Below are positions 1 to 64,000 of a stretch of DNA of 64,000 nucleotides, one piece after another (the stretch's first letter is position 1; every line of letters starts with the position of its first letter). The DNA is taken from assembly GCA_964518565.1 (NCBI GenBank), contig CAZFGX010000001.1:267046-331045 (forward strand), read 5' to 3'. The notes beneath the pieces were generated by a model. It had not been told where the DNA came from, did no database searches, and saw only the letters and a program-made list of their open reading frames with translations. This DNA comes from an uncultured Gammaproteobacteria bacterium. Lineage in GTDB: Bacteria; Patescibacteriota; Microgenomatia; CAZETR01; Amesbacteraceae. Made by a program: the position numbers and the translations under genes.

Positions 1-605
1 TCGTTGTGGTTGGTTATAAGCGAAATCGAGGTAAGGGTAGTGCGGTCAGGTTTGGTATGTCAAAAGCGAATGGCTCAATTATTGCTTCCGTAGATGCTGG
101 TGATGATTTAAGTCCGGAAGGTTTGGATATGATGCTCGCCCACTTTTACTGGTATAAAGCAGACATCGTTGTTGGATCAAAACGCCACTCAGCATCAAAA
201 GTTACTTATCCTTGGCAAAGGCGAATAATGTCATTTGGATATCAATGGATAGTTCGGATTCTATTTGGTTTAAAAGTAAGAGATACACAAGTGGGTATGA
301 AAATTTACAAGAAGCAAGTGTTAGATGCTTTATTACCTAGACTATTAGTAAAACAGTATGCATTTGATATTGAAATGCTATCCGTCGCAAACTACCTAGG
401 ATTTAGTCGTATATATGAAGCACCAATAGAATTAAGACTAGATTTTAATAAATCTTCTTCGATAGTCTCGAAAGGATTTTTAAGAACGATTAGTAAAATG
501 CTAAAAGATACTTGCGCTGTATTTTATAGACTTAAAATTACCAAATATTATGACGAAAACAATATGATCAACTGGCACACTGATGTATATCCAGATGAGA
601 TATAA
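1..605 (+). CDS. GT2 family glycosyltransferase (dolichol-phosphate-mannose synthase-like), C-terminal part. The 5' end lies upstream of the window.
   Basis: The ORF runs into the left edge of the window. The DAGDD acidic motif and the downstream Q..V...K.Y pattern are typical of DPM1/ArnC-like GT2 enzymes. Confidence 0.65.
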   Translation, partial: VVVGYKRNRGKGSAVRFGMSKANGSIIASVDAGDDLSPEGLDMMLAHFYWYKADIVVGSKRHSASKVTYPWQRRIMSFGYQWIVRILFGLKVRDTQVGMKIYKKQVLDALLPRLLVKQYAFDIEMLSVANYLGFSRIYEAPIELRLDFNKSSSIVSKGFLRTISKMLKDTCAVFYRLKITKYYDENNMINWHTDVYPDEI

Positions 606-2451
606 AGCGGTTGTTATTTCAATATTTATTATTCTCTTAATAAGAGGATTAGGGAATGTAAGCGCAAATGATGAATACGTATCTATTGTAAATCCAGTAA
701 GAATAGCTCCATATACTAAAAACGTTGAAAACAACATTAAAGCTCAGTATTCAATTCTTAATCGTCTATCGCTGTCAGGAACCTGGCTTGTGACCTACGA
801 TGTTCTATTATCAAAATCAGCCGTATTAGAGTTAAAAAAAATTTCCAAAAATCAAGAATTGGGAATTTTTTTAGAGATTACACCTAAGCTTGCTGCTGAC
901 GCAAATATAAATTATCACAATTTAGGGTCTTGGCATTTTTCAAATAGCATCTTTTTGTCAGGCTATTCGCAGAAAGACAGACAAGAATATGTCGATCTAA
1001 TTTTTAAAGAATTTAAAAGTAAATTTGGTTATTACCCTAAATCAATTGGCTCATGGTGGACGGATTCGTTTTCCCTTGCATATATTAAACAAAAATATCC
1101 AAGTGTAATCGCAAATCTTGTGTGCTCAGATCAGCAGGATACAGATAATTACACAATAAGAGGTCAATATTGGTCAACCCCGTATTATCCTAGTAAATGG
1201 CATGCAGCAACTCCCGCTCAAACATTAGAAAACAAGTTAGACATTGTAAATATACAATGGGCATCCAGAGATCCTGGACATGGATTTGAAAACAGCCGAT
1301 ATAGTACTCAAGACTATTTTACAATAGACAAACTTTCTCAAAACTATTTTGAATATCTAGTTCAAACTTATACACAAAAAAAACAAAATCCATTTAGTCA
1401 TATAGTAGTTGGATTAGAGTCAGATTTTTCACCCGAGGTATACAGTAATCAATTTAAGAAACAAATGGAATATGTATCAAAAATAAAATCCAAAGACAAT
1501 ATAAAAGTAATTACTATGTCTGAATTTTCAAGTTGGTACAGAAAAAAGTTTCCAGATTTATCACCAAAACATGATATTTCGGCCTTAAACTATTTCGACT
1601 CAAAAGAAATACTTCACTGGGTAAACACAAAATACTATCGAGTTGGATATGTTATAAAAAATAGACAAATAAGTATTAGAAGTCTAATTGCATATTCTGA
1701 GAAAAACAGAGAACCATACTTCAGCTCCATTAATACAAATAAAAATCTCGATATCTATATTCCTTCAATAGTAGATGAAGTAAGAAACAAAGAAGAAAAA
1801 TGGACTCTTCCTATTGGTGCTGTATTATTTACCGGAGAAAGTGAAATTGCGATAGCGAATATTTCTGAAAAAGACATACCGAAAGCAATAAGCAATAATA
1901 ATCAAATAAAAATACAAAAGATTTCTACAGGATTTAAAATAGACTTTACTGGTAAATCAATTTATTCAGGAAACGGAAAAATAATTTCTGGGCTCTCAAG
2001 CGAGTCGAAACACTTCTTAAATCAGAAAAAGGCAATATTATTACTTTTAAATCCATCAAATTGGAAAATGTTAAATACGAAGGAATTTGTTGTATCCCAG
2101 GGTGAGATAGAAGCTCTCGAGTATTTAAAAAATAAGCAAAGAGGAAGAATTTTAGTTGAAAATAATGAATGTCTACAATGCGGTTGGTCAACTGGAATTC
2201 AACCTGCTGTTTTTGCAAACAACCGAGGATATATAAATGAAATCACGCATATGAAAGTAATAAAGGACAAAAAAATATTTGATTCAATAAATAGACAAGA
2301 GGCTAAAAAAGAATTAGAAACATTACAAATTAAATATATTTACTTAATTAAAACTGAAAATTATATTGAATCGCTTCCGTTTTCACCTGGAGATTTAGGT
2401 GTACGAAAAATATTTGAAAATGCAAATGCACAGATTTGGGAAAAAGAGTAA
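583..2451 (+). CDS. Hypothetical membrane-anchored or secreted protein with a large extracytoplasmic domain. Function unknown.
   Basis: 622-aa ORF with an N-terminal hydrophobic segment (VVISIFIILLIRGLG), followed by a long hydrophilic Trp/Tyr-rich domain. Its start overlaps the upstream GT2 gene. I recognise no family motif. Confidence 0.45.
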   Translation: MYIQMRYKAVVISIFIILLIRGLGNVSANDEYVSIVNPVRIAPYTKNVENNIKAQYSILNRLSLSGTWLVTYDVLLSKSAVLELKKISKNQELGIFLEITPKLAADANINYHNLGSWHFSNSIFLSGYSQKDRQEYVDLIFKEFKSKFGYYPKSIGSWWTDSFSLAYIKQKYPSVIANLVCSDQQDTDNYTIRGQYWSTPYYPSKWHAATPAQTLENKLDIVNIQWASRDPGHGFENSRYSTQDYFTIDKLSQNYFEYLVQTYTQKKQNPFSHIVVGLESDFSPEVYSNQFKKQMEYVSKIKSKDNIKVITMSEFSSWYRKKFPDLSPKHDISALNYFDSKEILHWVNTKYYRVGYVIKNRQISIRSLIAYSEKNREPYFSSINTNKNLDIYIPSIVDEVRNKEEKWTLPIGAVLFTGESEIAIANISEKDIPKAISNNNQIKIQKISTGFKIDFTGKSIYSGNGKIISGLSSESKHFLNQKKAILLLLNPSNWKMLNTKEFVVSQGEIEALEYLKNKQRGRILVENNECLQCGWSTGIQPAVFANNRGYINEITHMKVIKDKKIFDSINRQEAKKELETLQIKYIYLIKTENYIESLPFSPGDLGVRKIFENANAQIWEKE

Positions 2452-2461
2452 ACTCTTATTT

Positions 2462-3241
2462 ATGAAAAAAATTGCATTAATTACAGGATATTCATCAGAT
2501 ATTGGTCAAGAAGTTGCTGAGCTTTTATCTCAAAAAATTAAGGTCATTGCAACCAGTAGGAAAAAATTAATATGTAAAGAAAAACATAATATAGAAATAA
2601 TTAAATTAGATATAACGAATGAAATAAGTTGCAATAATTTAAAAAAATTTTTAAAAAAAAATAATTATCAAATTGATATATTAATTAACATAGTTGGTCA
2701 CTCAATTAGTGGTCCTTGTGATTTTTACGACTCAAAAACATTCAACAATCTTTTTAATGTTAATGTGTTAGGTGCATTTAGATTAATGCAGTTAGCTATT
2801 CCTGATATGAAATTAAACAATTCAGGCAGAATAATAAATATTGCCTCAATGAATTCATATTTTTTTAATCCTTATTACTCTATATACTGCGCAACTAAAG
2901 CAGCATTGTTAGCATATAGTTACGCCACAAGTGTAGAATTGCAAAAATTTAACATTCATATAACTACAATTCTCCCTGGTGCGTTGAGTTCGAATAAAAA
3001 TAATAAATCCACCATGACTCACAAATCAGCCCGTGAATCATTTTTTTTACTTAAATGGTTTTTACCACTGACTAATCCAAAAAAAATTGCCGAGAAAATT
3101 TTAGAATCTATTATGTCCAGCAAAATAAATCCAATAATAATTGTTGGTAGAGATGCCAAACTGGTATATTTATTGCAACGAATATTGCCAAACAAGATTT
3201 GGTTTAATATCCAAAAAACAATATGGTCTTCTCAAAAATAA
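2462..3241 (+). CDS. Short-chain dehydrogenase/reductase (SDR) family oxidoreductase.
   Basis: N-terminal Rossmann motif ITGYSSDIGQ and catalytic YxxxK motif (YCATKAAL). I moved the start to the internal ATG at 2462 (MKKIALITG), which sits after a gap from the upstream gene. The ORF track starts at 2399. Confidence 0.75.
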   Translation: MKKIALITGYSSDIGQEVAELLSQKIKVIATSRKKLICKEKHNIEIIKLDITNEISCNNLKKFLKKNNYQIDILINIVGHSISGPCDFYDSKTFNNLFNVNVLGAFRLMQLAIPDMKLNNSGRIINIASMNSYFFNPYYSIYCATKAALLAYSYATSVELQKFNIHITTILPGALSSNKNNKSTMTHKSARESFFLLKWFLPLTNPKKIAEKILESIMSSKINPIIIVGRDAKLVYLLQRILPNKIWFNIQKTIWSSQK

Positions 3242-4251
3242 ATCTTCCTACTATATCAGTTGTTATTCCTACATATGACGGTTCACTTGAAACGCTTGAA
3301 GATTGTCTTAAACGTCTACGACAGCAAGATTATCCTCAATCTAAAATCGAAGTAATCTTCGGCCATGGCGGCAAAAAACAAACAATTGAACCTATTGCAA
3401 AAAAATTTAATGCTAAATTTAAATTAATACCCCCAGCAATCCAAAATGCTGAATATAACCGTGGTGTAGCGTTTAATCAAGCCACTAAAGACTTAGTACT
3501 AATATTAGACCATGATAATCTTATGCCCACAAACAACTATTTAAATGAAATTGTTGAGCCTTTTTTAGAAATAAATGATTTGGTAGCAGTTGAAAGTTGT
3601 TATTTCCACTATAGTAAGCAATACTCTCCACTAGATAGATACTACGCCTTAATAGGCACTCTCGATCCTATACCATACTATTTGGGCAAGGCAGACAGAC
3701 TCTCTCAGAGTTCAAATAAATGGAACTTATTGGGATCTTCAATTGATAAAGGTAGGTATTATTTAGTTACATTTGAAAAAGATCCCAGAAAAATACCTAC
3801 TGTGGGAACAAACGGCTGTTTGATGAACAGAAAGTTAGTTTGCAAAAATGCAAACGTTACTCCAGAATTTCATTTCCCCATTGATGTAATGGTTGATGTA
3901 ATCGCCTCCGGACATAATAAATTTGCTTTTGTAAAAAACTCATTAATTCATCTTACTGGGTCACGAGGAGTTATTGAGTTTCTTCGTCGCAGATGGAAGT
4001 TTGTACAGAAATATCATTTCGAAGATGCTGGTAGACGTAGATATAGTGTTTTTATGCCTGGAGATGAGTTACAGCTCATAAAGTTTTCCATTTATAGTAT
4101 TACTCTGGTAAAACCATTGTTGGATAGCATAAAAGGATATCTATTAATAAAAGATTATGCCTGGTTTATACACCCAATCATGTGCTTAGGAATTTTTGTT
4201 ATTTATACGACTGGAACAACTAAAAACTTCATAAAAAGATGGATATTTTAA
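3223..4251 (+). CDS. GT2 family glycosyltransferase.
   Basis: ISVVIPTYDGS start, acidic DHD motif, and C-terminal hydrophobic segments. Overlaps the upstream stop codon. Confidence 0.8.
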   Translation: MVFSKINLPTISVVIPTYDGSLETLEDCLKRLRQQDYPQSKIEVIFGHGGKKQTIEPIAKKFNAKFKLIPPAIQNAEYNRGVAFNQATKDLVLILDHDNLMPTNNYLNEIVEPFLEINDLVAVESCYFHYSKQYSPLDRYYALIGTLDPIPYYLGKADRLSQSSNKWNLLGSSIDKGRYYLVTFEKDPRKIPTVGTNGCLMNRKLVCKNANVTPEFHFPIDVMVDVIASGHNKFAFVKNSLIHLTGSRGVIEFLRRRWKFVQKYHFEDAGRRRYSVFMPGDELQLIKFSIYSITLVKPLLDSIKGYLLIKDYAWFIHPIMCLGIFVIYTTGTTKNFIKRWIF

Positions 4252-5351
4252 TTCTAAATTGGAAAGATATTCATCATCCGCAAGTTGGGGGAGCTGAAAT
4301 TATTGTTTACGAGCTGGCTAAAAGACTAGTAAAAGATGGTCACAAAGTAACATGGTTTTGTAGAAATTTTGTGAATGGTCTAAATATCGAGACTATTGAG
4401 GGGATAAATATAGTAAGAAAGGGAAATTTGTTAACTACATATTTATTTGCACCTTTGTATTATTGGTCGTTAAAGAAAAAACCAGATCTAGTAATCGATA
4501 TCTCTAACACGGTATATTGGCAATCTCCTTTGTGGGCATGGAAATCGAAAAAAATCGCCTATTTAAACCAATTAGCAAAAAATGTTTTTTTCTATGAATA
4601 TCCAGTAATTATTTCCAGAATTGGAATTTTATTTGAGAAATTACAATATCTAAGTTACAAAAAAACAAAATTTATTTGTTATGCTGAAAGTGTTAAAAAT
4701 GACTTAATTTCGATTGGGATACAAAGTAAAAATATATCTGTATTTACCCTAGGATTAGATCACGCACGTTATGTACCAGGGAGAAAATCTGAATCTCCCA
4801 TGCTTATTTGTGTAAATAGGCTAGTCAAAATGAAAAGGACCGATCTGGTAATAAAAGCTGTGGCATATTTAATAAAAAAGGTACCCAATCTTAAATTATT
4901 TATTGTTGGAACGGGATATGAACGAAAAAATCTTCAAATTCTTACAAATAAATTATTACTTGAAAAAAATATCTTTTTTGTAGATGAACACACGTGGTTT
5001 TTTAATAATAATCCTAAAGATAAAAAAGTAAATTTAATGCAACAGGCATGGGCATTAATATTTCCATCAGTAAAAGAAGGATGGGGGATGACGGTCACAG
5101 AATGTGCTGCTTGTGGAACACCCGCCATAGTGACAAACGTATCAGGTCTTGTTGATTCAGTAAAAAACAATTACTCAGGATTAGTTCTTTCTGAACATCC
5201 CTCACCTCTAGAATTATCAGAATCAATATACCAACTAATATCAAACAAGAAAAAACGTTTAGAATTATCCAAAAACGCAATCTCTTGGTCAAAAAAATTT
5301 TCCTGGGAAAAGAGTTATTCACAATTCAAAAAAAATATTTTTAACATATGA
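4239..5351 (+). CDS. GT4 (GT-B fold) glycosyltransferase.
   Basis: N-terminal GGAE motif (HPQVGGAEI) and C-terminal EX7E motif (EGWGMTVTECAACGTPAIV). Confidence 0.8.
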   Translation: MDILILNWKDIHHPQVGGAEIIVYELAKRLVKDGHKVTWFCRNFVNGLNIETIEGINIVRKGNLLTTYLFAPLYYWSLKKKPDLVIDISNTVYWQSPLWAWKSKKIAYLNQLAKNVFFYEYPVIISRIGILFEKLQYLSYKKTKFICYAESVKNDLISIGIQSKNISVFTLGLDHARYVPGRKSESPMLICVNRLVKMKRTDLVIKAVAYLIKKVPNLKLFIVGTGYERKNLQILTNKLLLEKNIFFVDEHTWFFNNNPKDKKVNLMQQAWALIFPSVKEGWGMTVTECAACGTPAIVTNVSGLVDSVKNNYSGLVLSEHPSPLELSESIYQLISNKKKRLELSKNAISWSKKFSWEKSYSQFKKNIFNI

Positions 5352-6439
5352 GAGTATTAATTTTGTCTTGGAGAGGTCCAAGCCATCCCCTAGCTGGAGG
5401 AGCTGAACAGGCTACATGGACACATGCAAAATCGTGGACAAAGGCTGGGCATGACATAACAATTTTCACATCTTCATTCCCCAAGTCAAAAGAAACAGAA
5501 TTAATTGATGGTATTAAAATTCTGAGGAAGGGGGATCAGTATTTTGGGGTAAAAATTCAAGCATTCTTTTGGTATCTAAAACACAGATCTTATTTTGACT
5601 TGGTAGTTGATGAGTTTCACGGCATACCCTTTTTCACTCCTTTATATGTAAAAGTAAAAATATTGGCATTTATCCATGAAACTGGCACGCAAGTATGGGC
5701 ACTGAATTTTTGGCCATTCCCCTTAAATCTTTTACCTAAAATTTTTGGCCCATTGGTAGAAAATAGTACTTTTAAGTTTTTATATAGAAATATTCCCTTT
5801 ATGACGGTTTCAAAATCAACAAAATTAGATTTAATGAAATTTAATATTAATAACATTTCTGTAGTACCAAATGGAGTTACTGGTCCCAAAAAAATAAAGA
5901 AATTAACCAAATCAAAAATTTTTACAATTATATACTTATCAGCATTAGCCCAGGATAAGGGAACAGAAGATGCAATTAAAGCTTTTGAACTCATTCATGA
6001 TCAGATACCTACTATTCAATTTTGGATTGTAGGCAAATCAGAGCCTAAATATTTAGAATATTTAAAATCGCTTTCAAAATTACCAAAATATTTTGGTTAT
6101 GTAAGCGAACAGGAAAAATTTAATTTGTTAAGTCAATCAAGTATATTAATTTTTCCGTCGTTTCATGAAGGTTGGGGTTTAGTAAATATTGAAGCGAATA
6201 TATTTGGAGTTCCAGTAGTTGGCTATAACGTTTCAGGTACTAAAGACTCAGTTATAAATAACAAAACAGGAATATTATGCCCTAAGGGTGATGTCAATGG
6301 ATTGGCAAATTCATGCATAGAATTATATAAAGACAAAAAAAAGTACAATTTTCTAGCTAAAAATGCAAAAAAATGGGCAAATAAATTCAATTGGGAAAAC
6401 TCCACTAAAAAAAGTTTATTGCTTATTCAATCACTATAA
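5348..6439 (+). CDS. GT4 glycosyltransferase.
   Basis: HPLAGGAEQ N-terminal motif and FHEGWGLVNIEANIFGVPVV EX7E motif. ATGA overlap with the upstream gene. Confidence 0.8.
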   Translation: MRVLILSWRGPSHPLAGGAEQATWTHAKSWTKAGHDITIFTSSFPKSKETELIDGIKILRKGDQYFGVKIQAFFWYLKHRSYFDLVVDEFHGIPFFTPLYVKVKILAFIHETGTQVWALNFWPFPLNLLPKIFGPLVENSTFKFLYRNIPFMTVSKSTKLDLMKFNINNISVVPNGVTGPKKIKKLTKSKIFTIIYLSALAQDKGTEDAIKAFELIHDQIPTIQFWIVGKSEPKYLEYLKSLSKLPKYFGYVSEQEKFNLLSQSSILIFPSFHEGWGLVNIEANIFGVPVVGYNVSGTKDSVINNKTGILCPKGDVNGLANSCIELYKDKKKYNFLAKNAKKWANKFNWENSTKKSLLLIQSL

Positions 6440-7443
6440 TGTCTTCAAATGAAAGGTTGCAGGAAAATCGCTCTGTTCAAATTATAGAAAAAAAAGTTAA
6501 TCATGATGGCACAATAGAAATCTTGATTAGTCACGATCAAGCAACTTATCAACTTGTTTGGGAGAATTCATATACTGGTCAAGTATTAAATCCTGACTTG
6601 GATATAGAAGATTTTATAAAAGGTAATAAAAATCCAGAAATCAATCGGAACAAACGAAAACTCTTATTTGGTGTAAATGCAAATGGTAGATGTTCGTTCG
6701 AATGTATCGGATGTTCGTTTGCCAATACCCGAATGAGAAATGTGTATAAAACCGAAAATCAAGAAAGCATGAGACTAGCTAAGCCGGTTAGTCCAGATCT
6801 TCAGCTGAAACTTATGGAAAAAGCCGAAGAACTCGTATTGCATTCAAACATGGAAAACAAATTAAATCTCTATGGTTGCGGAGCTCTACTGTCTGGAGAT
6901 AGTGCTACACATCCGCAATTGGAAGAATTAATACTCACTGTTGCAACAAGAACCAATTGTATATCGTCCCGATGGTCTTCAATTGCTCCTGCTTCAACAA
7001 AGAATGTCTTGGCTAGATTTGCTACAGCAAGTGAAATAATAAAACAAAAAAATGTACAGCATACTGCTAGTTTTCAAATATCTTTACATAGTACAGATCC
7101 TTCTGAAAGGGCACGACATGTAGGAACTAATAAATTGATTGATATGGATACGATAAATTATCAGGCAAAAAATATTTATAGTATTTCACAACGTAAACTA
7201 ACGATAGCTTTTGTTACACATAGAAATAGTGTAATTGAACCTGAAGTTATTGCTAGTTATTTTAATCCAGTTCATACAATGATCTCGTTAAGACCTATGA
7301 TAAACACGAGCTGGGAAATGGAAAAAGAGCGTTTTCTACATCTTTACAGATCAATTAGGGAAAAAGGATTTGATGTGGTGTATATACCTGCAAGTCAAAG
7401 TGGGGCAGAATTAGACAATCTTCGGATGGTAAATCCCCAATAA
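6439..7443 (+). CDS. Radical SAM domain protein. Substrate unknown.
   Basis: Canonical CX3CX2C motif CSFECIGC preceded by NGR, and a downstream Gly-rich segment (LYGCGALLSGDS) resembling the GGEP SAM-binding motif. About 75 aa of unique N-terminal extension. TAATG junction with the upstream GT4 gene. Confidence 0.6.
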   Translation: MSSNERLQENRSVQIIEKKVNHDGTIEILISHDQATYQLVWENSYTGQVLNPDLDIEDFIKGNKNPEINRNKRKLLFGVNANGRCSFECIGCSFANTRMRNVYKTENQESMRLAKPVSPDLQLKLMEKAEELVLHSNMENKLNLYGCGALLSGDSATHPQLEELILTVATRTNCISSRWSSIAPASTKNVLARFATASEIIKQKNVQHTASFQISLHSTDPSERARHVGTNKLIDMDTINYQAKNIYSISQRKLTIAFVTHRNSVIEPEVIASYFNPVHTMISLRPMINTSWEMEKERFLHLYRSIREKGFDVVYIPASQSGAELDNLRMVNPQ

Positions 7444-8205
7444 GACTTTTGATGCGGTCCAAATAATATTCCAGTTCGCCTTAATGCCTAAAATTTTTGT
7501 CGGAACAGTCCCGGTAATGGGATAGCTTCTAATAGCAGGTATCTCAATAGTTTTATATCCCAGTTGAGTTGTTCTGACTGTAAGATAAAACAATAGTTCA
7601 TATCTAACAAATACATTTCTAAATAATAAAATATCTTGGTCAAAAAAAATTTGTCTAGAAAAAGCTCTAAAACCATTCGAAGTGTCTGTATACCACTTTC
7701 CTGCAGCTAAACTAAGTATGGGAGACAAAATAAATCGAATCCCAATTAAGCGAGCAAAAGGAGTGTTGACGGCTTTTCCTCCTTTGATAAATCTTGAAGC
7801 TTGTATGTAGTCAAATCCATTCGCTAAGTATGTAATAAATTTTGGAATTGTTTGTGGACTATCTTTACCATTTCCATCCATTGTAATAACACCTTGATAA
7901 TCTTGATCCATTGCATATGCAAACGCCATTCGGAGTTGTGTTCCCAACTTACCATTACTTGTCTTCGTCAAAAGTGTTCTTACTCCACATTTGCGCAGAA
8001 AAGATTTTTGAGTTGATCCATCTGAGCTACCACCGTCAGCAATAATAATGTCAACCAGAGACAAATATGGCTTTAAAGAAGCAAGTTGTTTTTTGAATTT
8101 TTCACCCTCATTAATGATCGGAATAATTAAACAGTATTTCCTTTTTTTCTTAAAAAATTCATGAATTGTAAAACTTGGAAGTTCTCTTGTAAGACGCATA
8201 AGCAA
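7411..8205 (-). CDS. GT2 family glycosyltransferase (DPM1/ArnC-like).
   Basis: IIIADGGSSDGS and VITMDGNGKDSP motifs, typical of polyprenyl-phosphate sugar synthases. Its 3' end overlaps the radical SAM gene convergently by about 30 nt. Confidence 0.8.
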   Translation of the reverse strand: MLMRLTRELPSFTIHEFFKKKRKYCLIIPIINEGEKFKKQLASLKPYLSLVDIIIADGGSSDGSTQKSFLRKCGVRTLLTKTSNGKLGTQLRMAFAYAMDQDYQGVITMDGNGKDSPQTIPKFITYLANGFDYIQASRFIKGGKAVNTPFARLIGIRFILSPILSLAAGKWYTDTSNGFRAFSRQIFFDQDILLFRNVFVRYELLFYLTVRTTQLGYKTIEIPAIRSYPITGTVPTKILGIKANWNIIWTASKVLLGIYHPKIV

Positions 8206-8255
8206 ATTATAATCTATAAAAAACTTTACATATGTTCAAATCGTGATATATAGTA

Positions 8256-9302
8256 ATGTTTATGAAAGTTTTAGTAACAGGCGGATGTGGTTTTGCCGGA
8301 ACGCATATTTGCGAACATTATAAAAAAAATGGCGCTACAGTTTATGCATATGATAATTTAACAAAATTTGAATTACGCCGAACCGGATACTCTACAGAAA
8401 AAGCTCGATTTCACAATGTAGATTACTTAAAACAAATTGGAGTAGAAATAATAAAAGAAGATATTTGTGACAAGCAAACGATTGAGCAATATATCCAAAA
8501 ATCAGATTACGTCATCCATACGGCTGCCCAGCCAGCAATGACCATTTCCTGGGAGGACCCAGAATTAGACTTCAATACAAACGTTGTCGGCACATTCAAT
8601 ATTTTAAATGCAGCTAGAAAGTTCAAAAAACCAACAGTGTCATGTGCCACAGTTCACATTTATGGAAATAAAATAAATGAAGAGGTTGAAGAAGGTGAGA
8701 CTCAATATATTCGAAAACCCGCAGCAATAGATGAAAACCATCAGTTAGTTGAAGGTACACTAACACCGCTCCATGCTTCAAAACATACGTTAGATTTATA
8801 CACTAGAGTATTTATTGACACATACAATTTACCAATTGCCTCGTTTAGACTTACGGGTTTATACGGATCCAGACAATTTGGTGGCGAAGATCATGGATGG
8901 GTGGCAAATTTTGCAATTCGATCCGTTATGGATTACCCATTAACTATTTTTGGGACAGGCAAGCAAGTGAGAGATATTTTACATATATCCGATTTGGTCA
9001 ATGCATTCGATTGCTTTTATAAAAACCAAGTTCCAGGTGTTTACAATATTGGAGGAGGCAAAAAAACTATGATCTCATTGATTGAATGTATTCAACTAAT
9101 CGAAAAAATTCTGGGTAAAAAATCAGAAATTAAATATCAACCATCTCGAATGGGGGATTTAATATATTTCGTCTGTAATACAAAAAAAGCTCAAATAAAT
9201 TTAAATTGGTCACCAAAAATTAATCCAGAAAAAGGTGTAACGGAATTGGTTAATTGGGTTAAAAATAATAAAAACCTGTTTGAAATTTTAGATGCAAAGT
9301 AG
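8256..9302 (+). CDS. NAD-dependent sugar-nucleotide epimerase/dehydratase (extended SDR).
   Basis: VLVTGGCGFAGTH glycine-rich NAD-binding motif. About 348 aa, the size of an extended SDR sugar-nucleotide enzyme. Confidence 0.8.
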   Translation: MFMKVLVTGGCGFAGTHICEHYKKNGATVYAYDNLTKFELRRTGYSTEKARFHNVDYLKQIGVEIIKEDICDKQTIEQYIQKSDYVIHTAAQPAMTISWEDPELDFNTNVVGTFNILNAARKFKKPTVSCATVHIYGNKINEEVEEGETQYIRKPAAIDENHQLVEGTLTPLHASKHTLDLYTRVFIDTYNLPIASFRLTGLYGSRQFGGEDHGWVANFAIRSVMDYPLTIFGTGKQVRDILHISDLVNAFDCFYKNQVPGVYNIGGGKKTMISLIECIQLIEKILGKKSEIKYQPSRMGDLIYFVCNTKKAQINLNWSPKINPEKGVTELVNWVKNNKNLFEILDAK

Positions 9303-10071
9303 GATACGTATTGGTGTAATTCCTGCTGCCGGATCTGGAAAGAGATTGGGATATTTGTCTGGCTTGCTACCAAAAACTCTATTCCCGGTCTATGATCGTC
9401 CAATCATCCACTATGTAGTTGATCAATTGCAATCAATGGGGGTAGAAGACATTTATATTATTGTAAATACATATAAAGAAAAAATAATTGAGTATTTCAA
9501 GCTTATTCAAATGGATCTCAGAGTCAATATCTACTTCATAGAACAAAAAACATTAAATGGTACTGGCGAAGCAATATTACTAGCAGAGAAATATATAAAA
9601 AAGGAACCATTTGTTGTTATGTACGGTGATGACTGTACAGTATCAGATTCACTTACCAGTATGGTAGATTCATTTTTTAAAAATAATCCGGTCGTTATGG
9701 AGGGAGTAGTAAAAGAAGAAGATCTCTCAATTCTTCGGCAAACATGTTCAGTAAAGCTTGGGAAAAATTTTAAAATGATCGAAATTGTCGAGAAGCCTGA
9801 GAATCCTCCATATCTAATGCGTGGATGCGGAGTATACATGTTCAGTTCACAAATTTTTACTGAAATTAGAAATACACCGGTGCACCCAATTAGAAAAGAG
9901 CGGGAAATAACATATACAATTAATCAACTTGCAAAATCAGGGCGAGCTTATGGTTTTGTAATAAATGGCAACAATATTAATATCAACAACTACGATGAAC
10001 TTTTAAAAGCAAGTCAACTTCTAAGGGAAAATAAGGCAAAAGCAAAAAAAGTTATCGAGGTATTATTTTAA
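9292..10071 (+). CDS. Sugar-1-phosphate nucleotidyltransferase (RmlA/GlmU N-terminal-like).
   Basis: GVIPAAGSGKRLG signature of NTP-transferase family enzymes. Overlaps the upstream epimerase stop codon. Confidence 0.75.
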   Translation: MQSRIRIGVIPAAGSGKRLGYLSGLLPKTLFPVYDRPIIHYVVDQLQSMGVEDIYIIVNTYKEKIIEYFKLIQMDLRVNIYFIEQKTLNGTGEAILLAEKYIKKEPFVVMYGDDCTVSDSLTSMVDSFFKNNPVVMEGVVKEEDLSILRQTCSVKLGKNFKMIEIVEKPENPPYLMRGCGVYMFSSQIFTEIRNTPVHPIRKEREITYTINQLAKSGRAYGFVINGNNININNYDELLKASQLLRENKAKAKKVIEVLF

Positions 10072-11746
10072 GCGATTCAAGTTTTTGGTTAGTTATATTT
10101 TCGAGATTATTTCCTGAAACACGAAATGCATATATATTTTTTAGAGGTACGATAACCGCCTTACCCCCAAAAAAACGTTTCATGCTCAAGCCATCAGTCG
10201 CTGCACTTACTACTTCATTCCAGTTATTAGTATATGCAATCCTAGAAAAATCAGTAAAGTTATATTGAAAAGACATTACTACTGGAAAACCAAATAAAAA
10301 TACATGATGTAAAATTTTTGGATCACCTTCGAAGTAAAACAAAGTATACTCAGTTGAGTGAAACTCTGGTACATCGGGTATTTGGTGTTGTAAAACAATG
10401 GTAGTTTTAGCCTCTCTATATGCTAAGAGATTATTTAAATAGTCAAAACTAGCTCTAGCGTGAACACTTATAAATATAAAAAACAGTACAAGAGAAAATT
10501 TTGATGAAAATTTGTAGAAATGGTGGAAAAGACTTGCAGAAAAAATCACCATTCCTACAGAACTTACAATAAGGTATCTGCCAGTTGATTCATAAATGAA
10601 ACCTGGGTTACGAAACCAGGGAACGATAAAGCCCAACAAAACGAGCAAATATCCACACACTAAGCCAAACTTCACAGATTGGCATATGTGTTTCGCTGTA
10701 ATGAACAAAATAAATACTATTGAAACCATCATTCCAGTCAAATAACCAAAAATTTCAAATGTTTGCAGTGGGTATTGAGCACCAAAAACAAATGATTTCC
10801 AAATAAATAACTCCCATAGACCAAAACAAATGACAGACAGAAATATCCATTTAATATCAAATCGCAATACTTTCTTTATCACAACAGCAAACAAAACATA
10901 CACAGAAAAGATTGGAACAAATATTCTACGAGGTGAAATTAATGTATCTGGAACAAAAATAGCACCTATTTGTCGAATTGGTGATAACAAAATTTTAAGA
11001 TTCTTTTGTTCGAAAACCTTAATAATTGAACCGTAGTTTTGTGTTACTGCATTAACGCCTCTTCCTCCGACCATTCCGCCAATATTGGTAACAGAGATTA
11101 TTATTAAAAATATCAATATAAAAAGTGGAAACCGAAAGATTTTTTTCCATAAGCTAATAGTAGGTAAATTAATAAAAAGTAAAAATAATTGAAGAAGAAA
11201 AACAAAAACAGGTAAGAAAATAAAGCGAATAGGTTGAATGATAATCGTAAAAATAAAAAGTATTCCAGACAATAAAAAAAATCGCATCTTTTTCTGTATA
11301 AAAAAATATAGAAAAAACATCATTGAAAAAATACCCAGATATGAAGGCATGTTGAATGACCAATCAGTGGTTTCAAGCCCTGTGGTAGATACAGCAAAAA
11401 AAATTGCAGAACAGAAAGATATAAACTGATTTCTGGTAACAGAAAACAAAAAAAATCCTATTGAAGCAGCTGCTAAAAGACGTAAAAAAAGTGAAATTAT
11501 ATAATAATATTTGGGATCAAAACCTACAAAAGAGTGAATCACAAAAGTAAAAATATCTTGAGGACCGTAATCATTAAAAAAATATGCAAAATACGTCGAA
11601 AATGTATGGGGACTATTTTGTATTGAGTTGTTCAACCGCCATAAGCCCAAATAGTCGTCTCCAGTAAGGCCCAAATTCAAACTAGGTTTTAAAACAAAAT
11701 ACGAAAAACAAAAGAACACTAGTACACCAATAAATACTTTACTCAT
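10052..11746 (-). CDS. Polytopic membrane protein, GT-C-like putative glycosyltransferase.
   Basis: 564 aa with more than 10 predicted hydrophobic helices. The first loop carries an acidic LTGDDYLGLW motif, like the DD/DE motif of ArnT/PMT-type GT-C enzymes. C-terminal soluble domain. Confidence 0.45.
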   Translation of the reverse strand: MSKVFIGVLVFFCFSYFVLKPSLNLGLTGDDYLGLWRLNNSIQNSPHTFSTYFAYFFNDYGPQDIFTFVIHSFVGFDPKYYYIISLFLRLLAAASIGFFLFSVTRNQFISFCSAIFFAVSTTGLETTDWSFNMPSYLGIFSMMFFLYFFIQKKMRFFLLSGILFIFTIIIQPIRFIFLPVFVFLLQLFLLFINLPTISLWKKIFRFPLFILIFLIIISVTNIGGMVGGRGVNAVTQNYGSIIKVFEQKNLKILLSPIRQIGAIFVPDTLISPRRIFVPIFSVYVLFAVVIKKVLRFDIKWIFLSVICFGLWELFIWKSFVFGAQYPLQTFEIFGYLTGMMVSIVFILFITAKHICQSVKFGLVCGYLLVLLGFIVPWFRNPGFIYESTGRYLIVSSVGMVIFSASLFHHFYKFSSKFSLVLFFIFISVHARASFDYLNNLLAYREAKTTIVLQHQIPDVPEFHSTEYTLFYFEGDPKILHHVFLFGFPVVMSFQYNFTDFSRIAYTNNWNEVVSAATDGLSMKRFFGGKAVIVPLKNIYAFRVSGNNLENITNQKLESLKIIPR

Positions 11747-11770
11747 AGTAAATATAATATAATAGTTTAT

Positions 11771-12601
11771 GTGAATAGTCCGTTAGTCTCTATAATTATA
11801 CCTGCATTTAATGAACAGGAAGTAATTGGTGACCTGCTGCAATCCATAAAAAAACAAACATACTCTAAAATAGAAACGTTGGTAATCGACGATGCGTCAA
11901 CAGACGATACAGTTGAAATATGTAAAAGGAATCAAGTAAAGGTTTTTAAACGCTCTCATCAAGAACGAAGTATTCAACGAAATTTTGGAGCCAAAATGGC
12001 TAGTGGCAAGTATTTATTATTTCTCGACGCAGACATGATCTTAGAACCTAATGTAATAGCAGATTGTGTAAAAACTATGACGAGAGACGCTTCAGTAGGA
12101 ATGATTATCATTCCAGAAATTCCAGTTGCTAGTACATTTTGGGAAAAGGCGAAGGCATTTGAAAGAAACATGTACAACGAATTTGGGGATAATACAACGG
12201 ACGCTGCAAGGTTTTTTTCAAAGACCGCATTTCTTAAATCTGGAGGATATGACACCAACATTACCGGGCCTGAAGATTGGGACTTACCAGAAACAATTTC
12301 AAAATTAGGTTTTTTATCAAAACGAATATCAAATAAAATATATCACCATGAACGGATTAGATCACCATTTCAAGTAGCGAAAAAGAAATATTATTACGCC
12401 TTGTCTTCTCATATTTATTTCAAAAAACATAATATTTCTATTATAGGGCCTAAAACAATATATTTTCTAAGACCTGTATTTTACAAAAATTGGAAGAAAT
12501 TTTTAAAACATCCAGTAGTAGGTATAGGTATGATATTTCTCGTAACATTAGAACAGATATTTGGTCTTGCTGGATATATCTTAGGTAAGTATAAAAAATG
12601 A
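11771..12601 (+). CDS. GT2 family glycosyltransferase.
   Basis: VSIIIPAFNEQ, VIDDASTDDT and LDADM (DXD) motifs. Confidence 0.8.
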   Translation: MNSPLVSIIIPAFNEQEVIGDLLQSIKKQTYSKIETLVIDDASTDDTVEICKRNQVKVFKRSHQERSIQRNFGAKMASGKYLLFLDADMILEPNVIADCVKTMTRDASVGMIIIPEIPVASTFWEKAKAFERNMYNEFGDNTTDAARFFSKTAFLKSGGYDTNITGPEDWDLPETISKLGFLSKRISNKIYHHERIRSPFQVAKKKYYYALSSHIYFKKHNISIIGPKTIYFLRPVFYKNWKKFLKHPVVGIGMIFLVTLEQIFGLAGYILGKYKK

Positions 12602-13713
12602 AAATACTACAAATTAGCGCACATTTTTATCCAAATATTGGCGGAGTGGAGACACATCTAATAGATTTGGTAGATGAATTGCTGTTGCAACAACACAAAT
12701 TAACTGTACTTACATACCGTCCTTTGATGAATGATGTATCTTGGAAATTGTTTGAGTCTCGAAATAACTTAAAAATATTCCGTATACCATGGATACGAGG
12801 CTTATTTAATAAGCTTCTAAAATATCCCATTCTCGAGTTTTTATACTTAGTTACCGGATTATTTTTTGTATTGCCTATATTTTTAATTTCTGAAAAATAC
12901 AATTGTATTCATGCGCACGGTTTAGCAAGTTCATTTGTATCTGTGATATGGGGAAAAATTTTTAATATTCGAGTAATAATATCAACTCATTCTGTCTATC
13001 AATTCCCCAAGTCTGGTTTTTATCGAAAAACCGTTACACAAATATTCAAAAATGCTAATAAAGTTCTATGTTTGTCTGAACAATCAAAAAAAGAGATAAT
13101 CGATCTAGGAGTTAAAAAGGATAGAGTTGAAAAATTTACGTATTGGATCGATTTACAAAAGTTTCACCCTATCAATAAAAGTAAGGCAAAAGATCGATTA
13201 AAATGGACGAATAAATTTATTGTTTTATATGTTGGACGCTTAGTACCTGAAAAAGGTCTGCCAGAACTACTAGAAGCCACAAAAAAAACTTCAGACCAAA
13301 TTACATTTGCAATAATTGGATCTGGGCAAATGTCAAACAAATTATCTCAGCTCTCACAAAAAAACATTAAATTTATAGGTCCAGTTTCACAGGATAATTT
13401 ACCTGTATATTATTCTGCTGCTGACCTATTAATTGTGCCTTCAACTCACGAAGAGGGATTCGGTCGAGTAATTATAGAATCACTTGCCTGTGGCACCCCT
13501 GTAATAGGTGCAAACCGAGGCGCAATACCAGAAGCAATGACTGAAGAAGTTGGCCGAATTATTGATATTACTGCTGAAAATATTTCAAAAACAATTCACT
13601 ACATATATAGGCATCCAAAAGTTTTATCTTCATTAGCAAGTCATACAAGAAAGTTTGCAGAGCGAAACTATAGTAGAAAAAATATTCATGCAATTACGAA
13701 TACATATGACTAA
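12598..13713 (+). CDS. GT4 glycosyltransferase.
   Basis: HFYPNIGGVETH N-terminal motif and EEGFGRVIIESLACGTPVI EX7E motif. ATGA overlap with the upstream gene. Confidence 0.8.
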   Translation: MKILQISAHFYPNIGGVETHLIDLVDELLLQQHKLTVLTYRPLMNDVSWKLFESRNNLKIFRIPWIRGLFNKLLKYPILEFLYLVTGLFFVLPIFLISEKYNCIHAHGLASSFVSVIWGKIFNIRVIISTHSVYQFPKSGFYRKTVTQIFKNANKVLCLSEQSKKEIIDLGVKKDRVEKFTYWIDLQKFHPINKSKAKDRLKWTNKFIVLYVGRLVPEKGLPELLEATKKTSDQITFAIIGSGQMSNKLSQLSQKNIKFIGPVSQDNLPVYYSAADLLIVPSTHEEGFGRVIIESLACGTPVIGANRGAIPEAMTEEVGRIIDITAENISKTIHYIYRHPKVLSSLASHTRKFAERNYSRKNIHAITNTYD

Positions 13714-14695
13714 AAAAATTTTACTTACAGGACCTGGATTTATAGGTAAGAAAATTTTAGAAGAGTTACTTACTTCTGGATCAAAAGCTTGTGATATTAC
13801 AGTAGTTGCTGCCCCTTGGGAGGATACAAAATGGCTAAAAGAAAAAAAATTTAATGTTATGGAGGGAGATATAAGAAATAAAATGTTTACAGAAAATCTG
13901 GCGAGAAACTGTAATATTGTCTACCATTTAGCTTCCAAAACAGGATTTGACGGTGGTAGTTATGAGTATTTTAAAGACACAATTGTCGATGGAACCATAA
14001 ACATTCTAAAAACATCAATTAAACATAAGGTAGAAAAGTTCATATTCTTTTCCAGTACGGCTGTTTATGGTCTTCCTGCAACAGCAGGAGATATTGTAAA
14101 TTTGAATGAGTCATCAAATATGAACTTCAGTGAGGGTTATGGTCAGGCGAAAGTAGAAGCAGAAATGAAAGTAAAACAGATGTGTGAAAAAGCACAAATC
14201 AAATTTCTTATTATTAGACCAACAACAGTATATGGTCCAGGAGACCGCGGTGGAATAAGCAGCTTAATAAGGCAAATACAAAATGGTGTGTTTTTCTTTA
14301 TTGGAAATGCAAAAAATAAAATAGATCTAATTTTTGTAAATGATCTAGCAAGAATAGTCGTAACATTAGAAAAAAAACTTAAAAAAAGTAACGACTATAT
14401 TGTTAACTCTGGTAAACCAGTGACACAGTACGAACTAGTCAAATCAATTTGTCTAATAGTTAAAAAAAATCCACCAACAATATTTATTCCTAAAAACATT
14501 GCACTAATTACTAGTTATGTCTCTAAGTATGTCTGGTTACTATTTAAAAAAAAACCTATACTTTTTCCTAATAGAGTCAAAGTGCTAACTTCTAGTTTTT
14601 ATTTCGACACTTCAAAAATACAAAAAACTCGAGAATTCGTAATTACACATTCACTGTTAGAAAGTTTACAAATGACAGTTGAACAATCGTCTTGA
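13706..14695 (+). CDS. NAD-dependent epimerase/dehydratase family protein.
   Basis: ILLTGPGFIGKK Rossmann motif. I chose the start at MTKKILLTG (ATG at 13706, ATGA overlap with the upstream stop) rather than the longer track ORF starting at 13655. Confidence 0.7.
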   Translation: MTKKILLTGPGFIGKKILEELLTSGSKACDITVVAAPWEDTKWLKEKKFNVMEGDIRNKMFTENLARNCNIVYHLASKTGFDGGSYEYFKDTIVDGTINILKTSIKHKVEKFIFFSSTAVYGLPATAGDIVNLNESSNMNFSEGYGQAKVEAEMKVKQMCEKAQIKFLIIRPTTVYGPGDRGGISSLIRQIQNGVFFFIGNAKNKIDLIFVNDLARIVVTLEKKLKKSNDYIVNSGKPVTQYELVKSICLIVKKNPPTIFIPKNIALITSYVSKYVWLLFKKKPILFPNRVKVLTSSFYFDTSKIQKTREFVITHSLLESLQMTVEQSS

Positions 14696-14731
14696 TTTAT
14701 TTAAATATAATAGAGTATAACCATTAACAAG

Positions 14732-15718
14732 GTGGCAATAAAAACAAAAAAAGCATTAGTAACAGGCGCAGGTGGGTTTATCGGTCATCATTTAGTCAAA
14801 TATCTCAAAACAAAAAACTATTGGGTTAGAGGTGTAGATATCAAATTACCAGAATACGAAACATCATTTGCAGACGAATTCGAATTATTAGATTTAAGAA
14901 GAAAGGATAACTGCCTACAGGCAACTCGTGAAGTTGACGAGGTCTATTCGCTCGCAGCAGATATGGGTGGAATGGGGTATATCTCAAAAAACGATGCAAC
15001 TATTTTTCATAACAATTTATTAATAAATATCAATACAATTGATGCTGCCAAAATTAATAACATCAAAAAATATCTTTTTTCATCTTCTGGATGTGTATAT
15101 CCTGCACATAGACAAGATGTTATTAATGTAGAGGCACTAAAAGAGGATTATGCCTATCCTGCAAATCCTGCTGACGGTGCATATAGTTGGGAAAAATTAA
15201 TTACTGAACGGCTATGTGAATACTATCACCATGATTATGGTTTAGATACAAAGCTGGTTAGATTTCATAATGTATATGGACCTCTTGGAACATGGACCGG
15301 AGGTAGAGAGAAAGTCCCGGCAGCATTATGTAGAAAAATTGCTGCGGCAAAATTGTCTAATCAAAATTCTATTGATGTATGGGGAGATGGAAGACAGACA
15401 CGATCATTTTGTTTTATAGATGATTGTGTAGAAGGCATTTATCGACTAATGCAAACCAAATTTAATAATCCAGTAAATTTAGGCCAAGACCGAATGATAA
15501 GTATTAACGATCTTGCAAAACTAATTGCAAAAATTGCAGGTGTTGAAATTACCTTGAATCATATTGATGGTCCTCAGGGTGTTAGGGGTAGAAATTCGGA
15601 TAACACCCTTTTAAAAAAAGTATTAAAATGGGAGCCTCAGGTAACTCTAGAATCTGGAATAGAAAAAACGTACCTCTGGATTGAAAATCAGGTGCTAGAA
15701 TCAAGCTCGAATGAATAG
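14732..15718 (+). CDS. NAD-dependent epimerase/dehydratase (GDP- or UDP-sugar epimerase-like).
   Basis: ALVTGAGGFIGHH Rossmann motif. Catalytic YxxxK region YSWEKLITERL. About 328 aa. Confidence 0.75.
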   Translation: MAIKTKKALVTGAGGFIGHHLVKYLKTKNYWVRGVDIKLPEYETSFADEFELLDLRRKDNCLQATREVDEVYSLAADMGGMGYISKNDATIFHNNLLININTIDAAKINNIKKYLFSSSGCVYPAHRQDVINVEALKEDYAYPANPADGAYSWEKLITERLCEYYHHDYGLDTKLVRFHNVYGPLGTWTGGREKVPAALCRKIAAAKLSNQNSIDVWGDGRQTRSFCFIDDCVEGIYRLMQTKFNNPVNLGQDRMISINDLAKLIAKIAGVEITLNHIDGPQGVRGRNSDNTLLKKVLKWEPQVTLESGIEKTYLWIENQVLESSSNE

Positions 15719-16859
15719 CAAAACAGTAATTTACATAAATTACTCTCCATACGAAAACTCTGGCCATATCCTTGATTATCTGAAGCAAAACTTCAAAAAT
15801 GTTTTTTTATTTTCTCTAGCGTTCCATAGTTTAAATGGCAGCAAACAACTAAATAAGCTAACTATTTTCCAAAACAATAAATTAGTAAGAGAGGAACTAT
15901 TATTCTATCTAAATGTCCCACAAAGTTTAGTGTTTTTCTTTATACCAATTCGATCAGTAATGAATTTAATTCAAATAGTTTGGAAGATAATTTATCTTAG
16001 ATATAAATATGGCCAAATAGATTATTTTTTTACCGTAAATGCTTTTACATCCTCAATTGGAAAAATCTTAAAAAAAATAAATTTAATTAAAAAAAATATC
16101 TTTTGGGTATGGGATTACTATCCTGTAAACCATCCAAAAATAACATTCAAAATTATGAGATGGTTATATTGGCAATTTGACAAATTTGCCACATACTCAG
16201 ATAGGGTTATATATCTAAATCATCGGTTGGCTGATGTAAGGAAAGATTTAGGAATTATTAAAAAAAATACTGAACCTATTATCATTCCAATAGGAACAGG
16301 CGAACTCCTCCCTCAAAAGAAAAAAAATTTAAAAAAAATAAAAATTGGTTTTATTGGTGTGTTAAAACAAAGCCAAGGAATAGATATGTTGTTAGATGCA
16401 CAAGAAGCTATCTCAAAAAATTTTAAGAATTTAAGTTTTGAAATCATCGGTTCAGGACCAGATGAAAAAATGTTTTCTTCTAGGGTTAAGCAAAAAAATA
16501 AAGACAAATTTAATTTTCACGGATTAGTTTCAGATGAGAGATTTAAAGAAATTTTATACGATTGCACAATTGGTATCGCTCCCTATGCACCAGGAGATGG
16601 AACAGTATCTAAATATACAGATCCAGGAAAACCAAAGCGATATATGGAGTTTAATCTACCTCAAATAACAACGAATGTAATAGAGCTCTCAAAAGAGATA
16701 GAAAAGAATAAAGCGGGTATAGTAATTAATTATGGAAACACAAATGAATTAATTATCGCCATAAAGAAAATTGTGGAAAAATACGACTACTATTCAAAAA
16801 ATGCTGCAAGTTTAAATAAAAAATATTACTACAAAAATATATACAAAAAAATGTTTTAA
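15711..16859 (+). CDS. Divergent GT-B (GT1/GT4-like) glycosyltransferase. Uncertain.
   Basis: Size and position within the GT cluster. Two-domain pattern with a C-terminal GIAPYAPGDG segment. Weak, no clean EX7E motif. Confidence 0.35.
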   Translation: MNSKTVIYINYSPYENSGHILDYLKQNFKNVFLFSLAFHSLNGSKQLNKLTIFQNNKLVREELLFYLNVPQSLVFFFIPIRSVMNLIQIVWKIIYLRYKYGQIDYFFTVNAFTSSIGKILKKINLIKKNIFWVWDYYPVNHPKITFKIMRWLYWQFDKFATYSDRVIYLNHRLADVRKDLGIIKKNTEPIIIPIGTGELLPQKKKNLKKIKIGFIGVLKQSQGIDMLLDAQEAISKNFKNLSFEIIGSGPDEKMFSSRVKQKNKDKFNFHGLVSDERFKEILYDCTIGIAPYAPGDGTVSKYTDPGKPKRYMEFNLPQITTNVIELSKEIEKNKAGIVINYGNTNELIIAIKKIVEKYDYYSKNAASLNKKYYYKNIYKKMF

Positions 16860-16869
16860 GATCTAAAAA

Positions 16870-17874
16870 TTAGTACTTTCCCGGATCAATTCGAATTCCT
16901 AGACAAAAAAGAATCAATTCTTTTAAAATGATAATAGATAATAATAGGCAAGCAGGCAAATGCCAAAATACTACTTTATCCCTATATATCTTATAAAGAA
17001 GAAGGCTATCAATCAGGGGAAAAATAATACTAAAAGAGTAAATAGGGAATAAGTATTGCCTAATTTTTCTTGAGGGGTTCAAATACCTCTGTCTATAAAC
17101 CAACCCCATCCCTTTCACTGATTGGTTTAAATTGTTTCGAATTCTCCAAGTATATTTATGAATAAATTGAGAAATGTCTTTAACATGGTAATGAAAGATA
17201 CCGCAACGAGGTACATGTGCTATAAACCCCCCTTCTGAAATTAATTTTATCCCAGACAATATGTCATCATTTTTCCCCATTGATTCCCTTTTAAAACTAG
17301 AAACTGTCCCAAACCCTTGAGAGAGTCCGAGTAAACCATAATTTTGAGATGTAAATTTGTAGATACTATATGCTGACGTTGATTTAACCGGTTTATACAT
17401 GTCTCCATATGTCCGTGGAACAGATGCCCAACGATAAATAAACCAGGTGAACGGATCTGTAGCCAAGTAACCCATATACCTGTCAAATGAATTCCAATCA
17501 TCAGGTGGAATAGTTTGCGGCAAAAAACCTTTCACGTATGGATTTTCAATATAGGGCTGTACCATATCTGTGATCCAGGTTCTAGATGACAAAATATTGT
17601 CTGCATCAGTAAAAAAAAATATCTCCCCTTTAGCTTTTTCTGAGGCCAATGCCTTGCCAGGTTCGTGTAATACTTCAGTATTATGGATAACCCGTGCGTT
17701 GTATTTTTTTGCTATTTTAATTGTAGAGTCAGTCGAACCTCCATCAGCAACAATAATTTCAACTTTGTTTCTCGGATAATTTTGATCTCGTATGGCTTTT
17801 AAACAACGTTCCAATATCCACGATGCATTTAGTGTTGGAATAATAAATGAAACCGATGGTGTTTGTCTAATCAT
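16870..17874 (-). CDS. GT2 family glycosyltransferase with C-terminal membrane segments.
   Basis: VSFIIPTLNAS, IIVADGGSTDST and FTDADN (DXD) motifs, with C-terminal hydrophobic helices. Confidence 0.8.
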   Translation of the reverse strand: MIRQTPSVSFIIPTLNASWILERCLKAIRDQNYPRNKVEIIVADGGSTDSTIKIAKKYNARVIHNTEVLHEPGKALASEKAKGEIFFFTDADNILSSRTWITDMVQPYIENPYVKGFLPQTIPPDDWNSFDRYMGYLATDPFTWFIYRWASVPRTYGDMYKPVKSTSAYSIYKFTSQNYGLLGLSQGFGTVSSFKRESMGKNDDILSGIKLISEGGFIAHVPRCGIFHYHVKDISQFIHKYTWRIRNNLNQSVKGMGLVYRQRYLNPSRKIRQYLFPIYSFSIIFPLIDSLLLYKIYRDKVVFWHLPACLLLSIIILKELILFCLGIRIDPGKY

Positions 17875-17900
17875 GGCCTATATAATATGTATATTAAATC

Positions 17901-19982
17901 ATGAGTTTAAAAATAAAAAAGTATCAGGGGATTCTTTGCATTATAAGCATAATAATAGTTAGTGTTTGGTTCGGAGAAAAAAAAATACTAGCTACTGCCG
18001 AGGAAGGAATACCGTATTACAACCCGATTCGCACTTTAAATCTTTTCTCCTCAAATTTTTACGATACAGGATTGGGTTATGATGGCGCCTATAATATTTC
18101 ACGGATACCGTTAGCGTGGTTAAACGCCGTACTATCTACAACAAGATTAGATACCTGGAAAATTCAAGCAATCGTGTTCTTTTTTCTTATTTTGACACCT
18201 CTTTTGTGCTTACAAAAATTAGCTATATACATTAATGACAATCCCGATGTTGGATTATTTGCAGCAATATTTTATTTATGCAACCTATTCGTTATGTCTC
18301 AAATATGGAACAGGTTTGTGTCATCGTTAATTTTTCTCTGGTCGTACCTGCCTATTTTTTTATTAATTTGGATTACATTACTAAAAACAAAAAAAATTAA
18401 ATATATATTTATCCTTTCGCTATCTTCCATAGTCTATTCGAACATGTTTATAACAATCTCACCTCTTATAACAATTTGGTTTTGTGGAGGAATATATTTT
18501 CTTTTTAATATTTATCAATCAAAAAAGAAAAAAAAAGATATTATTATAGGGTTTTTGTGTGGAGCAATTTTCTTGATATGTAATCTTTGGTGGATAATTC
18601 CAGTATTTTCATTGCAGAAAAATAGTACAGGGTCAAATTTAAATACAAAATCAAATATTCAAACTGTGAACGATGTAAGTAAATACTTTGATAACACAAA
18701 CATACTTACATTAACTCAAAAATATATGTTTGGTCCAAAAAGTCCATATCAAATTTTTTACTTACGCTCAAGCATAAAGCTTGTTTCGGTAATGGTGATA
18801 GGTATATTAACAATAGGTATATATTGCGCAGCTAGAGAAAAGAAAGCGAGGTGGATTTTATGTATGTTATTTTTTGGCTGGTTTATATCTAAGGGAGTGA
18901 ATCCACCATTAGGAAAAGAATTTTACAATTTTATTTTCGCTAATGTGCCATTCACGCAGGTTTATAGAAATCCCTACGAAAAATTTGGGGTTGTTTTTGT
19001 CTTGGCGTACTCATTGTTGTTTGCAATTGGATTAACGAAACTATTCGACACGACAAGTACGGTTAAAAAATATATTCTTATATTAACAGTGATTATTGTG
19101 AACGGGTATTTAGTAAGTCCAATTTGGCAAGGTACACTGTTTTCTTCAAGTAATTACGTTACTGTTCCAGAGGATTATAAAAAAATAAACGAAATAATTA
19201 ATAACGGTTCAAATGATCAAAATCGCATTTTCATGTTACCATTTTTGCACGGCTCTGAGATCAAATATACATGGGGATATTCGGGGGAGGAGGCTTCAGA
19301 ATTTTTGTTTGATCATTCATCTATATCAAGAATTTTTTCAAACCCTGAAGTAGATGAATTTTACTACCAACTTGGAAAATCAAATCTTTTTAGACAAAAT
19401 AAGAATTTTAACAAAATACTTACGACTGCTTTAGTTGATACAATTATTATCCATAAAGATATTGTCAAATCAACTTATCATCAAGAAAGTTATGAAGATA
19501 CGTTAAAGATTGTAGAAAATTGGAATGGATCTGAAAAAATAGCAGAAAATTCTACATTTAGTGTCTATAGAATTTCAGGTAAAAAAATCGCAACCCGTGC
19601 TTATATTGTAGACAAATTATATTTTGTTAATAATATAGAGGAATATTTTAATGAAGCTACAAAAAATGAATTTGATCCTACGACTGATGCAGGAATAATT
19701 CTATCTCAAAACAAATCAACCCCAATGGGTATAGGACTCTCATATAGTACTCCTGATTATCAGGTTATATCAGTCTCTAAAACAAAATATATGCTAAAAA
19801 TTAATCAGGCTCAAGGACCATTTGTGGTTATTTTGTCCAACAACTACAGTCCATATTGGAAATTATTTGTCAATGAAAACGAAAATTTAAACAAATTAAA
19901 AGTTAATGGTTTCGCAAATGGCTGGATAGTTGAGCAAAAAGGTAGTTATAATATTGATATAATTTATTCACTATGGAATTAA
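17901..19982 (+). CDS. Large polytopic membrane protein, paralog A of a four-member family. Putative GT-C-like glycosyltransferase.
   Basis: 693 aa, with an N-terminal multi-helix membrane domain and a C-terminal soluble domain. Shares KGxNPPLG...YRNPYEKF and C-terminal NYSPYWKL...NGFANGW motifs with ORFs 23622, 25520 and 28541. Confidence 0.5.
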   Translation: MSLKIKKYQGILCIISIIIVSVWFGEKKILATAEEGIPYYNPIRTLNLFSSNFYDTGLGYDGAYNISRIPLAWLNAVLSTTRLDTWKIQAIVFFFLILTPLLCLQKLAIYINDNPDVGLFAAIFYLCNLFVMSQIWNRFVSSLIFLWSYLPIFLLIWITLLKTKKIKYIFILSLSSIVYSNMFITISPLITIWFCGGIYFLFNIYQSKKKKKDIIIGFLCGAIFLICNLWWIIPVFSLQKNSTGSNLNTKSNIQTVNDVSKYFDNTNILTLTQKYMFGPKSPYQIFYLRSSIKLVSVMVIGILTIGIYCAAREKKARWILCMLFFGWFISKGVNPPLGKEFYNFIFANVPFTQVYRNPYEKFGVVFVLAYSLLFAIGLTKLFDTTSTVKKYILILTVIIVNGYLVSPIWQGTLFSSSNYVTVPEDYKKINEIINNGSNDQNRIFMLPFLHGSEIKYTWGYSGEEASEFLFDHSSISRIFSNPEVDEFYYQLGKSNLFRQNKNFNKILTTALVDTIIIHKDIVKSTYHQESYEDTLKIVENWNGSEKIAENSTFSVYRISGKKIATRAYIVDKLYFVNNIEEYFNEATKNEFDPTTDAGIILSQNKSTPMGIGLSYSTPDYQVISVSKTKYMLKINQAQGPFVVILSNNYSPYWKLFVNENENLNKLKVNGFANGWIVEQKGSYNIDIIYSLWN

Positions 19983-20800
19983 AATTAAAGGAACTTCTTG
20001 AAAATACAGGAGATATGGCTCTTAAAAGAAGAGCTCTAAATATCCTAAATTATTTAAATCCAAGAGTTGGAGACAGAGTCATAGATATTGGCTGTGGAGA
20101 CGGATATTATCTACATTTATTATCGAATTTAAAAATTAAAAATTTATCACTTTTTGGCACAGATTACGACCCGAGAGGATTAAAAAAGGCTGAAAAAAAT
20201 TTAAATCCCAACATTCCAATTTTAGAAGGCGATTTAATGAAAAAGTTACCCTTTGCAGACAGCTCATTTGATAAAGCCGTAATGTCTGAGGTTGCCGAAC
20301 ATTTACCAAACGATATTGTTGGATTAACTGAAGTGGCTAGAATTTTGAAAAAAAATGGGACGATTTGTTTGACAGTTCCTCATCAAAACTACCCATTTTT
20401 TTGGGATCCTTTAAATTGGTTAATCGAGCATATGACAGGTAGTCATATCAAATCTGGTTTTTTTGCCGGGATATGGAATCAGCATGAACGTTTGTATACT
20501 CCAGAGCAAATTAGACAGGTAATGGAAAAGAGTGGCTTTGTAGTGGAAGAAGTAAAGTCCTTAACGTGTTGGAGTCTACCTTTCAATCACTACATCATAA
20601 ATCTTGTTGCTAGATATTTGCATCAGCAATATCTTAAGGGACAATCAAATAAATCATTAAATAAATTTTCTACAAATTTCAAGCGATCGCCAATTTTAAA
20701 TTTAGCATTCTGGCTAGTAAACAAGATCGATAAATTAAACGATATATGGCAAATTCCTGAGACTGGGGTATCAGTTTTTGTATTGGCCCATAAAAAATGA
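19973..20800 (+). CDS. Class I SAM-dependent methyltransferase.
   Basis: VIDIGCGDGYY motif I, plus acidic motif II (LFGTDYD) and motif III. Confidence 0.75.
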   Translation: MELKLKELLENTGDMALKRRALNILNYLNPRVGDRVIDIGCGDGYYLHLLSNLKIKNLSLFGTDYDPRGLKKAEKNLNPNIPILEGDLMKKLPFADSSFDKAVMSEVAEHLPNDIVGLTEVARILKKNGTICLTVPHQNYPFFWDPLNWLIEHMTGSHIKSGFFAGIWNQHERLYTPEQIRQVMEKSGFVVEEVKSLTCWSLPFNHYIINLVARYLHQQYLKGQSNKSLNKFSTNFKRSPILNLAFWLVNKIDKLNDIWQIPETGVSVFVLAHKK

Positions 20801-21948
20801 GATTTATATTTTGGTCAATGGCCTCGCAGGGTGAAGGAATATCGGGTGGAGATAGAATATATATTGAATTTGCAAAAAATTGGTCTAAAAATTTCGAGAT
20901 AGATATTATAACTTGGAAAGAAGGTATAAATATGATGAAAAGAAATGATTTGCTTCCGAACAGAAAAATTCATATCCATACTTTAAATAACAATAAACAT
21001 ATGGAATATATACCTAGAATTATTCATTCAATAAAGTATGCAATAAATTTAAAACTAGATCCAACAGAAAAGATCTTTGTTTATATGTCGTCTGAATTTT
21101 GGATGGATTGCTTTGGGGGTGTGATTGTTAAATATAGATATCCTCAAATTTCACTAGTTGCCACATGGTATCAAACTGCCCCAAATCCCTTGAATGGATT
21201 TGGAAAGAACAGGTATAGATTCAAATCTATACCCTATTGGTTTGTGCAACAAATATCCAAACCCCTTATTAGAAAATATGCTGACATAGTTTTTGTAAAT
21301 AACGATTTAGAAAAAAAAGAATTTTTAGAAAAAAAAACTATATCAGTTTTAGGTGCAGTAAATATACCAAAAATAATTAGTGAAAAAAAAATGAAACCAT
21401 CTATTAAAAAATATGAGGCAGTTTTCCAAGGCAGATTTCACCCTCAAAAAGGAGTAGAAGAGTTAATTGATATTTGGTCAAGGGTAGTAAAAAGAATGCC
21501 AAACGCAAGGTTGTGCATGATAGGGGATGGGGAATTGAAAACAAGCGTAGTAAAAAAAATAAGGGAAAAAAAACTAGAAAATAACATAGAATTAAAAGGG
21601 TATGTTTTTGACGGTGATAAGAAAAATCAACTATTCTCGCAGAGTAAGTTAGTCTTACATCCTGCATATTACGATAGTGGAGGTATGGCCTCAGCAGAAG
21701 CAATGATTTTTGGATTGCCGTGTATCGCATTTGATCTACCTGCCTATGATATGTATTATCCAGTTGGAATGATAAAGATACCCACAGGTAATTTAGATGA
21801 GTTTGCAAATAAAGTATATGAATTACTAATGGATAAAAAAATAAGAAATAGAATTGGCAGACAGGGTGCTGAATATATTAAAAAACATTCCACATGGAAA
21901 ATTCGTTCAGAAGAGATATTAAAAAAAATGACTAACAATGAAGACTAA
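20797..21948 (+). CDS. GT4 glycosyltransferase.
   Basis: C-terminal SGGMASAEAMIFGLPCIAFD EX7E-like motif. ATGA overlap with the upstream gene. Confidence 0.7.
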   Translation: MRFIFWSMASQGEGISGGDRIYIEFAKNWSKNFEIDIITWKEGINMMKRNDLLPNRKIHIHTLNNNKHMEYIPRIIHSIKYAINLKLDPTEKIFVYMSSEFWMDCFGGVIVKYRYPQISLVATWYQTAPNPLNGFGKNRYRFKSIPYWFVQQISKPLIRKYADIVFVNNDLEKKEFLEKKTISVLGAVNIPKIISEKKMKPSIKKYEAVFQGRFHPQKGVEELIDIWSRVVKRMPNARLCMIGDGELKTSVVKKIREKKLENNIELKGYVFDGDKKNQLFSQSKLVLHPAYYDSGGMASAEAMIFGLPCIAFDLPAYDMYYPVGMIKIPTGNLDEFANKVYELLMDKKIRNRIGRQGAEYIKKHSTWKIRSEEILKKMTNNED

Positions 21949-22963
21949 ATTAGTTACTGTAATAATAGTTAATTTCAACGGAAAAGAGTGGTTGAAAGGG
22001 TTGTTACCAAACTTAACAAATCAAACATACAAAAATATTCAAATAATTATTGTAGACAATAACTCTTCCGACGAATCAACTAACTATGTCACAACATGTT
22101 ATAAAAGTATAAAGCTGATTTCTTGTAAAAAAAATGAAGGATTTGCTGCGGGGAACAATATGGGTATCGAAAAAGCAGATGGAGAATATATCATTTTGTT
22201 GAATAATGACACATGGGTACCGAAAGATTACGTAGAAAATTTTATTAGAGTGTTTGATAAATATCCAAACTGCGGGATTGCACAGTCAAAAATATTATTT
22301 ATGAATGAGTCAAAAAAAATAGATAGTTGCGGTTCATTTCTGACATCATGGGGGTTTCAATATTATATTGGCAACAATAAGTCATCAAACCTTAAGAAAT
22401 ATAACAAACCATTTAAAATATTTTCCGTTAAAGGGGCTTCGATGATATTTAAAAAATCAATTTTAATTAAAATAGATATGTTTAACACTGATTATTGGAG
22501 CTATTATGAAGAAACTGATCTTTGTCACCGTGCCCTTATGCAAAACTATGAAATAATGTATTGGCCTGAAACATATATATTACATGCTATTGGTGGAACA
22601 TCAACAAAATTTCCGAATAAAAAAATTCAATTTCATAATTATAAAAATAAAATGAATAGTCTAATCACAAATTTAGAAACATACACTTTATTCAAAATAC
22701 TACCAAAGTTTATTTTTCTAAATATTTTGATTAGTTTTGTTTGGATTTTAAGAGGTCAGTTTGGCAATTCGATGTCAATATATAAAGCATTTTTTTGGAT
22801 ATTAAATAATTTAAGAAAAATTTATTTACAACGTATTCGTATTCAATCAAATCGGAAGGTTAATGATGGAACACTATTTAAAGAATATATGAAATTTCCG
22901 TCAATTAAATACTATTATTATTTATTAAATAATAATTTAAATAAATATTCGGATCAAATATGA
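21938..22963 (+). CDS. GT2 family glycosyltransferase.
   Basis: VTVIIVNFNG, IIIVDNNSSDES and LNNDT (DXD) motifs, and a C-terminal TM segment. Confidence 0.8.
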   Translation: MKTKLVTVIIVNFNGKEWLKGLLPNLTNQTYKNIQIIIVDNNSSDESTNYVTTCYKSIKLISCKKNEGFAAGNNMGIEKADGEYIILLNNDTWVPKDYVENFIRVFDKYPNCGIAQSKILFMNESKKIDSCGSFLTSWGFQYYIGNNKSSNLKKYNKPFKIFSVKGASMIFKKSILIKIDMFNTDYWSYYEETDLCHRALMQNYEIMYWPETYILHAIGGTSTKFPNKKIQFHNYKNKMNSLITNLETYTLFKILPKFIFLNILISFVWILRGQFGNSMSIYKAFFWILNNLRKIYLQRIRIQSNRKVNDGTLFKEYMKFPSIKYYYYLLNNNLNKYSDQI

Positions 22964-23646
22964 AAAAATATAATATAAACTATTATAAAAGACATGTAAA
23001 AGGCCATTTAGAAATATTGTATTTAAAAATAATTTTTACATTAAGAAGGAAAGAAATCGAAAAATTTCTTTCTAATAAAACAAAAAAATTGATATTAGAT
23101 ATTGGATGCGGAGACGGAGGATTTTTATCAGTATTTAATAATCATGAATATGAGATTATGGGAATCGATCATTATTTGCCCAAGATAAATCAGAATTTTA
23201 AGACAATTAGAGGAGATTTTGCAAAATATAAATTTAATCAAAAATTTGACATAATAACTGCAAACCATGTAATTGAGCATGTCGATGATTCTAATAAATT
23301 TATTCGAAAAGTCTCAAATATAATAAAACCCGGAGGAATATTTGCAATTTCAACTCCTAATAGAAATAGCTTCGGCTCGCGAATTGGAAAAAAAGATTGG
23401 TATCATGCTGATACTAAATTTCACAAACATATATACACTCAAGCCGAACTTATTTCAGTTTTATGTTCAAACGGTTTTGTAATTCTTGAATCTCATGGTG
23501 AATTTCCAGGGTTTCCATTTGATATTTATCGCACATATCTTAAAAAGGGTATTTTGTGGATTTTTACATTGCCGCTATTTCAGATATTAAAATTTATTAA
23601 TCCAGAGACGTTCGTAATAATATGCAAAAAGCAATACGATTACTAA
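22960..23646 (+). CDS. Class I SAM-dependent methyltransferase.
   Basis: ILDIGCGDGGF motif I. ATGA overlap with the upstream gene. Confidence 0.75.
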   Translation: MKKYNINYYKRHVKGHLEILYLKIIFTLRRKEIEKFLSNKTKKLILDIGCGDGGFLSVFNNHEYEIMGIDHYLPKINQNFKTIRGDFAKYKFNQKFDIITANHVIEHVDDSNKFIRKVSNIIKPGGIFAISTPNRNSFGSRIGKKDWYHADTKFHKHIYTQAELISVLCSNGFVILESHGEFPGFPFDIYRTYLKKGILWIFTLPLFQILKFINPETFVIICKKQYDY

Positions 23647-25538
23647 TACCAGTCATCCTTTTAATATGCCCGCTTTTATTGTGGGGGAATAGATTTATAG
23701 TAGGGGGGGATGATTCTAAACTTTACTATGCATACCCAGAACTATATATAAAGAACTTTGCGTTAAATTTAGAGCAGAACAATACTTTATCAGGTGCCCA
23801 AACTGGTTATCAGCCTTTATCATATTTTATTCCCCTTTTGCTGGCAATTAAGTTTTTAAAATTTATACCTATTCTAAATCCTCAAATGATTCTATATGGA
23901 ATTAACCTATCTTTAGGATATTTAGGATTTTTGTCATTTCTGAAACAGTTAACTAAAAAATATCCACCAATAACATCAGGGCTACTATATATAACATCAT
24001 CTTTGCTAGGGCAAACTCTGTATGCACATCAATTACCATCAATTTATCTTGTTGGTACATGTCCGTGGATATTATTTTTTTTGTTAAAGTCAGTTGAATA
24101 TAACAAAAAACATTTTGCAATAATTTCAGCTGCCATTGCTTCTGTCGGAAGTAGTACGCTACTAACCCTGCCTTGGTCTATGGCGTTTATTGTAGGTTCA
24201 CTACCGCTGTTTATTTGGATGTTGGCTAAATATAAATTAATTTTATGTAAACATATCACAGTTTTTGTTTTTTCATTTTTGGTAATTAATACTTATTGGA
24301 TTGCTCCATATATTGATTCACAAATTTTTTCAAAAAAAAACGCTTTAATTAATTCATATTCCGGACAAAGTTTTATTAATGAAAATGTCAGAATAGTAGC
24401 TGGCGTTAGTAATTTATACCAACCAATAAATATTTTCTCTCAACAATTACAGCCGACATCTTCATACCTTTTAAAATTTATATTATCGGCCAGTGTATGT
24501 AGCATATTGATAATAAAAGGAATAAAAAAAAACAATTCAAAATTGGTATACATCTCATTTTTAGCTTTAATTTTAAATTTATTTTTAATTTCTCCAGGAG
24601 TGAGTTCATATGGAGTAAAAATATTCATTTGGTTAACAAAAAATATTCCATTTTGGGGTATGTTCAGAAATATGTATGATAAATTTTCTTTACCACTTAG
24701 TTTTTGGTTTGCAACATGTGCAGGAATTGCTATTCAATTTACAACAAACAAACTTAAAAAAGTATTTTTGACTATTTTATCCTGTCTGTCTGTACTATTT
24801 TCAATTAAGGACTATATACCTAATTTAAAGTTAATGAATGGATCGCGTGCATATTTCACTGGAAATTTCAGTTCTGACTTTGTTGATTTAGTAAGTTATT
24901 TATCTAAAAAAAATGATGGTAGAGTTATGTGGCTTCCTTTAAACTATCCGGCGTATTCATCAATTCAAGATAGCCAAGGAAATATATACTACGGTCCATC
25001 CCCTTTAAGAGAAATGGCAAATATTGATGACTTCACAGGAAGATTTAGTTTTCTTACATCAAATAACGTTGATTGGGGTAATAGGATAATTTCAGACATC
25101 CTTAAAAAAGATTATTCTTCATTAAAATCAGCAATTAATTTATTAAATATTAAGTACATTATTATTAATAATTTGGAGTTGAACAAAGAAATGTCGGAGT
25201 TTTTTTATGGTGGGGTAGAACAACAAATACTTTCAGCGCAGAATGGTGACTATATACAAAATATAGTAGGAGAAAAAATTACATCATTTGGAAATTTTGA
25301 TGTATATAAAGTATCAAAAGAAATCGAAAATAAAAATCCAAATTTTGTTTCCATTGCCTACTCTTCACACTGGATAAGTAGTAAATCAGGTGAACAGCTC
25401 TTACCGAGAAAAACATTCGGTATGATTTCAGAAAACAAAGATATCAAATTCAAATTGCCTGTTGTTATACCGTTCATTACGATCATATCCTTATTACTAT
25501 TTATACCTGGGTTTGTAATATGCTACCAAAAAAAATAG
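23622..25538 (+). CDS. Large polytopic membrane protein, paralog B. Putative GT-C-like glycosyltransferase.
   Basis: 638 aa and multi-helix. Shares the FRNMYDKFSLPL motif with paralog C. Confidence 0.5.
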   Translation: MQKAIRLLIPVILLICPLLLWGNRFIVGGDDSKLYYAYPELYIKNFALNLEQNNTLSGAQTGYQPLSYFIPLLLAIKFLKFIPILNPQMILYGINLSLGYLGFLSFLKQLTKKYPPITSGLLYITSSLLGQTLYAHQLPSIYLVGTCPWILFFLLKSVEYNKKHFAIISAAIASVGSSTLLTLPWSMAFIVGSLPLFIWMLAKYKLILCKHITVFVFSFLVINTYWIAPYIDSQIFSKKNALINSYSGQSFINENVRIVAGVSNLYQPINIFSQQLQPTSSYLLKFILSASVCSILIIKGIKKNNSKLVYISFLALILNLFLISPGVSSYGVKIFIWLTKNIPFWGMFRNMYDKFSLPLSFWFATCAGIAIQFTTNKLKKVFLTILSCLSVLFSIKDYIPNLKLMNGSRAYFTGNFSSDFVDLVSYLSKKNDGRVMWLPLNYPAYSSIQDSQGNIYYGPSPLREMANIDDFTGRFSFLTSNNVDWGNRIISDILKKDYSSLKSAINLLNIKYIIINNLELNKEMSEFFYGGVEQQILSAQNGDYIQNIVGEKITSFGNFDVYKVSKEIENKNPNFVSIAYSSHWISSKSGEQLLPRKTFGMISENKDIKFKLPVVIPFITIISLLLFIPGFVICYQKK

Positions 25539-28402
25539 CGTTTATAGGGGTTATTTTTCTGTACTCCTTGGTAATAAATTTGTCTATATACAATCCTGGT
25601 ATTTTTATCCTATCAAGACATATACTGTCATATCGTGAATCAAAAATTATTAACATACAGAAATATGAATCAGGTATAGAATTTTCTTTACCGGTATCAA
25701 GACCTTATTTGGGAATCATAGAGTTAGAGGTTCCGAAGGTTAAAGATCCAAATAGTGAAATAATTTTCACCTTTGAAAACGAAGATAAATCAATTTTAGC
25801 TCAGTCAAAATTTCAATATTTTCAAATAAAAGATACAAATCCGTACCCGTTAGGTATTCCGGTTAAAAATAACTCTGAAAATAAAAAACTCACGATTAAA
25901 ATTTCCTTTAACACTGTTCAAAATGGGGGTTACGACAAAAATCAAATTCAAACTTCTTTAACATATATCTATCCCAAATCGATACTTTTACATCCTAAAT
26001 ATTTACTAGACACGATAAAAACGAATTTTGAAATTATATTCCCTTCAAGCGGTTCGGTTGCTTTATTAATTGTAAGCGCAATTGTTGCGGTTTATATCGC
26101 AGTTTACGGATCAAAACATAGTGATATATTGCCAATTGTAGTACTAGTAGCCGTTGGAATTTGTTCTGTCTTAAAAGAAAAAAATATAGCTGATAAATTA
26201 TTGATATATTTTTATATTTCAATAATTGCTTCAATATCGTTAAAAATTTTTAAAGAATTTATTAATAAATACAAAATTAAATCAGCAAATAAATCGGTAA
26301 TTATATCAACTATTACAATATTTATTGTGCTAATTTCATTTAGTTCGTGGTATTTTTTAGGGGGTGATGAAACAAGAATTTATTATTTATATCCAGAAAA
26401 ATATTTGTCAAATTATGTATCAAACATTATTGAAAATACAACCCCAAGCAATATTTCAATGTATGTTCCAGTAAATGCGCTTAGACTATTCGTTTTGTGC
26501 ATTAAAATTCAAAAATTTATTTTACCGTTTGTTAACACACAAATATTTTTATTTTGCATAAACTTGCTAATAGCGTTAATTGCATTCTACAAAATGTGTA
26601 GTTTGTACATCAAACGCTCGTCTTATAGCATGATATTGTGTGGTTCAGGGGCATTTTTATATGTTTTTTCTATATTTAATGCATATACAATATTTAATTC
26701 CCAAAACTATTCGCAATATTTACTATCAATTTTTCCAGTCACGTTTATTCTTCTACGAAAATTTTTAGACACAAAAAAATATATTTATATCGGAATAATT
26801 ACAGCAATATATTTTATTATTCCGATATACCCACTGATTCCAATATTAGGGGCATTAATAATTGGATTTTTACCAGTGTTTATTCAGTGGATATATTTGT
26901 ATAAAAAAACTTTCTTCACTACAGTATTTTTACTGTCAATAACGATAACTGCTACAAATATTCACTGGTTGGGCCATTTAATAATTCAGCAAACAAATAG
27001 AAATTTAATTCAAACGAACAATACAATCTTCAATATAGGAGACAAAAAGCAGAACAGCGACGCTATAATTTCAACATCCAAACAGTTAAACCCTATCTAT
27101 CCATTTTTACATTTATATCCATATGATGTACAAAAAAATTTAAACTGGCCACAATTATCGGTATATGAATCGTGGTACTTAAATATAGCTCCATTTAATT
27201 TCATATTTATAGTAATAATACTTGTAGGTTTATACGAAAATATACGCCTAAGAAAAAATCTGAGCATCTATATCTCATTTGTTTTTGTGATCTTTTATTT
27301 TTGTGGAAATCTTGGATTTATCAAACCAAACTTTTTTGCAGGTCTTGTTACTAGTCATACTGTTTTGCTGATGTTTAGAAATATGTATGACAAGTTTGCC
27401 CTCCCTTTGGCTTTAATCTATGCATTATGTTTGACTATTTCATTGGATGTTATTCTGAGGAAATATTCAAGTATTCAGATTCAAAAAACCATAATATGTA
27501 CTATTTGTATCCTTATTTTCTTGAATATTTTTCCTGTTATTGATGGAAGGTTCCAATCTTTGCCAATATGGGGTACTTCATCATCGTATTCATACATATC
27601 AAAATTTAATCGAGACTACATAAATTTGGCAAAAGAAGTCGAATCCCTACCTTTAAAAACAAAAATAATCACTCTACCTTTAAGTGAAGGTAATTTAGCA
27701 GTAATTGATGATGATTTTGTTAAAAAGCATTATTACGTTGGAGTCTCCCCAATGCTAATTCTGTCAGGAAAAAATGATGTATCCGGTTTTTTAAGTTTTG
27801 GAGTTAATAAAAACCTGGCTGAAAATCTTATTGAGTCAAAACAATTCAAAGAGTTCGGATATTTGCTTAAACAGCTAGGGATTACTCATATAGTAATGTT
27901 CAATAACCTTCCCAAAGAAATTAAATATAGCAATATTTTTACTCCTAAACATTTGTCATCAACAGACATGTTGTTTAATACATTAGTGGGCAAAAAAATT
28001 AAATCATTTGGAAATCGTTACTCATTATATGAGATAAAAGATGAATTTAAAGGCAGTTTTTTTACTGTAGACGGTAACCCAGTTGAATTTAATCAAATTG
28101 CAAAATCCAAATATTTATTAGAGGTGCCAATTACTTCAAAATCAGTAAAACTATCAGAATATATAAACCCATTTTGGACACTTGAAATAGATAAAAAAAG
28201 ACTTAGGCCAGAAGCAGATAATACATTTGGTATGAATTGGACCCTGCCTACATCAATAAAAAATAAAACTATAGTGGTGAATTTTTTACCTCAAATGAGC
28301 GTTCTTCCATTTTGGATGATGTCTTTCGTTGGCTGGATAACTATAATCATCATATATATTTATTATGAAAAAAAATATAAAAAAAACCGTACCACTAATT
28401 GA
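25520..28402 (+). CDS. Large polytopic membrane protein, paralog C. Putative GT-C-like glycosyltransferase.
   Basis: 960 aa. FRNMYDKFALPL motif and C-terminal YINPFWTLE motif, matching the other paralogs. Confidence 0.5.
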   Translation: MLPKKIAFIGVIFLYSLVINLSIYNPGIFILSRHILSYRESKIINIQKYESGIEFSLPVSRPYLGIIELEVPKVKDPNSEIIFTFENEDKSILAQSKFQYFQIKDTNPYPLGIPVKNNSENKKLTIKISFNTVQNGGYDKNQIQTSLTYIYPKSILLHPKYLLDTIKTNFEIIFPSSGSVALLIVSAIVAVYIAVYGSKHSDILPIVVLVAVGICSVLKEKNIADKLLIYFYISIIASISLKIFKEFINKYKIKSANKSVIISTITIFIVLISFSSWYFLGGDETRIYYLYPEKYLSNYVSNIIENTTPSNISMYVPVNALRLFVLCIKIQKFILPFVNTQIFLFCINLLIALIAFYKMCSLYIKRSSYSMILCGSGAFLYVFSIFNAYTIFNSQNYSQYLLSIFPVTFILLRKFLDTKKYIYIGIITAIYFIIPIYPLIPILGALIIGFLPVFIQWIYLYKKTFFTTVFLLSITITATNIHWLGHLIIQQTNRNLIQTNNTIFNIGDKKQNSDAIISTSKQLNPIYPFLHLYPYDVQKNLNWPQLSVYESWYLNIAPFNFIFIVIILVGLYENIRLRKNLSIYISFVFVIFYFCGNLGFIKPNFFAGLVTSHTVLLMFRNMYDKFALPLALIYALCLTISLDVILRKYSSIQIQKTIICTICILIFLNIFPVIDGRFQSLPIWGTSSSYSYISKFNRDYINLAKEVESLPLKTKIITLPLSEGNLAVIDDDFVKKHYYVGVSPMLILSGKNDVSGFLSFGVNKNLAENLIESKQFKEFGYLLKQLGITHIVMFNNLPKEIKYSNIFTPKHLSSTDMLFNTLVGKKIKSFGNRYSLYEIKDEFKGSFFTVDGNPVEFNQIAKSKYLLEVPITSKSVKLSEYINPFWTLEIDKKRLRPEADNTFGMNWTLPTSIKNKTIVVNFLPQMSVLPFWMMSFVGWITIIIIYIYYEKKYKKNRTTN

Positions 28403-28540
28403 ATATATATGTTTTGTTATCTGTCTATGTGGTTTGGTATTAGCAACAAACTTTAAAAAAAACTACACAATATATTTTGAATTTTTAATTATTGCATGCC
28501 TTGTCATTCTATTAGTCAGATATAGAAAAAAATAATAAAT

Positions 28541-31069
28541 ATGTTTGGCGCTCACGATTTGCCATATTTATACCCCGAGCAGGTAAAATCTTTTTTCCAA
28601 TTACCCATGATCTGGTCAGAAAAAAATCATGAGGCATTTGGTTTATACAATGTATCCATTTTATGGAATTGGCCAATTGAGTTTTTGTATGGATTGGGTG
28701 GCCGTATAGGAATTGACTATAATTTATTAATAATTCTATTTGGTTTGTTACCCTTTGTTGTATTCGGTTCAACGGGTCTTTATAGATTATTATCAGAATA
28801 TAAACTTAGTAAAAAAACTATAACAGTTACGATTATATTTTTTTTGCTAAATCCATTTACTCTATTGTTAATCGATGGCGGCCAATTAAACTTAGCAGTT
28901 GCATATGCACTTTTGCCATTAGCATTTAGTTATAGAAAAAATCTTAAAAATTTCTTGTGGACTTGTGTTGCAATTTCCATCTTTGATTTAAGAATCATTC
29001 TTTTTCTTGAGATGTTGCTCGGCGCAAGAGCTATTTTATCACCGTCAGAAATTAAACCAATTTTTAAAAATGTATTTTTATCTTTAATAGTTCTATTCAT
29101 CTGTCATTTATACTGGATACTGCCTGCAGCTATTGTTAAGTTACCCTCCCTTCCCGAGTCATATACTGAATCTTCACAAATCGACACATTAAGTTTTGCA
29201 AAGTTATCTGATTCAATAATCTTTTACCAACCACATTGGCCAAAAAATATTTTTGGTCAATTGACGACTCCTGCAATTGGTCTGATTGTTTTGCCTGTCA
29301 TAGTTTTTTTTGCTCTATTAACAAAAAAAGATAATAACGCTATATCTTATTGGTGTTTCGTTTCAATACTTGGAGTTTTTTTATCAAAAGGCTCAAATCC
29401 TCCACTAATAAATATTTATAAATACTTATTCATAAATATTCCCGGGTTTAATTTATTCAGGGATCCAATTAAGTTTTATATGTTTATTGGATTAGGTTAT
29501 TCAATACTTTTAGCTTTTTCAATTGAGTATATACAACAAAGAAAAAATAAAATTTTCTACTTCCTTGTTGTAATGTATTTATTATTTATATGTGCACCTA
29601 TTATTAAAAATGAATTTACGGGTTTGTTATCGTTGCCACGAAGCATGCAGGGTTATATCTCACTAGCAAATAGTTTGAGCAAATCCTCTCCAGGAAAAAT
29701 AGTATGGATACCCTCTAAGCCTTCTATTGGATATTCAGATGTCAAACACCCTTCGTCTGACGCACTTACCTTTTTAGATAAGCAACCGATAGAGGTAAAT
29801 ATAAAAGGCACGTACGAAACATTAAACTATTTAAGAGAGCCAACAGAAATTGGAAAAGTTTTCCCTGCAATAGGTATTAAATACTTAGCCATAAGTGCAA
29901 TTGACTCGAAAAGAGATAGTACCAAGCCAGAAGATATAAGATATCACCAGTTTTTAATAAATGAAATTATAAAGAATGATTGGACCGAAAAATCTGAATT
30001 ATTTAATGATGTAAATCTTATTCAAGTCAAAACACCTGAAGATTTTTTTTCATTAAAAAGTCAAGTTATTTTTGTAAGTGGATCTCAATATATCTATAAA
30101 TCATTCTCTAGTCTAAAACATACAGGTATAGTTTTTACTGATTTAATACCAGAACTGTCGTTACGGTTAGCAGAATACCCTAGTGCTATCATGTCACATG
30201 AGCATGGCTCAATATCTAATAAAATATCTGGATATATACCTTCTAAAAATTTAATTAAATTAACAGATTTACTAAACGAAACTCCAGATAAAACTGGATG
30301 GTGGAAAAGAAATTCGTCTGAGATTGTTTGGTGGAGGGATTTTCTAAAAAATAAATATAATATTGAAAACTCCGACTTTGATCCAAACCAAGGATGGTCA
30401 ATCTCAGAAGGCGCTCATAAATTAGATTTTAAAACCAAAAATTGTTCGGATTGTTATCTATTTATAAAGGTTTTACAAAGTACTGCCGGTGGTGATATTA
30501 AAATTTATCAAAACAATAAAGAACTAATTAAGCTAAATACAAAAGATGACTCAAACTCCTTTAATTGGTTTAATGTTAGACTAGAATCTGACAAAGATAA
30601 AATAACTCTATCTACTGATGGTGACTTAAATGTCGTAAATACTATAGCAACAATCTCTCAAACACAATTAACTAATTTTAGTGAATATTACCAATCTGCC
30701 ACTATAAATAGTCGAAAAATTTCTCCTCAGACATCTCAGATAAAACTTTTATCAAAGAAAATAAATCCTACATTGTATAAAATAAAAATATCCGGTATTA
30801 AAAATCCCATTATGTTGACCATGTCTCAAAACTATGATTCAAATTGGAGACTATCAGGTCAAAAATCGCTACCTGTTTATGGATTAATTAATGGATTTTC
30901 AATTACAAAAGATGGCGAGTATACTATCGAGTATTATCCTCAAAAATATGTGTATTCAGGGCTAATTATTAGTTTAGTTACCGGAATAATGGTTAGTTCA
31001 CTTAAATTATTTAGAACCTTATGGAAAAGAAAAACTACGATAATTACTTCAAAAAGCATTACAAACTGA
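28541..31069 (+). CDS. Large polytopic membrane protein, paralog D. Putative GT-C-like glycosyltransferase.
   Basis: 842 aa. KGSNPPLIN...FRDPIKF motif and C-terminal NYDSNWRLSG...INGFS motif. Preceded by the only sizeable intergenic gap (28403..28540) in this part of the locus. Confidence 0.5.
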   Translation: MFGAHDLPYLYPEQVKSFFQLPMIWSEKNHEAFGLYNVSILWNWPIEFLYGLGGRIGIDYNLLIILFGLLPFVVFGSTGLYRLLSEYKLSKKTITVTIIFFLLNPFTLLLIDGGQLNLAVAYALLPLAFSYRKNLKNFLWTCVAISIFDLRIILFLEMLLGARAILSPSEIKPIFKNVFLSLIVLFICHLYWILPAAIVKLPSLPESYTESSQIDTLSFAKLSDSIIFYQPHWPKNIFGQLTTPAIGLIVLPVIVFFALLTKKDNNAISYWCFVSILGVFLSKGSNPPLINIYKYLFINIPGFNLFRDPIKFYMFIGLGYSILLAFSIEYIQQRKNKIFYFLVVMYLLFICAPIIKNEFTGLLSLPRSMQGYISLANSLSKSSPGKIVWIPSKPSIGYSDVKHPSSDALTFLDKQPIEVNIKGTYETLNYLREPTEIGKVFPAIGIKYLAISAIDSKRDSTKPEDIRYHQFLINEIIKNDWTEKSELFNDVNLIQVKTPEDFFSLKSQVIFVSGSQYIYKSFSSLKHTGIVFTDLIPELSLRLAEYPSAIMSHEHGSISNKISGYIPSKNLIKLTDLLNETPDKTGWWKRNSSEIVWWRDFLKNKYNIENSDFDPNQGWSISEGAHKLDFKTKNCSDCYLFIKVLQSTAGGDIKIYQNNKELIKLNTKDDSNSFNWFNVRLESDKDKITLSTDGDLNVVNTIATISQTQLTNFSEYYQSATINSRKISPQTSQIKLLSKKINPTLYKIKISGIKNPIMLTMSQNYDSNWRLSGQKSLPVYGLINGFSITKDGEYTIEYYPQKYVYSGLIISLVTGIMVSSLKLFRTLWKRKTTIITSKSITN

Positions 31070-31686
31070 CATTTTCTCCTCAGGATCTAAAAAAGTCGTC
31101 AAATTGGCTTTATCCCCAATGGTCATTTATATCAAAAAAAGTCTCATTAAGCGACAAAACTCATATTCTGGAAATAGGTTCTGGATATGGCGGTTTTCTA
31201 AATTATTTATTGCCACATATTGATAAAAACAAATATGTAGGGCTAGATTTAGATTCACAGGTTGTAAAATTTACAAATAAAACATTTGACATGAGATCGT
31301 GTAAAAATACTTCGATTGAAGAGTTTAATACAAACAAAAAATTTGATTATATTTTTGCATTTGAAGTGCTCGAACATGTTGAAAATCCCTTAGAAGTTAT
31401 AAAAAAAATCCATAAATTGCTAAAACCTGAGACTGGGATATTTATTGGAACAAGTCCATACCCCTATACGAAAAATGTAATTGCTGACAAAACACATATG
31501 CATGTTTTGCATCCCAAAACTTGGGAAAAATTTTTTCTACTATCAAAATTTACATCAGTGGATACATATCCTATGACATTTATTCCATATTTATGGCGTA
31601 TATCTAAATTTTTAAACCCCCGTATTCCAATATATCTTCCTCAAAAACACATCATATCTACATCGCTTATAATAGCCAAAGTATGA
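31021..31686 (+). CDS. Class I SAM-dependent methyltransferase.
   Basis: ILEIGSGYGGF motif I and downstream FAFEVLEHV motif. Confidence 0.7.
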   Translation: MEKKNYDNYFKKHYKLTFSPQDLKKSSNWLYPQWSFISKKVSLSDKTHILEIGSGYGGFLNYLLPHIDKNKYVGLDLDSQVVKFTNKTFDMRSCKNTSIEEFNTNKKFDYIFAFEVLEHVENPLEVIKKIHKLLKPETGIFIGTSPYPYTKNVIADKTHMHVLHPKTWEKFFLLSKFTSVDTYPMTFIPYLWRISKFLNPRIPIYLPQKHIISTSLIIAKV

Positions 31687-32954
31687 AAATTGCTATTATT
31701 GGCGCAGGATTCACAGGGCTAGCTGCAGCACATCAATTAGGTAAAGATCACAATATTACAGTATTTGAAAAAAACTTAAACCCTGGTGGACTGGCACAGG
31801 GTTTTAAACAGTCTAATTGGGACTGGAGTTTAGAAGATCATTATCATCATATTTTTACTTCAGACAAAAATATTTATGATTTAGCTTTGAAAGTTAGACA
31901 TCCAATAGACTTTTATCAGCCAAAAACCAGCACATGGATAGATAACCATATATATCAACTTGATTCCGTGGCTTCTCTAATGAGATTTACTCCCTTATCA
32001 ATGATCTCTAGAATCAGAACCGGAATAGGTATGGCATCTTTAAAATTAAATCCATTTTGGAAACCTTATGAATATTTTACTGCCAAAAAGATGATTCAAT
32101 CCATGATGGGCAATGAATCTTGGGAAAAACTTTGGTCACCACTTTTTTTTGGTAAATTCCACTCATATGCCGAACAAATATCAGCCGCATGGTTTTGGTC
32201 CAGGATATATAAAAGAAGCCAGTCGTTAGGATATCCCCGTAAAGGATTTTTATCATTGGCTAAAACTATTGAATCAAATATTATATCCAATAAGGCAAAA
32301 TTTATTTATGGTACAACAGTCGAAAGAATTAAGTCAGTAAAGGGTGGAATAGAAATAAGAGCAGATGGCAAAAGCCAAATATTTGACCGAGTGGTCTGTA
32401 CATTACCTACAGCATATTTTTGTAAAATAACACCAGAGATCGAAGCAGATTTTGTACGAAAATACACAAAAATTGAGGGTTTGGGAGCTATAAATTTAAT
32501 TCTGTCTTTAAAAAATAATTTCTTCTCGGATGGAACCTACTGGTTAAACATCAACGATAAAAAAATACCCTTCCTTGCCGTAGTTGAACATACCAATTTT
32601 ATCTCTGAAAAATTTTATCATAATGAACATTTAATTTATGTAGGGTTATATGCTCCATCCTCTGATCAACGATTTAGCTATTCAGAAAAAGAACTTCTTT
32701 CATTGTATTTACCACATTTACAAAAAATTAACCCGAATTTTTCTGAAAAACAAATTAATAATATTTGGCTTAAAAAAGCAGCCTTTGCCCAACCTATAAT
32801 CCCTATACACTATTCTAAAAGCATCCCACCCATACGTACCTCAATGAAAAATGTATTTCTAGCAAATATGCAACAAGTATATCCCTGGGACAGGGGAACC
32901 AATTATGCAGTAAAATTAGGAATGGAGGTAGCCAAAGAATGCACCACAAATTAA
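31683..32954 (+). CDS. FAD/NAD(P)-binding oxidoreductase (amine-oxidase / protoporphyrinogen-oxidase / UDP-galactopyranose-mutase-like superfamily).
   Basis: KIAIIGAGFTGLAAAH...VFEKNLNPGG dinucleotide-binding fingerprint at the N-terminus. ATGA overlap with the upstream gene. Confidence 0.65.
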   Translation: MKIAIIGAGFTGLAAAHQLGKDHNITVFEKNLNPGGLAQGFKQSNWDWSLEDHYHHIFTSDKNIYDLALKVRHPIDFYQPKTSTWIDNHIYQLDSVASLMRFTPLSMISRIRTGIGMASLKLNPFWKPYEYFTAKKMIQSMMGNESWEKLWSPLFFGKFHSYAEQISAAWFWSRIYKRSQSLGYPRKGFLSLAKTIESNIISNKAKFIYGTTVERIKSVKGGIEIRADGKSQIFDRVVCTLPTAYFCKITPEIEADFVRKYTKIEGLGAINLILSLKNNFFSDGTYWLNINDKKIPFLAVVEHTNFISEKFYHNEHLIYVGLYAPSSDQRFSYSEKELLSLYLPHLQKINPNFSEKQINNIWLKKAAFAQPIIPIHYSKSIPPIRTSMKNVFLANMQQVYPWDRGTNYAVKLGMEVAKECTTN

Positions 32955-34198
32955 AGCAAGTTACATCGTCGAGTACGTTTCAGCAATCAGCTATTACTTC
33001 AATATCAACCTTCCTCTCAGCTGGATTTGGGGCAATATACTATCTTATCTTGGCTAAAATAATTGGGGTAAGAGAGTATGGCCTATTCTCTTTAGGATTA
33101 AGTATTTTACTGGCTGGAAGTTCACTTGCAGACTTAGGCATGGGACCAAGTATCGTCAGATTTGTTAGCGGCCACAAGCAGGAAAATACCTATGCTCCGT
33201 ATGCAAATGTTGCACTCAGAACAAAGCTTGTTACATCTACAGTCGCAATTCTTATTTTTACTATTTTTGCATCTTTTATAGCAAATAATATACTGCATCA
33301 GCCAGAAGTGGCGGATTTACTTCCCTGGGTTGGTTTTAGTATCGCTAGTTTTGTATTATTTTCATTCTCTGCTTCTATGTTTCAAGGTCTCCAAGAGTTT
33401 TGGTGGTGGGGTGGTATTCAAGTTGGTGCAAATATATTTCGCTTAATCATCATGGGACTATTTATAATCTTAGGCATTCTAAGCGCAAAAGTCGCCTTAA
33501 TTCTTTTTGGAGCAGCACTATTATCAGCATTTATTGTTTCATTCTTCAAATTAGATAAAAAAATTTTGACAACTCGCCCCGATACATCGCATGCATTAAA
33601 ATTTTGGGAATTCAATAAATGGACAGCAATTTTTACAATTTCTGCCTCGATTGTTGGTCGATTGGACACAATACTCGCAGCTCGCTATGTTTCCATATCG
33701 CAAGTGGGGATTTACTCTCTTGCGTTAACAATGACCTCATTTTTGCCGCAGTTGTCAGGCGCGCTGGGAGCAGTAACAGGACCAAAATTTGCTGGTTTCT
33801 CAAACAGTAAGGAAGCCAAGCAGTATCTGCGTAAGGCGTTATTCTTCTCTTCATCAATCGCTTTAGTTTGTTGCATTCTAATGATTCCAGCAGCAGCATT
33901 TGTAATTTGGTTTACAGGTAAGGATTATTCAGATGCATTCATTCCGTTTCTTATTCTATTGCTGGCGGTTGGCTTATTTACTGCTACAAATCCAGTACGA
34001 GATATTATTTTGTACGGATATAAAAAACCAAAATTTTTCTTCTTTTCAAGTCTTATTCAAGCAGTAGTAGTATGTCTGATTGGCGCAACTATTATTCCTC
34101 GGATTGGTATTGTAGGGGCATCGATATCGATGCTAATAAGCCAATTAGTATTAATTGTATTAAGTATTTTTTATTATTCAAAATTAAAGATGAAATGA
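32939..34198 (+). CDS. Polysaccharide biosynthesis protein / oligosaccharide flippase (Wzx-like, MOP superfamily).
   Basis: 419 aa with about 12 hydrophobic helices. Conserved R/K residues between helices are typical of PST-family flippases. Confidence 0.65.
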   Translation: MHHKLKQVTSSSTFQQSAITSISTFLSAGFGAIYYLILAKIIGVREYGLFSLGLSILLAGSSLADLGMGPSIVRFVSGHKQENTYAPYANVALRTKLVTSTVAILIFTIFASFIANNILHQPEVADLLPWVGFSIASFVLFSFSASMFQGLQEFWWWGGIQVGANIFRLIIMGLFIILGILSAKVALILFGAALLSAFIVSFFKLDKKILTTRPDTSHALKFWEFNKWTAIFTISASIVGRLDTILAARYVSISQVGIYSLALTMTSFLPQLSGALGAVTGPKFAGFSNSKEAKQYLRKALFFSSSIALVCCILMIPAAAFVIWFTGKDYSDAFIPFLILLLAVGLFTATNPVRDIILYGYKKPKFFFFSSLIQAVVVCLIGATIIPRIGIVGASISMLISQLVLIVLSIFYYSKLKMK

Positions 34199-35001
34199 CG
34201 GTTTCTGCACACTGCATGGTAAAAAATGACGATCAGTGGATATGGTATGCAATACAGTCTATTTTACCAGTCGTTGATACCATACATGTCTATGATACAG
34301 GATCAACCGACAATACACTGAAAATTGTCAGATCAATTAATAGTAATAAAATACAAATAAAGGAATTTTTAACAAATACAGCAGAGGAGATTACGTTATG
34401 TAGACAAAAAATGATGGATGTAGAAAAAAATGACTGGGTACTTTTTCTTGATGGTGATGAAATTTGGCCAGACTTGGCACTCAAAAAAAGCGTTGAATCT
34501 ATTCAAAAAAACCCTTCAATTGATTATTTAATTAGTTCGTATCGTAATCTTTTGGGAGATGTATATCATTACCAGGAAAACTCAGCGGGAAAATATAAAA
34601 TAAAAGACAAAGAAGGTCATATAACTATTCGATGGATAAACAGAAAAAAACTAGCACCATTAATGTTTAGGTCTAACTACCCATATGAGGAACTTTGTCT
34701 TAAAAATGGAATGGCTCTTCAAAAGGATACAAAATTATCTTCTATATTTATTGATGAGCCGTATCTTCATGCTACACATTTAGTTCGGTCATCAAATGAG
34801 GAAGCTACTTTCAATAGAAAATATAAAATTAAATACGAATTTGGACATAAAAACAGTGAAAGCTTTATATATCCGACATCGTTTTATTTCCCTCACGGAA
34901 ACTTGATTCCTTCTGCATGGACAGAACGTAAAATAAAATATAATTTTTTTGCATCTATACAAACTCCGATAAAAAAACTGAAGAGAAAACTCTTGATATG
35001 A
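34195..35001 (+). CDS. Putative GT2-like glycosyltransferase.
   Basis: CMVKNDD...VYDTGSTDNT and LDGDE (DXD) motifs. I chose the start at the ATG at 34195 (MTVSAH), which gives an ATGA overlap with the flippase stop. The track ORF begins at 34072, inside the flippase gene. Confidence 0.55.
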   Translation: MTVSAHCMVKNDDQWIWYAIQSILPVVDTIHVYDTGSTDNTLKIVRSINSNKIQIKEFLTNTAEEITLCRQKMMDVEKNDWVLFLDGDEIWPDLALKKSVESIQKNPSIDYLISSYRNLLGDVYHYQENSAGKYKIKDKEGHITIRWINRKKLAPLMFRSNYPYEELCLKNGMALQKDTKLSSIFIDEPYLHATHLVRSSNEEATFNRKYKIKYEFGHKNSESFIYPTSFYFPHGNLIPSAWTERKIKYNFFASIQTPIKKLKRKLLI

Positions 35002-35990
35002 AAATTGCGTTTTTAAGCTACTACTCAGGAAAAATATTTAGAGGCGCTGAAAAGTATGTGCATGAATTGGCGAATGGGTTAGTAAAGCTTGGACACGATG
35101 TTTCGGTATATCAATCCGGTGATAAAACTATTGGAAATTATTATCAAATAAAACCTTACAACGCCAAAGAGAATATACCAAAAGAAATGGTTAATTATGA
35201 TTGTGTAATCCCAGTAAATGGTAAATTTCAAGCGATAAATGCGAGTTTATGGGCAAAATTTAATCATAAAAAAATTATCATCGCAGGTCAATCGGGGTTA
35301 GGGTTAGACGACAAAATTAATCTATTAGTCTTCCCAGACATTTTTGTTTCATTATCTGAATATCAAAAACAATGGGCAGGCAGAGTTAATCCATTTGTTA
35401 AAATTAAAAAAATACCCAATGGAGTAAATTTGCAAGAATTCAATCCAAACACTCGCCCTTTTTTAAAAAAAACAAATCAGAAAACAATTCTGTCTGTGGG
35501 AGCTTTAACAAAAGCAAAAAGGCATGATTTACTGATTCAGGCAGTATCAAAAATTCCAAATTCTAAATTAATCATTGTTGGTACAGGGGATGAAAAAAAT
35601 TTCTTGCATGCTTTAGGAAAAAAATTAATCCCAGGTAGGCTTCAAATATTATCTTTGTCATACGAAGACATGCCCGGAATATATACAAGCGCAGATGTTT
35701 TTGCGTTTCCATCAGTCCCTTGGGAATCCTTTGGAATTGTGTTACTTGAAGCCATGGCAAGTGGGTTGCCCATTGTTACAACAGATGATCCAATCCGTAG
35801 AGAAATTGTTGGCCCAGCAGGAATATTTGTTAAACCCGAAAATATTGATGAATTTGTAGCCGCTCTTTCGACAGCGATACATAAAAAATGGGCTAACGTG
35901 GCAGTGAATCAAGCTTCGGGCTACTCTTGGGACATTGTTGCAAAAAAATATTCAGAAGTTATAAAGGATATATGCCAAAAATCTCATTAG
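34998..35990 (+). CDS. GT4 glycosyltransferase.
   Basis: GAEKYVHELA N-terminal motif and WESFGIVLLEAMASGLPIV EX7E motif. Confidence 0.8.
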   Translation: MKIAFLSYYSGKIFRGAEKYVHELANGLVKLGHDVSVYQSGDKTIGNYYQIKPYNAKENIPKEMVNYDCVIPVNGKFQAINASLWAKFNHKKIIIAGQSGLGLDDKINLLVFPDIFVSLSEYQKQWAGRVNPFVKIKKIPNGVNLQEFNPNTRPFLKKTNQKTILSVGALTKAKRHDLLIQAVSKIPNSKLIIVGTGDEKNFLHALGKKLIPGRLQILSLSYEDMPGIYTSADVFAFPSVPWESFGIVLLEAMASGLPIVTTDDPIRREIVGPAGIFVKPENIDEFVAALSTAIHKKWANVAVNQASGYSWDIVAKKYSEVIKDICQKSH

Positions 35991-36685
35991 TTGTAGTTAG
36001 TTACAACGAGGCTACAAAGCTAGAAAAGTGCTTAGAGTCAGCGGTAAAAAAAGTAGATGAAATAGTATTGGTTGATATGGGCTCAACAGACAATTCGATA
36101 AATATTGCTAAATCTTTTAATGCTGAAGTATTTACCCACACTCATGTACAAGTAGTCGAACAAATAAGAAATTTTGCAATTTCGAAAGCGAAGAACGACT
36201 GGGTACTAGTATTAGATCCTGATGAGCAAATTACTGAAAATCTAATAAAAGTGCTCAAAGAAACGGTTCAAAATAAAAGCATATCTGCAGTAAATATTCC
36301 AAGAAAAAATATTTTTTTTAACAAATGGATTCGTCACTCAAATTTCTGGCCTGACCATCAGATAAGATTCTTCAAAAAACAGTCGATAGTCTGGGATGAA
36401 AAAATTCACTCCTACCCGAAAATTTCAGGAGAAATAGTCAAACTTGATGAAAATCCAGAGAATGCAATAATTCATTACGGATACGACTCGATTGAAAATT
36501 TTATTACCAGACTTAATCGTTATACTTCAAAAGAAAAAAATTCAAAAAATCCAATTATAGAGTTTGGCAAAAGGTATTTCTGGCACGCAGGATTTCTTGA
36601 TGGCATGCATGGATTAGTTGTGTGTACACTTATGTGTATATATTATATTTCGGTTTGGGTAAAAATATGGGAAAAGAAAAAATAA
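35972..36685 (+). CDS. GT2 family glycosyltransferase.
   Basis: ISLVVVSYNE, LVDMGSTDNS and LDPDE (DXD) motifs. I chose the start at the ATG at 35972 (MPKISLVVV). Confidence 0.75.
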   Translation: MPKISLVVVSYNEATKLEKCLESAVKKVDEIVLVDMGSTDNSINIAKSFNAEVFTHTHVQVVEQIRNFAISKAKNDWVLVLDPDEQITENLIKVLKETVQNKSISAVNIPRKNIFFNKWIRHSNFWPDHQIRFFKKQSIVWDEKIHSYPKISGEIVKLDENPENAIIHYGYDSIENFITRLNRYTSKEKNSKNPIIEFGKRYFWHAGFLDGMHGLVVCTLMCIYYISVWVKIWEKKK

Positions 36686-38037
36686 TTTTTGTTACGATCG
36701 TAATAGTTTCATTGTTTTTAAGAACAATTCATATCGACCAAAGTTTGTGGCTAGATGAGGGTGCGCAAGCAGTATTATCAAATAATTCAATACACTCAAT
36801 TTGGTTCGAACGTCGTGCAGATTTTCATCCACCACTATTTTATATTGTCACACATTTCTGGCAGGCAATAAGCAAAAACGATTCATGGTTAAGAGTTCTT
36901 CCAATTATGTTCGGAATGGCAAATGTCATTATTATGTTTCCGATTGGCAAGGCAATTTACCCCAATTCAAAATACGCTGGACATATATCGGCTGGATTAT
37001 TATCTTTAGCACCCTTTCATGTGTATTACTCTCAGGAATATAGATCGTATTCATTGCTCTGCTTGCTATGTTCAATTTCTTTATTTTTCACAATTAAAAA
37101 AAAGTTTCTGTTACTAGGTTTTGTAAACGCCTTAATACTTTATACACATTATTCTGGAATATTTTTTATTTTAGCTGAGGTGATATATATATTTGCATAT
37201 CAATATCAAACCAAAAATAAGTATTTGGCATCCCTCGCGATAAGTTTATTTTTATTCTTACCTTGGCTACCAATGTTTATTGAACAATTAAAGTCTGGTG
37301 TAAATATTAATGAATATTTACCAGGCTGGTCGAATGTTCTTAGTATTAGCCCAGTAAAAGCGTTACCAATATTATTATTTAAATTAATTGCAGGAAGAAT
37401 AAATCTTCTTTCAAAAATTATATATGGGATATATGCCACATTAACAATTGGGATCATATTTTCCACTTTTCTATTTCAATCAAAACATAGAAATTTGCTC
37501 ACTATTTTTACATTCATCCCAATTGGATCAATCATACTACTGTCATTAGTTTTACCTCAAACACAGCCATTTAGAATAATCTTCGTTTTACCCATACTTA
37601 TACTTTGGTTTACAAATGCAGTATTAAAATATCCTAAGTTATTTTTAACTTTATTTATTTATATTTCTATTTTTGGAAATGCAATGTACTTCACTCGAAT
37701 ACGACTTCAAAGAGAGCAATGGCGTCAAACGGGAGAATTTTTAGCTCTCAAGCCCATGCCAGTAATAGTAAAATTTCCTACGAGTTTTGCTCCCTTAATT
37801 TGGTATCAACCGGATTTACCTGTCATAGGTGTGGTACCAACATTTCCAGCAAAAGTTGACGAAGTTGCAAAGCACCTGTCTGAAACTGAAGAAAAACAAG
37901 TCTATTTACTAGATTATTTAACTGATTTGACCGATCCCCAGCGAGTAGTAAATCAAGAATTAATTAAAAGAGGATATACAGAAACAAAAATTATTGATTT
38001 TCCAGGTGTTGGCTTTGTTAGAGAGTACAAGAAATAA
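36667..38037 (+). CDS. GT-C fold glycosyltransferase (PMT/ArnT, GT39/GT83-like).
   Basis: About 12 hydrophobic helices. The first extracytoplasmic loop carries WLDEG, an acidic DE motif, as in PMT/ArnT-type GT-C enzymes. I chose the start at the ATG at 36667 (MGKEKIIF). Confidence 0.6.
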   Translation: MGKEKIIFVTIVIVSLFLRTIHIDQSLWLDEGAQAVLSNNSIHSIWFERRADFHPPLFYIVTHFWQAISKNDSWLRVLPIMFGMANVIIMFPIGKAIYPNSKYAGHISAGLLSLAPFHVYYSQEYRSYSLLCLLCSISLFFTIKKKFLLLGFVNALILYTHYSGIFFILAEVIYIFAYQYQTKNKYLASLAISLFLFLPWLPMFIEQLKSGVNINEYLPGWSNVLSISPVKALPILLFKLIAGRINLLSKIIYGIYATLTIGIIFSTFLFQSKHRNLLTIFTFIPIGSIILLSLVLPQTQPFRIIFVLPILILWFTNAVLKYPKLFLTLFIYISIFGNAMYFTRIRLQREQWRQTGEFLALKPMPVIVKFPTSFAPLIWYQPDLPVIGVVPTFPAKVDEVAKHLSETEEKQVYLLDYLTDLTDPQRVVNQELIKRGYTETKIIDFPGVGFVREYKK

Positions 38038-38040
38038 GCA

Positions 38041-39312
38041 ATGTTGGGAGTATTACTTCAATTAATTCACGCAGGAATATTATTTTTTAGGCCCTATACA
38101 GTGTTTCCGGAGTTTTATATATTTCCATATTTATCTACAGCTGGATTGGTCCCATACCTTCAAATTATCGATCAACATAGTCCAGGTTTATTTTTATTAC
38201 CAGTAAACTTTTTTTCATTAGGATTTAAAAATACTGAATCCTTTAGAATTTTAAATATTGTGCTGGTTTTGTTTCAATCAGCGCTAGTTAAAAAAATTTC
38301 ACCTTACAAAAAAACCTCAATATTAGTTTATACCATCTTACAGGTATCGATTGCTGGAGATGCAATTTGGTTTGACTCATTAATTCCACTTTTTACACTA
38401 CCAGCATTATATTTTTTACAAAAAAAAAGATTGGGTAAAGCGGGACTATTATTAGGATTAGCGATTTGTTTTAAACAGACAGCAATTATTTTAGTAATTG
38501 GGATATTAATATTTTATTTCAAAAGCTCAATTAAAAATCTTACAAAATTTATTTTAGGAACGAGTGTATTTCCAGCAATGCTCGTCGCATATCTAATCTC
38601 AAAAAATAGTTTGTTTGATTTTTTTCAACAAGTGATTTTATTTAATTTTAAAATTTATCCAAAATTAGCACTTGTAAGACCTGAATGGTACGCGGTAATT
38701 GTAGGTTTATTATTGCTGACACTATGTCTCGTATATATTTTTTCTCACTCATCGCAGAAAAGTTATTTGATTTTTATTTTTGCAGTAGGCTCAAGTATTG
38801 TTGGTCTAACTCGATTTGATTTATACCATTTACATGCATCAATACCTTTTGTATCCATTATTATTTCAATAATCATCTATCAAAAAAATAAACTTGGAAA
38901 AATACTCGTTTTAGTCTGCGCGGTAAAAATGACACTATTATTTTTTTCGTACCATACATTCAATTATGATAATTATCAGACACGAGAAATTGCAAAGACT
39001 ATTATGAAATATGTAAGACCAAAAGAAAAAATATATTTATTTGGAGTTCAACCCCATGTTTATTCAATGTCCAACACTCTTCCTTCAGGAAATTTTTTTA
39101 TGTTCCAATTACCATGGTATTTACAAACATATGAAAACCAACAAATACAAGCATTAAAATCAGATATGCCTAAGTTGGTAGTTGTAGATGAATCCAGTTC
39201 TGTTGATGGAAAAATGACTGCTTTATCAGCACCTAATATAGAAGAATTTATCTCATCTTATTACCATGAAGTTGAAAGAAAAGACACAATAGTATTTCTT
39301 GCCCCAAATTAA
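38041..39312 (+). CDS. Polytopic membrane protein of unknown function. Possibly a GT-C-like mannosyltransferase.
   Basis: 423 aa and highly hydrophobic, with more than 10 predicted helices. It sits between membrane glycosyltransferase genes. No recognisable motif. Confidence 0.35.
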   Translation: MLGVLLQLIHAGILFFRPYTVFPEFYIFPYLSTAGLVPYLQIIDQHSPGLFLLPVNFFSLGFKNTESFRILNIVLVLFQSALVKKISPYKKTSILVYTILQVSIAGDAIWFDSLIPLFTLPALYFLQKKRLGKAGLLLGLAICFKQTAIILVIGILIFYFKSSIKNLTKFILGTSVFPAMLVAYLISKNSLFDFFQQVILFNFKIYPKLALVRPEWYAVIVGLLLLTLCLVYIFSHSSQKSYLIFIFAVGSSIVGLTRFDLYHLHASIPFVSIIISIIIYQKNKLGKILVLVCAVKMTLLFFSYHTFNYDNYQTREIAKTIMKYVRPKEKIYLFGVQPHVYSMSNTLPSGNFFMFQLPWYLQTYENQQIQALKSDMPKLVVVDESSSVDGKMTALSAPNIEEFISSYYHEVERKDTIVFLAPN

Positions 39313-39350
39313 AATTTTATTATGTAGATTCTTAATTTATAATAATATAT

Positions 39351-40382
39351 ATGAAAGTTGGATTTGATGTATCGCAAGTAGTGTTTGGCAGTGGTGTATC
39401 AGACTACACACAAAATATAGTAGATGAACTGCCTAAAAAAATAATTACTTCAGTAGGTTTTTCCTTAAATCAAACATCGTTACTCAAAAAAAATATCCCC
39501 GGGGTAAAGAGTTACCGAATTCCATTGGGCATAATTGAGCAATTGTGGAATAAACTCCATATTATTAAATTTGAGAAATTTTCAGGGAATATAGATATTT
39601 ATCATGCATCTGACTGGACCCAAGCACCTTCAGATGCAAAAAAAGTAACCACTATTCATGATTTATCGCCCTTTTTGTATCCACAGGAAGTTCATAAAGA
39701 TATTGTAGAGGTTCATAAAAGAAAGATGTATTGGGCAGAAAAAGAATGTGATGCCTTCATATGTGTCTCAGAGAATACTGCAAAGGACCTAAAAAGAGTC
39801 TTTTCTGTTTCTGTGTCAAAAATATTTATTGTTCCCGAAGCCTTGCCAAAAAGATTTATGCTCAACCCAAAAAAATCAAAATATTCAGAATACATAGTAA
39901 CAATCGGCTCACGCCAGCCAAGAAAAAATATTCAAAAATTAATAGATGCATATGAAAAAAATAACATTGCCAAAAAGTTAGGTTTAAAGCTTGTAGTTAT
40001 AGGTGAAAATGACCTAACAACAAAAAACGACAACATTATCTTTACGGGATATGTATCTGAACAAGAATTGGTAGATATTGTTGCTAGTGCAGAAGTATGC
40101 GTATATCCGTCATTATATGAAGGGTTTGGTTTGCCGGCGTTGGTTAGTTTTTATCATCAAACACCATTTGTTTGTTCAAACAATTCATCACTTCCAGAAG
40201 TTGTAAGCGATGCAGGAGTATTGGTTGACACAAACTCCGAATCAGAAATAATTGATGGTATATATCAAGCCATAAAAAATAGGACAAAATTAATCAAGGC
40301 TGGAACGCAAAGACAAAAACAATTTTCGTGGAGGTCTGCCGCAGAAAAAACGTATGAAATTTATTCATCACTTATAAAATAA
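39351..40382 (+). CDS. GT4 glycosyltransferase.
   Basis: YEGFGLPALVSFYHQTPFV EX7E motif. Confidence 0.75.
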   Translation: MKVGFDVSQVVFGSGVSDYTQNIVDELPKKIITSVGFSLNQTSLLKKNIPGVKSYRIPLGIIEQLWNKLHIIKFEKFSGNIDIYHASDWTQAPSDAKKVTTIHDLSPFLYPQEVHKDIVEVHKRKMYWAEKECDAFICVSENTAKDLKRVFSVSVSKIFIVPEALPKRFMLNPKKSKYSEYIVTIGSRQPRKNIQKLIDAYEKNNIAKKLGLKLVVIGENDLTTKNDNIIFTGYVSEQELVDIVASAEVCVYPSLYEGFGLPALVSFYHQTPFVCSNNSSLPEVVSDAGVLVDTNSESEIIDGIYQAIKNRTKLIKAGTQRQKQFSWRSAAEKTYEIYSSLIK

Positions 40383-40383
40383 T

Positions 40384-41490
40384 ATGTTAATCGGCATAGA
40401 CGCAAATGAAGCTAACCTGACTCAAAAAAGAGTTGGAATAAATCAGTATGCATTTGATCTTCTTCATGCCTTGTATGCAAATCCTCAAAACCATCAGTTC
40501 GTGATTTATCTCAAAAATCCTCCGCTCTCAGATCTGCCGCAGTCACGATATGGATGGGATTATCGAGTGATTCCATTTCCAAAATTTTGGACTCAAACGC
40601 GTTTACCATTTGACCTATTCACTCACAAACCAAGACCAGACGTTTTTTTTAGTATGACTCATTACGCCCCTCGTTGGTGCCCTATTCCGAGTGTAGTCGC
40701 AATTATGGATATAGGTTTCTTAAGAAATCCAGAACAGTTTACAACTAAAGATTTTACCCAGCTAAAAAACTGGACTAAATACTCTATTATGAAAGCTAAA
40801 AAGATCATTACGATTTCAAATTATACAAAAGAGGACATAGCAAACACTTACCACAAAACGTCACAAGAAATTATAGTGACTTACCCAAGTTACGACGAAA
40901 GTTTATTCAAGCCAACAAAAAATCTCACCGTTTTAAAAAAATATAAGATTAAAGATCCGTACATACTTTTTCTTAGTAGTTTAAAACCTAGTAAAAATGT
41001 TGAAGGACTAATTCGAGCGTTTAAAATTGTCTCAGAAAAAAACAAGCAATTAACATTAGTGATTTCAGGGAAAAAAGCTTGGCAATATGAGCGTATTTTT
41101 TCTCTTACCCAAGAATTAAATCTAGAAAAGAGAGTGATATTCACAGGCTTTGTTAATGAAAATGAAGTACCTGTCCTCATGAGTATGTCAAAAGCATTTA
41201 TTCTGCCTAGCTTTTTTGAAGGATTCGGCATTCCTGTATTAGAAGCTATGGCATGTCACGTCCCAGTTGTGATCTCGCAAGTAGCAAGTTTGCCTGAGGT
41301 TGCAGGTGAGGCTGGTATCTATATCGATCCAAAAGACCCAACTTCGATTGCTAGGGGTATCGATATCGCAATATCGGAAAAATCAAAAAAATTTGTATCT
41401 GAGGGTATAAACAGAGTAAAATTATTTAGCTGGAAGAAAACAGCACAACAAACACTAATATGTTTAGAGACCGCAATGGAAAAAAATTAA
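40384..41490 (+). CDS. GT4 glycosyltransferase.
   Basis: FEGFGIPVLEAMACHVPVVIS EX7E motif. Confidence 0.8.
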   Translation: MLIGIDANEANLTQKRVGINQYAFDLLHALYANPQNHQFVIYLKNPPLSDLPQSRYGWDYRVIPFPKFWTQTRLPFDLFTHKPRPDVFFSMTHYAPRWCPIPSVVAIMDIGFLRNPEQFTTKDFTQLKNWTKYSIMKAKKIITISNYTKEDIANTYHKTSQEIIVTYPSYDESLFKPTKNLTVLKKYKIKDPYILFLSSLKPSKNVEGLIRAFKIVSEKNKQLTLVISGKKAWQYERIFSLTQELNLEKRVIFTGFVNENEVPVLMSMSKAFILPSFFEGFGIPVLEAMACHVPVVISQVASLPEVAGEAGIYIDPKDPTSIARGIDIAISEKSKKFVSEGINRVKLFSWKKTAQQTLICLETAMEKN

Positions 41491-42050
41491 CCTTAGATCA
41501 AGTTTTAAATAAAGGTCTGAATAGGTTGCAAAACATTCTACTGGATTTAGAGCTCTATTTACTTTATGTCGTTGGATATATTCCCAGTCATATAATAAGA
41601 AATGCATTTTACAAACTAGCTGGTATGAATATTAATGGAACTGTCCACATGTGGGCCAGGTTCTATAACCCAAAAAATATTTCAATTGGCAAGGATTCTA
41701 TAATTGGTGACCACGCTTTTCTTGATGGTAGAGATGTGCTGAAAATAGGGGATCATGTAGACATTGCTTCAGAGGTAAGAATCTATAATGCCGAACACGA
41801 CATCCATTCCTCAGACTTTAAAGCAGCGAATGCTCCAGTATATATAGAAGACTATGTTTTTATTGGTCCAAGAGTCACCATATTGCCAGGGGTCCAAATA
41901 AAAAAGGGTGCAATAGTCGCAGCGGGAGCAGTTGTTACAAAAACTGTGGATGAGTTTGCTATTGTAGGCGGAGTACCAGCAAAAGTGATCGGTGAACGAG
42001 GTAATAAAAATCCTAGCTATAAGTTAGGAAGAGCGAGGCTTTTCCAGTAA
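41460..42050 (+). CDS. Left-handed beta-helix (hexapeptide-repeat) O-acetyltransferase (WcaF/WbbJ-like).
   Basis: Repeated [LIV]-G-x-x-x-x hexapeptides: IGDHAFLDGRDVLKIGDHVDIASEVRI and FIGPRVTILPGVQIKKGAIVAAGAVV. Confidence 0.75.
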   Translation: MFRDRNGKKLTLDQVLNKGLNRLQNILLDLELYLLYVVGYIPSHIIRNAFYKLAGMNINGTVHMWARFYNPKNISIGKDSIIGDHAFLDGRDVLKIGDHVDIASEVRIYNAEHDIHSSDFKAANAPVYIEDYVFIGPRVTILPGVQIKKGAIVAAGAVVTKTVDEFAIVGGVPAKVIGERGNKNPSYKLGRARLFQ

Positions 42051-42538
42051 TGAAATATTTAAATACATTATTTATTGGATTTTTTTTAATCGGAATAATA
42101 TATATTTTATATCCCGCATCTTCTTTTCCTCCACCACCAATAAATACGATTGTTTCAACGGAACCATCGGATACGGAAAGTATATATCGAAAGAGTTTTT
42201 TTACAAATTTATCCCGTGAAGAAATAATGGCATATTACAAACAAAGCTTTCCTCAGTCACAACGATTAAATCACCCTCCAGAGGACGCATTTATGTTAAT
42301 AAGAGACCAAACACGCAGCTCGTGGCTTGAAGAATTATCTAGACCATTTAAAAATACGCTATATATAAATGGTTTTTATCCAACAAAAGCGACAGAACAA
42401 ATATATCGCAACGGCAACCATTACAATGCAAAAATTACTATCAGATACATTCCCTACAACGTAGTAACGTCTATGACTGTATGGTGTTTAGCAGTATTAG
42501 CTACATACTTACTTATAAAAGAATATGTTAAAAAATAA
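42050..42538 (+). CDS. Hypothetical small membrane protein.
   Basis: 162 aa with N- and C-terminal hydrophobic segments. TAATG junction. Function unknown. Confidence 0.4.
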   Translation: MKYLNTLFIGFFLIGIIYILYPASSFPPPPINTIVSTEPSDTESIYRKSFFTNLSREEIMAYYKQSFPQSQRLNHPPEDAFMLIRDQTRSSWLEELSRPFKNTLYINGFYPTKATEQIYRNGNHYNAKITIRYIPYNVVTSMTVWCLAVLATYLLIKEYVKK

Positions 42539-43829
42539 ATCATATTTATTTATTGTCCTGGTGTTGATTGTTGTAATCTTGTATCCAAAATTTCCCTTAC
42601 TCGCAGTAAGTGGCAGCTTTGTTGCTATTAGATTAGAAGATATTTTAATCGCGTTAATAAGTATTTTTTGGTTAGTGGGGTCGAGAAAAAAAATAGCAGA
42701 AATCAAAAATCTACCCTTACACAGAACAATAATTTTATTTCTTATGATTGGTGCAATAGCTACCTTTGGGGGGATATTTCTTTCAAAAACCGTCGTACTT
42801 AGTCAAGGAATTCTCCATTGGACAAGAAGAATCGAGTATTTGATTGGCTTTTTTATTGCGTATGACGTGCTTAAAAATCAATCTCAACTTGTCATGTTAA
42901 TAAAAACTCTACTAGTTTCAAGTTTTTTTGTTTCAATTTATGGAATTGGTCAAAAATTTTTTAACTTTCCGTTAATATCCACAACAAACAGCGAATTTGC
43001 TAAAGGACTGGCGTTAACACTCGGTCCTGGTGCGCGTATAAACTCTACATTTGCAGGACACTACGATCTTGCTGCCTTTGCAATTATCCCAATAATAATT
43101 TCAGTGGGGCTGTTGACACTAAAGATAAAAAATAAATGGCTTTTAATAATAAATATGGCAATGATTTATTGGACCATGCTATTGTCAGCCTCACGAATTA
43201 CATTCGCTTCATTATTTGTATCTGTAGGAATATTATTGTTCTTAACAAAAAAATATACCTGGATGGTATGTCTGGTTGTTATTGCAATAATTAGTATTAT
43301 TGGTACTCCTCAACTTGCGGGCAGATATCGGGAATTAATTGTTAGTCACCTTATCTCAATAGTTCCTACTGTTTCTGCCCAAGAAGAGTCTAAAGCTGTA
43401 GACAGTGAAGTACCTGATGCATTAAAGCCTGCTGCAACTCCTGAAGACAGATCACTAAATATACGCTTAAAAGCCGAATGGCCAAAAGCTTTATTGGCAT
43501 TCAAAAAAAATCCCTTATTAGGGTCTGGATATTCTTCTGTTGGTCTGGCGGTAGATAATGACTATTTAAGAATCATGGCTGAAACTGGATTATTAGGTTT
43601 TTTTGCATTTATATTAATTCTCGTAAGAATCTATAGAAACTTTTTTGAAATAGTAAAACAGCCAAGCTCAATCTCAAGTATCTTTGTTATAAGTATTAGT
43701 TTAGGACTTTTATCCACATTAATTACTGGATTATTTATTGATATATTCGAAGCATCTAAAATTGCGATTATTATATGGATATGTCTGGGATTATCCGAAA
43801 AAGTAAAAACATGGGAATTAAAAAAATAG
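42525..43829 (+). CDS. O-antigen ligase / polymerase-like (Wzy_C family) membrane protein.
   Basis: Multi-helix protein with a large periplasmic loop. The loop carries PLLGSGYSSVGLAVDNDYLRIMAETG, which resembles the GxG...HN.YL signature of WaaL/Wzy-type proteins. Confidence 0.6.
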   Translation: MLKNKSYLFIVLVLIVVILYPKFPLLAVSGSFVAIRLEDILIALISIFWLVGSRKKIAEIKNLPLHRTIILFLMIGAIATFGGIFLSKTVVLSQGILHWTRRIEYLIGFFIAYDVLKNQSQLVMLIKTLLVSSFFVSIYGIGQKFFNFPLISTTNSEFAKGLALTLGPGARINSTFAGHYDLAAFAIIPIIISVGLLTLKIKNKWLLIINMAMIYWTMLLSASRITFASLFVSVGILLFLTKKYTWMVCLVVIAIISIIGTPQLAGRYRELIVSHLISIVPTVSAQEESKAVDSEVPDALKPAATPEDRSLNIRLKAEWPKALLAFKKNPLLGSGYSSVGLAVDNDYLRIMAETGLLGFFAFILILVRIYRNFFEIVKQPSSISSIFVISISLGLLSTLITGLFIDIFEASKIAIIIWICLGLSEKVKTWELKK

Positions 43830-45259
43830 TCAAAATTATTTTGTTGGTGGTAATACTAATTTTGGGATTTACTTTACGTTTATATAAAGTTTCAAATCCC
43901 ATTGCCGATTGGCATTCCTGGCGTCAAGCTGACACCTCAGCAGTGACAAGAAATTTCGAAAAATATGGGATTAATCTACTGTATCCCAAATTTGATGATT
44001 TTTCAGATGTATCTGGTAGCGGTAGATTCAACCCTAATGGATACAGATTTGTTGAATTTCCATTGTTTAATTTGCTTCATCTTTTAATACATCAAATACT
44101 TCCTGGTGAAAATATTGAGTTTTCGGGACGAATCACATCCAACCTTGCGGCTACTACATCAGGATTACTTTTATTTTTCTTAATGAGAAGAAAGTCTAAT
44201 TACACTGTAGGAATTCTCTCAGCATTTTTATATCTTACAATTCCATATAATATATATTTCACCCGCGTAATTCTTCCTGATCCGTTGATGGTCACCTTGT
44301 TTTTGCTGACCTTAAATATATATGACATTTTTTTACAAAAAAAGCACAGAAGATATTTGTGGTTAACTGGAATAGTTGGAGCTTGTGCCGTACTAGTTAA
44401 ACCAGTTGCTCTATTTTTTCTTCTACCGATCACAGTAATGCAGTACAAAAAACTTGGTAAAAAAATTTTCAGCTCGAGTGAGTTTTATATATTTTATACA
44501 ATACTACTTCTACCTTTTAGTATTTGGAGATTGTGGTCATATTTCCATCCAGAAGGCGTACCAGCTAGTAAATGGTTGCTCAATGGAAACGGGATAAGAT
44601 TTAAACCATCATTCTTTCAATGGATTTTTGGCGTGAGAATTGGCACCTTAATTTTGGGCAAATGGGGTGTGTGGCCATTTCTTGTTGGTGTCACAGAAAG
44701 TTCTGGATACATACTGGCCATGCTTACAGGCTCCTTATTGTACCTTATAGTTTTTGCGACAGGTAATGTTCAACATGATTATTATCAGTTACCAATTATT
44801 CCATCTATTGCGGCAGCAATGGCTTTTGGAATCTGGAAGGTGTGGCATAGTCAAAAAATTTTTTGGAGAAAGTTATTGTCTAGAACAATTTTAATTTTTT
44901 CTATCGGCTGTATGTTGGGATTTGGATGGTACGATATTCGTGGCATGTACCAAATCAATAATTGGTCGATAGTAAAAGCAGGACAGGAGCTAGATAGAAT
45001 TGCTCCCAAAGATGCCATTGTGATTGCTCCCTACCAAGGCGATACTGCATTTTTATACCAAACAAATAGGGCAGGATTTGCATATTTATATAAACCTATT
45101 AAAGACATGATTGATAGATTTCATGCATCATATTACATCTCAGTAAATTATGATGATGATACAAATGAATTAATGAAAAAATACACAATCGTAGAAAAAA
45201 ACCCTGAGTTTGTTATTTTAAAGTTAGAAGAACAAATAAAGCTCCTTCCTCCACAATGA
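43811..45259 (+). CDS. GT-C fold glycosyltransferase (ArnT/PMT-like).
   Basis: Polytopic. The first loop carries WHSWRQADTSAV. I chose the start at the ATG at 43811 (MGIKKIV). Confidence 0.5.
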   Translation: MGIKKIVKIILLVVILILGFTLRLYKVSNPIADWHSWRQADTSAVTRNFEKYGINLLYPKFDDFSDVSGSGRFNPNGYRFVEFPLFNLLHLLIHQILPGENIEFSGRITSNLAATTSGLLLFFLMRRKSNYTVGILSAFLYLTIPYNIYFTRVILPDPLMVTLFLLTLNIYDIFLQKKHRRYLWLTGIVGACAVLVKPVALFFLLPITVMQYKKLGKKIFSSSEFYIFYTILLLPFSIWRLWSYFHPEGVPASKWLLNGNGIRFKPSFFQWIFGVRIGTLILGKWGVWPFLVGVTESSGYILAMLTGSLLYLIVFATGNVQHDYYQLPIIPSIAAAMAFGIWKVWHSQKIFWRKLLSRTILIFSIGCMLGFGWYDIRGMYQINNWSIVKAGQELDRIAPKDAIVIAPYQGDTAFLYQTNRAGFAYLYKPIKDMIDRFHASYYISVNYDDDTNELMKKYTIVEKNPEFVILKLEEQIKLLPPQ

Positions 45260-46452
45260 AAATATTAATGCTAACGCCATATTTGCCTTACCCATTATTG
45301 TCTGGTGGACAAATACGTACATATAATTTACTAAAAAATTTAAGCAAACAGCATCAAATAACCCTTTTCTCGCTAATTAAAGATGAAAAAGAAAAAGCCT
45401 ATCTAAGTGAGTTAAAAAAATTTTGTACAAATATCCAGGTTTTTAAGCGAACAAACTCCCCATGGCATCCCAAAAATATTCTTAGAGCCGGTTTTACTCT
45501 TTACCCATTTTTGGTTACTAGAAATTTAGTAGACGGGACGAAAAAAGCTGTCGAACAAGAGATCGCCAACAATCATTACGACTTAATTCACGCCGAAACT
45601 TTTTATATGATGCCAAATATTCCAAAGACTGAAATACCTGTAATATTGGTCGAACAGACGATTGAATATCTTGGTTATCAAAGTTATGCCTCCAAAAGCA
45701 AACTTTGGCCGATAAGACCGTTGTTGTTGCTCGATATTTTAAAAATAAAATACTGGGAAAAGTATTACTGGCAATCGTGTAATCATTTAATTACCATGAG
45801 CGAAGACGACATGGAATTTATTAAATCAATTGCTCCATCTGTTAAAAATATTGATGTTGTAGCTAATGGAGTGGATACGTCGTGGTTTAATCAAGTTCAA
45901 AAAAAACTTCCAGAAAATCCTACAATTCTTTCAGTGGGAACATTTAAGTGGTTACCAAATTTAGAAGCCGTTGAATTCTTAGTTGAAAAAGTGTGGCCGC
46001 TTGTAAAGAAAAGCTTGCCTAAGGCAAAACTTTGGATCGTGGGTAACGCCCCTACGGCAAAAATTTATGGGTACGAAAAAAAAGATTCATCAATTAAAGT
46101 CACAGGAGGAATACCTGATATTAGAGACGCATATGCAAGCGCACATATCTTGCTTGCACCTGTATTTAGTGGAAAAGGTACCAGATATAAAATACTAGAA
46201 GCATTTGCTACTGGTACACCAGCTGTCGCTACAACAATTGCCGTGGAAGGATTGGGAATAACACCTGGCAAGCATGCTATCGTTGCAAATACTGCAAAAG
46301 ATATGGCGGAATCCGTAGTAAATTTACTAGCAAATAAAAAACAGCAAACTGAATTAGCAAAACAGGGAAAGGAATTTGTTGCTAAAAACTATGATTGGCA
46401 AAATATTTCAGAAAAATTGAACAAAATTTATCTGACAGTTGGCAAAAAATGA
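45256..46452 (+). CDS. GT4 glycosyltransferase.
   Basis: LSGGQIRTYNL N-terminal motif and C-terminal GKGTRYKILEAFATGTPAV motif. Confidence 0.8.
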   Translation: MKILMLTPYLPYPLLSGGQIRTYNLLKNLSKQHQITLFSLIKDEKEKAYLSELKKFCTNIQVFKRTNSPWHPKNILRAGFTLYPFLVTRNLVDGTKKAVEQEIANNHYDLIHAETFYMMPNIPKTEIPVILVEQTIEYLGYQSYASKSKLWPIRPLLLLDILKIKYWEKYYWQSCNHLITMSEDDMEFIKSIAPSVKNIDVVANGVDTSWFNQVQKKLPENPTILSVGTFKWLPNLEAVEFLVEKVWPLVKKSLPKAKLWIVGNAPTAKIYGYEKKDSSIKVTGGIPDIRDAYASAHILLAPVFSGKGTRYKILEAFATGTPAVATTIAVEGLGITPGKHAIVANTAKDMAESVVNLLANKKQQTELAKQGKEFVAKNYDWQNISEKLNKIYLTVGKK

Positions 46453-47282
46453 CCAAAATTTTATCGATAGTAATATTAAGTTTTAACGGAAAAAAAATCT
46501 TATTCGACTGTTTAAGATCTATCCCCAAAAGCCCCAAATGGCAAATATTCGTAGCAGACAACGGTTCAAATGACGGAACATTAGAAATGATCCGTACAAA
46601 TTTTCCAGAAATTATTTTAATAGAAAATAAAAGTAATATCGGATTTGCAGCGGGAAACAACATTGTCTTAAAAAAAATAGAAACCGAATTCGTGCTTTTA
46701 TTAAATCCAGACACAATTGTCTATCCGAACAGTATTGAAACAGTTTTAAAATATATGCAAGAGAATCCTTTAGTTGGTGCCGCTACATGTAGAGTGGAAT
46801 TACCTAGTGGCGAATTAGATTATTCTTGCCATAGGGGATTCCCAGATCCAATAAATTCGTTGCTTCATTTTGTTGGCCTCAAAAAATTCTCGTCATATAC
46901 TGCTCAAAATATCCCTAGTACTGTTCATGAAATCGACTCACTAACTGGTGCGTTCGCCTTAATTAGAACTTCAGTTGGCAAACAGGTAAATTGGCTAGAT
47001 GAAGAATATTTTTGGAACGGCGAAGACATAGATTTTTGTTACAAAGTTAAAGAAAAAGGCTGGAAAATAATGTATTTACCTGATGTCAAAATCACTCACT
47101 TGAAGGGGTATGCGTCAAAAGCCAGTAAAGATAGACGGCTCGCGTGGGCAAAAAATTCTACTGAGGTTATGCGACTTTTTTATAAAAAGCATTTAGCGAA
47201 AAAATACCCAATTATTGTTAACATTGCTGTATATATTGGTATTTATGCGCTAAAAATAATTAGAACTGCGAAAAATATATGA
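46449..47282 (+). CDS. GT2 family glycosyltransferase.
   Basis: LSIVILSFNG, FVADNGSNDGT and LNPDT (DXD) motifs. Start at the ATG at 46449 (ATGA overlap). Confidence 0.8.
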   Translation: MTKILSIVILSFNGKKILFDCLRSIPKSPKWQIFVADNGSNDGTLEMIRTNFPEIILIENKSNIGFAAGNNIVLKKIETEFVLLLNPDTIVYPNSIETVLKYMQENPLVGAATCRVELPSGELDYSCHRGFPDPINSLLHFVGLKKFSSYTAQNIPSTVHEIDSLTGAFALIRTSVGKQVNWLDEEYFWNGEDIDFCYKVKEKGWKIMYLPDVKITHLKGYASKASKDRRLAWAKNSTEVMRLFYKKHLAKKYPIIVNIAVYIGIYALKIIRTAKNI

Positions 47283-48312
47283 AAACAATTTGTATAGATG
47301 CTAGATTCTTTGGAGTAAAACACACAGGAATAGGTCGCTATGTAGAAGAATTAATCAAAAACCTACCTACTTCAGAATCTATGCAAGTAGTTTTAATAAT
47401 AAATGAGTCAGATAAAAATAATCCAATACTAAAAAAATTTAAAGTTCATTTTGCTAATAGACACCCATACTCAGTTGCATCCCAAATAGAAATGACACGA
47501 TTGTTGTACAAGATTCACCCCGATTTGTTACATGTACCTCATTTTACAATTCCAATCCTATGGTTCGGAAAAACTATTGTTACAATTCATGATTTGATTA
47601 AACACATCTCAGTTGGAACATCAACGACTACATTAAATCCAATTGTATATATACTGAAACTTTTTGGATATCGATTTATTGTTTGGCTATCAATTAGCCG
47701 CGCTTATAAAATTATTACACCAACACTTTACTGGAAAAAAGAACTACAAAACTACTACCAAATAAACGAAAAAAAAATAGTTGTTACATATGAAGGAGTG
47801 ACCCAGTTATGACATCATTTCTTGTTTACACTGGAAATTTGTATCCTCATAAAAATGTTAATATCGCAATTGAGGCGGCTGAAAAGTTAGAAATTCCAAT
47901 TAAAATTATTTGTGCAAGATCCATTTTCCAAAATCGTTTAAAAAAATCAAAGTATGTAGAATTTTTAAATAACGTCTCCGATTCTCAAATAAAAACTTTA
48001 TACCAAAAAGCTATTGCGTTTATATTTCCTTCTCGTATTGAAGGCTTTGGACTCCCGGGCTTGGAAGCTATGTCCGTAGGCTTGCCTGTGATTGCAGCAA
48101 ATAGCTCATGTTTACCAGAAGTTTACGGCCAATCAGCATTATTTTTCGATCCAGACGATGTACAAGATTTAATAAAAAAAATTTCGTTGATTATGAATGA
48201 TAGTAGTCTGCGCAAAGACATGATTGAAAAAGGGTATAGACAAGCAAAAAAATACTCGTGGGCTAAAATGGCACAACAAACATGGGAAATATACCAAAAC
48301 GCATTGCAATAA
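47279..48312 (+). pseudogene. GT4 glycosyltransferase disrupted by a -1 frameshift near 47798-47800. The two halves correspond to track ORFs 47279..47812 and 47809..48312.
   Basis: The first ORF encodes only a GT4 N-terminal domain and ends ...VVTYEGVTQL*. The second encodes only the C-terminal domain (LYPHKNV...EGFGLPGLEAMSVGLPVIA). Inserting a single G (GGAGTG-G-ACCCAG) restores ...YEGVDPVMTSFLVYTGNLYPHKN..., a canonical continuous GT4 protein. Confidence 0.6.
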
Positions 48313-49391
48313 TTTATGATCGTGTAAATAAATGGGGAGGAGCGGAACAAGTGTTGTTGGCCTTGCAAGAATTATTCCCTACCGCTGAACTTTTTACATC
48401 TGTTTATGATGCAAAATCAGCTTCCTGGTCAAAAGTATTTTCAAAAATTCATACATCCTTTTTACAGAAAATACCCTTTTTAATACACCATCACGAGTTG
48501 TTTCCTTGGTTAATGCCACTTGCGTTTGAGTCGCATGATTTAAAGAATTTTGATGTAATTATTTCCGTAACATCAGCCGAATGTAAAGGCGTACAAACAC
48601 TGCCTGGACAGCTACATTTGTGTTACTGTCTAACCCCTACGAGATATTTGTGGAGCCATGAAAAATTTTATATGAATACTCAATCTATGTTTAAAAAATT
48701 TTTATCAATTCCTTTACTACGTTATTTAAAAAAATGGGAACAGGTAAGTAAATATCGGCCAGATACATACATTGCAATTTCTAATGTGGTGAAACAAAGA
48801 ATTGCAACATATTACAACCAGGATGCAGAAATAGTCTATCCGCCTGTGGAAACAAAAAGAAAATTCACCGCTCAAAAAGGCGAATATTTTGTATGGATTG
48901 GCCGACTGGTTGCTTATAAACATCCAGAAAAAGTCATAAAGCTATTTAACAAGATAAACCTACCATTAGTAATTGTTGGTGATGGGTCAGAAAAAAGGAA
49001 ACTGCAAAAAATAGCTAAAAAAAACATCCAATTTGTAGGATTTGTAGATGATAAAACACTTAGACAAACCTTAGTAAATTCGCTAGCCTTTATTTCTATG
49101 CACGAAGAAGATTTTGGAATTTCGTATGTAGAAGCACAGGCTGCAGGTAAACCTATATTAGGTCTAAAAGTAGGTGCAGTAGCTGAAATTATTATTTCAA
49201 ATAAAACCGGAACATTATTTAAAACAGAAGAAGAACTGAAAGATGGAATTTTAAATTTTAGACCTGAGAAATTCTCCAGCAGTGAGTGTATCAAGAATGC
49301 CCAAAGGTTTTCCAAGGAGCGTTTTTTAAAAAATTTTGCTAAAGTATATACAAAAGCATGGAAAAAATATCGAACCACGTATATGTATTAA
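48282..49391 (+). CDS. GT4 glycosyltransferase.
   Basis: WGGAEQV N-terminal motif and EDFGISYVEAQAAGKPILG EX7E motif. Confidence 0.7.
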   Translation: MGNIPKRIAIIYDRVNKWGGAEQVLLALQELFPTAELFTSVYDAKSASWSKVFSKIHTSFLQKIPFLIHHHELFPWLMPLAFESHDLKNFDVIISVTSAECKGVQTLPGQLHLCYCLTPTRYLWSHEKFYMNTQSMFKKFLSIPLLRYLKKWEQVSKYRPDTYIAISNVVKQRIATYYNQDAEIVYPPVETKRKFTAQKGEYFVWIGRLVAYKHPEKVIKLFNKINLPLVIVGDGSEKRKLQKIAKKNIQFVGFVDDKTLRQTLVNSLAFISMHEEDFGISYVEAQAAGKPILGLKVGAVAEIIISNKTGTLFKTEEELKDGILNFRPEKFSSSECIKNAQRFSKERFLKNFAKVYTKAWKKYRTTYMY

Positions 49392-50455
49392 TACTCGCGG
49401 GGGGAGGCGGAACCCGTCTTTGGCCAAAATCCCGAGATGCAAACCCCAAACAATTTCTTAAGCTTTTTGAAGGCAAGTCGTTGTTTGAATTAACACTTGA
49501 GCGAGCCCTAAAACTAACTGAAGCCAAAAATATATTTATTAGCACGAATGAAAAATATAGAGCTGAAGTAAAAAAACAATGTGGTCAGATACCTCTGGAA
49601 AATATAATCGCAGAACCTATACGACGAGACACGGCTCTTGCCCACGGAGTTGGTGCAGCATATATCTATCGTAAAGATCCTGAGGCAATTATCTGTAACT
49701 TCGCTTCAGACCATATAATTTCTCCTCTGTCTGTTTTTGTGAAACAATTTAACAAAGTCATAAAGCTGGCAGGCGAAAGAAATGAGGTTGTTACCGTCGG
49801 TATTCCACCAAAATTTCCTCACACGGGAATGGGGCATATCCGAGCACGTAAACCCGTAAATTCTGACGATGAGGAAGTATTGTGGGGTGAGAAATTTGTA
49901 GAAAAGCCTCCTCTTGAAATTGCAGAAAAATATACAGAAAGTGGGGAATACTATTGGAATGCTAATTTGTATACTTACAAAGCTAAATTATTCCTAGATT
50001 TATTGAAAATTCATGCACCTAAGACATATGTCCTACTACCAAAATTAATCGAGGCAATCGGCACAGAAAAGGAAAACGAAATACTGCAACAAACATTTCA
50101 GATGGCTCCTTCAATCTCCATCGACTATGCTGTTGCTGAAAATCTAAAAAGATTCGTATGTATACCTGCCAAATTTGATTGGTCAGATGTTGGCGATTGG
50201 TCTGAAATGTGGAAACAGCTTTCAAAAGACGCACAGGGCAACGTCGTTTTGGGAACAAAATCGAAATATATAAATTTTGAATCTGAAAACAATATGATTA
50301 TTTTAGATAAAAAACTCATTGCAACGAGTAACATAAAAAACATGATTATCATTGATACACCAGATGCATTATTGATTTGTTCTAAAAAAGATTCACAATC
50401 GGTTAAAAAAATTGTAGAACTTCTGAAAGAAAAAGAAATGAAAAACTTTTTATAA
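49358..50455 (+). CDS. Mannose-1-phosphate guanylyltransferase (ManC/GMP family, no isomerase domain).
   Basis: VLILAGGGGTRLWPKSR signature and downstream motifs characteristic of GDP-mannose pyrophosphorylases. Confidence 0.7.
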   Translation: MEKISNHVYVLILAGGGGTRLWPKSRDANPKQFLKLFEGKSLFELTLERALKLTEAKNIFISTNEKYRAEVKKQCGQIPLENIIAEPIRRDTALAHGVGAAYIYRKDPEAIICNFASDHIISPLSVFVKQFNKVIKLAGERNEVVTVGIPPKFPHTGMGHIRARKPVNSDDEEVLWGEKFVEKPPLEIAEKYTESGEYYWNANLYTYKAKLFLDLLKIHAPKTYVLLPKLIEAIGTEKENEILQQTFQMAPSISIDYAVAENLKRFVCIPAKFDWSDVGDWSEMWKQLSKDAQGNVVLGTKSKYINFESENNMIILDKKLIATSNIKNMIIIDTPDALLICSKKDSQSVKKIVELLKEKEMKNFL

Positions 50456-51106
50456 TTGTGCATGAACTACGAAATCCTCAAACGAATCATTGATATAGGT
50501 TTAGGAACATGTTTTATTATTTTCTTTCTTCCGATATGTATCATGGTCGCTATCGCAATAAAACTAGAATCACCGAACGGCCCGGTATTTGCAGATACGC
50601 CGCCGCGCGTAGGTAAAAACGGTAAATTGTTTTACACATATAAATTTAGATCGATGATTCCCAATGCTTATGAACTTCTTAAAACTGATCCAAGATTTAA
50701 AAAAGCCTATGAAGAACAGCAAAAAGGTGGAAACTATAAAATCATGCACGACCCAAGAGTGACAAAAGTAGGCAGATTTATTCGAAAGTATTCACTTGAT
50801 GAGGTGCCCCAATTTATAAATATTGTAAAAGGCGAAATGAGTCTTGTTGGCCCTAGGCCTTATTACGCTGAAGAATTAGAGAAACAGCAACAAAACTATC
50901 CAGATACAAAAGAATTGGTCAAAGAGACATTATCTATTAGACCTGGACTAACAGGAATTTGGCAAGTTTCTGGTCGAAGTAATGTAAATTTTGAGAAAAG
51001 AATCCAGCTTGATGCTCAATATGCTCGTACATTGTCATTGTGGTATGATTTAATTATTCTGGCAAAAACCCCGTTCGCCATGATCTCCGCCAAAGGTGCA
51101 GTATGA
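50456..51106 (+). CDS. Initiating phosphoglycosyltransferase (bacterial sugar transferase, PglC/WbaP C-terminal domain type).
   Basis: Single N-terminal TM helix followed by PNGPVF...YKFRSM...DEVPQFINIVKGEMSLVGPRP, the hallmark of polyprenyl-phosphate hexose-1-phosphate transferases. Confidence 0.8.
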   Translation: MCMNYEILKRIIDIGLGTCFIIFFLPICIMVAIAIKLESPNGPVFADTPPRVGKNGKLFYTYKFRSMIPNAYELLKTDPRFKKAYEEQQKGGNYKIMHDPRVTKVGRFIRKYSLDEVPQFINIVKGEMSLVGPRPYYAEELEKQQQNYPDTKELVKETLSIRPGLTGIWQVSGRSNVNFEKRIQLDAQYARTLSLWYDLIILAKTPFAMISAKGAV

Positions 51107-53085
51107 AAAATCAATCAAACATAGTTAGATCATTTGACAGCGATCTGTCAGAAACTAGCAATAATATAAATACAAATAATAGCCGTGCAATGGGTAAATT
51201 TTTATTAAAACTATCACTAATAACATTAAGTGTAATCGTAGTATTAGCTCTCATAGGTTATATGGTAGTAGTTCGTCCAGGCCGAGTTCTTATGGCCTCG
51301 GTAAGAGAATTGGAAGCTAATACTAAAGCAGTGGCGCCGTATGCTAAAACACAAGATCTTGGAGGAGTCAAAAACCAGTTAGAAAAGGTAAAGGGTTCAC
51401 TCACAAACGTCGAGACAAATCTGCATACCTTTAAGTGGTCGTCACACATTCCATTCGCAAAAAATTATTACAATGATGGCCAATCGGGTATTTCAGCTGG
51501 ATATGAATTAATAGCGGCAGCAGAGATTGGGATCGATGCCATTGCACCTTATGCCGATGTAATTGGCTTAAAGGGTTTGGCCACTTCAGGAGATGGAGGT
51601 AAGACAGCTCAGGATCGAATCACATTTATAGTAAATACCTTAGACAAAATTCATCCACAACTCGATAAAATTGGCGAAAAACTTAGCAATGCCCAAAAGT
51701 TTTTAGCCAATATTGATCCAAATAGATATCCTGAAGAAATAAAAGGTATAAAAATTAGATCACAACTTGCTAGTGGGCTTGAAACAATCGATCAAGCATC
51801 TACTGTCATAAATGATGCTAAACCAATTTTAGAATCAGCGCCATATCTGTTGGGTAACCAGTCACCAAGAAAATATTTGGTACTATTCCAAAACGATGCA
51901 GAAATAAGAGGCACCGGAGGCTTCCTAACAGGATATGCAATTATTAATGTAACCAACGGAAAAGTTCAATCACTAGAGTCAGATGACATTTACAAATTAG
52001 ACGAAAAATTTACGAAGCGAATACCAGCTCCTGAGCCTATACTCAAATATTTACCACTAGTCCCTTATTGGTATTTGCGAGATCAAAACCTGTCTCCTGA
52101 TTTCAAGTCGTCAATGGAAACATTTATGAGTAATTATAAATTGACAAAATCTCCTGAAGTAGACGGAGTCATTGCTGTAGATACACAGCTACTTGTAGAT
52201 TTATTAAAAGTAACAGGTCCAATTGGAGTCTCAGGACTTGGAACATTTACTGCAGACCAGGATCCAAGGTGTAATTGTCCTCAAGTGTTTTACGAGCTTC
52301 AAGTGCTGGCTGGCGGCGAAGAGCCTGTGGTGTGGGACTCAGTTTCTGGAAAAATCGTCAAGGCTCCTGCAAATTATGGAAATCGTAAAGCTTTTCTTGG
52401 ACCGCTGATGTATTCCGTCTTGGCAAACGTTATGGCGCAACCGAAAAGCAAGTTCCCTCTTTTGTTCAACACAGCTATGGCCAATATTCAAGGTAAGCAT
52501 ATCATGGCATATTTTAATGACCCAAAAGCACAAATGGCTGTAGAAAGCTTTAATATGGCGGGTCGAGTACGTGAATCCGACTCAGATTATTTGCTTATTG
52601 TCGATACGAATTTTGCAGGGGCAAAAACAAACATCTGGGTGAATTACAAAGTTGACCAAAAAGTTGATATTGACTCGAGTGGAAATATTACCAAAACAGT
52701 TACGCTTACCTATGCCAACCCTCAACAAACTGCGGTAAAAATTACTCAAGCAAGAAACCTAAATGGCGCATTTCGGGATTGGCTCAGAGTCTATGTACCC
52801 AAGGGAAGTCAGCTAATTGAAGCAAAAGGTTTCGAATCTGGACAAACAACTAGTGAAGATCTAGGTAAAACAGTATTTGATGGCTTTTTCACTTTAACTC
52901 CTGGTAACACTCGTCAAATTTCCTTCAAATATAAGCTCCCGACCAAAGCCCAAAATAACACATATAAAATACTCATACAAAAACAGGGCGGAATTAAAAC
53001 ATTTCCCTATACCATGACTATAAATGGAAAATCAAAACTTGAGACACTTGTAGATCAAGACAAAGAACTATCGTATCCATACTAA
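51103..53085 (+). CDS. Membrane-anchored protein, DUF4012-like. Function unknown.
   Basis: 660 aa with one N-terminal TM helix and a long coiled region. It carries a conserved-looking NDAEIRGTGGFLTGYAI motif, which I associate with the DUF4012 family found beside sugar transferases. That family assignment is from memory. Confidence 0.45.
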   Translation: MKNQSNIVRSFDSDLSETSNNINTNNSRAMGKFLLKLSLITLSVIVVLALIGYMVVVRPGRVLMASVRELEANTKAVAPYAKTQDLGGVKNQLEKVKGSLTNVETNLHTFKWSSHIPFAKNYYNDGQSGISAGYELIAAAEIGIDAIAPYADVIGLKGLATSGDGGKTAQDRITFIVNTLDKIHPQLDKIGEKLSNAQKFLANIDPNRYPEEIKGIKIRSQLASGLETIDQASTVINDAKPILESAPYLLGNQSPRKYLVLFQNDAEIRGTGGFLTGYAIINVTNGKVQSLESDDIYKLDEKFTKRIPAPEPILKYLPLVPYWYLRDQNLSPDFKSSMETFMSNYKLTKSPEVDGVIAVDTQLLVDLLKVTGPIGVSGLGTFTADQDPRCNCPQVFYELQVLAGGEEPVVWDSVSGKIVKAPANYGNRKAFLGPLMYSVLANVMAQPKSKFPLLFNTAMANIQGKHIMAYFNDPKAQMAVESFNMAGRVRESDSDYLLIVDTNFAGAKTNIWVNYKVDQKVDIDSSGNITKTVTLTYANPQQTAVKITQARNLNGAFRDWLRVYVPKGSQLIEAKGFESGQTTSEDLGKTVFDGFFTLTPGNTRQISFKYKLPTKAQNNTYKILIQKQGGIKTFPYTMTINGKSKLETLVDQDKELSYPY

Positions 53086-53630
53086 TGCGCAGTTATTCCG
53101 ATGAGGGTATAGTAGTAAAACGGTCAGACTACTCCGAAACTGATAAGCTAATTACTATCTTCACTGCCAATAATGGAAAAGTTACATATTTAGCTAAGGG
53201 AATCAGAAAAGTAACTTCAAGAAGAAGCGGCAGTTTAGAACTTTTTAATTATATAAAATTTTCCGCGATAAAATCGTTAAATCATGTTGAAATAATTTCA
53301 GAAGTACAATTATTAAACTCTTTTAATAATTGGCGAAATCAACTTGGTCGAATTACACTAGCGTATCAAATAGCGGAGACTATCGATAAATTAACTCCCG
53401 ATAATGAGCCACACGATGATATATTTAGACTACTAAAACAAAATTTAACTGATATTGGCCGTTTGGGACATAATTGGCAAACAGAAACCGAAAAATGGCT
53501 AATTAACATAGTGAAAGTTCTTGGATATTGGTCAGAGGAAGATTTTAATGGCGATATATATAAATATATCGAAGAAATATCTGCCAAAAATTTGCACTCA
53601 GTTAAATTATTAAACAGATTACGTTCATGA
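53085..53630 (+). CDS. recO: DNA repair protein RecO (short form, no Cys-rich zinc motif).
   Basis: The N-terminal OB-fold region GIVVKRSDYSETDKLITIFTANNGKVTYLAKGIRK matches the RecO family. Only 181 aa, and it contains no Cys. Confidence 0.65.
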   Translation: MRSYSDEGIVVKRSDYSETDKLITIFTANNGKVTYLAKGIRKVTSRRSGSLELFNYIKFSAIKSLNHVEIISEVQLLNSFNNWRNQLGRITLAYQIAETIDKLTPDNEPHDDIFRLLKQNLTDIGRLGHNWQTETEKWLINIVKVLGYWSEEDFNGDIYKYIEEISAKNLHSVKLLNRLRS

Positions 53631-54439
53631 AAAATAATTTTATTAACCAAGCAAAAAACAAATATCAAATTGTTTGTTCAACTGATGTAGTAGGGTTTTT
53701 AGGAAATCCTATGAATGCATATAAATTTTGGCGCTCAATAATCCCTTCAGATATAACATTCGGCTTAGAGGTAATTAGTTTTTATCATCACGTTCCTCTG
53801 CTAACAAAAATCCCAAACATAATCGGCTACCACGTACGATGCGATAGTTCATATATTCCCCGAAATTTAGATATCCCTATGTGGATAGTAAATTATCTAA
53901 TGGCAACGCCGCAAGATATTTTGCGTTTGATAGATTCTAAAAAAGATTTTTATATTAATAGTCATAATTTATATGTCTCTCAAATGAAAAAAATAATTTT
54001 TCCCGAAAACATTTATATGTTTTGTGAAAATGATAATGAACCCAATTCATATAAACAATCACTGGAACTCGGTAGAGCATATGATGGAACAATTTTCGAT
54101 ATCGTACACTACTGTGTTGAAAAAAAAGGTAAAATTGGCTGGGAAGTAGCTATAGATGAAGCGATAGAGAAGATATATGAAATTGGTCAATGTTTAGTCC
54201 ATATTTCATGGGGTTGGAATAAAAAAGACGCTTTACCTGAAGATATAAGTGACGGAACTCTAAAAAAGATATCCAAGGCTATTGAGGATACGTCAAGTAT
54301 GCCGGTGTTGGAATTTCAGTGGGGTAATAAAGATGGTTCAATTGGTTGTGATCCGACAAAAGACCCTCAAAAAGTAAAAAACGCCCAAATGAAAATTCAA
54401 AAATTAATCGAAACCGAAATAATAAAAAAAACGGAGTAG
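53627..54439 (+). CDS. Hypothetical protein. Possibly a xylose-isomerase-like TIM-barrel fold. Weak.
   Basis: 270 aa and soluble. A spaced acidic/His pattern (FCENDNEP, FDIVHYC, VHISWGW) loosely recalls sugar-phosphate isomerase/epimerase family motifs. ATGA overlap with recO. Confidence 0.3.
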   Translation: MKNNFINQAKNKYQIVCSTDVVGFLGNPMNAYKFWRSIIPSDITFGLEVISFYHHVPLLTKIPNIIGYHVRCDSSYIPRNLDIPMWIVNYLMATPQDILRLIDSKKDFYINSHNLYVSQMKKIIFPENIYMFCENDNEPNSYKQSLELGRAYDGTIFDIVHYCVEKKGKIGWEVAIDEAIEKIYEIGQCLVHISWGWNKKDALPEDISDGTLKKISKAIEDTSSMPVLEFQWGNKDGSIGCDPTKDPQKVKNAQMKIQKLIETEIIKKTE

Positions 54440-54460
54440 AAATTTTTTATTTCTACTCCG
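54432..54460. terminator. Bidirectional intrinsic-terminator-like hairpin between convergent genes.
   Basis: Perfect 11-12 bp inverted repeat CGGAGTAGAAA(T)/(A)TTTCTACTCCG with a T-rich loop. It is preceded by an A9 run (T-run on the minus strand), and it overlaps the stop codon of the gene that ends at 54439. Confidence 0.5.
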
Positions 54461-54467
54461 TACTCAA

Positions 54468-54740
54468 TTAATCAGAAACAGTTAGTGTTCCAGATTCAAC
54501 ACATATGACTTTGGGATCTTGGTCCATTTCTACGAGTGCCTCATACGTACATATTGCAGTATAAATATCTCCTATCTGGCAATTAATTTTTACACCTTGA
54601 GGGGGTTCCCATTTATCAGTCGCTCTTATGAGAACTGAAAATCGAGGAAAATCTTGATTGCTTTCTTGAAGTTTAAGTATCTGGAAGATTAAGTATGCGT
54701 CAATTCTGCCGCTAACTGTAAAATCATATTTGTCGCTCAT
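54468..54740 (-). CDS. Small hypothetical protein (90 aa), a lone minus-strand gene.
   Basis: Complete ORF with its own upstream intergenic region (54741..54871) and a terminator hairpin downstream. I recognise no family. Confidence 0.4.
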   Translation of the reverse strand: MSDKYDFTVSGRIDAYLIFQILKLQESNQDFPRFSVLIRATDKWEPPQGVKINCQIGDIYTAICTYEALVEMDQDPKVICVESGTLTVSD

Positions 54741-54871
54741 GTCGATCTCCTTCTGAATTAATTTTGTAAAGAACTAAATAGAGAGTAAAAATCAGCTTTT
54801 GATTTGGTCTCTAAGTTTATGTATTTTATCCCCATAGGCCAAACAGTCAATAAATTTGCTAAAATAGGCAT

Positions 54872-56254
54872 ATGGACTTAATGGAAAAAGTTGTAAGTTT
54901 GGCCAAACGTCGAGGTTTTGTGTATCCAGGGTCCGAGATTTATGGTGGCTTAGCAAATACATACGACTACGGTCCACTAGGTGCTCAACTATTAAAAAAT
55001 ATCAAGGATTTATGGTGGAAAAAATTTGTGACCCAGAGAACTGACATTTACGGTCTTGATAGTAATATCCTCATGAGCCCTAAAGTTTGGGAAGCTTCTG
55101 GCCATACGGCAAACTTTACTGATACGCTTGTTGACTGTAAAAATTGCCAATTTAGAAAACGTGCAGATCATTTAATAGAAGAATTCTTTGAATCAAGGGG
55201 ACAAGAAAAAAAAGTTGAGGGGCTAACAGAGAAACAACAAGACGAAATAATTTCCTCTGAAAAAATCCCTTGTCCCAACTGTGGTAAACATAACTGGACT
55301 TCAGTGCGTAAATTCAATGTTTTATTTGAAACTCACTTAGGCATTGTTTCAGGGGAAAAATCCTTAGCATATCTAAGAGGTGAAATTGCTCAGGGCATGT
55401 TTGTAAATTTTAAAAACATTCTAGACTCTTTCTCACCAAAAATGCCTTTTGGAATAGCTCAGATGGGTTCAGCATTCAGAAATGAAATCACTCCAGGAAA
55501 ATTCATACATCGTACCCTATCCTTCAATTTATCAGAATTTGAATATTTTTTTGATCCAGAATTAGTTTCTTGGGAAGAGCTTTATAAATACTGGGAGACG
55601 CAGATGTGGGAATGGACAACTAAAGATCTGGGTTTGCCTGGAGAAAGTTTACGATGGCGTGAACATCCCGAACAAGAGCGCTCCCACTATTCTAAAATGA
55701 CTAAAGATATTGAATATAAATACCCTTGGGGATTTAAAGAATTATATGGTTTGGCTTATCGCACGGATTTTGATCTTAAAAATCATACCGACAAATCTGG
55801 TACAGACCTCAGCTATACCGATCCTCAGTCCGGTAAAAAATATATCCCACATGTGATCGAACCTACATTTGGCATGGACCGAACACTTTTATCTATTTTG
55901 CTATCGGGATACTCTGAAATCGAAGATCGAAAAGTTTTAAAAATTGTCCCCAAACTCGCTCCATATAAAGTTGCAATTTTTCCTCTCGTTAGAAATAAAG
56001 AACCTATCGTTCAAAAAGCTCAGGAGCTATATTTATATCTAAAAAAACAAGATATTCAATCAGTCTGGGATGACCGAGGAAACATTGGTAAAAGATATTA
56101 TGCGCAAGACGAAATAGGCACTCCTTGGTGTGTAACAATTGATTATCAGACACTAGAAGACGAAACTGTTACTGTTCGCGATAGAGACACGGCAAATCAA
56201 ATTCGTATTAGCACTGATCAACTTGACACATACTTTAAAGACCAATTAAAGTAA
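54872..56254 (+). CDS. glyQS: Glycine--tRNA ligase, alpha2 (eukaryotic/archaeal-like) type.
   Basis: N-terminal RRGFVYPGSEIYGGLANTYDYGPLGAQL is the highly conserved GlyRS motif, and class II motifs follow. Confidence 0.9.
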   Translation: MDLMEKVVSLAKRRGFVYPGSEIYGGLANTYDYGPLGAQLLKNIKDLWWKKFVTQRTDIYGLDSNILMSPKVWEASGHTANFTDTLVDCKNCQFRKRADHLIEEFFESRGQEKKVEGLTEKQQDEIISSEKIPCPNCGKHNWTSVRKFNVLFETHLGIVSGEKSLAYLRGEIAQGMFVNFKNILDSFSPKMPFGIAQMGSAFRNEITPGKFIHRTLSFNLSEFEYFFDPELVSWEELYKYWETQMWEWTTKDLGLPGESLRWREHPEQERSHYSKMTKDIEYKYPWGFKELYGLAYRTDFDLKNHTDKSGTDLSYTDPQSGKKYIPHVIEPTFGMDRTLLSILLSGYSEIEDRKVLKIVPKLAPYKVAIFPLVRNKEPIVQKAQELYLYLKKQDIQSVWDDRGNIGKRYYAQDEIGTPWCVTIDYQTLEDETVTVRDRDTANQIRISTDQLDTYFKDQLK

Positions 56255-56259
56255 TAAAT

Positions 56260-56766
56260 ATGAAATACGCCATAATTGTAGTAGTATTTCTCGCTGTATT
56301 GGGAGTGGGAGGGTTTATTTTTGCCAAAAATCAAATATCGTCTGCTACAAAAATTACACCTACACCCACCGAAACACCTCTACAAATGCTTTCAGAAAAT
56401 CAGTACCCCAAAGTTTCCTTGTCTTTCAAGCCTGATGGTCACTATGTAACCGTGATGATAAATAATCTACACGCCGAGTCTGTGGAATATGATTTAGTGT
56501 ACGATGCAAAAATAAAACGAAATGGGATAACTAGTCAAGTAAATACCGGAATTAATGCCTCAGAAAAAATAAGTGGAAAAAATTCATATAGCAAAGAACA
56601 GCTTCTAGGAAGTGAAAGTAGTGGCCACTTAACCTTTCATGAAAACATTCAAAACGCCTCACTCCATCTCACTCTTCGAGACGGCTCAAATAGATCAATC
56701 TACTCAACCACCTACCCATTCAGTATCTCACTAGGAAAGACTGTCGAGCTTCAATCCTCAAATTAA
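56260..56766 (+). CDS. Hypothetical secreted or membrane-anchored protein.
   Basis: N-terminal hydrophobic helix (IIVVVFLAVLGVGGFIF), then a Thr/Pro-rich linker and a beta-rich domain. Confidence 0.4.
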   Translation: MKYAIIVVVFLAVLGVGGFIFAKNQISSATKITPTPTETPLQMLSENQYPKVSLSFKPDGHYVTVMINNLHAESVEYDLVYDAKIKRNGITSQVNTGINASEKISGKNSYSKEQLLGSESSGHLTFHENIQNASLHLTLRDGSNRSIYSTTYPFSISLGKTVELQSSN

Positions 56767-56837
56767 TCTTCGTTAGTTATTCCCAGAAATCATCTTCGGC
56801 TTAAATTTGTCTTGACACGTCCGTGAAAATAGATCAT

Positions 56838-56867
56838 AGTGGTACACAGTGGTAAAAAGTGGTAAAT
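56838..56867 (+). promoter_or_regulatory. Three direct AGTGGTA repeats with 10-bp periodicity. Candidate MraZ operator in the mraZ promoter region.
   Basis: agtggtacac / agtggtaaaa / agtggtaaat is directly visible at 56838-56867. A TTGACA hexamer lies at 56812-56817 and TATAAT at 56867-56872. MraZ-family repressors are known to bind tandem GTGG-type repeats upstream of their own gene. Confidence 0.5.
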
Positions 56868-56874
56868 ATAATAT

Positions 56875-57300
56875 ATGTTCATTGGTCAATATGATCATCA
56901 ACTCGAATCAAAAGGTAGAGTCTCAATACCAAAAAAATTTCGTTCTCAATTAGAATCCGGGGCAATATTAAGCCAAGGATTAGACGGATGTCTATTTTTA
57001 TATCCGAAGAATGTTTGGGAACAGCTCATTAATAAAGTGTCCCAGTTACCACTTACACGCTCTGATGCTCGCTCGTTTACTCGAGCACTTAGTTTCGGCG
57101 CAACTGAAGTGGATATAGACCAACTTGGTCGTATTTTGATACCTGAATATTTGAAAAATTTTGCAAATATCCAAACAGAATGCGTAATCGCTGGTGCAAT
57201 AGACCGAGTTGAAATTTGGGACAAACATAAGTTTATTAGCTACGAAAACTCACTTAATTCCAATCGTGAATCGATAGCTGAAAAACTTGATTTACCATAA
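56875..57300 (+). CDS. mraZ: Transcriptional regulator MraZ.
   Basis: MFIGQYDHQLESKGRVSIPKKFR and the duplicated DxxxR-type MraZ domains. First gene of the dcw cluster. Confidence 0.85.
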   Translation: MFIGQYDHQLESKGRVSIPKKFRSQLESGAILSQGLDGCLFLYPKNVWEQLINKVSQLPLTRSDARSFTRALSFGATEVDIDQLGRILIPEYLKNFANIQTECVIAGAIDRVEIWDKHKFISYENSLNSNRESIAEKLDLP

Positions 57301-58126
57301 TCCAGTACTTTTACAAGCAACAGTCAAACTTTTAGATGTCGAACCAGGCGGCAAATATATAGATGCTACGCTTGGTGGCGGCGGACATACTCAAGAAATT
57401 TTAAATAATGGCGGATATGTTTTAGGCCTTGATCAAGATCAGGATGCCATTGATTTTTGTTCCAAAAAGTTTAGTCAATCAATAATCGAAAACAAACTTC
57501 GGATCATAAAATCAAACTTTATCAATATAAAACAGATTACAAATGATACAGATTGGAAACCAATCAAAGGAATAATTTTTGATTTGGGAATCTCTAGTCA
57601 TCAGATTGACACTCCCATGCGCGGGTTCTCTTTTCAAAATAATGGCCCTCTTGATATGCGGATGGATAAACAAATAACAGTTTCAGCACGAGAAATAATC
57701 AATAATTGGCCAGAAAAAGCAATTTCACAAATCTTAAAAAATTTTGGTGAGTTGCAAAACGCAAACCAGTTAGCAAAAAAAATAATCTCTGCTAGACCTC
57801 TAGACACTACGCATCAATTGTCCCAAGTCGTTCAGTCGGATCAGCGTCAAGTGTTTCAGGCCTTGCGCATCGCAATAAATGATGAATTGAGTAGCCTGTC
57901 CATGGCACTTGACCAATCAATTATGCTCGTAGCAAGTGGAGGAAAAATTTGTGTTATTACTTTCCATTCACTAGAAGACCGAATTGTAAAAACTGTATTT
58001 CAAGCCTGGGAGGACCAGAAAATTGGTGTAGTTCTTACCAGGTCACCAATAACACCAGATGATTGGGAACAATCAGAAAACAGTCGATCTAAAAGTGCAA
58101 AGTTGCGTGTATTTAAAAAATTATGA
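57287..58126 (+). CDS. rsmH: 16S rRNA (cytosine1402-N4)-methyltransferase RsmH (MraW).
   Basis: HNPVLL...YIDATLGGGGHT motif and a conserved C-terminal region. Confidence 0.9.
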   Translation: MIYHNPVLLQATVKLLDVEPGGKYIDATLGGGGHTQEILNNGGYVLGLDQDQDAIDFCSKKFSQSIIENKLRIIKSNFINIKQITNDTDWKPIKGIIFDLGISSHQIDTPMRGFSFQNNGPLDMRMDKQITVSAREIINNWPEKAISQILKNFGELQNANQLAKKIISARPLDTTHQLSQVVQSDQRQVFQALRIAINDELSSLSMALDQSIMLVASGGKICVITFHSLEDRIVKTVFQAWEDQKIGVVLTRSPITPDDWEQSENSRSKSAKLRVFKKL

Positions 58127-58407
58127 AAAAAATTACCATCATCATTCTCACAATCAATGCATTATGTGTAATGGGGCAATTAATCCTATCAACATTCCGA
58201 TCAAGTGGGGGAGTAGAGTTAGCTACTTTACGTTCTCAAACAGAACGGCTAACAAGAGAAAATAGTCAATTACAATCAATTATTTCAGAAAAATCTTCGT
58301 TAGCAGCAATTCAAATTGCTGCATCAAATGCAGGATATAAACCAATAAAAACAATTTCCTTACCCCCTCTGACCGTGGCTCAAGTAAGTGAAATAAGCCA
58401 TCCATGA
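58123..58407 (+). CDS. ftsL: Cell division protein FtsL-like (small bitopic membrane protein).
   Basis: 94 aa with one TM helix followed by a coiled-coil segment. It sits between rsmH and ftsI. ATGA overlaps on both sides. Confidence 0.55.
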   Translation: MKKITIIILTINALCVMGQLILSTFRSSGGVELATLRSQTERLTRENSQLQSIISEKSSLAAIQIAASNAGYKPIKTISLPPLTVAQVSEISHP

Positions 58408-60068
58408 AATCTAGGATTCGAGTAATACAAATTATCTTTGGCATCTGGTCATTTGTGCTACTCAGTCGACTTTTCTACTGGCAAATCGTCCAATCAGCCT
58501 CGCTCCGTGAACAGGGTAGAATACAGATTGGCAGGAGTGAAATATTGAGTGCGAGTAGAGGACAAATACTTGCTCAAGATGGTTATCCATTGGCTACGAA
58601 TATAGAAAAATATCGGTTATTTATCAATCCAAAAATTTTACCTAAAGATTTATCAAAGTTAGAAAAAATCTTAGAAACTATACCAGCCTCTGAAAGTGCC
58701 AAAGAAAATTTATCAAAAGCGAGAAACTCCGATGCTTCATGGTTTAGTATCGTCTCCGGTCTGAGTATTTCCACAAAAGAAGCCATTGATAATCTTGAAA
58801 TCGCTGGCGCTGGATTTGACCCTCAACCCGAGCGGGTATATCCAGAAGGCACCCCTAGCGCATATTTAACTGGATTTATTGGTAAAGATAAAGATGGACA
58901 AGATGTAGGTTATTTTGGAATCGAAGGTTATTTTGATCGACAGCTAAAAGGTATACCAGGAAAAAGAACTAATCAAGCAGATGCAATGGGCTTACCCATT
59001 CTTTTGGGGGAAATATCCTACATACCTCCACAAAATGGCAAGAATATCCAAACATCGATTGATCGAGTAGTACAACATGTTGCATTTGAAAAGCTTCAAG
59101 AAGGTTTGACAAAGTACCAAGCAGAAAGTGGTACTGTAACCATTCTCGATTCAAGATCTGGCCAAGTTTTGGCGATGTCTAGTTTGCCAGGCTACGACCA
59201 AAAAAATTACAATCAAGTAGAGTCGAGTAAACTAAAAAATCCTATCGTCTCTGTGAGTTATGAACCAGGATCAACATTTAAAACAATTATTATGTCTTCG
59301 GGTTTAGATGCTCAAGCTGTCAATCCAAACAGTATTTGTACGGCTTGCTCAGGGCCGTTAAAAATTGGTGATTATTTCATAAGAAACTATGATGATAAAT
59401 ATACAACCAATACAAATATGTTCGATATAATTTTACATTCAGACAATGTGGGTATGGTATTTGTTGGCAAACAAATAGGGCAAAAAAGGATGATTGAATA
59501 TTTGAAAAAATTTGGATTTGGCAAACTCACTGGGATTGAATTACAAGAAGAATCAATTTCAGAATTAAGACCTGAAAATGATTGGCATGAAATTGATTAT
59601 GCCACTACATCATTTGGACAAGGTATCGCTGTGACACCGCTTCAATTAACAGCTGCAGTAAATGTAATTGCCAATAAAGGGATATATCAACCCCCCAGAA
59701 TTGTTTTAGATACCCCAGGAAAAAATTCGACTAGGATTATTTCAGAAGTCGCGGCTAAATATACAACAGATATGATGGTTAATGGTGTCAAAAATGGAGC
59801 AGTGAACATTCATAGGCCAAAAGGATTTTTAGTTGCAGGAAAAACTGGAACAGCCCAAGTACCGATCGAAGGCCATTATGATGCAAATAAAACAATTGCT
59901 TCATTTGTAGGTTTTGCTCCGGCAAACAATCCAAAGTTCACCATGTTAGTCACTATTTCAGATCCTAAATCCTCGCCATGGGGCAGTACAACAGCTGCTC
60001 CTGTATGGTTTGCTATAGCCAAAGAGTTGTTTAGATACTACAAAATTCCAGAACAAACAGGCCTGTAA
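58404..60068 (+). CDS. ftsI: Penicillin-binding protein (class B transpeptidase, FtsI/PBP2-like).
   Basis: N-terminal TM anchor. Active-site motifs STFK (SxxK), SDN (HSDNVG) and KTGTA are all present. Confidence 0.85.
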   Translation: MKSRIRVIQIIFGIWSFVLLSRLFYWQIVQSASLREQGRIQIGRSEILSASRGQILAQDGYPLATNIEKYRLFINPKILPKDLSKLEKILETIPASESAKENLSKARNSDASWFSIVSGLSISTKEAIDNLEIAGAGFDPQPERVYPEGTPSAYLTGFIGKDKDGQDVGYFGIEGYFDRQLKGIPGKRTNQADAMGLPILLGEISYIPPQNGKNIQTSIDRVVQHVAFEKLQEGLTKYQAESGTVTILDSRSGQVLAMSSLPGYDQKNYNQVESSKLKNPIVSVSYEPGSTFKTIIMSSGLDAQAVNPNSICTACSGPLKIGDYFIRNYDDKYTTNTNMFDIILHSDNVGMVFVGKQIGQKRMIEYLKKFGFGKLTGIELQEESISELRPENDWHEIDYATTSFGQGIAVTPLQLTAAVNVIANKGIYQPPRIVLDTPGKNSTRIISEVAAKYTTDMMVNGVKNGAVNIHRPKGFLVAGKTGTAQVPIEGHYDANKTIASFVGFAPANNPKFTMLVTISDPKSSPWGSTTAAPVWFAIAKELFRYYKIPEQTGL

Positions 60069-60093
60069 ATCATAAATTGTATATAATGAATCT

Positions 60094-60447
60094 ATGAAAA
60101 AAATTCATACCATATCATTCAAACATGCATTTGAAGGGTTGTGGTATGCCTGTAAGTCTCAACCAAATTTTCGTATTCATATTGTACTATCATCTTTAGC
60201 GATTGTATTAGGAGTATTGCTTCATATAACACAAATTCAATGGACTATTCTAACTATGACTATCACGTTGGGTCTTGTAATTGAGACGATAAATACATCA
60301 ATTGAATCTGTAGTAGATTTAGTGACCCAAGAATGGCGTATAAACGCTAAAAGAGCGAAAGACACTGCCGCAGCAGCAATGTTAATCTATGCGATTGGAG
60401 CCATTGGGGTAGCTGGTTGGTTATTTTTACCCAAAATATTTTTTTGA
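60094..60447 (+). CDS. dgkA: Diacylglycerol kinase / undecaprenol kinase (DgkA family).
   Basis: 117 aa with 3 TM helices and the E..NT.IE..VD......A..AKD signature (ETINTSIESVVD...AKRAKD). Confidence 0.75.
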   Translation: MKKIHTISFKHAFEGLWYACKSQPNFRIHIVLSSLAIVLGVLLHITQIQWTILTMTITLGLVIETINTSIESVVDLVTQEWRINAKRAKDTAAAAMLIYAIGAIGVAGWLFLPKIFF

Positions 60448-60448
60448 T

Positions 60449-61372
60449 ATGCCCACAATAGCGTTGTACCTTGGAATACTACTTTTTTCGTTTCTTGTTA
60501 CGAGTATTGCCATCGTCCCGGCCATAGATTTGTTATATCGTATCCAATTTATTAAAAAGGAAGTTGGAACACCAGCCGGTGGAGGGGTGCTATTGTTAAT
60601 CATTGTCACTAGTTTATTTGCCTTACTCTTTCCACTGGCATCCAGGTTTGGTGTATATGTGACTTCACATTTTCCGATAAGGTATGAAATCAATAGCTTT
60701 TTTTTTACGTTTGTTTCTTTTGGGTTGCTCGGACTGTATGAAGACTTGCATCAAATATTAAAAATGCCCAAAGCCAATATTCCGTTTTGGCTACTTAAAA
60801 TAGTGCTTTCCTGTTGTTCGTCACTCTTTTTATTTTTTAGCTTACACATAAATATTGTAAATTTACCTGGTTTCGGTGTTGTTCACCTGGGTGCCTGGTT
60901 CATACCGTTAATGACTATGTTTATTTATATCTTTATTGAAGGATTCGAAGCTTTAAAAGATTTAAATGGATTAGCTGGAGGAATTTTGCTCATTGTTTTA
61001 CTGGCATTGTGGTCAATTTCTTTTGGATCTGTCGATACACCATTATCTATATTGATTGCTATATGGATTGGAACATTGATAGCATTTTTGTATTTCAATA
61101 TTTATCCAGCCCGTATACTGCTTGGATCTGCCGGTAGTCTAGCATTTGGAGCAACATTGCCGGTAACAGGAACCCTTATAGGACGACCAGTAGCAGTCGT
61201 AGTTATCGGCGGGCTATTTGTGTTAGCGGCGTTATACAAACTCATTGCCCCAAAAAAAACACCAATAATTTTCTTACAAAAAAATGGCTGGAGTGAACCA
61301 AAAATTGTCTTCAGATCCTGGATTGTTGCTATTGTATTGGCAATAGGAGGCTTGTGGTTAGGAGGAATATAA
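60449..61372 (+). CDS. MraY-family phospho-N-acetylmuramoyl-pentapeptide transferase homolog, divergent at catalytic motifs.
   Basis: Clear similarity to MraY (TPAGGGVLL, FLYFNIYPARILLGSAGSLAFG, PIIFLQKNGWSEPKIVFRSWI) and position in the dcw cluster. The GDVGS Asp reads GSAGS and the PIHHH motif reads PIIFL. Confidence 0.55.
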   Translation: MPTIALYLGILLFSFLVTSIAIVPAIDLLYRIQFIKKEVGTPAGGGVLLLIIVTSLFALLFPLASRFGVYVTSHFPIRYEINSFFFTFVSFGLLGLYEDLHQILKMPKANIPFWLLKIVLSCCSSLFLFFSLHINIVNLPGFGVVHLGAWFIPLMTMFIYIFIEGFEALKDLNGLAGGILLIVLLALWSISFGSVDTPLSILIAIWIGTLIAFLYFNIYPARILLGSAGSLAFGATLPVTGTLIGRPVAVVVIGGLFVLAALYKLIAPKKTPIIFLQKNGWSEPKIVFRSWIVAIVLAIGGLWLGGI

Positions 61373-62446
61373 GTGATGACTGGAAAAAGTACAGCCCAGT
61401 ATTTATTTGTTCTTACGGTAATTTTGACATTGTTTGGCGTACTAATGGTAGGAAACGCTTCTGTCGTAACCGCAGCAAAAACCTTTGGAGATAAATGGTA
61501 CTTCTTAAAACTTCAAGGGGGTTTAGCTATTTTTGGCATAGTTGGATGCCTTGTTGCAAGCAAAATTCCTCTAAAAAAACTAGAAAAATTTGCTACTCCT
61601 TTTTTCTTGATTTCTATCGCTTTGTTGCTATTAGTCTTAATTCCTGGAATTGGTACGAAAGTTTTAGGCGCGAGAAGATGGCTAAACTTTGGGCCATTGT
61701 CCTTTCAACCATCAGAAATTGCCAAATTGGCGACCTCAATATATTTAGCCAAGCTGTTTAAAACAAAACCGAGTTTTACACATCTGTGTGTTGTTCTTGG
61801 TTTACTGGGTTTCTTAATCATGGCGGAGCCTGATATGGGCACACTGCTAGTGCTGACCGGAATGAGCGTCGGTGTATATTTTGGGTCTGGAGGAAAAATA
61901 TCCAGACTTGCCATGGCGCTACCTATTGTGGCAATAATTGGTGTAGTCGTTATTATTTTGTCACCATATAGAGCCAGTAGAATAAAAACATATTTTGACA
62001 TTTCGCACGATCCTCTCGGTGCATCCTATCAAATAAGACAGGCATTAATCGGTCTAGGATCAGGTGGATTTACAGGAGTAGGTTTAGGTGAATCACGTCA
62101 AAAATTCGATTTTTTGCCTGAGGCGACCACTGATTCAATTTTTGCCGTAATTGGCGAGGAAACTGGTTTTATTGGCTCAGCATTATTACTATTTGCTTTT
62201 ATCACACTCGGTGCACTGTGTTTAAAAGTAACTCAGAAAACATCCGATCGGTTTTCTCAAAATTTAGGCGTAGCAATTAGCTGTTGGTTATTATTACAAG
62301 TTTTTATAAATATTTCGGCAATTCTAGCGTTGTTGCCTTTTACTGGTATACCTTTAACGTTTATATCTTATGGTCGAACTGCCTTGCTAAGTTCGCTATT
62401 TGCCATGGGTATTATGATTAATATAGCTAAATCGGAAAAATCATGA
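61373..62446 (+). CDS. ftsW: SEDS family peptidoglycan glycosyltransferase FtsW/RodA.
   Basis: About 10 TM helices, with conserved LPE/GxGxG-like loop motifs (FDFLPEATTDSIFAVIGEETGFIG). Confidence 0.8.
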   Translation: MMTGKSTAQYLFVLTVILTLFGVLMVGNASVVTAAKTFGDKWYFLKLQGGLAIFGIVGCLVASKIPLKKLEKFATPFFLISIALLLLVLIPGIGTKVLGARRWLNFGPLSFQPSEIAKLATSIYLAKLFKTKPSFTHLCVVLGLLGFLIMAEPDMGTLLVLTGMSVGVYFGSGGKISRLAMALPIVAIIGVVVIILSPYRASRIKTYFDISHDPLGASYQIRQALIGLGSGGFTGVGLGESRQKFDFLPEATTDSIFAVIGEETGFIGSALLLFAFITLGALCLKVTQKTSDRFSQNLGVAISCWLLLQVFINISAILALLPFTGIPLTFISYGRTALLSSLFAMGIMINIAKSEKS

Positions 62447-63525
62447 ATCAAAAATATAAAATAGTATTCACAGGTGGGCATCACACAAGTGCCTTGGTAG
62501 TAGCTCGGGCTTGTAAAGAAAAAGGATATGATGTTGTTTGGTTTGGACATAGACATAGTATGTGGGGCGATGTATCAGATTCTGCCGAGTATCTAGATGT
62601 CACTGCAGCAAAAATTGAGTTCCATAACCTAGTAGCTGGAAAGGGTTATCGAACGTACAATCCATATAAATTGCTTCGTGTTCCGTTGGGATTTTTTCAT
62701 GCTTGGCATTTGCTTAAAAAAATGAAGCCAGATTGTATCGTCTCTAGTGGTGGATATTTAGCAGTTCCTACAGTAATAATTGGATATATATTGGGCATAC
62801 CATCATTGACTCATGAGCAGACCGTGACCACTGGTTGGGCAGCAAAAATAGTCGAAGTATTTGCGAAAAAAATTGCTGTCTCATGGCCTGAAAGTTTAAA
62901 ATATCACAATCCAAAAAAAACAACTCTTACTGGCTTGCCATTGCGGCCTGAAATAATAAAAATAAAGAGTGGCAAGAAAAACGAAAATAAAAAGCCAGTC
63001 CTTTACATTACTGGCGGGAAACAAGGTTCTCATAGAATTAATCAAGAAATATTTAAAATAATTCCCAAACTTGAAAAAACCTTTAAAATCATTCATCAAA
63101 CAGGAACTTCAACAGTTGTAAAAGATTTCGAACAATCGAAGAAATTTCACTCAGATTCATACGAATCCTTTGGATATAGTTCAGAAAAAGCTATATTGGC
63201 ACTCACAAGCTCAGATATGATAATTTGTCGGTCGGGTGCACACATGTGTTATGAAATCGGCTATCTGGGAAAAAAAGCCATTCTTATCCCTTTAGCTTAC
63301 GCATCGCACAATGAGCAAAAAGAAAATGCTTTGGTGCTGCAAGAAGCAGGGCTTGCCACTATTATCGAGGAAAATGATCTGAGCGAAAAAACAATATTTC
63401 AAGCGATTAATGAAATAATTGGAAAAAGCGTTCAGCCACTGAATTTGCCCGAAGATGCTACAAAATCTATGGTTCATTTAATTGAACAAATATGCAAAGA
63501 TCACGTAAGTCAATCCACATACTAA
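62443..63525 (+). CDS. murG: Undecaprenyldiphospho-muramoylpentapeptide beta-N-acetylglucosaminyltransferase MurG.
   Basis: GT28 two-domain pattern with an N-terminal Gly-rich loop (FTGGHHTSAL) and C-terminal ICRSGA...E..........IP motif. ATGA overlap with ftsW. Confidence 0.75.
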   Translation: MNQKYKIVFTGGHHTSALVVARACKEKGYDVVWFGHRHSMWGDVSDSAEYLDVTAAKIEFHNLVAGKGYRTYNPYKLLRVPLGFFHAWHLLKKMKPDCIVSSGGYLAVPTVIIGYILGIPSLTHEQTVTTGWAAKIVEVFAKKIAVSWPESLKYHNPKKTTLTGLPLRPEIIKIKSGKKNENKKPVLYITGGKQGSHRINQEIFKIIPKLEKTFKIIHQTGTSTVVKDFEQSKKFHSDSYESFGYSSEKAILALTSSDMIICRSGAHMCYEIGYLGKKAILIPLAYASHNEQKENALVLQEAGLATIIEENDLSEKTIFQAINEIIGKSVQPLNLPEDATKSMVHLIEQICKDHVSQSTY

Positions 63526-64000
63526 TATTATTAATCATAACGATTATTACGATATTTGGAATTTATCAGAACACAAAGATCGAAAATATCACTTGTGAAA
63601 CTCAATATGGTATATGTAGTGAAATATATACAAACAAACTTGTTTGGTTAAAAGGCATTTCGTTGTTCAAAAAAATTGATGAGCAAAAAATAACCAGCCA
63701 ACTAAAAGACTATAAAGAAATTCAAACTATAAAAATAAAAAAGCAGTGGCCAGATAAGGTGAATATTTCAATCAGTTTAAGAACAGTTGTAGGTGCAATT
63801 TCAAATTCATTAGATAGTAAACAGATAGGACTTATAGACAACGACGGAGTTGTCAGTTCGGTTGTAGAGAAAACCAATTTAGCCCAGCTTTTGATTCCAG
63901 AATGGCAGACATCTATAGGAAATGTCGCTCCAATTCATGTAAACTCCTCTAAAATTCTTCAACAAGTTCAAAATATACTTCATGAAGAAGTAATTGGTCG
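63492..64000 (+). CDS. FtsQ/DivIB-like cell division protein, N-terminal part. It continues beyond the window.
   Basis: An open frame starts at the ATG at 63492, with a basic N-terminus, one TM helix (ILILLIITIITIFGIY) and then a POTRA-like region. It overlaps the murG 3' end. It is absent from the ORF track because it is unterminated within the window. Confidence 0.4.
   Translation, partial: MQRSRKSIHILILLIITIITIFGIYQNTKIENITCETQYGICSEIYTNKLVWLKGISLFKKIDEQKITSQLKDYKEIQTIKIKKQWPDKVNISISLRTVVGAISNSLDSKQIGLIDNDGVVSSVVEKTNLAQLLIPEWQTSIGNVAPIHVNSSKILQQVQNILHEEVIG

Follow-up and report, generated by a model that had tools for sequence, protein, structure and literature searches.

Clade-wide remodelling of MraY and loss of the canonical active site from a dcw-encoded MraY-type protein in an Amesbacteria-related bacterium

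The step catalysed by MraY (phospho-N-acetylmuramoyl-pentapeptide transferase), in which UDP-MurNAc-pentapeptide and C55-P give lipid I and UMP, is viewed as essential to bacterial cell wall synthesis, universal and almost without variation. MraY is a major antibiotic target, and its D115/D116/D267 triad is regarded as indispensable. The division cluster described here, which lies in a stretch of DNA of 64,000 nt (the window, meaning the whole stretch that was analysed), contains an MraY-type gene whose product carries neither D115 nor D267. This raises the question of whether such a protein can still produce lipid I and, if it cannot, in what capacity it persists among the other enzymes of the wall.

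An MraY-type gene within a compact dcw cluster

The gene encodes a protein of 307 aa and occupies the mraY position of a tightly packed, co-oriented dcw cluster with the order mraZ-rsmH-ftsL-ftsI-dgkA-mraY-ftsW-murG-ftsQAZ, of which ftsQ, ftsA and ftsZ lie on the same contig past the window end. A glycosyltransferase-rich island of ~50 kb is found upstream. The genes on which the argument draws are the following:

50456..51106, forward strand: Bac_transf (PglC-type) phosphoglycosyl transferase (198 bits), which probably initiates glycan synthesis for the upstream island
56875-57300, forward strand: mraZ, in the head of the dcw operon
57287-58126, forward strand: rsmH, in the head of the dcw operon
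58123-58407, forward strand: ftsL-like gene, in the head of the dcw operon
58404..60068, forward strand: ftsI (class B PBP), with the transpeptidase motifs STFK, SDN and KTGT intact
60094..60447, forward strand: dgkA-like gene (PF01219, diacylglycerol/undecaprenol kinase family; 110 bits), with its TGA stop 1 nt before the ATG of the MraY-type gene
60449..61372, forward strand: the MraY-type gene, supported by matches to PF00953 and TIGR00445 and by a fold model
61373..62446, forward strand: ftsW (SEDS polymerase), with the catalytic PExxTD intact
62443..63525, forward strand: murG (GT28), with the TGGH, GGKQGS, CRSGA and E motifs intact

The coupling of the MraY-type gene to its neighbours is close enough that the ribosome-binding site of ftsW (AGGAGG) falls within its last codons. 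The apparent integrity of the neighbouring enzymes is also seen at related loci, which are grouped below into N, S and Q types according to their MraY: across these loci, FtsI keeps SxxK, SxN and KTG in 32/32 proteins, FtsW keeps PExxTD, and MurG keeps the TGGH, GGxQG, RxGA and Glu motifs. Judging from these motifs, the membrane steps that follow lipid I look functional, and intact FtsI, FtsW and MurG would imply that these organisms obtain lipid I or lipid II.

The protein matches PF00953 (Glycos_transf_4, the PNPT superfamily) with 63.3 bits, well above the Pfam gathering cut-off of 27, and TIGR00445, the MraY equivalog model, with 56.6 bits, below the NCBIfam cut-off of 192.05; Microgenomates relatives with a canonical site score 171-173 bits on TIGR00445 and likewise fall below that cut-off. 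Against NF053644, the archaeal pseudomurein MraY family, the score was 41.8 bits, compared with a cut-off of 450. The same protein, identical throughout, was found on four independent contigs, one of them an NCBI contig of 1,001,365 bp, and the gene is thus not an assembly artefact. An explanation of its unusual residues by misalignment by eye, sequencing error or a frameshift is refuted more generally, as HMMER, MAFFT and structure-based matches agree and the substitutions are common to divergent homologs; nothing was found in favour of such an explanation.

Active-site residues and predicted fold

Residues were placed by HMMER alignment to the solved MraY of E. coli (8g01) and A. aeolicus (4j72) and by MAFFT alignment with 120 to 250 homologs, in which the E. 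coli reference sequence is consistent with the HMMER alignment to 8g01. Substitutions are numbered as in E. coli MraY. Both procedures gave K68E, D115E, K119Q, K133F, N189E, N192E, D195K, G196D, D198N, F264L and D267S, with D116 retained as D99. The altered sites map as follows:

60740..60745, forward strand: E98-D99, at the position of the canonical DD motif (D115-D116), of which D116 alone is retained
60938..60973, forward strand: codons 164-175, EGFEALKDLNGL, at the position of the loop-C motif NAVNLTDGLDGL (N189E, N192E, D195K, G196D, D198N)
61118..61129, forward strand: codons 224-227, LLGS, at the position of FMGD, where L replaces the uracil-stacking F264 and S replaces the Mg2+-coordinating D267
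61259..61273, forward strand: codons 271-275, TPIIF, at the position of APIHH(H), where the loop-E histidines are lost beside a deletion of ~12 residues in TM9b/loop E

In MraY(AA), D117, D118 and D265 form the essential DDD triad, with D265 serving as the Mg2+ ligand, and the ligand-binding site is made up of a uracil pocket (K70, G194, L195, D196, F262), a uridine-adjacent pocket (T75, N190, D193, G264) and a TM9b/loop-E pocket (Q305, A321, H324, H325) (PMC6606608). In the window protein, the triad (D115, D116, D267) reads E98, D99 and S227, with 'YEDLHQ' aligning with 'VDDYRK' and YPARILLGSAGS aligning with the MraY D267 segment. The uracil pocket (K70, D196 and F262 in AA numbering) is dismantled by K68E, D198N and F264L, and all three conserved lysines are gone (K68E, K119Q, K133F). 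The loop-C motif of MraY and the PNPT enzymes, NxxNxxDGxDGL, whose Asn and Asp residues contribute to the uridine and uridine-adjacent pockets, reads ExxExxKDxNGL. The loop-E HHH has become I-I-F (H325I, H326I, H327F), the segment aligned with it being TPIIFLQKNGWSEP, and the TM9b/loop-E pocket has further lost Q307 (now A) and P323, along with the ~12 deleted residues. In total, one canonical site residue of 12 is left in the protein, compared with a median of 11/12 in 82 diverse full-length MraY representatives from outside its clade, which were obtained by searching 1.84 billion representatives exhaustively with HMMER; among these 82, D195 is present in 82, D198 in 80 and D267 in 73.

The initial annotation, made by eye, had described an MraY homolog without catalytic-site signatures, and with one site residue of twelve remaining, this description proves to have been an understatement. 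Its reading of the essential D267 as Ser (S227) was confirmed by the HMMER and MAFFT alignments, as was its reading of the first DD motif as ED, and the multiple alignment with homologs placed the residues as the eye had done and did not restore the catalytic Asp267 or His. The loss of the HHH motif also stands, although the replacing letters, given there as IFL, are I-I-F according to the alignment tools, an immaterial shift of one residue. The ORF is as described, including its short length of 307 aa, which results from deletions in cytoplasmic loop A and TM9b/loop E. Changes that had been missed concern the loop-C motif, the three lysines, F264, Q307 and P323.

An AlphaFold2 model of the protein, built on 34 relatives (pLDDT 91.3, pTM 0.89), shows the MraY fold with ten TM helices, a periplasmic beta-hairpin and a loop-E helix, and Foldseek aligned it with TM-scores of 0.80-0.83 to MraY(AA), 0.79 to E. 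coli MraY and ~0.62 to human GPT/DPAGT1. In relatives with the canonical signature, 117 columns reach a conservation of at least 95%; the protein keeps 84 (72%) of them and loses 33, and the lost columns are clustered in loop A, the DD loop, loop C, positions 264/267 and TM9b/loop E. The TM core and the motifs YFNxYPxR and GWxEPKxxxRxW, in contrast, are invariant family-wide, both motifs being 100% conserved across ~120 sequences. The conserved columns and the predicted structure together show that the erosion of the active site is selective and that the MraY membrane fold is kept.

The general match to PF00953 and the glycosyltransferase-rich island upstream could be taken to mean that the protein belongs to another PNPT subfamily (WecA/TagO/WbpL-like) and initiates the glycan made by that island. 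We consider this highly improbable and reject it, as phylogeny, synteny, structure and motifs are all MraY-like: the gene occupies the position between ftsI and ftsW, its product carries GWxEPKxxxRxW, the loop-E helix and the periplasmic hairpin, the TM-score is 0.8 to MraY versus 0.62 to GPT, and the protein nests in the Microgenomates MraY tree. Moreover, the island has its own Bac_transf initiator at 50456-51106, and the MraY-type protein is therefore not needed in that role. To our knowledge, all PNPT enzymes require the Asp residues that are missing here.

Stepwise remodelling of MraY in one Microgenomates clade

The best 120 homologs, and at least 80 GTDB loci and 80 JGI loci, all belong to Microgenomates (Amesbacteria, Shapirobacteria, Woesebacteria, Collierbacteria-like lineages and others), with the best GTDB match, among the matches listed, reaching 49% identity. 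The window organism is nearest to Amesbacteria, with identities of 78-84% for FtsZ and ~70% for FtsA, and only 50-57% for MraY. Several types of MraY can be told apart in this family. D-type proteins carry the canonical signature, and N-type proteins, comprising ~70 distinct sequences, combine N192D with D267N and keep every other site residue. The degenerate groups are small and include the Q-type (279-281 aa, DD loop deleted), the R-type and the S-type, the last of which includes, besides the window protein, P0002 (63% identity) and, from a syntenic locus, P0019 (51% identity). Homologs at 50-63% identity share the substitutions of the window protein, and D116, the new D196, N198, L264 and S267 are conserved in its three closest relatives (P0001, P0002 and P0019). 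The nearby acidic residues E164 and E167 are R and Q in P0002, the closest homolog, and E98 is R in P0019. Across 254 distinct family sequences, residues 192/267 are N/D in 164, D/N in 70 and N/N in five; D/D occurs in none.

In a neighbour-joining tree, all forms lacking D267 fall into one clade, within which the degenerate forms arise several times; its sister group is D-type and Collierbacteria-like (L070, L077). MraY evolves approximately twice as fast in this clade: at FtsZ identities of 80-90% (FtsA ~70%), MraY identity is 81% for D-D pairs, 56% for N-N pairs and 52% between the window protein and N-type proteins. At equal divergence, FtsW identity also falls, from 63% to 46%, and that of MurG is unchanged. 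The TIGR00445 scores go down in steps, from 171-173 bits in D-type proteins to 150-170 in the N-type, then 86-95 and then 37-57. These data show an order of events in which D267 was exchanged first, mostly through N192D together with D267N, followed by the roughly twofold acceleration of MraY evolution and then by independent catalytic losses in several sub-lineages.

The MraY-type gene of the window is a vertically inherited dcw ortholog and an end-point of this clade-wide remodelling. The initial annotation had offered two options, a catalytically inactive paralog or a divergent enzyme with other residues in its site, the second of which is taken up below. The loss of catalytic signatures is real, and on this ground a loss of canonical activity is well supported; the term paralog has to be given up, since the gene sits at the ancestral dcw position of mraY and its product nests in the Microgenomates MraY tree. 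In the literature, we found no published description of N-type or other CPR MraY variants, nothing relevant on Amesbacteria peptidoglycan, and no described MraY pseudoenzyme. The protein is real, reproducible and unusual, and it is part of a previously undescribed remodelling of MraY throughout the clade.

The remodelling of the protein is paralleled by a difference in the composition of the cluster. When loci with ftsI upstream on the same strand were searched for murA-F within ±10 kb, at least one of these genes was present at 61/65 D267 loci versus 0/36 non-D267 loci, counts that are not phylogenetically independent. The D-type cluster usually reads ftsI-murE-pgeF-murC-murB-murA-murF-mraY-murD-ftsW-murG, as checked with Pfam for L024. 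At all 36 non-D267 loci, ftsI(-dgkA) abuts the mraY gene, and dgkA adjoins it in 27 of the 36; a compact cluster also occurs at four D-type loci (L070, L029, L146, L153). The observation in the initial annotation that the cluster has no murE, murF or murD is correct for the whole window and holds farther out, as neither murA-F nor a second PF00953 gene turned up between -7 kb and +73.5 kb of the gene, that is, in ~80 kb of a genome of ~1.0 Mb. Absence from the cluster does not equal absence from the genome, because murein genes are scattered in some Microgenomates (L077 and L085, with murE standing alone in the latter). With MurE as bait, the best 120 matches included no MurE cluster of at least ~47% identity on the 725,544-bp contig of the sister genome L070, whose proteins are in the searched database, Microgenomates MurE being very divergent; for L070, with its compact cluster, this gives only a hint that a vertically inherited murE is missing from the 725-kb contig.

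These observations bear on the possibility that the gene is a redundant relic drifting to loss, with a canonical mraY, probably accompanied by mur genes, now at another site of the genome because it was relocated or horizontally replaced. Such a history would fit the lack of murA-F at each of the 36 loci, the raised evolutionary rate, the repeated and independent loss of different catalytic elements and the scattering of mur genes in some Microgenomates. However, the ORF is intact and full-length with a confidently predicted fold, the protein retains 72% of the family-invariant columns, including YFNxYPxR and GWxEPKxxxRxW, and no frameshifted or truncated copies occur in the 36 loci of a diverse clade in which FtsZ identity goes down to ~78%. 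The lack of broken copies argues for purifying selection on something, and we regard a relic as unlikely.

Possible functions and relation to known systems

Our preferred reading, to which we assign a probability of about one half, is that canonical lipid I synthesis has been lost from the product, which is kept as a membrane subunit without catalytic function. Canonical catalysis by MraY would have become dispensable in the clade, and the protein would no longer transfer phospho-MurNAc-pentapeptide to undecaprenyl phosphate in the canonical way, being maintained instead as a non-catalytic component of a DgkA-FtsW-MurG-FtsI module, where it might serve as a scaffold or bind polyprenyl phosphate or a lipid-linked precursor. 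Selection would now act on the TM core, YFNxYPxR and GWxEPKxxxRxW, and the cell would owe its lipid I to a factor whose gene lies elsewhere, or would take it up from its surroundings. This reading is based on the selective loss of the site with retention of the fold and ORF, on the repeated independent degeneration, and on the intact state of the other wall enzymes. The ORF is maintained in the homologs P0002 and P0019 at 50-63% identity and is packed tightly with dgkA and ftsW, and degeneration has repeatedly gone further in the S, Q and R types, in some of which the whole DD loop is gone, with FtsI, FtsW and MurG intact. We know of no experimental demonstration of a non-catalytic role of MraY in any organism.

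Several considerations speak against a non-catalytic subunit. FtsI, FtsW and MurG are apparently functional and would need lipid I, and no other lipid I synthase was found in the ~80 kb searched of the ~1.0 Mb. Furthermore, the conservation of D116, D196, N198, L264 and S267, with the acidic residues E98, E164 and E167 nearby, would be compatible with a possible remodelled site, and the N-type proteins, which keep the other catalytic residues and carry the carboxylate at 192 instead of 267, suggest that catalysis is retained at least there.

Along these lines, the window protein might still be an enzyme with a re-wired site, in which carboxylates have moved (E98/D99, E167 at 192, D171 at 196) and which would still load polyprenyl phosphate with a sugar phosphate, whose donor might differ from UDP-MurNAc-pentapeptide. 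We view this tentatively, as possible though not probable. It draws on the reciprocal occupancy of positions 192 and 267 across the 254 family members, with Asp at one or the other in most and at both in none, and on the conservation of D116, D196, N198 and S267 in the three closest relatives. A relocation of the Mg2+ carboxylate from 267 to 192, where the window protein has Glu, would be structurally plausible because N190 and D265 of MraY(AA) touch the same ligand amine (PMC6606608). The dgkA-like kinase encoded directly before the gene could supply polyprenyl phosphate, and the downstream enzymes need a lipid-linked substrate. On the other hand, the candidate carboxylates are themselves replaced in the nearest homologs (E164 and E167 in P0002, E98 in P0019), nothing is left of the whole uracil pocket (K68, D198, F264), the three lysines or the loop-E histidines, and the five family members with Asn at both 192 and 267 have no carboxylate at either position. 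Sister lineages in which the DD loop is deleted, with FtsI, FtsW and MurG intact, suggest that catalysis by MraY is dispensable in the clade.

A broader scenario, which we consider doubtful, is that the Amesbacteria-related Microgenomates clade as a whole was freed from the canonical MraY mechanism, with the carboxylate moved from 267 to 192 in most members and a dead protein left in several sub-lineages, that of the window included, and with lipid I made by a non-homologous enzyme or lipid-linked or nucleotide precursors obtained from a host; either source would fit the loss of murA-F from the division cluster. A natural CPR lineage has kept FtsW, FtsI and MurG intact while the active site of MraY was re-wired and then erased. 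A second lipid I synthase or a route of scavenging, should either exist, would be a new way into wall synthesis for ultra-small bacteria that depend on a host. Activity of the N192D/D267N forms would mean that the metal-binding carboxylate is relocatable, which would bear on the MraY mechanism and on inhibitor design, and if the window protein is a true pseudoenzyme, a structural role of MraY in the divisome would be separable from catalysis.

Compared with canonical MraY (TIGR00445; 4J72, 5CKR, 8G01), the window protein agrees in fold (TM-score ~0.8), in being encoded between ftsI and ftsW, and in sequence at the beginning of loop D ('FNxYP') and in the C-terminal motif 'GWxEP(K/R)xxxRxW', but it lacks D115, D267, K68, K119, K133, N189, N192, D195, D198, F264 and H325-327, is shortened in loop A and TM9b/loop E, and scores 56.6 bits where the model cut-off is 192. 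With WecA, TagO, WbpL and the eukaryotic GPT/DPAGT1, it has in common the PF00953 match and the overall PNPT fold; those enzymes keep the aspartates of DDxxD and NxxNxxDGxDGL, which the window protein has lost, and the window protein has MraY-specific motifs and an MraY-type genomic context. The pattern is that of pseudoenzymes in general, with the fold and core kept, the catalytic residues selectively lost and the ORF maintained in divergent relatives, and a non-catalytic role would extend this likeness to function. The closest comparison is with the N-type MraY of Amesbacteria-related Microgenomates, which belongs to the same clade, is encoded in the same compact ftsI-dgkA-mraY-ftsW-murG operon without mur genes, is 50-57% identical to the window protein and has D267 replaced as well; the N-type, however, keeps K68, the DD motif, K119, D195, D198 and H325 and has Asp at 192, whereas the window protein keeps only D116 of these and has Glu at 192.

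Residue 267 across the MraY family

A reciprocal N192D/D267N exchange (E. coli numbering) is present in about 70 distinct Amesbacteria-type MraY proteins, with the remaining catalytic residues all retained. Of the 254 distinct family members compared, none carries Asp at both positions, and five carry Asn at both. Judged from sequence, this pattern suggests that the Mg2+-binding carboxylate has been relocated in nature. Separately, homologs with Gln at position 267 (Q-type) have lost the whole DD-motif loop; several of these come from Hainich groundwater assemblies, and their genes are still flanked by an intact ftsI-dgkA pair on one side and by ftsW on the other.

MraY loci with a changed residue 267
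N-type (N192D and D267N), MraY at ~10001–11040 in each locus: L002–L004, L006, L009, L012, L014, L018, L020, L026, L047, L086–L107 and others
Q-type, ~279–281 aa: loci L005, L088, L095, L100 and L101; proteins P0011, P0015, P0042 and P0043

Asn267 also occurs in a few MraY-family representatives beyond the non-D267 clade of N-, Q-, R- and S-type proteins (P0199, P0210, P0219, P0230 and P0249), in which residue 192 is N, S or A and the HHH motif is intact. Because of these proteins, further natural D267N variants of MraY may exist.

Mur genes and neighboring division genes

The L070 locus (CAYQZQ010000001.1, 725,544 bp) encodes a MraY with the canonical site in a compact ftsI-dgkA-mraY cluster devoid of mur genes, whereas its sister L077 still has murA, murD, murE and murF nearby. 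Among the matches listed, none of the MurE clusters with at least ~47% identity to the L077 MurE lies on the L070 contig. L070 may represent a transitional stage, with loss or movement of the mur genes preceding the change at D267. In several Microgenomates dcw clusters, a pgeF/YfiH-type gene (PF02578) lies between murE and murC, for example, at L024 4376–5098 and in other D-type (canonical D267) loci.

FtsW evolves faster in the non-D267 clade, with 46% identity versus 63% at equal FtsZ divergence when N-type and D-type loci are compared; the same comparison revealed no such acceleration for MurG. On the downstream side of ftsZ, ileS is followed by a second gene of the SEDS type (FtsW/RodA; 18282–19340 in L001, which carries the window's own flank, corresponding to approximately 70.7–71.8 kb in window coordinates), an arrangement kept in most related loci.

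The upstream glycan island and the strand bias of the window

The dcw operon is immediately preceded by an island of glycan-biosynthesis genes that exceeds 50 kb, spanning window 1–51106 and about 7 kb further upstream (L083, which likewise carries the window's flank). It encodes more than 25 GT2/GT4 glycosyltransferases, PMT_2/GT-C proteins, sugar epimerases, methyltransferases and nucleotidyl transferases, along with the following:

32939–34198, Wzx-like flippase
42525–43829, Wzy_C protein
47279–47812 and 47809–48312, overlapping ORFs encoding the two halves of a GT4 glycosyltransferase (N-terminal Glyco_transf_4, C-terminal Glycos_transf_1), either a frameshifted or a genuinely split gene
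50456–51106, Bac_transf enzyme, the likely initiating enzyme

Three successive large ORFs (638, 960 and 842 aa; 23622–31069) had no Pfam match and occupy the region of lowest GC content in the window (27–30% versus 32–37% elsewhere). Pfam likewise gave no match for a 270–277-aa ORF between recO and glyS in both S-type (Ser267) loci (window 53627–54439; L084 3601–4434). N-type loci, L004 and L006 among them, appear to lack this ORF between recO and glyS.

Nearly all genes of the window are on the plus strand. Across the entire 64 kb, the cumulative skews of both GC and AT climb steadily. This pattern resembles the strand-composition asymmetry described for Collierbacteria- and Beckwithbacteria-related genomes (PMC7143001).
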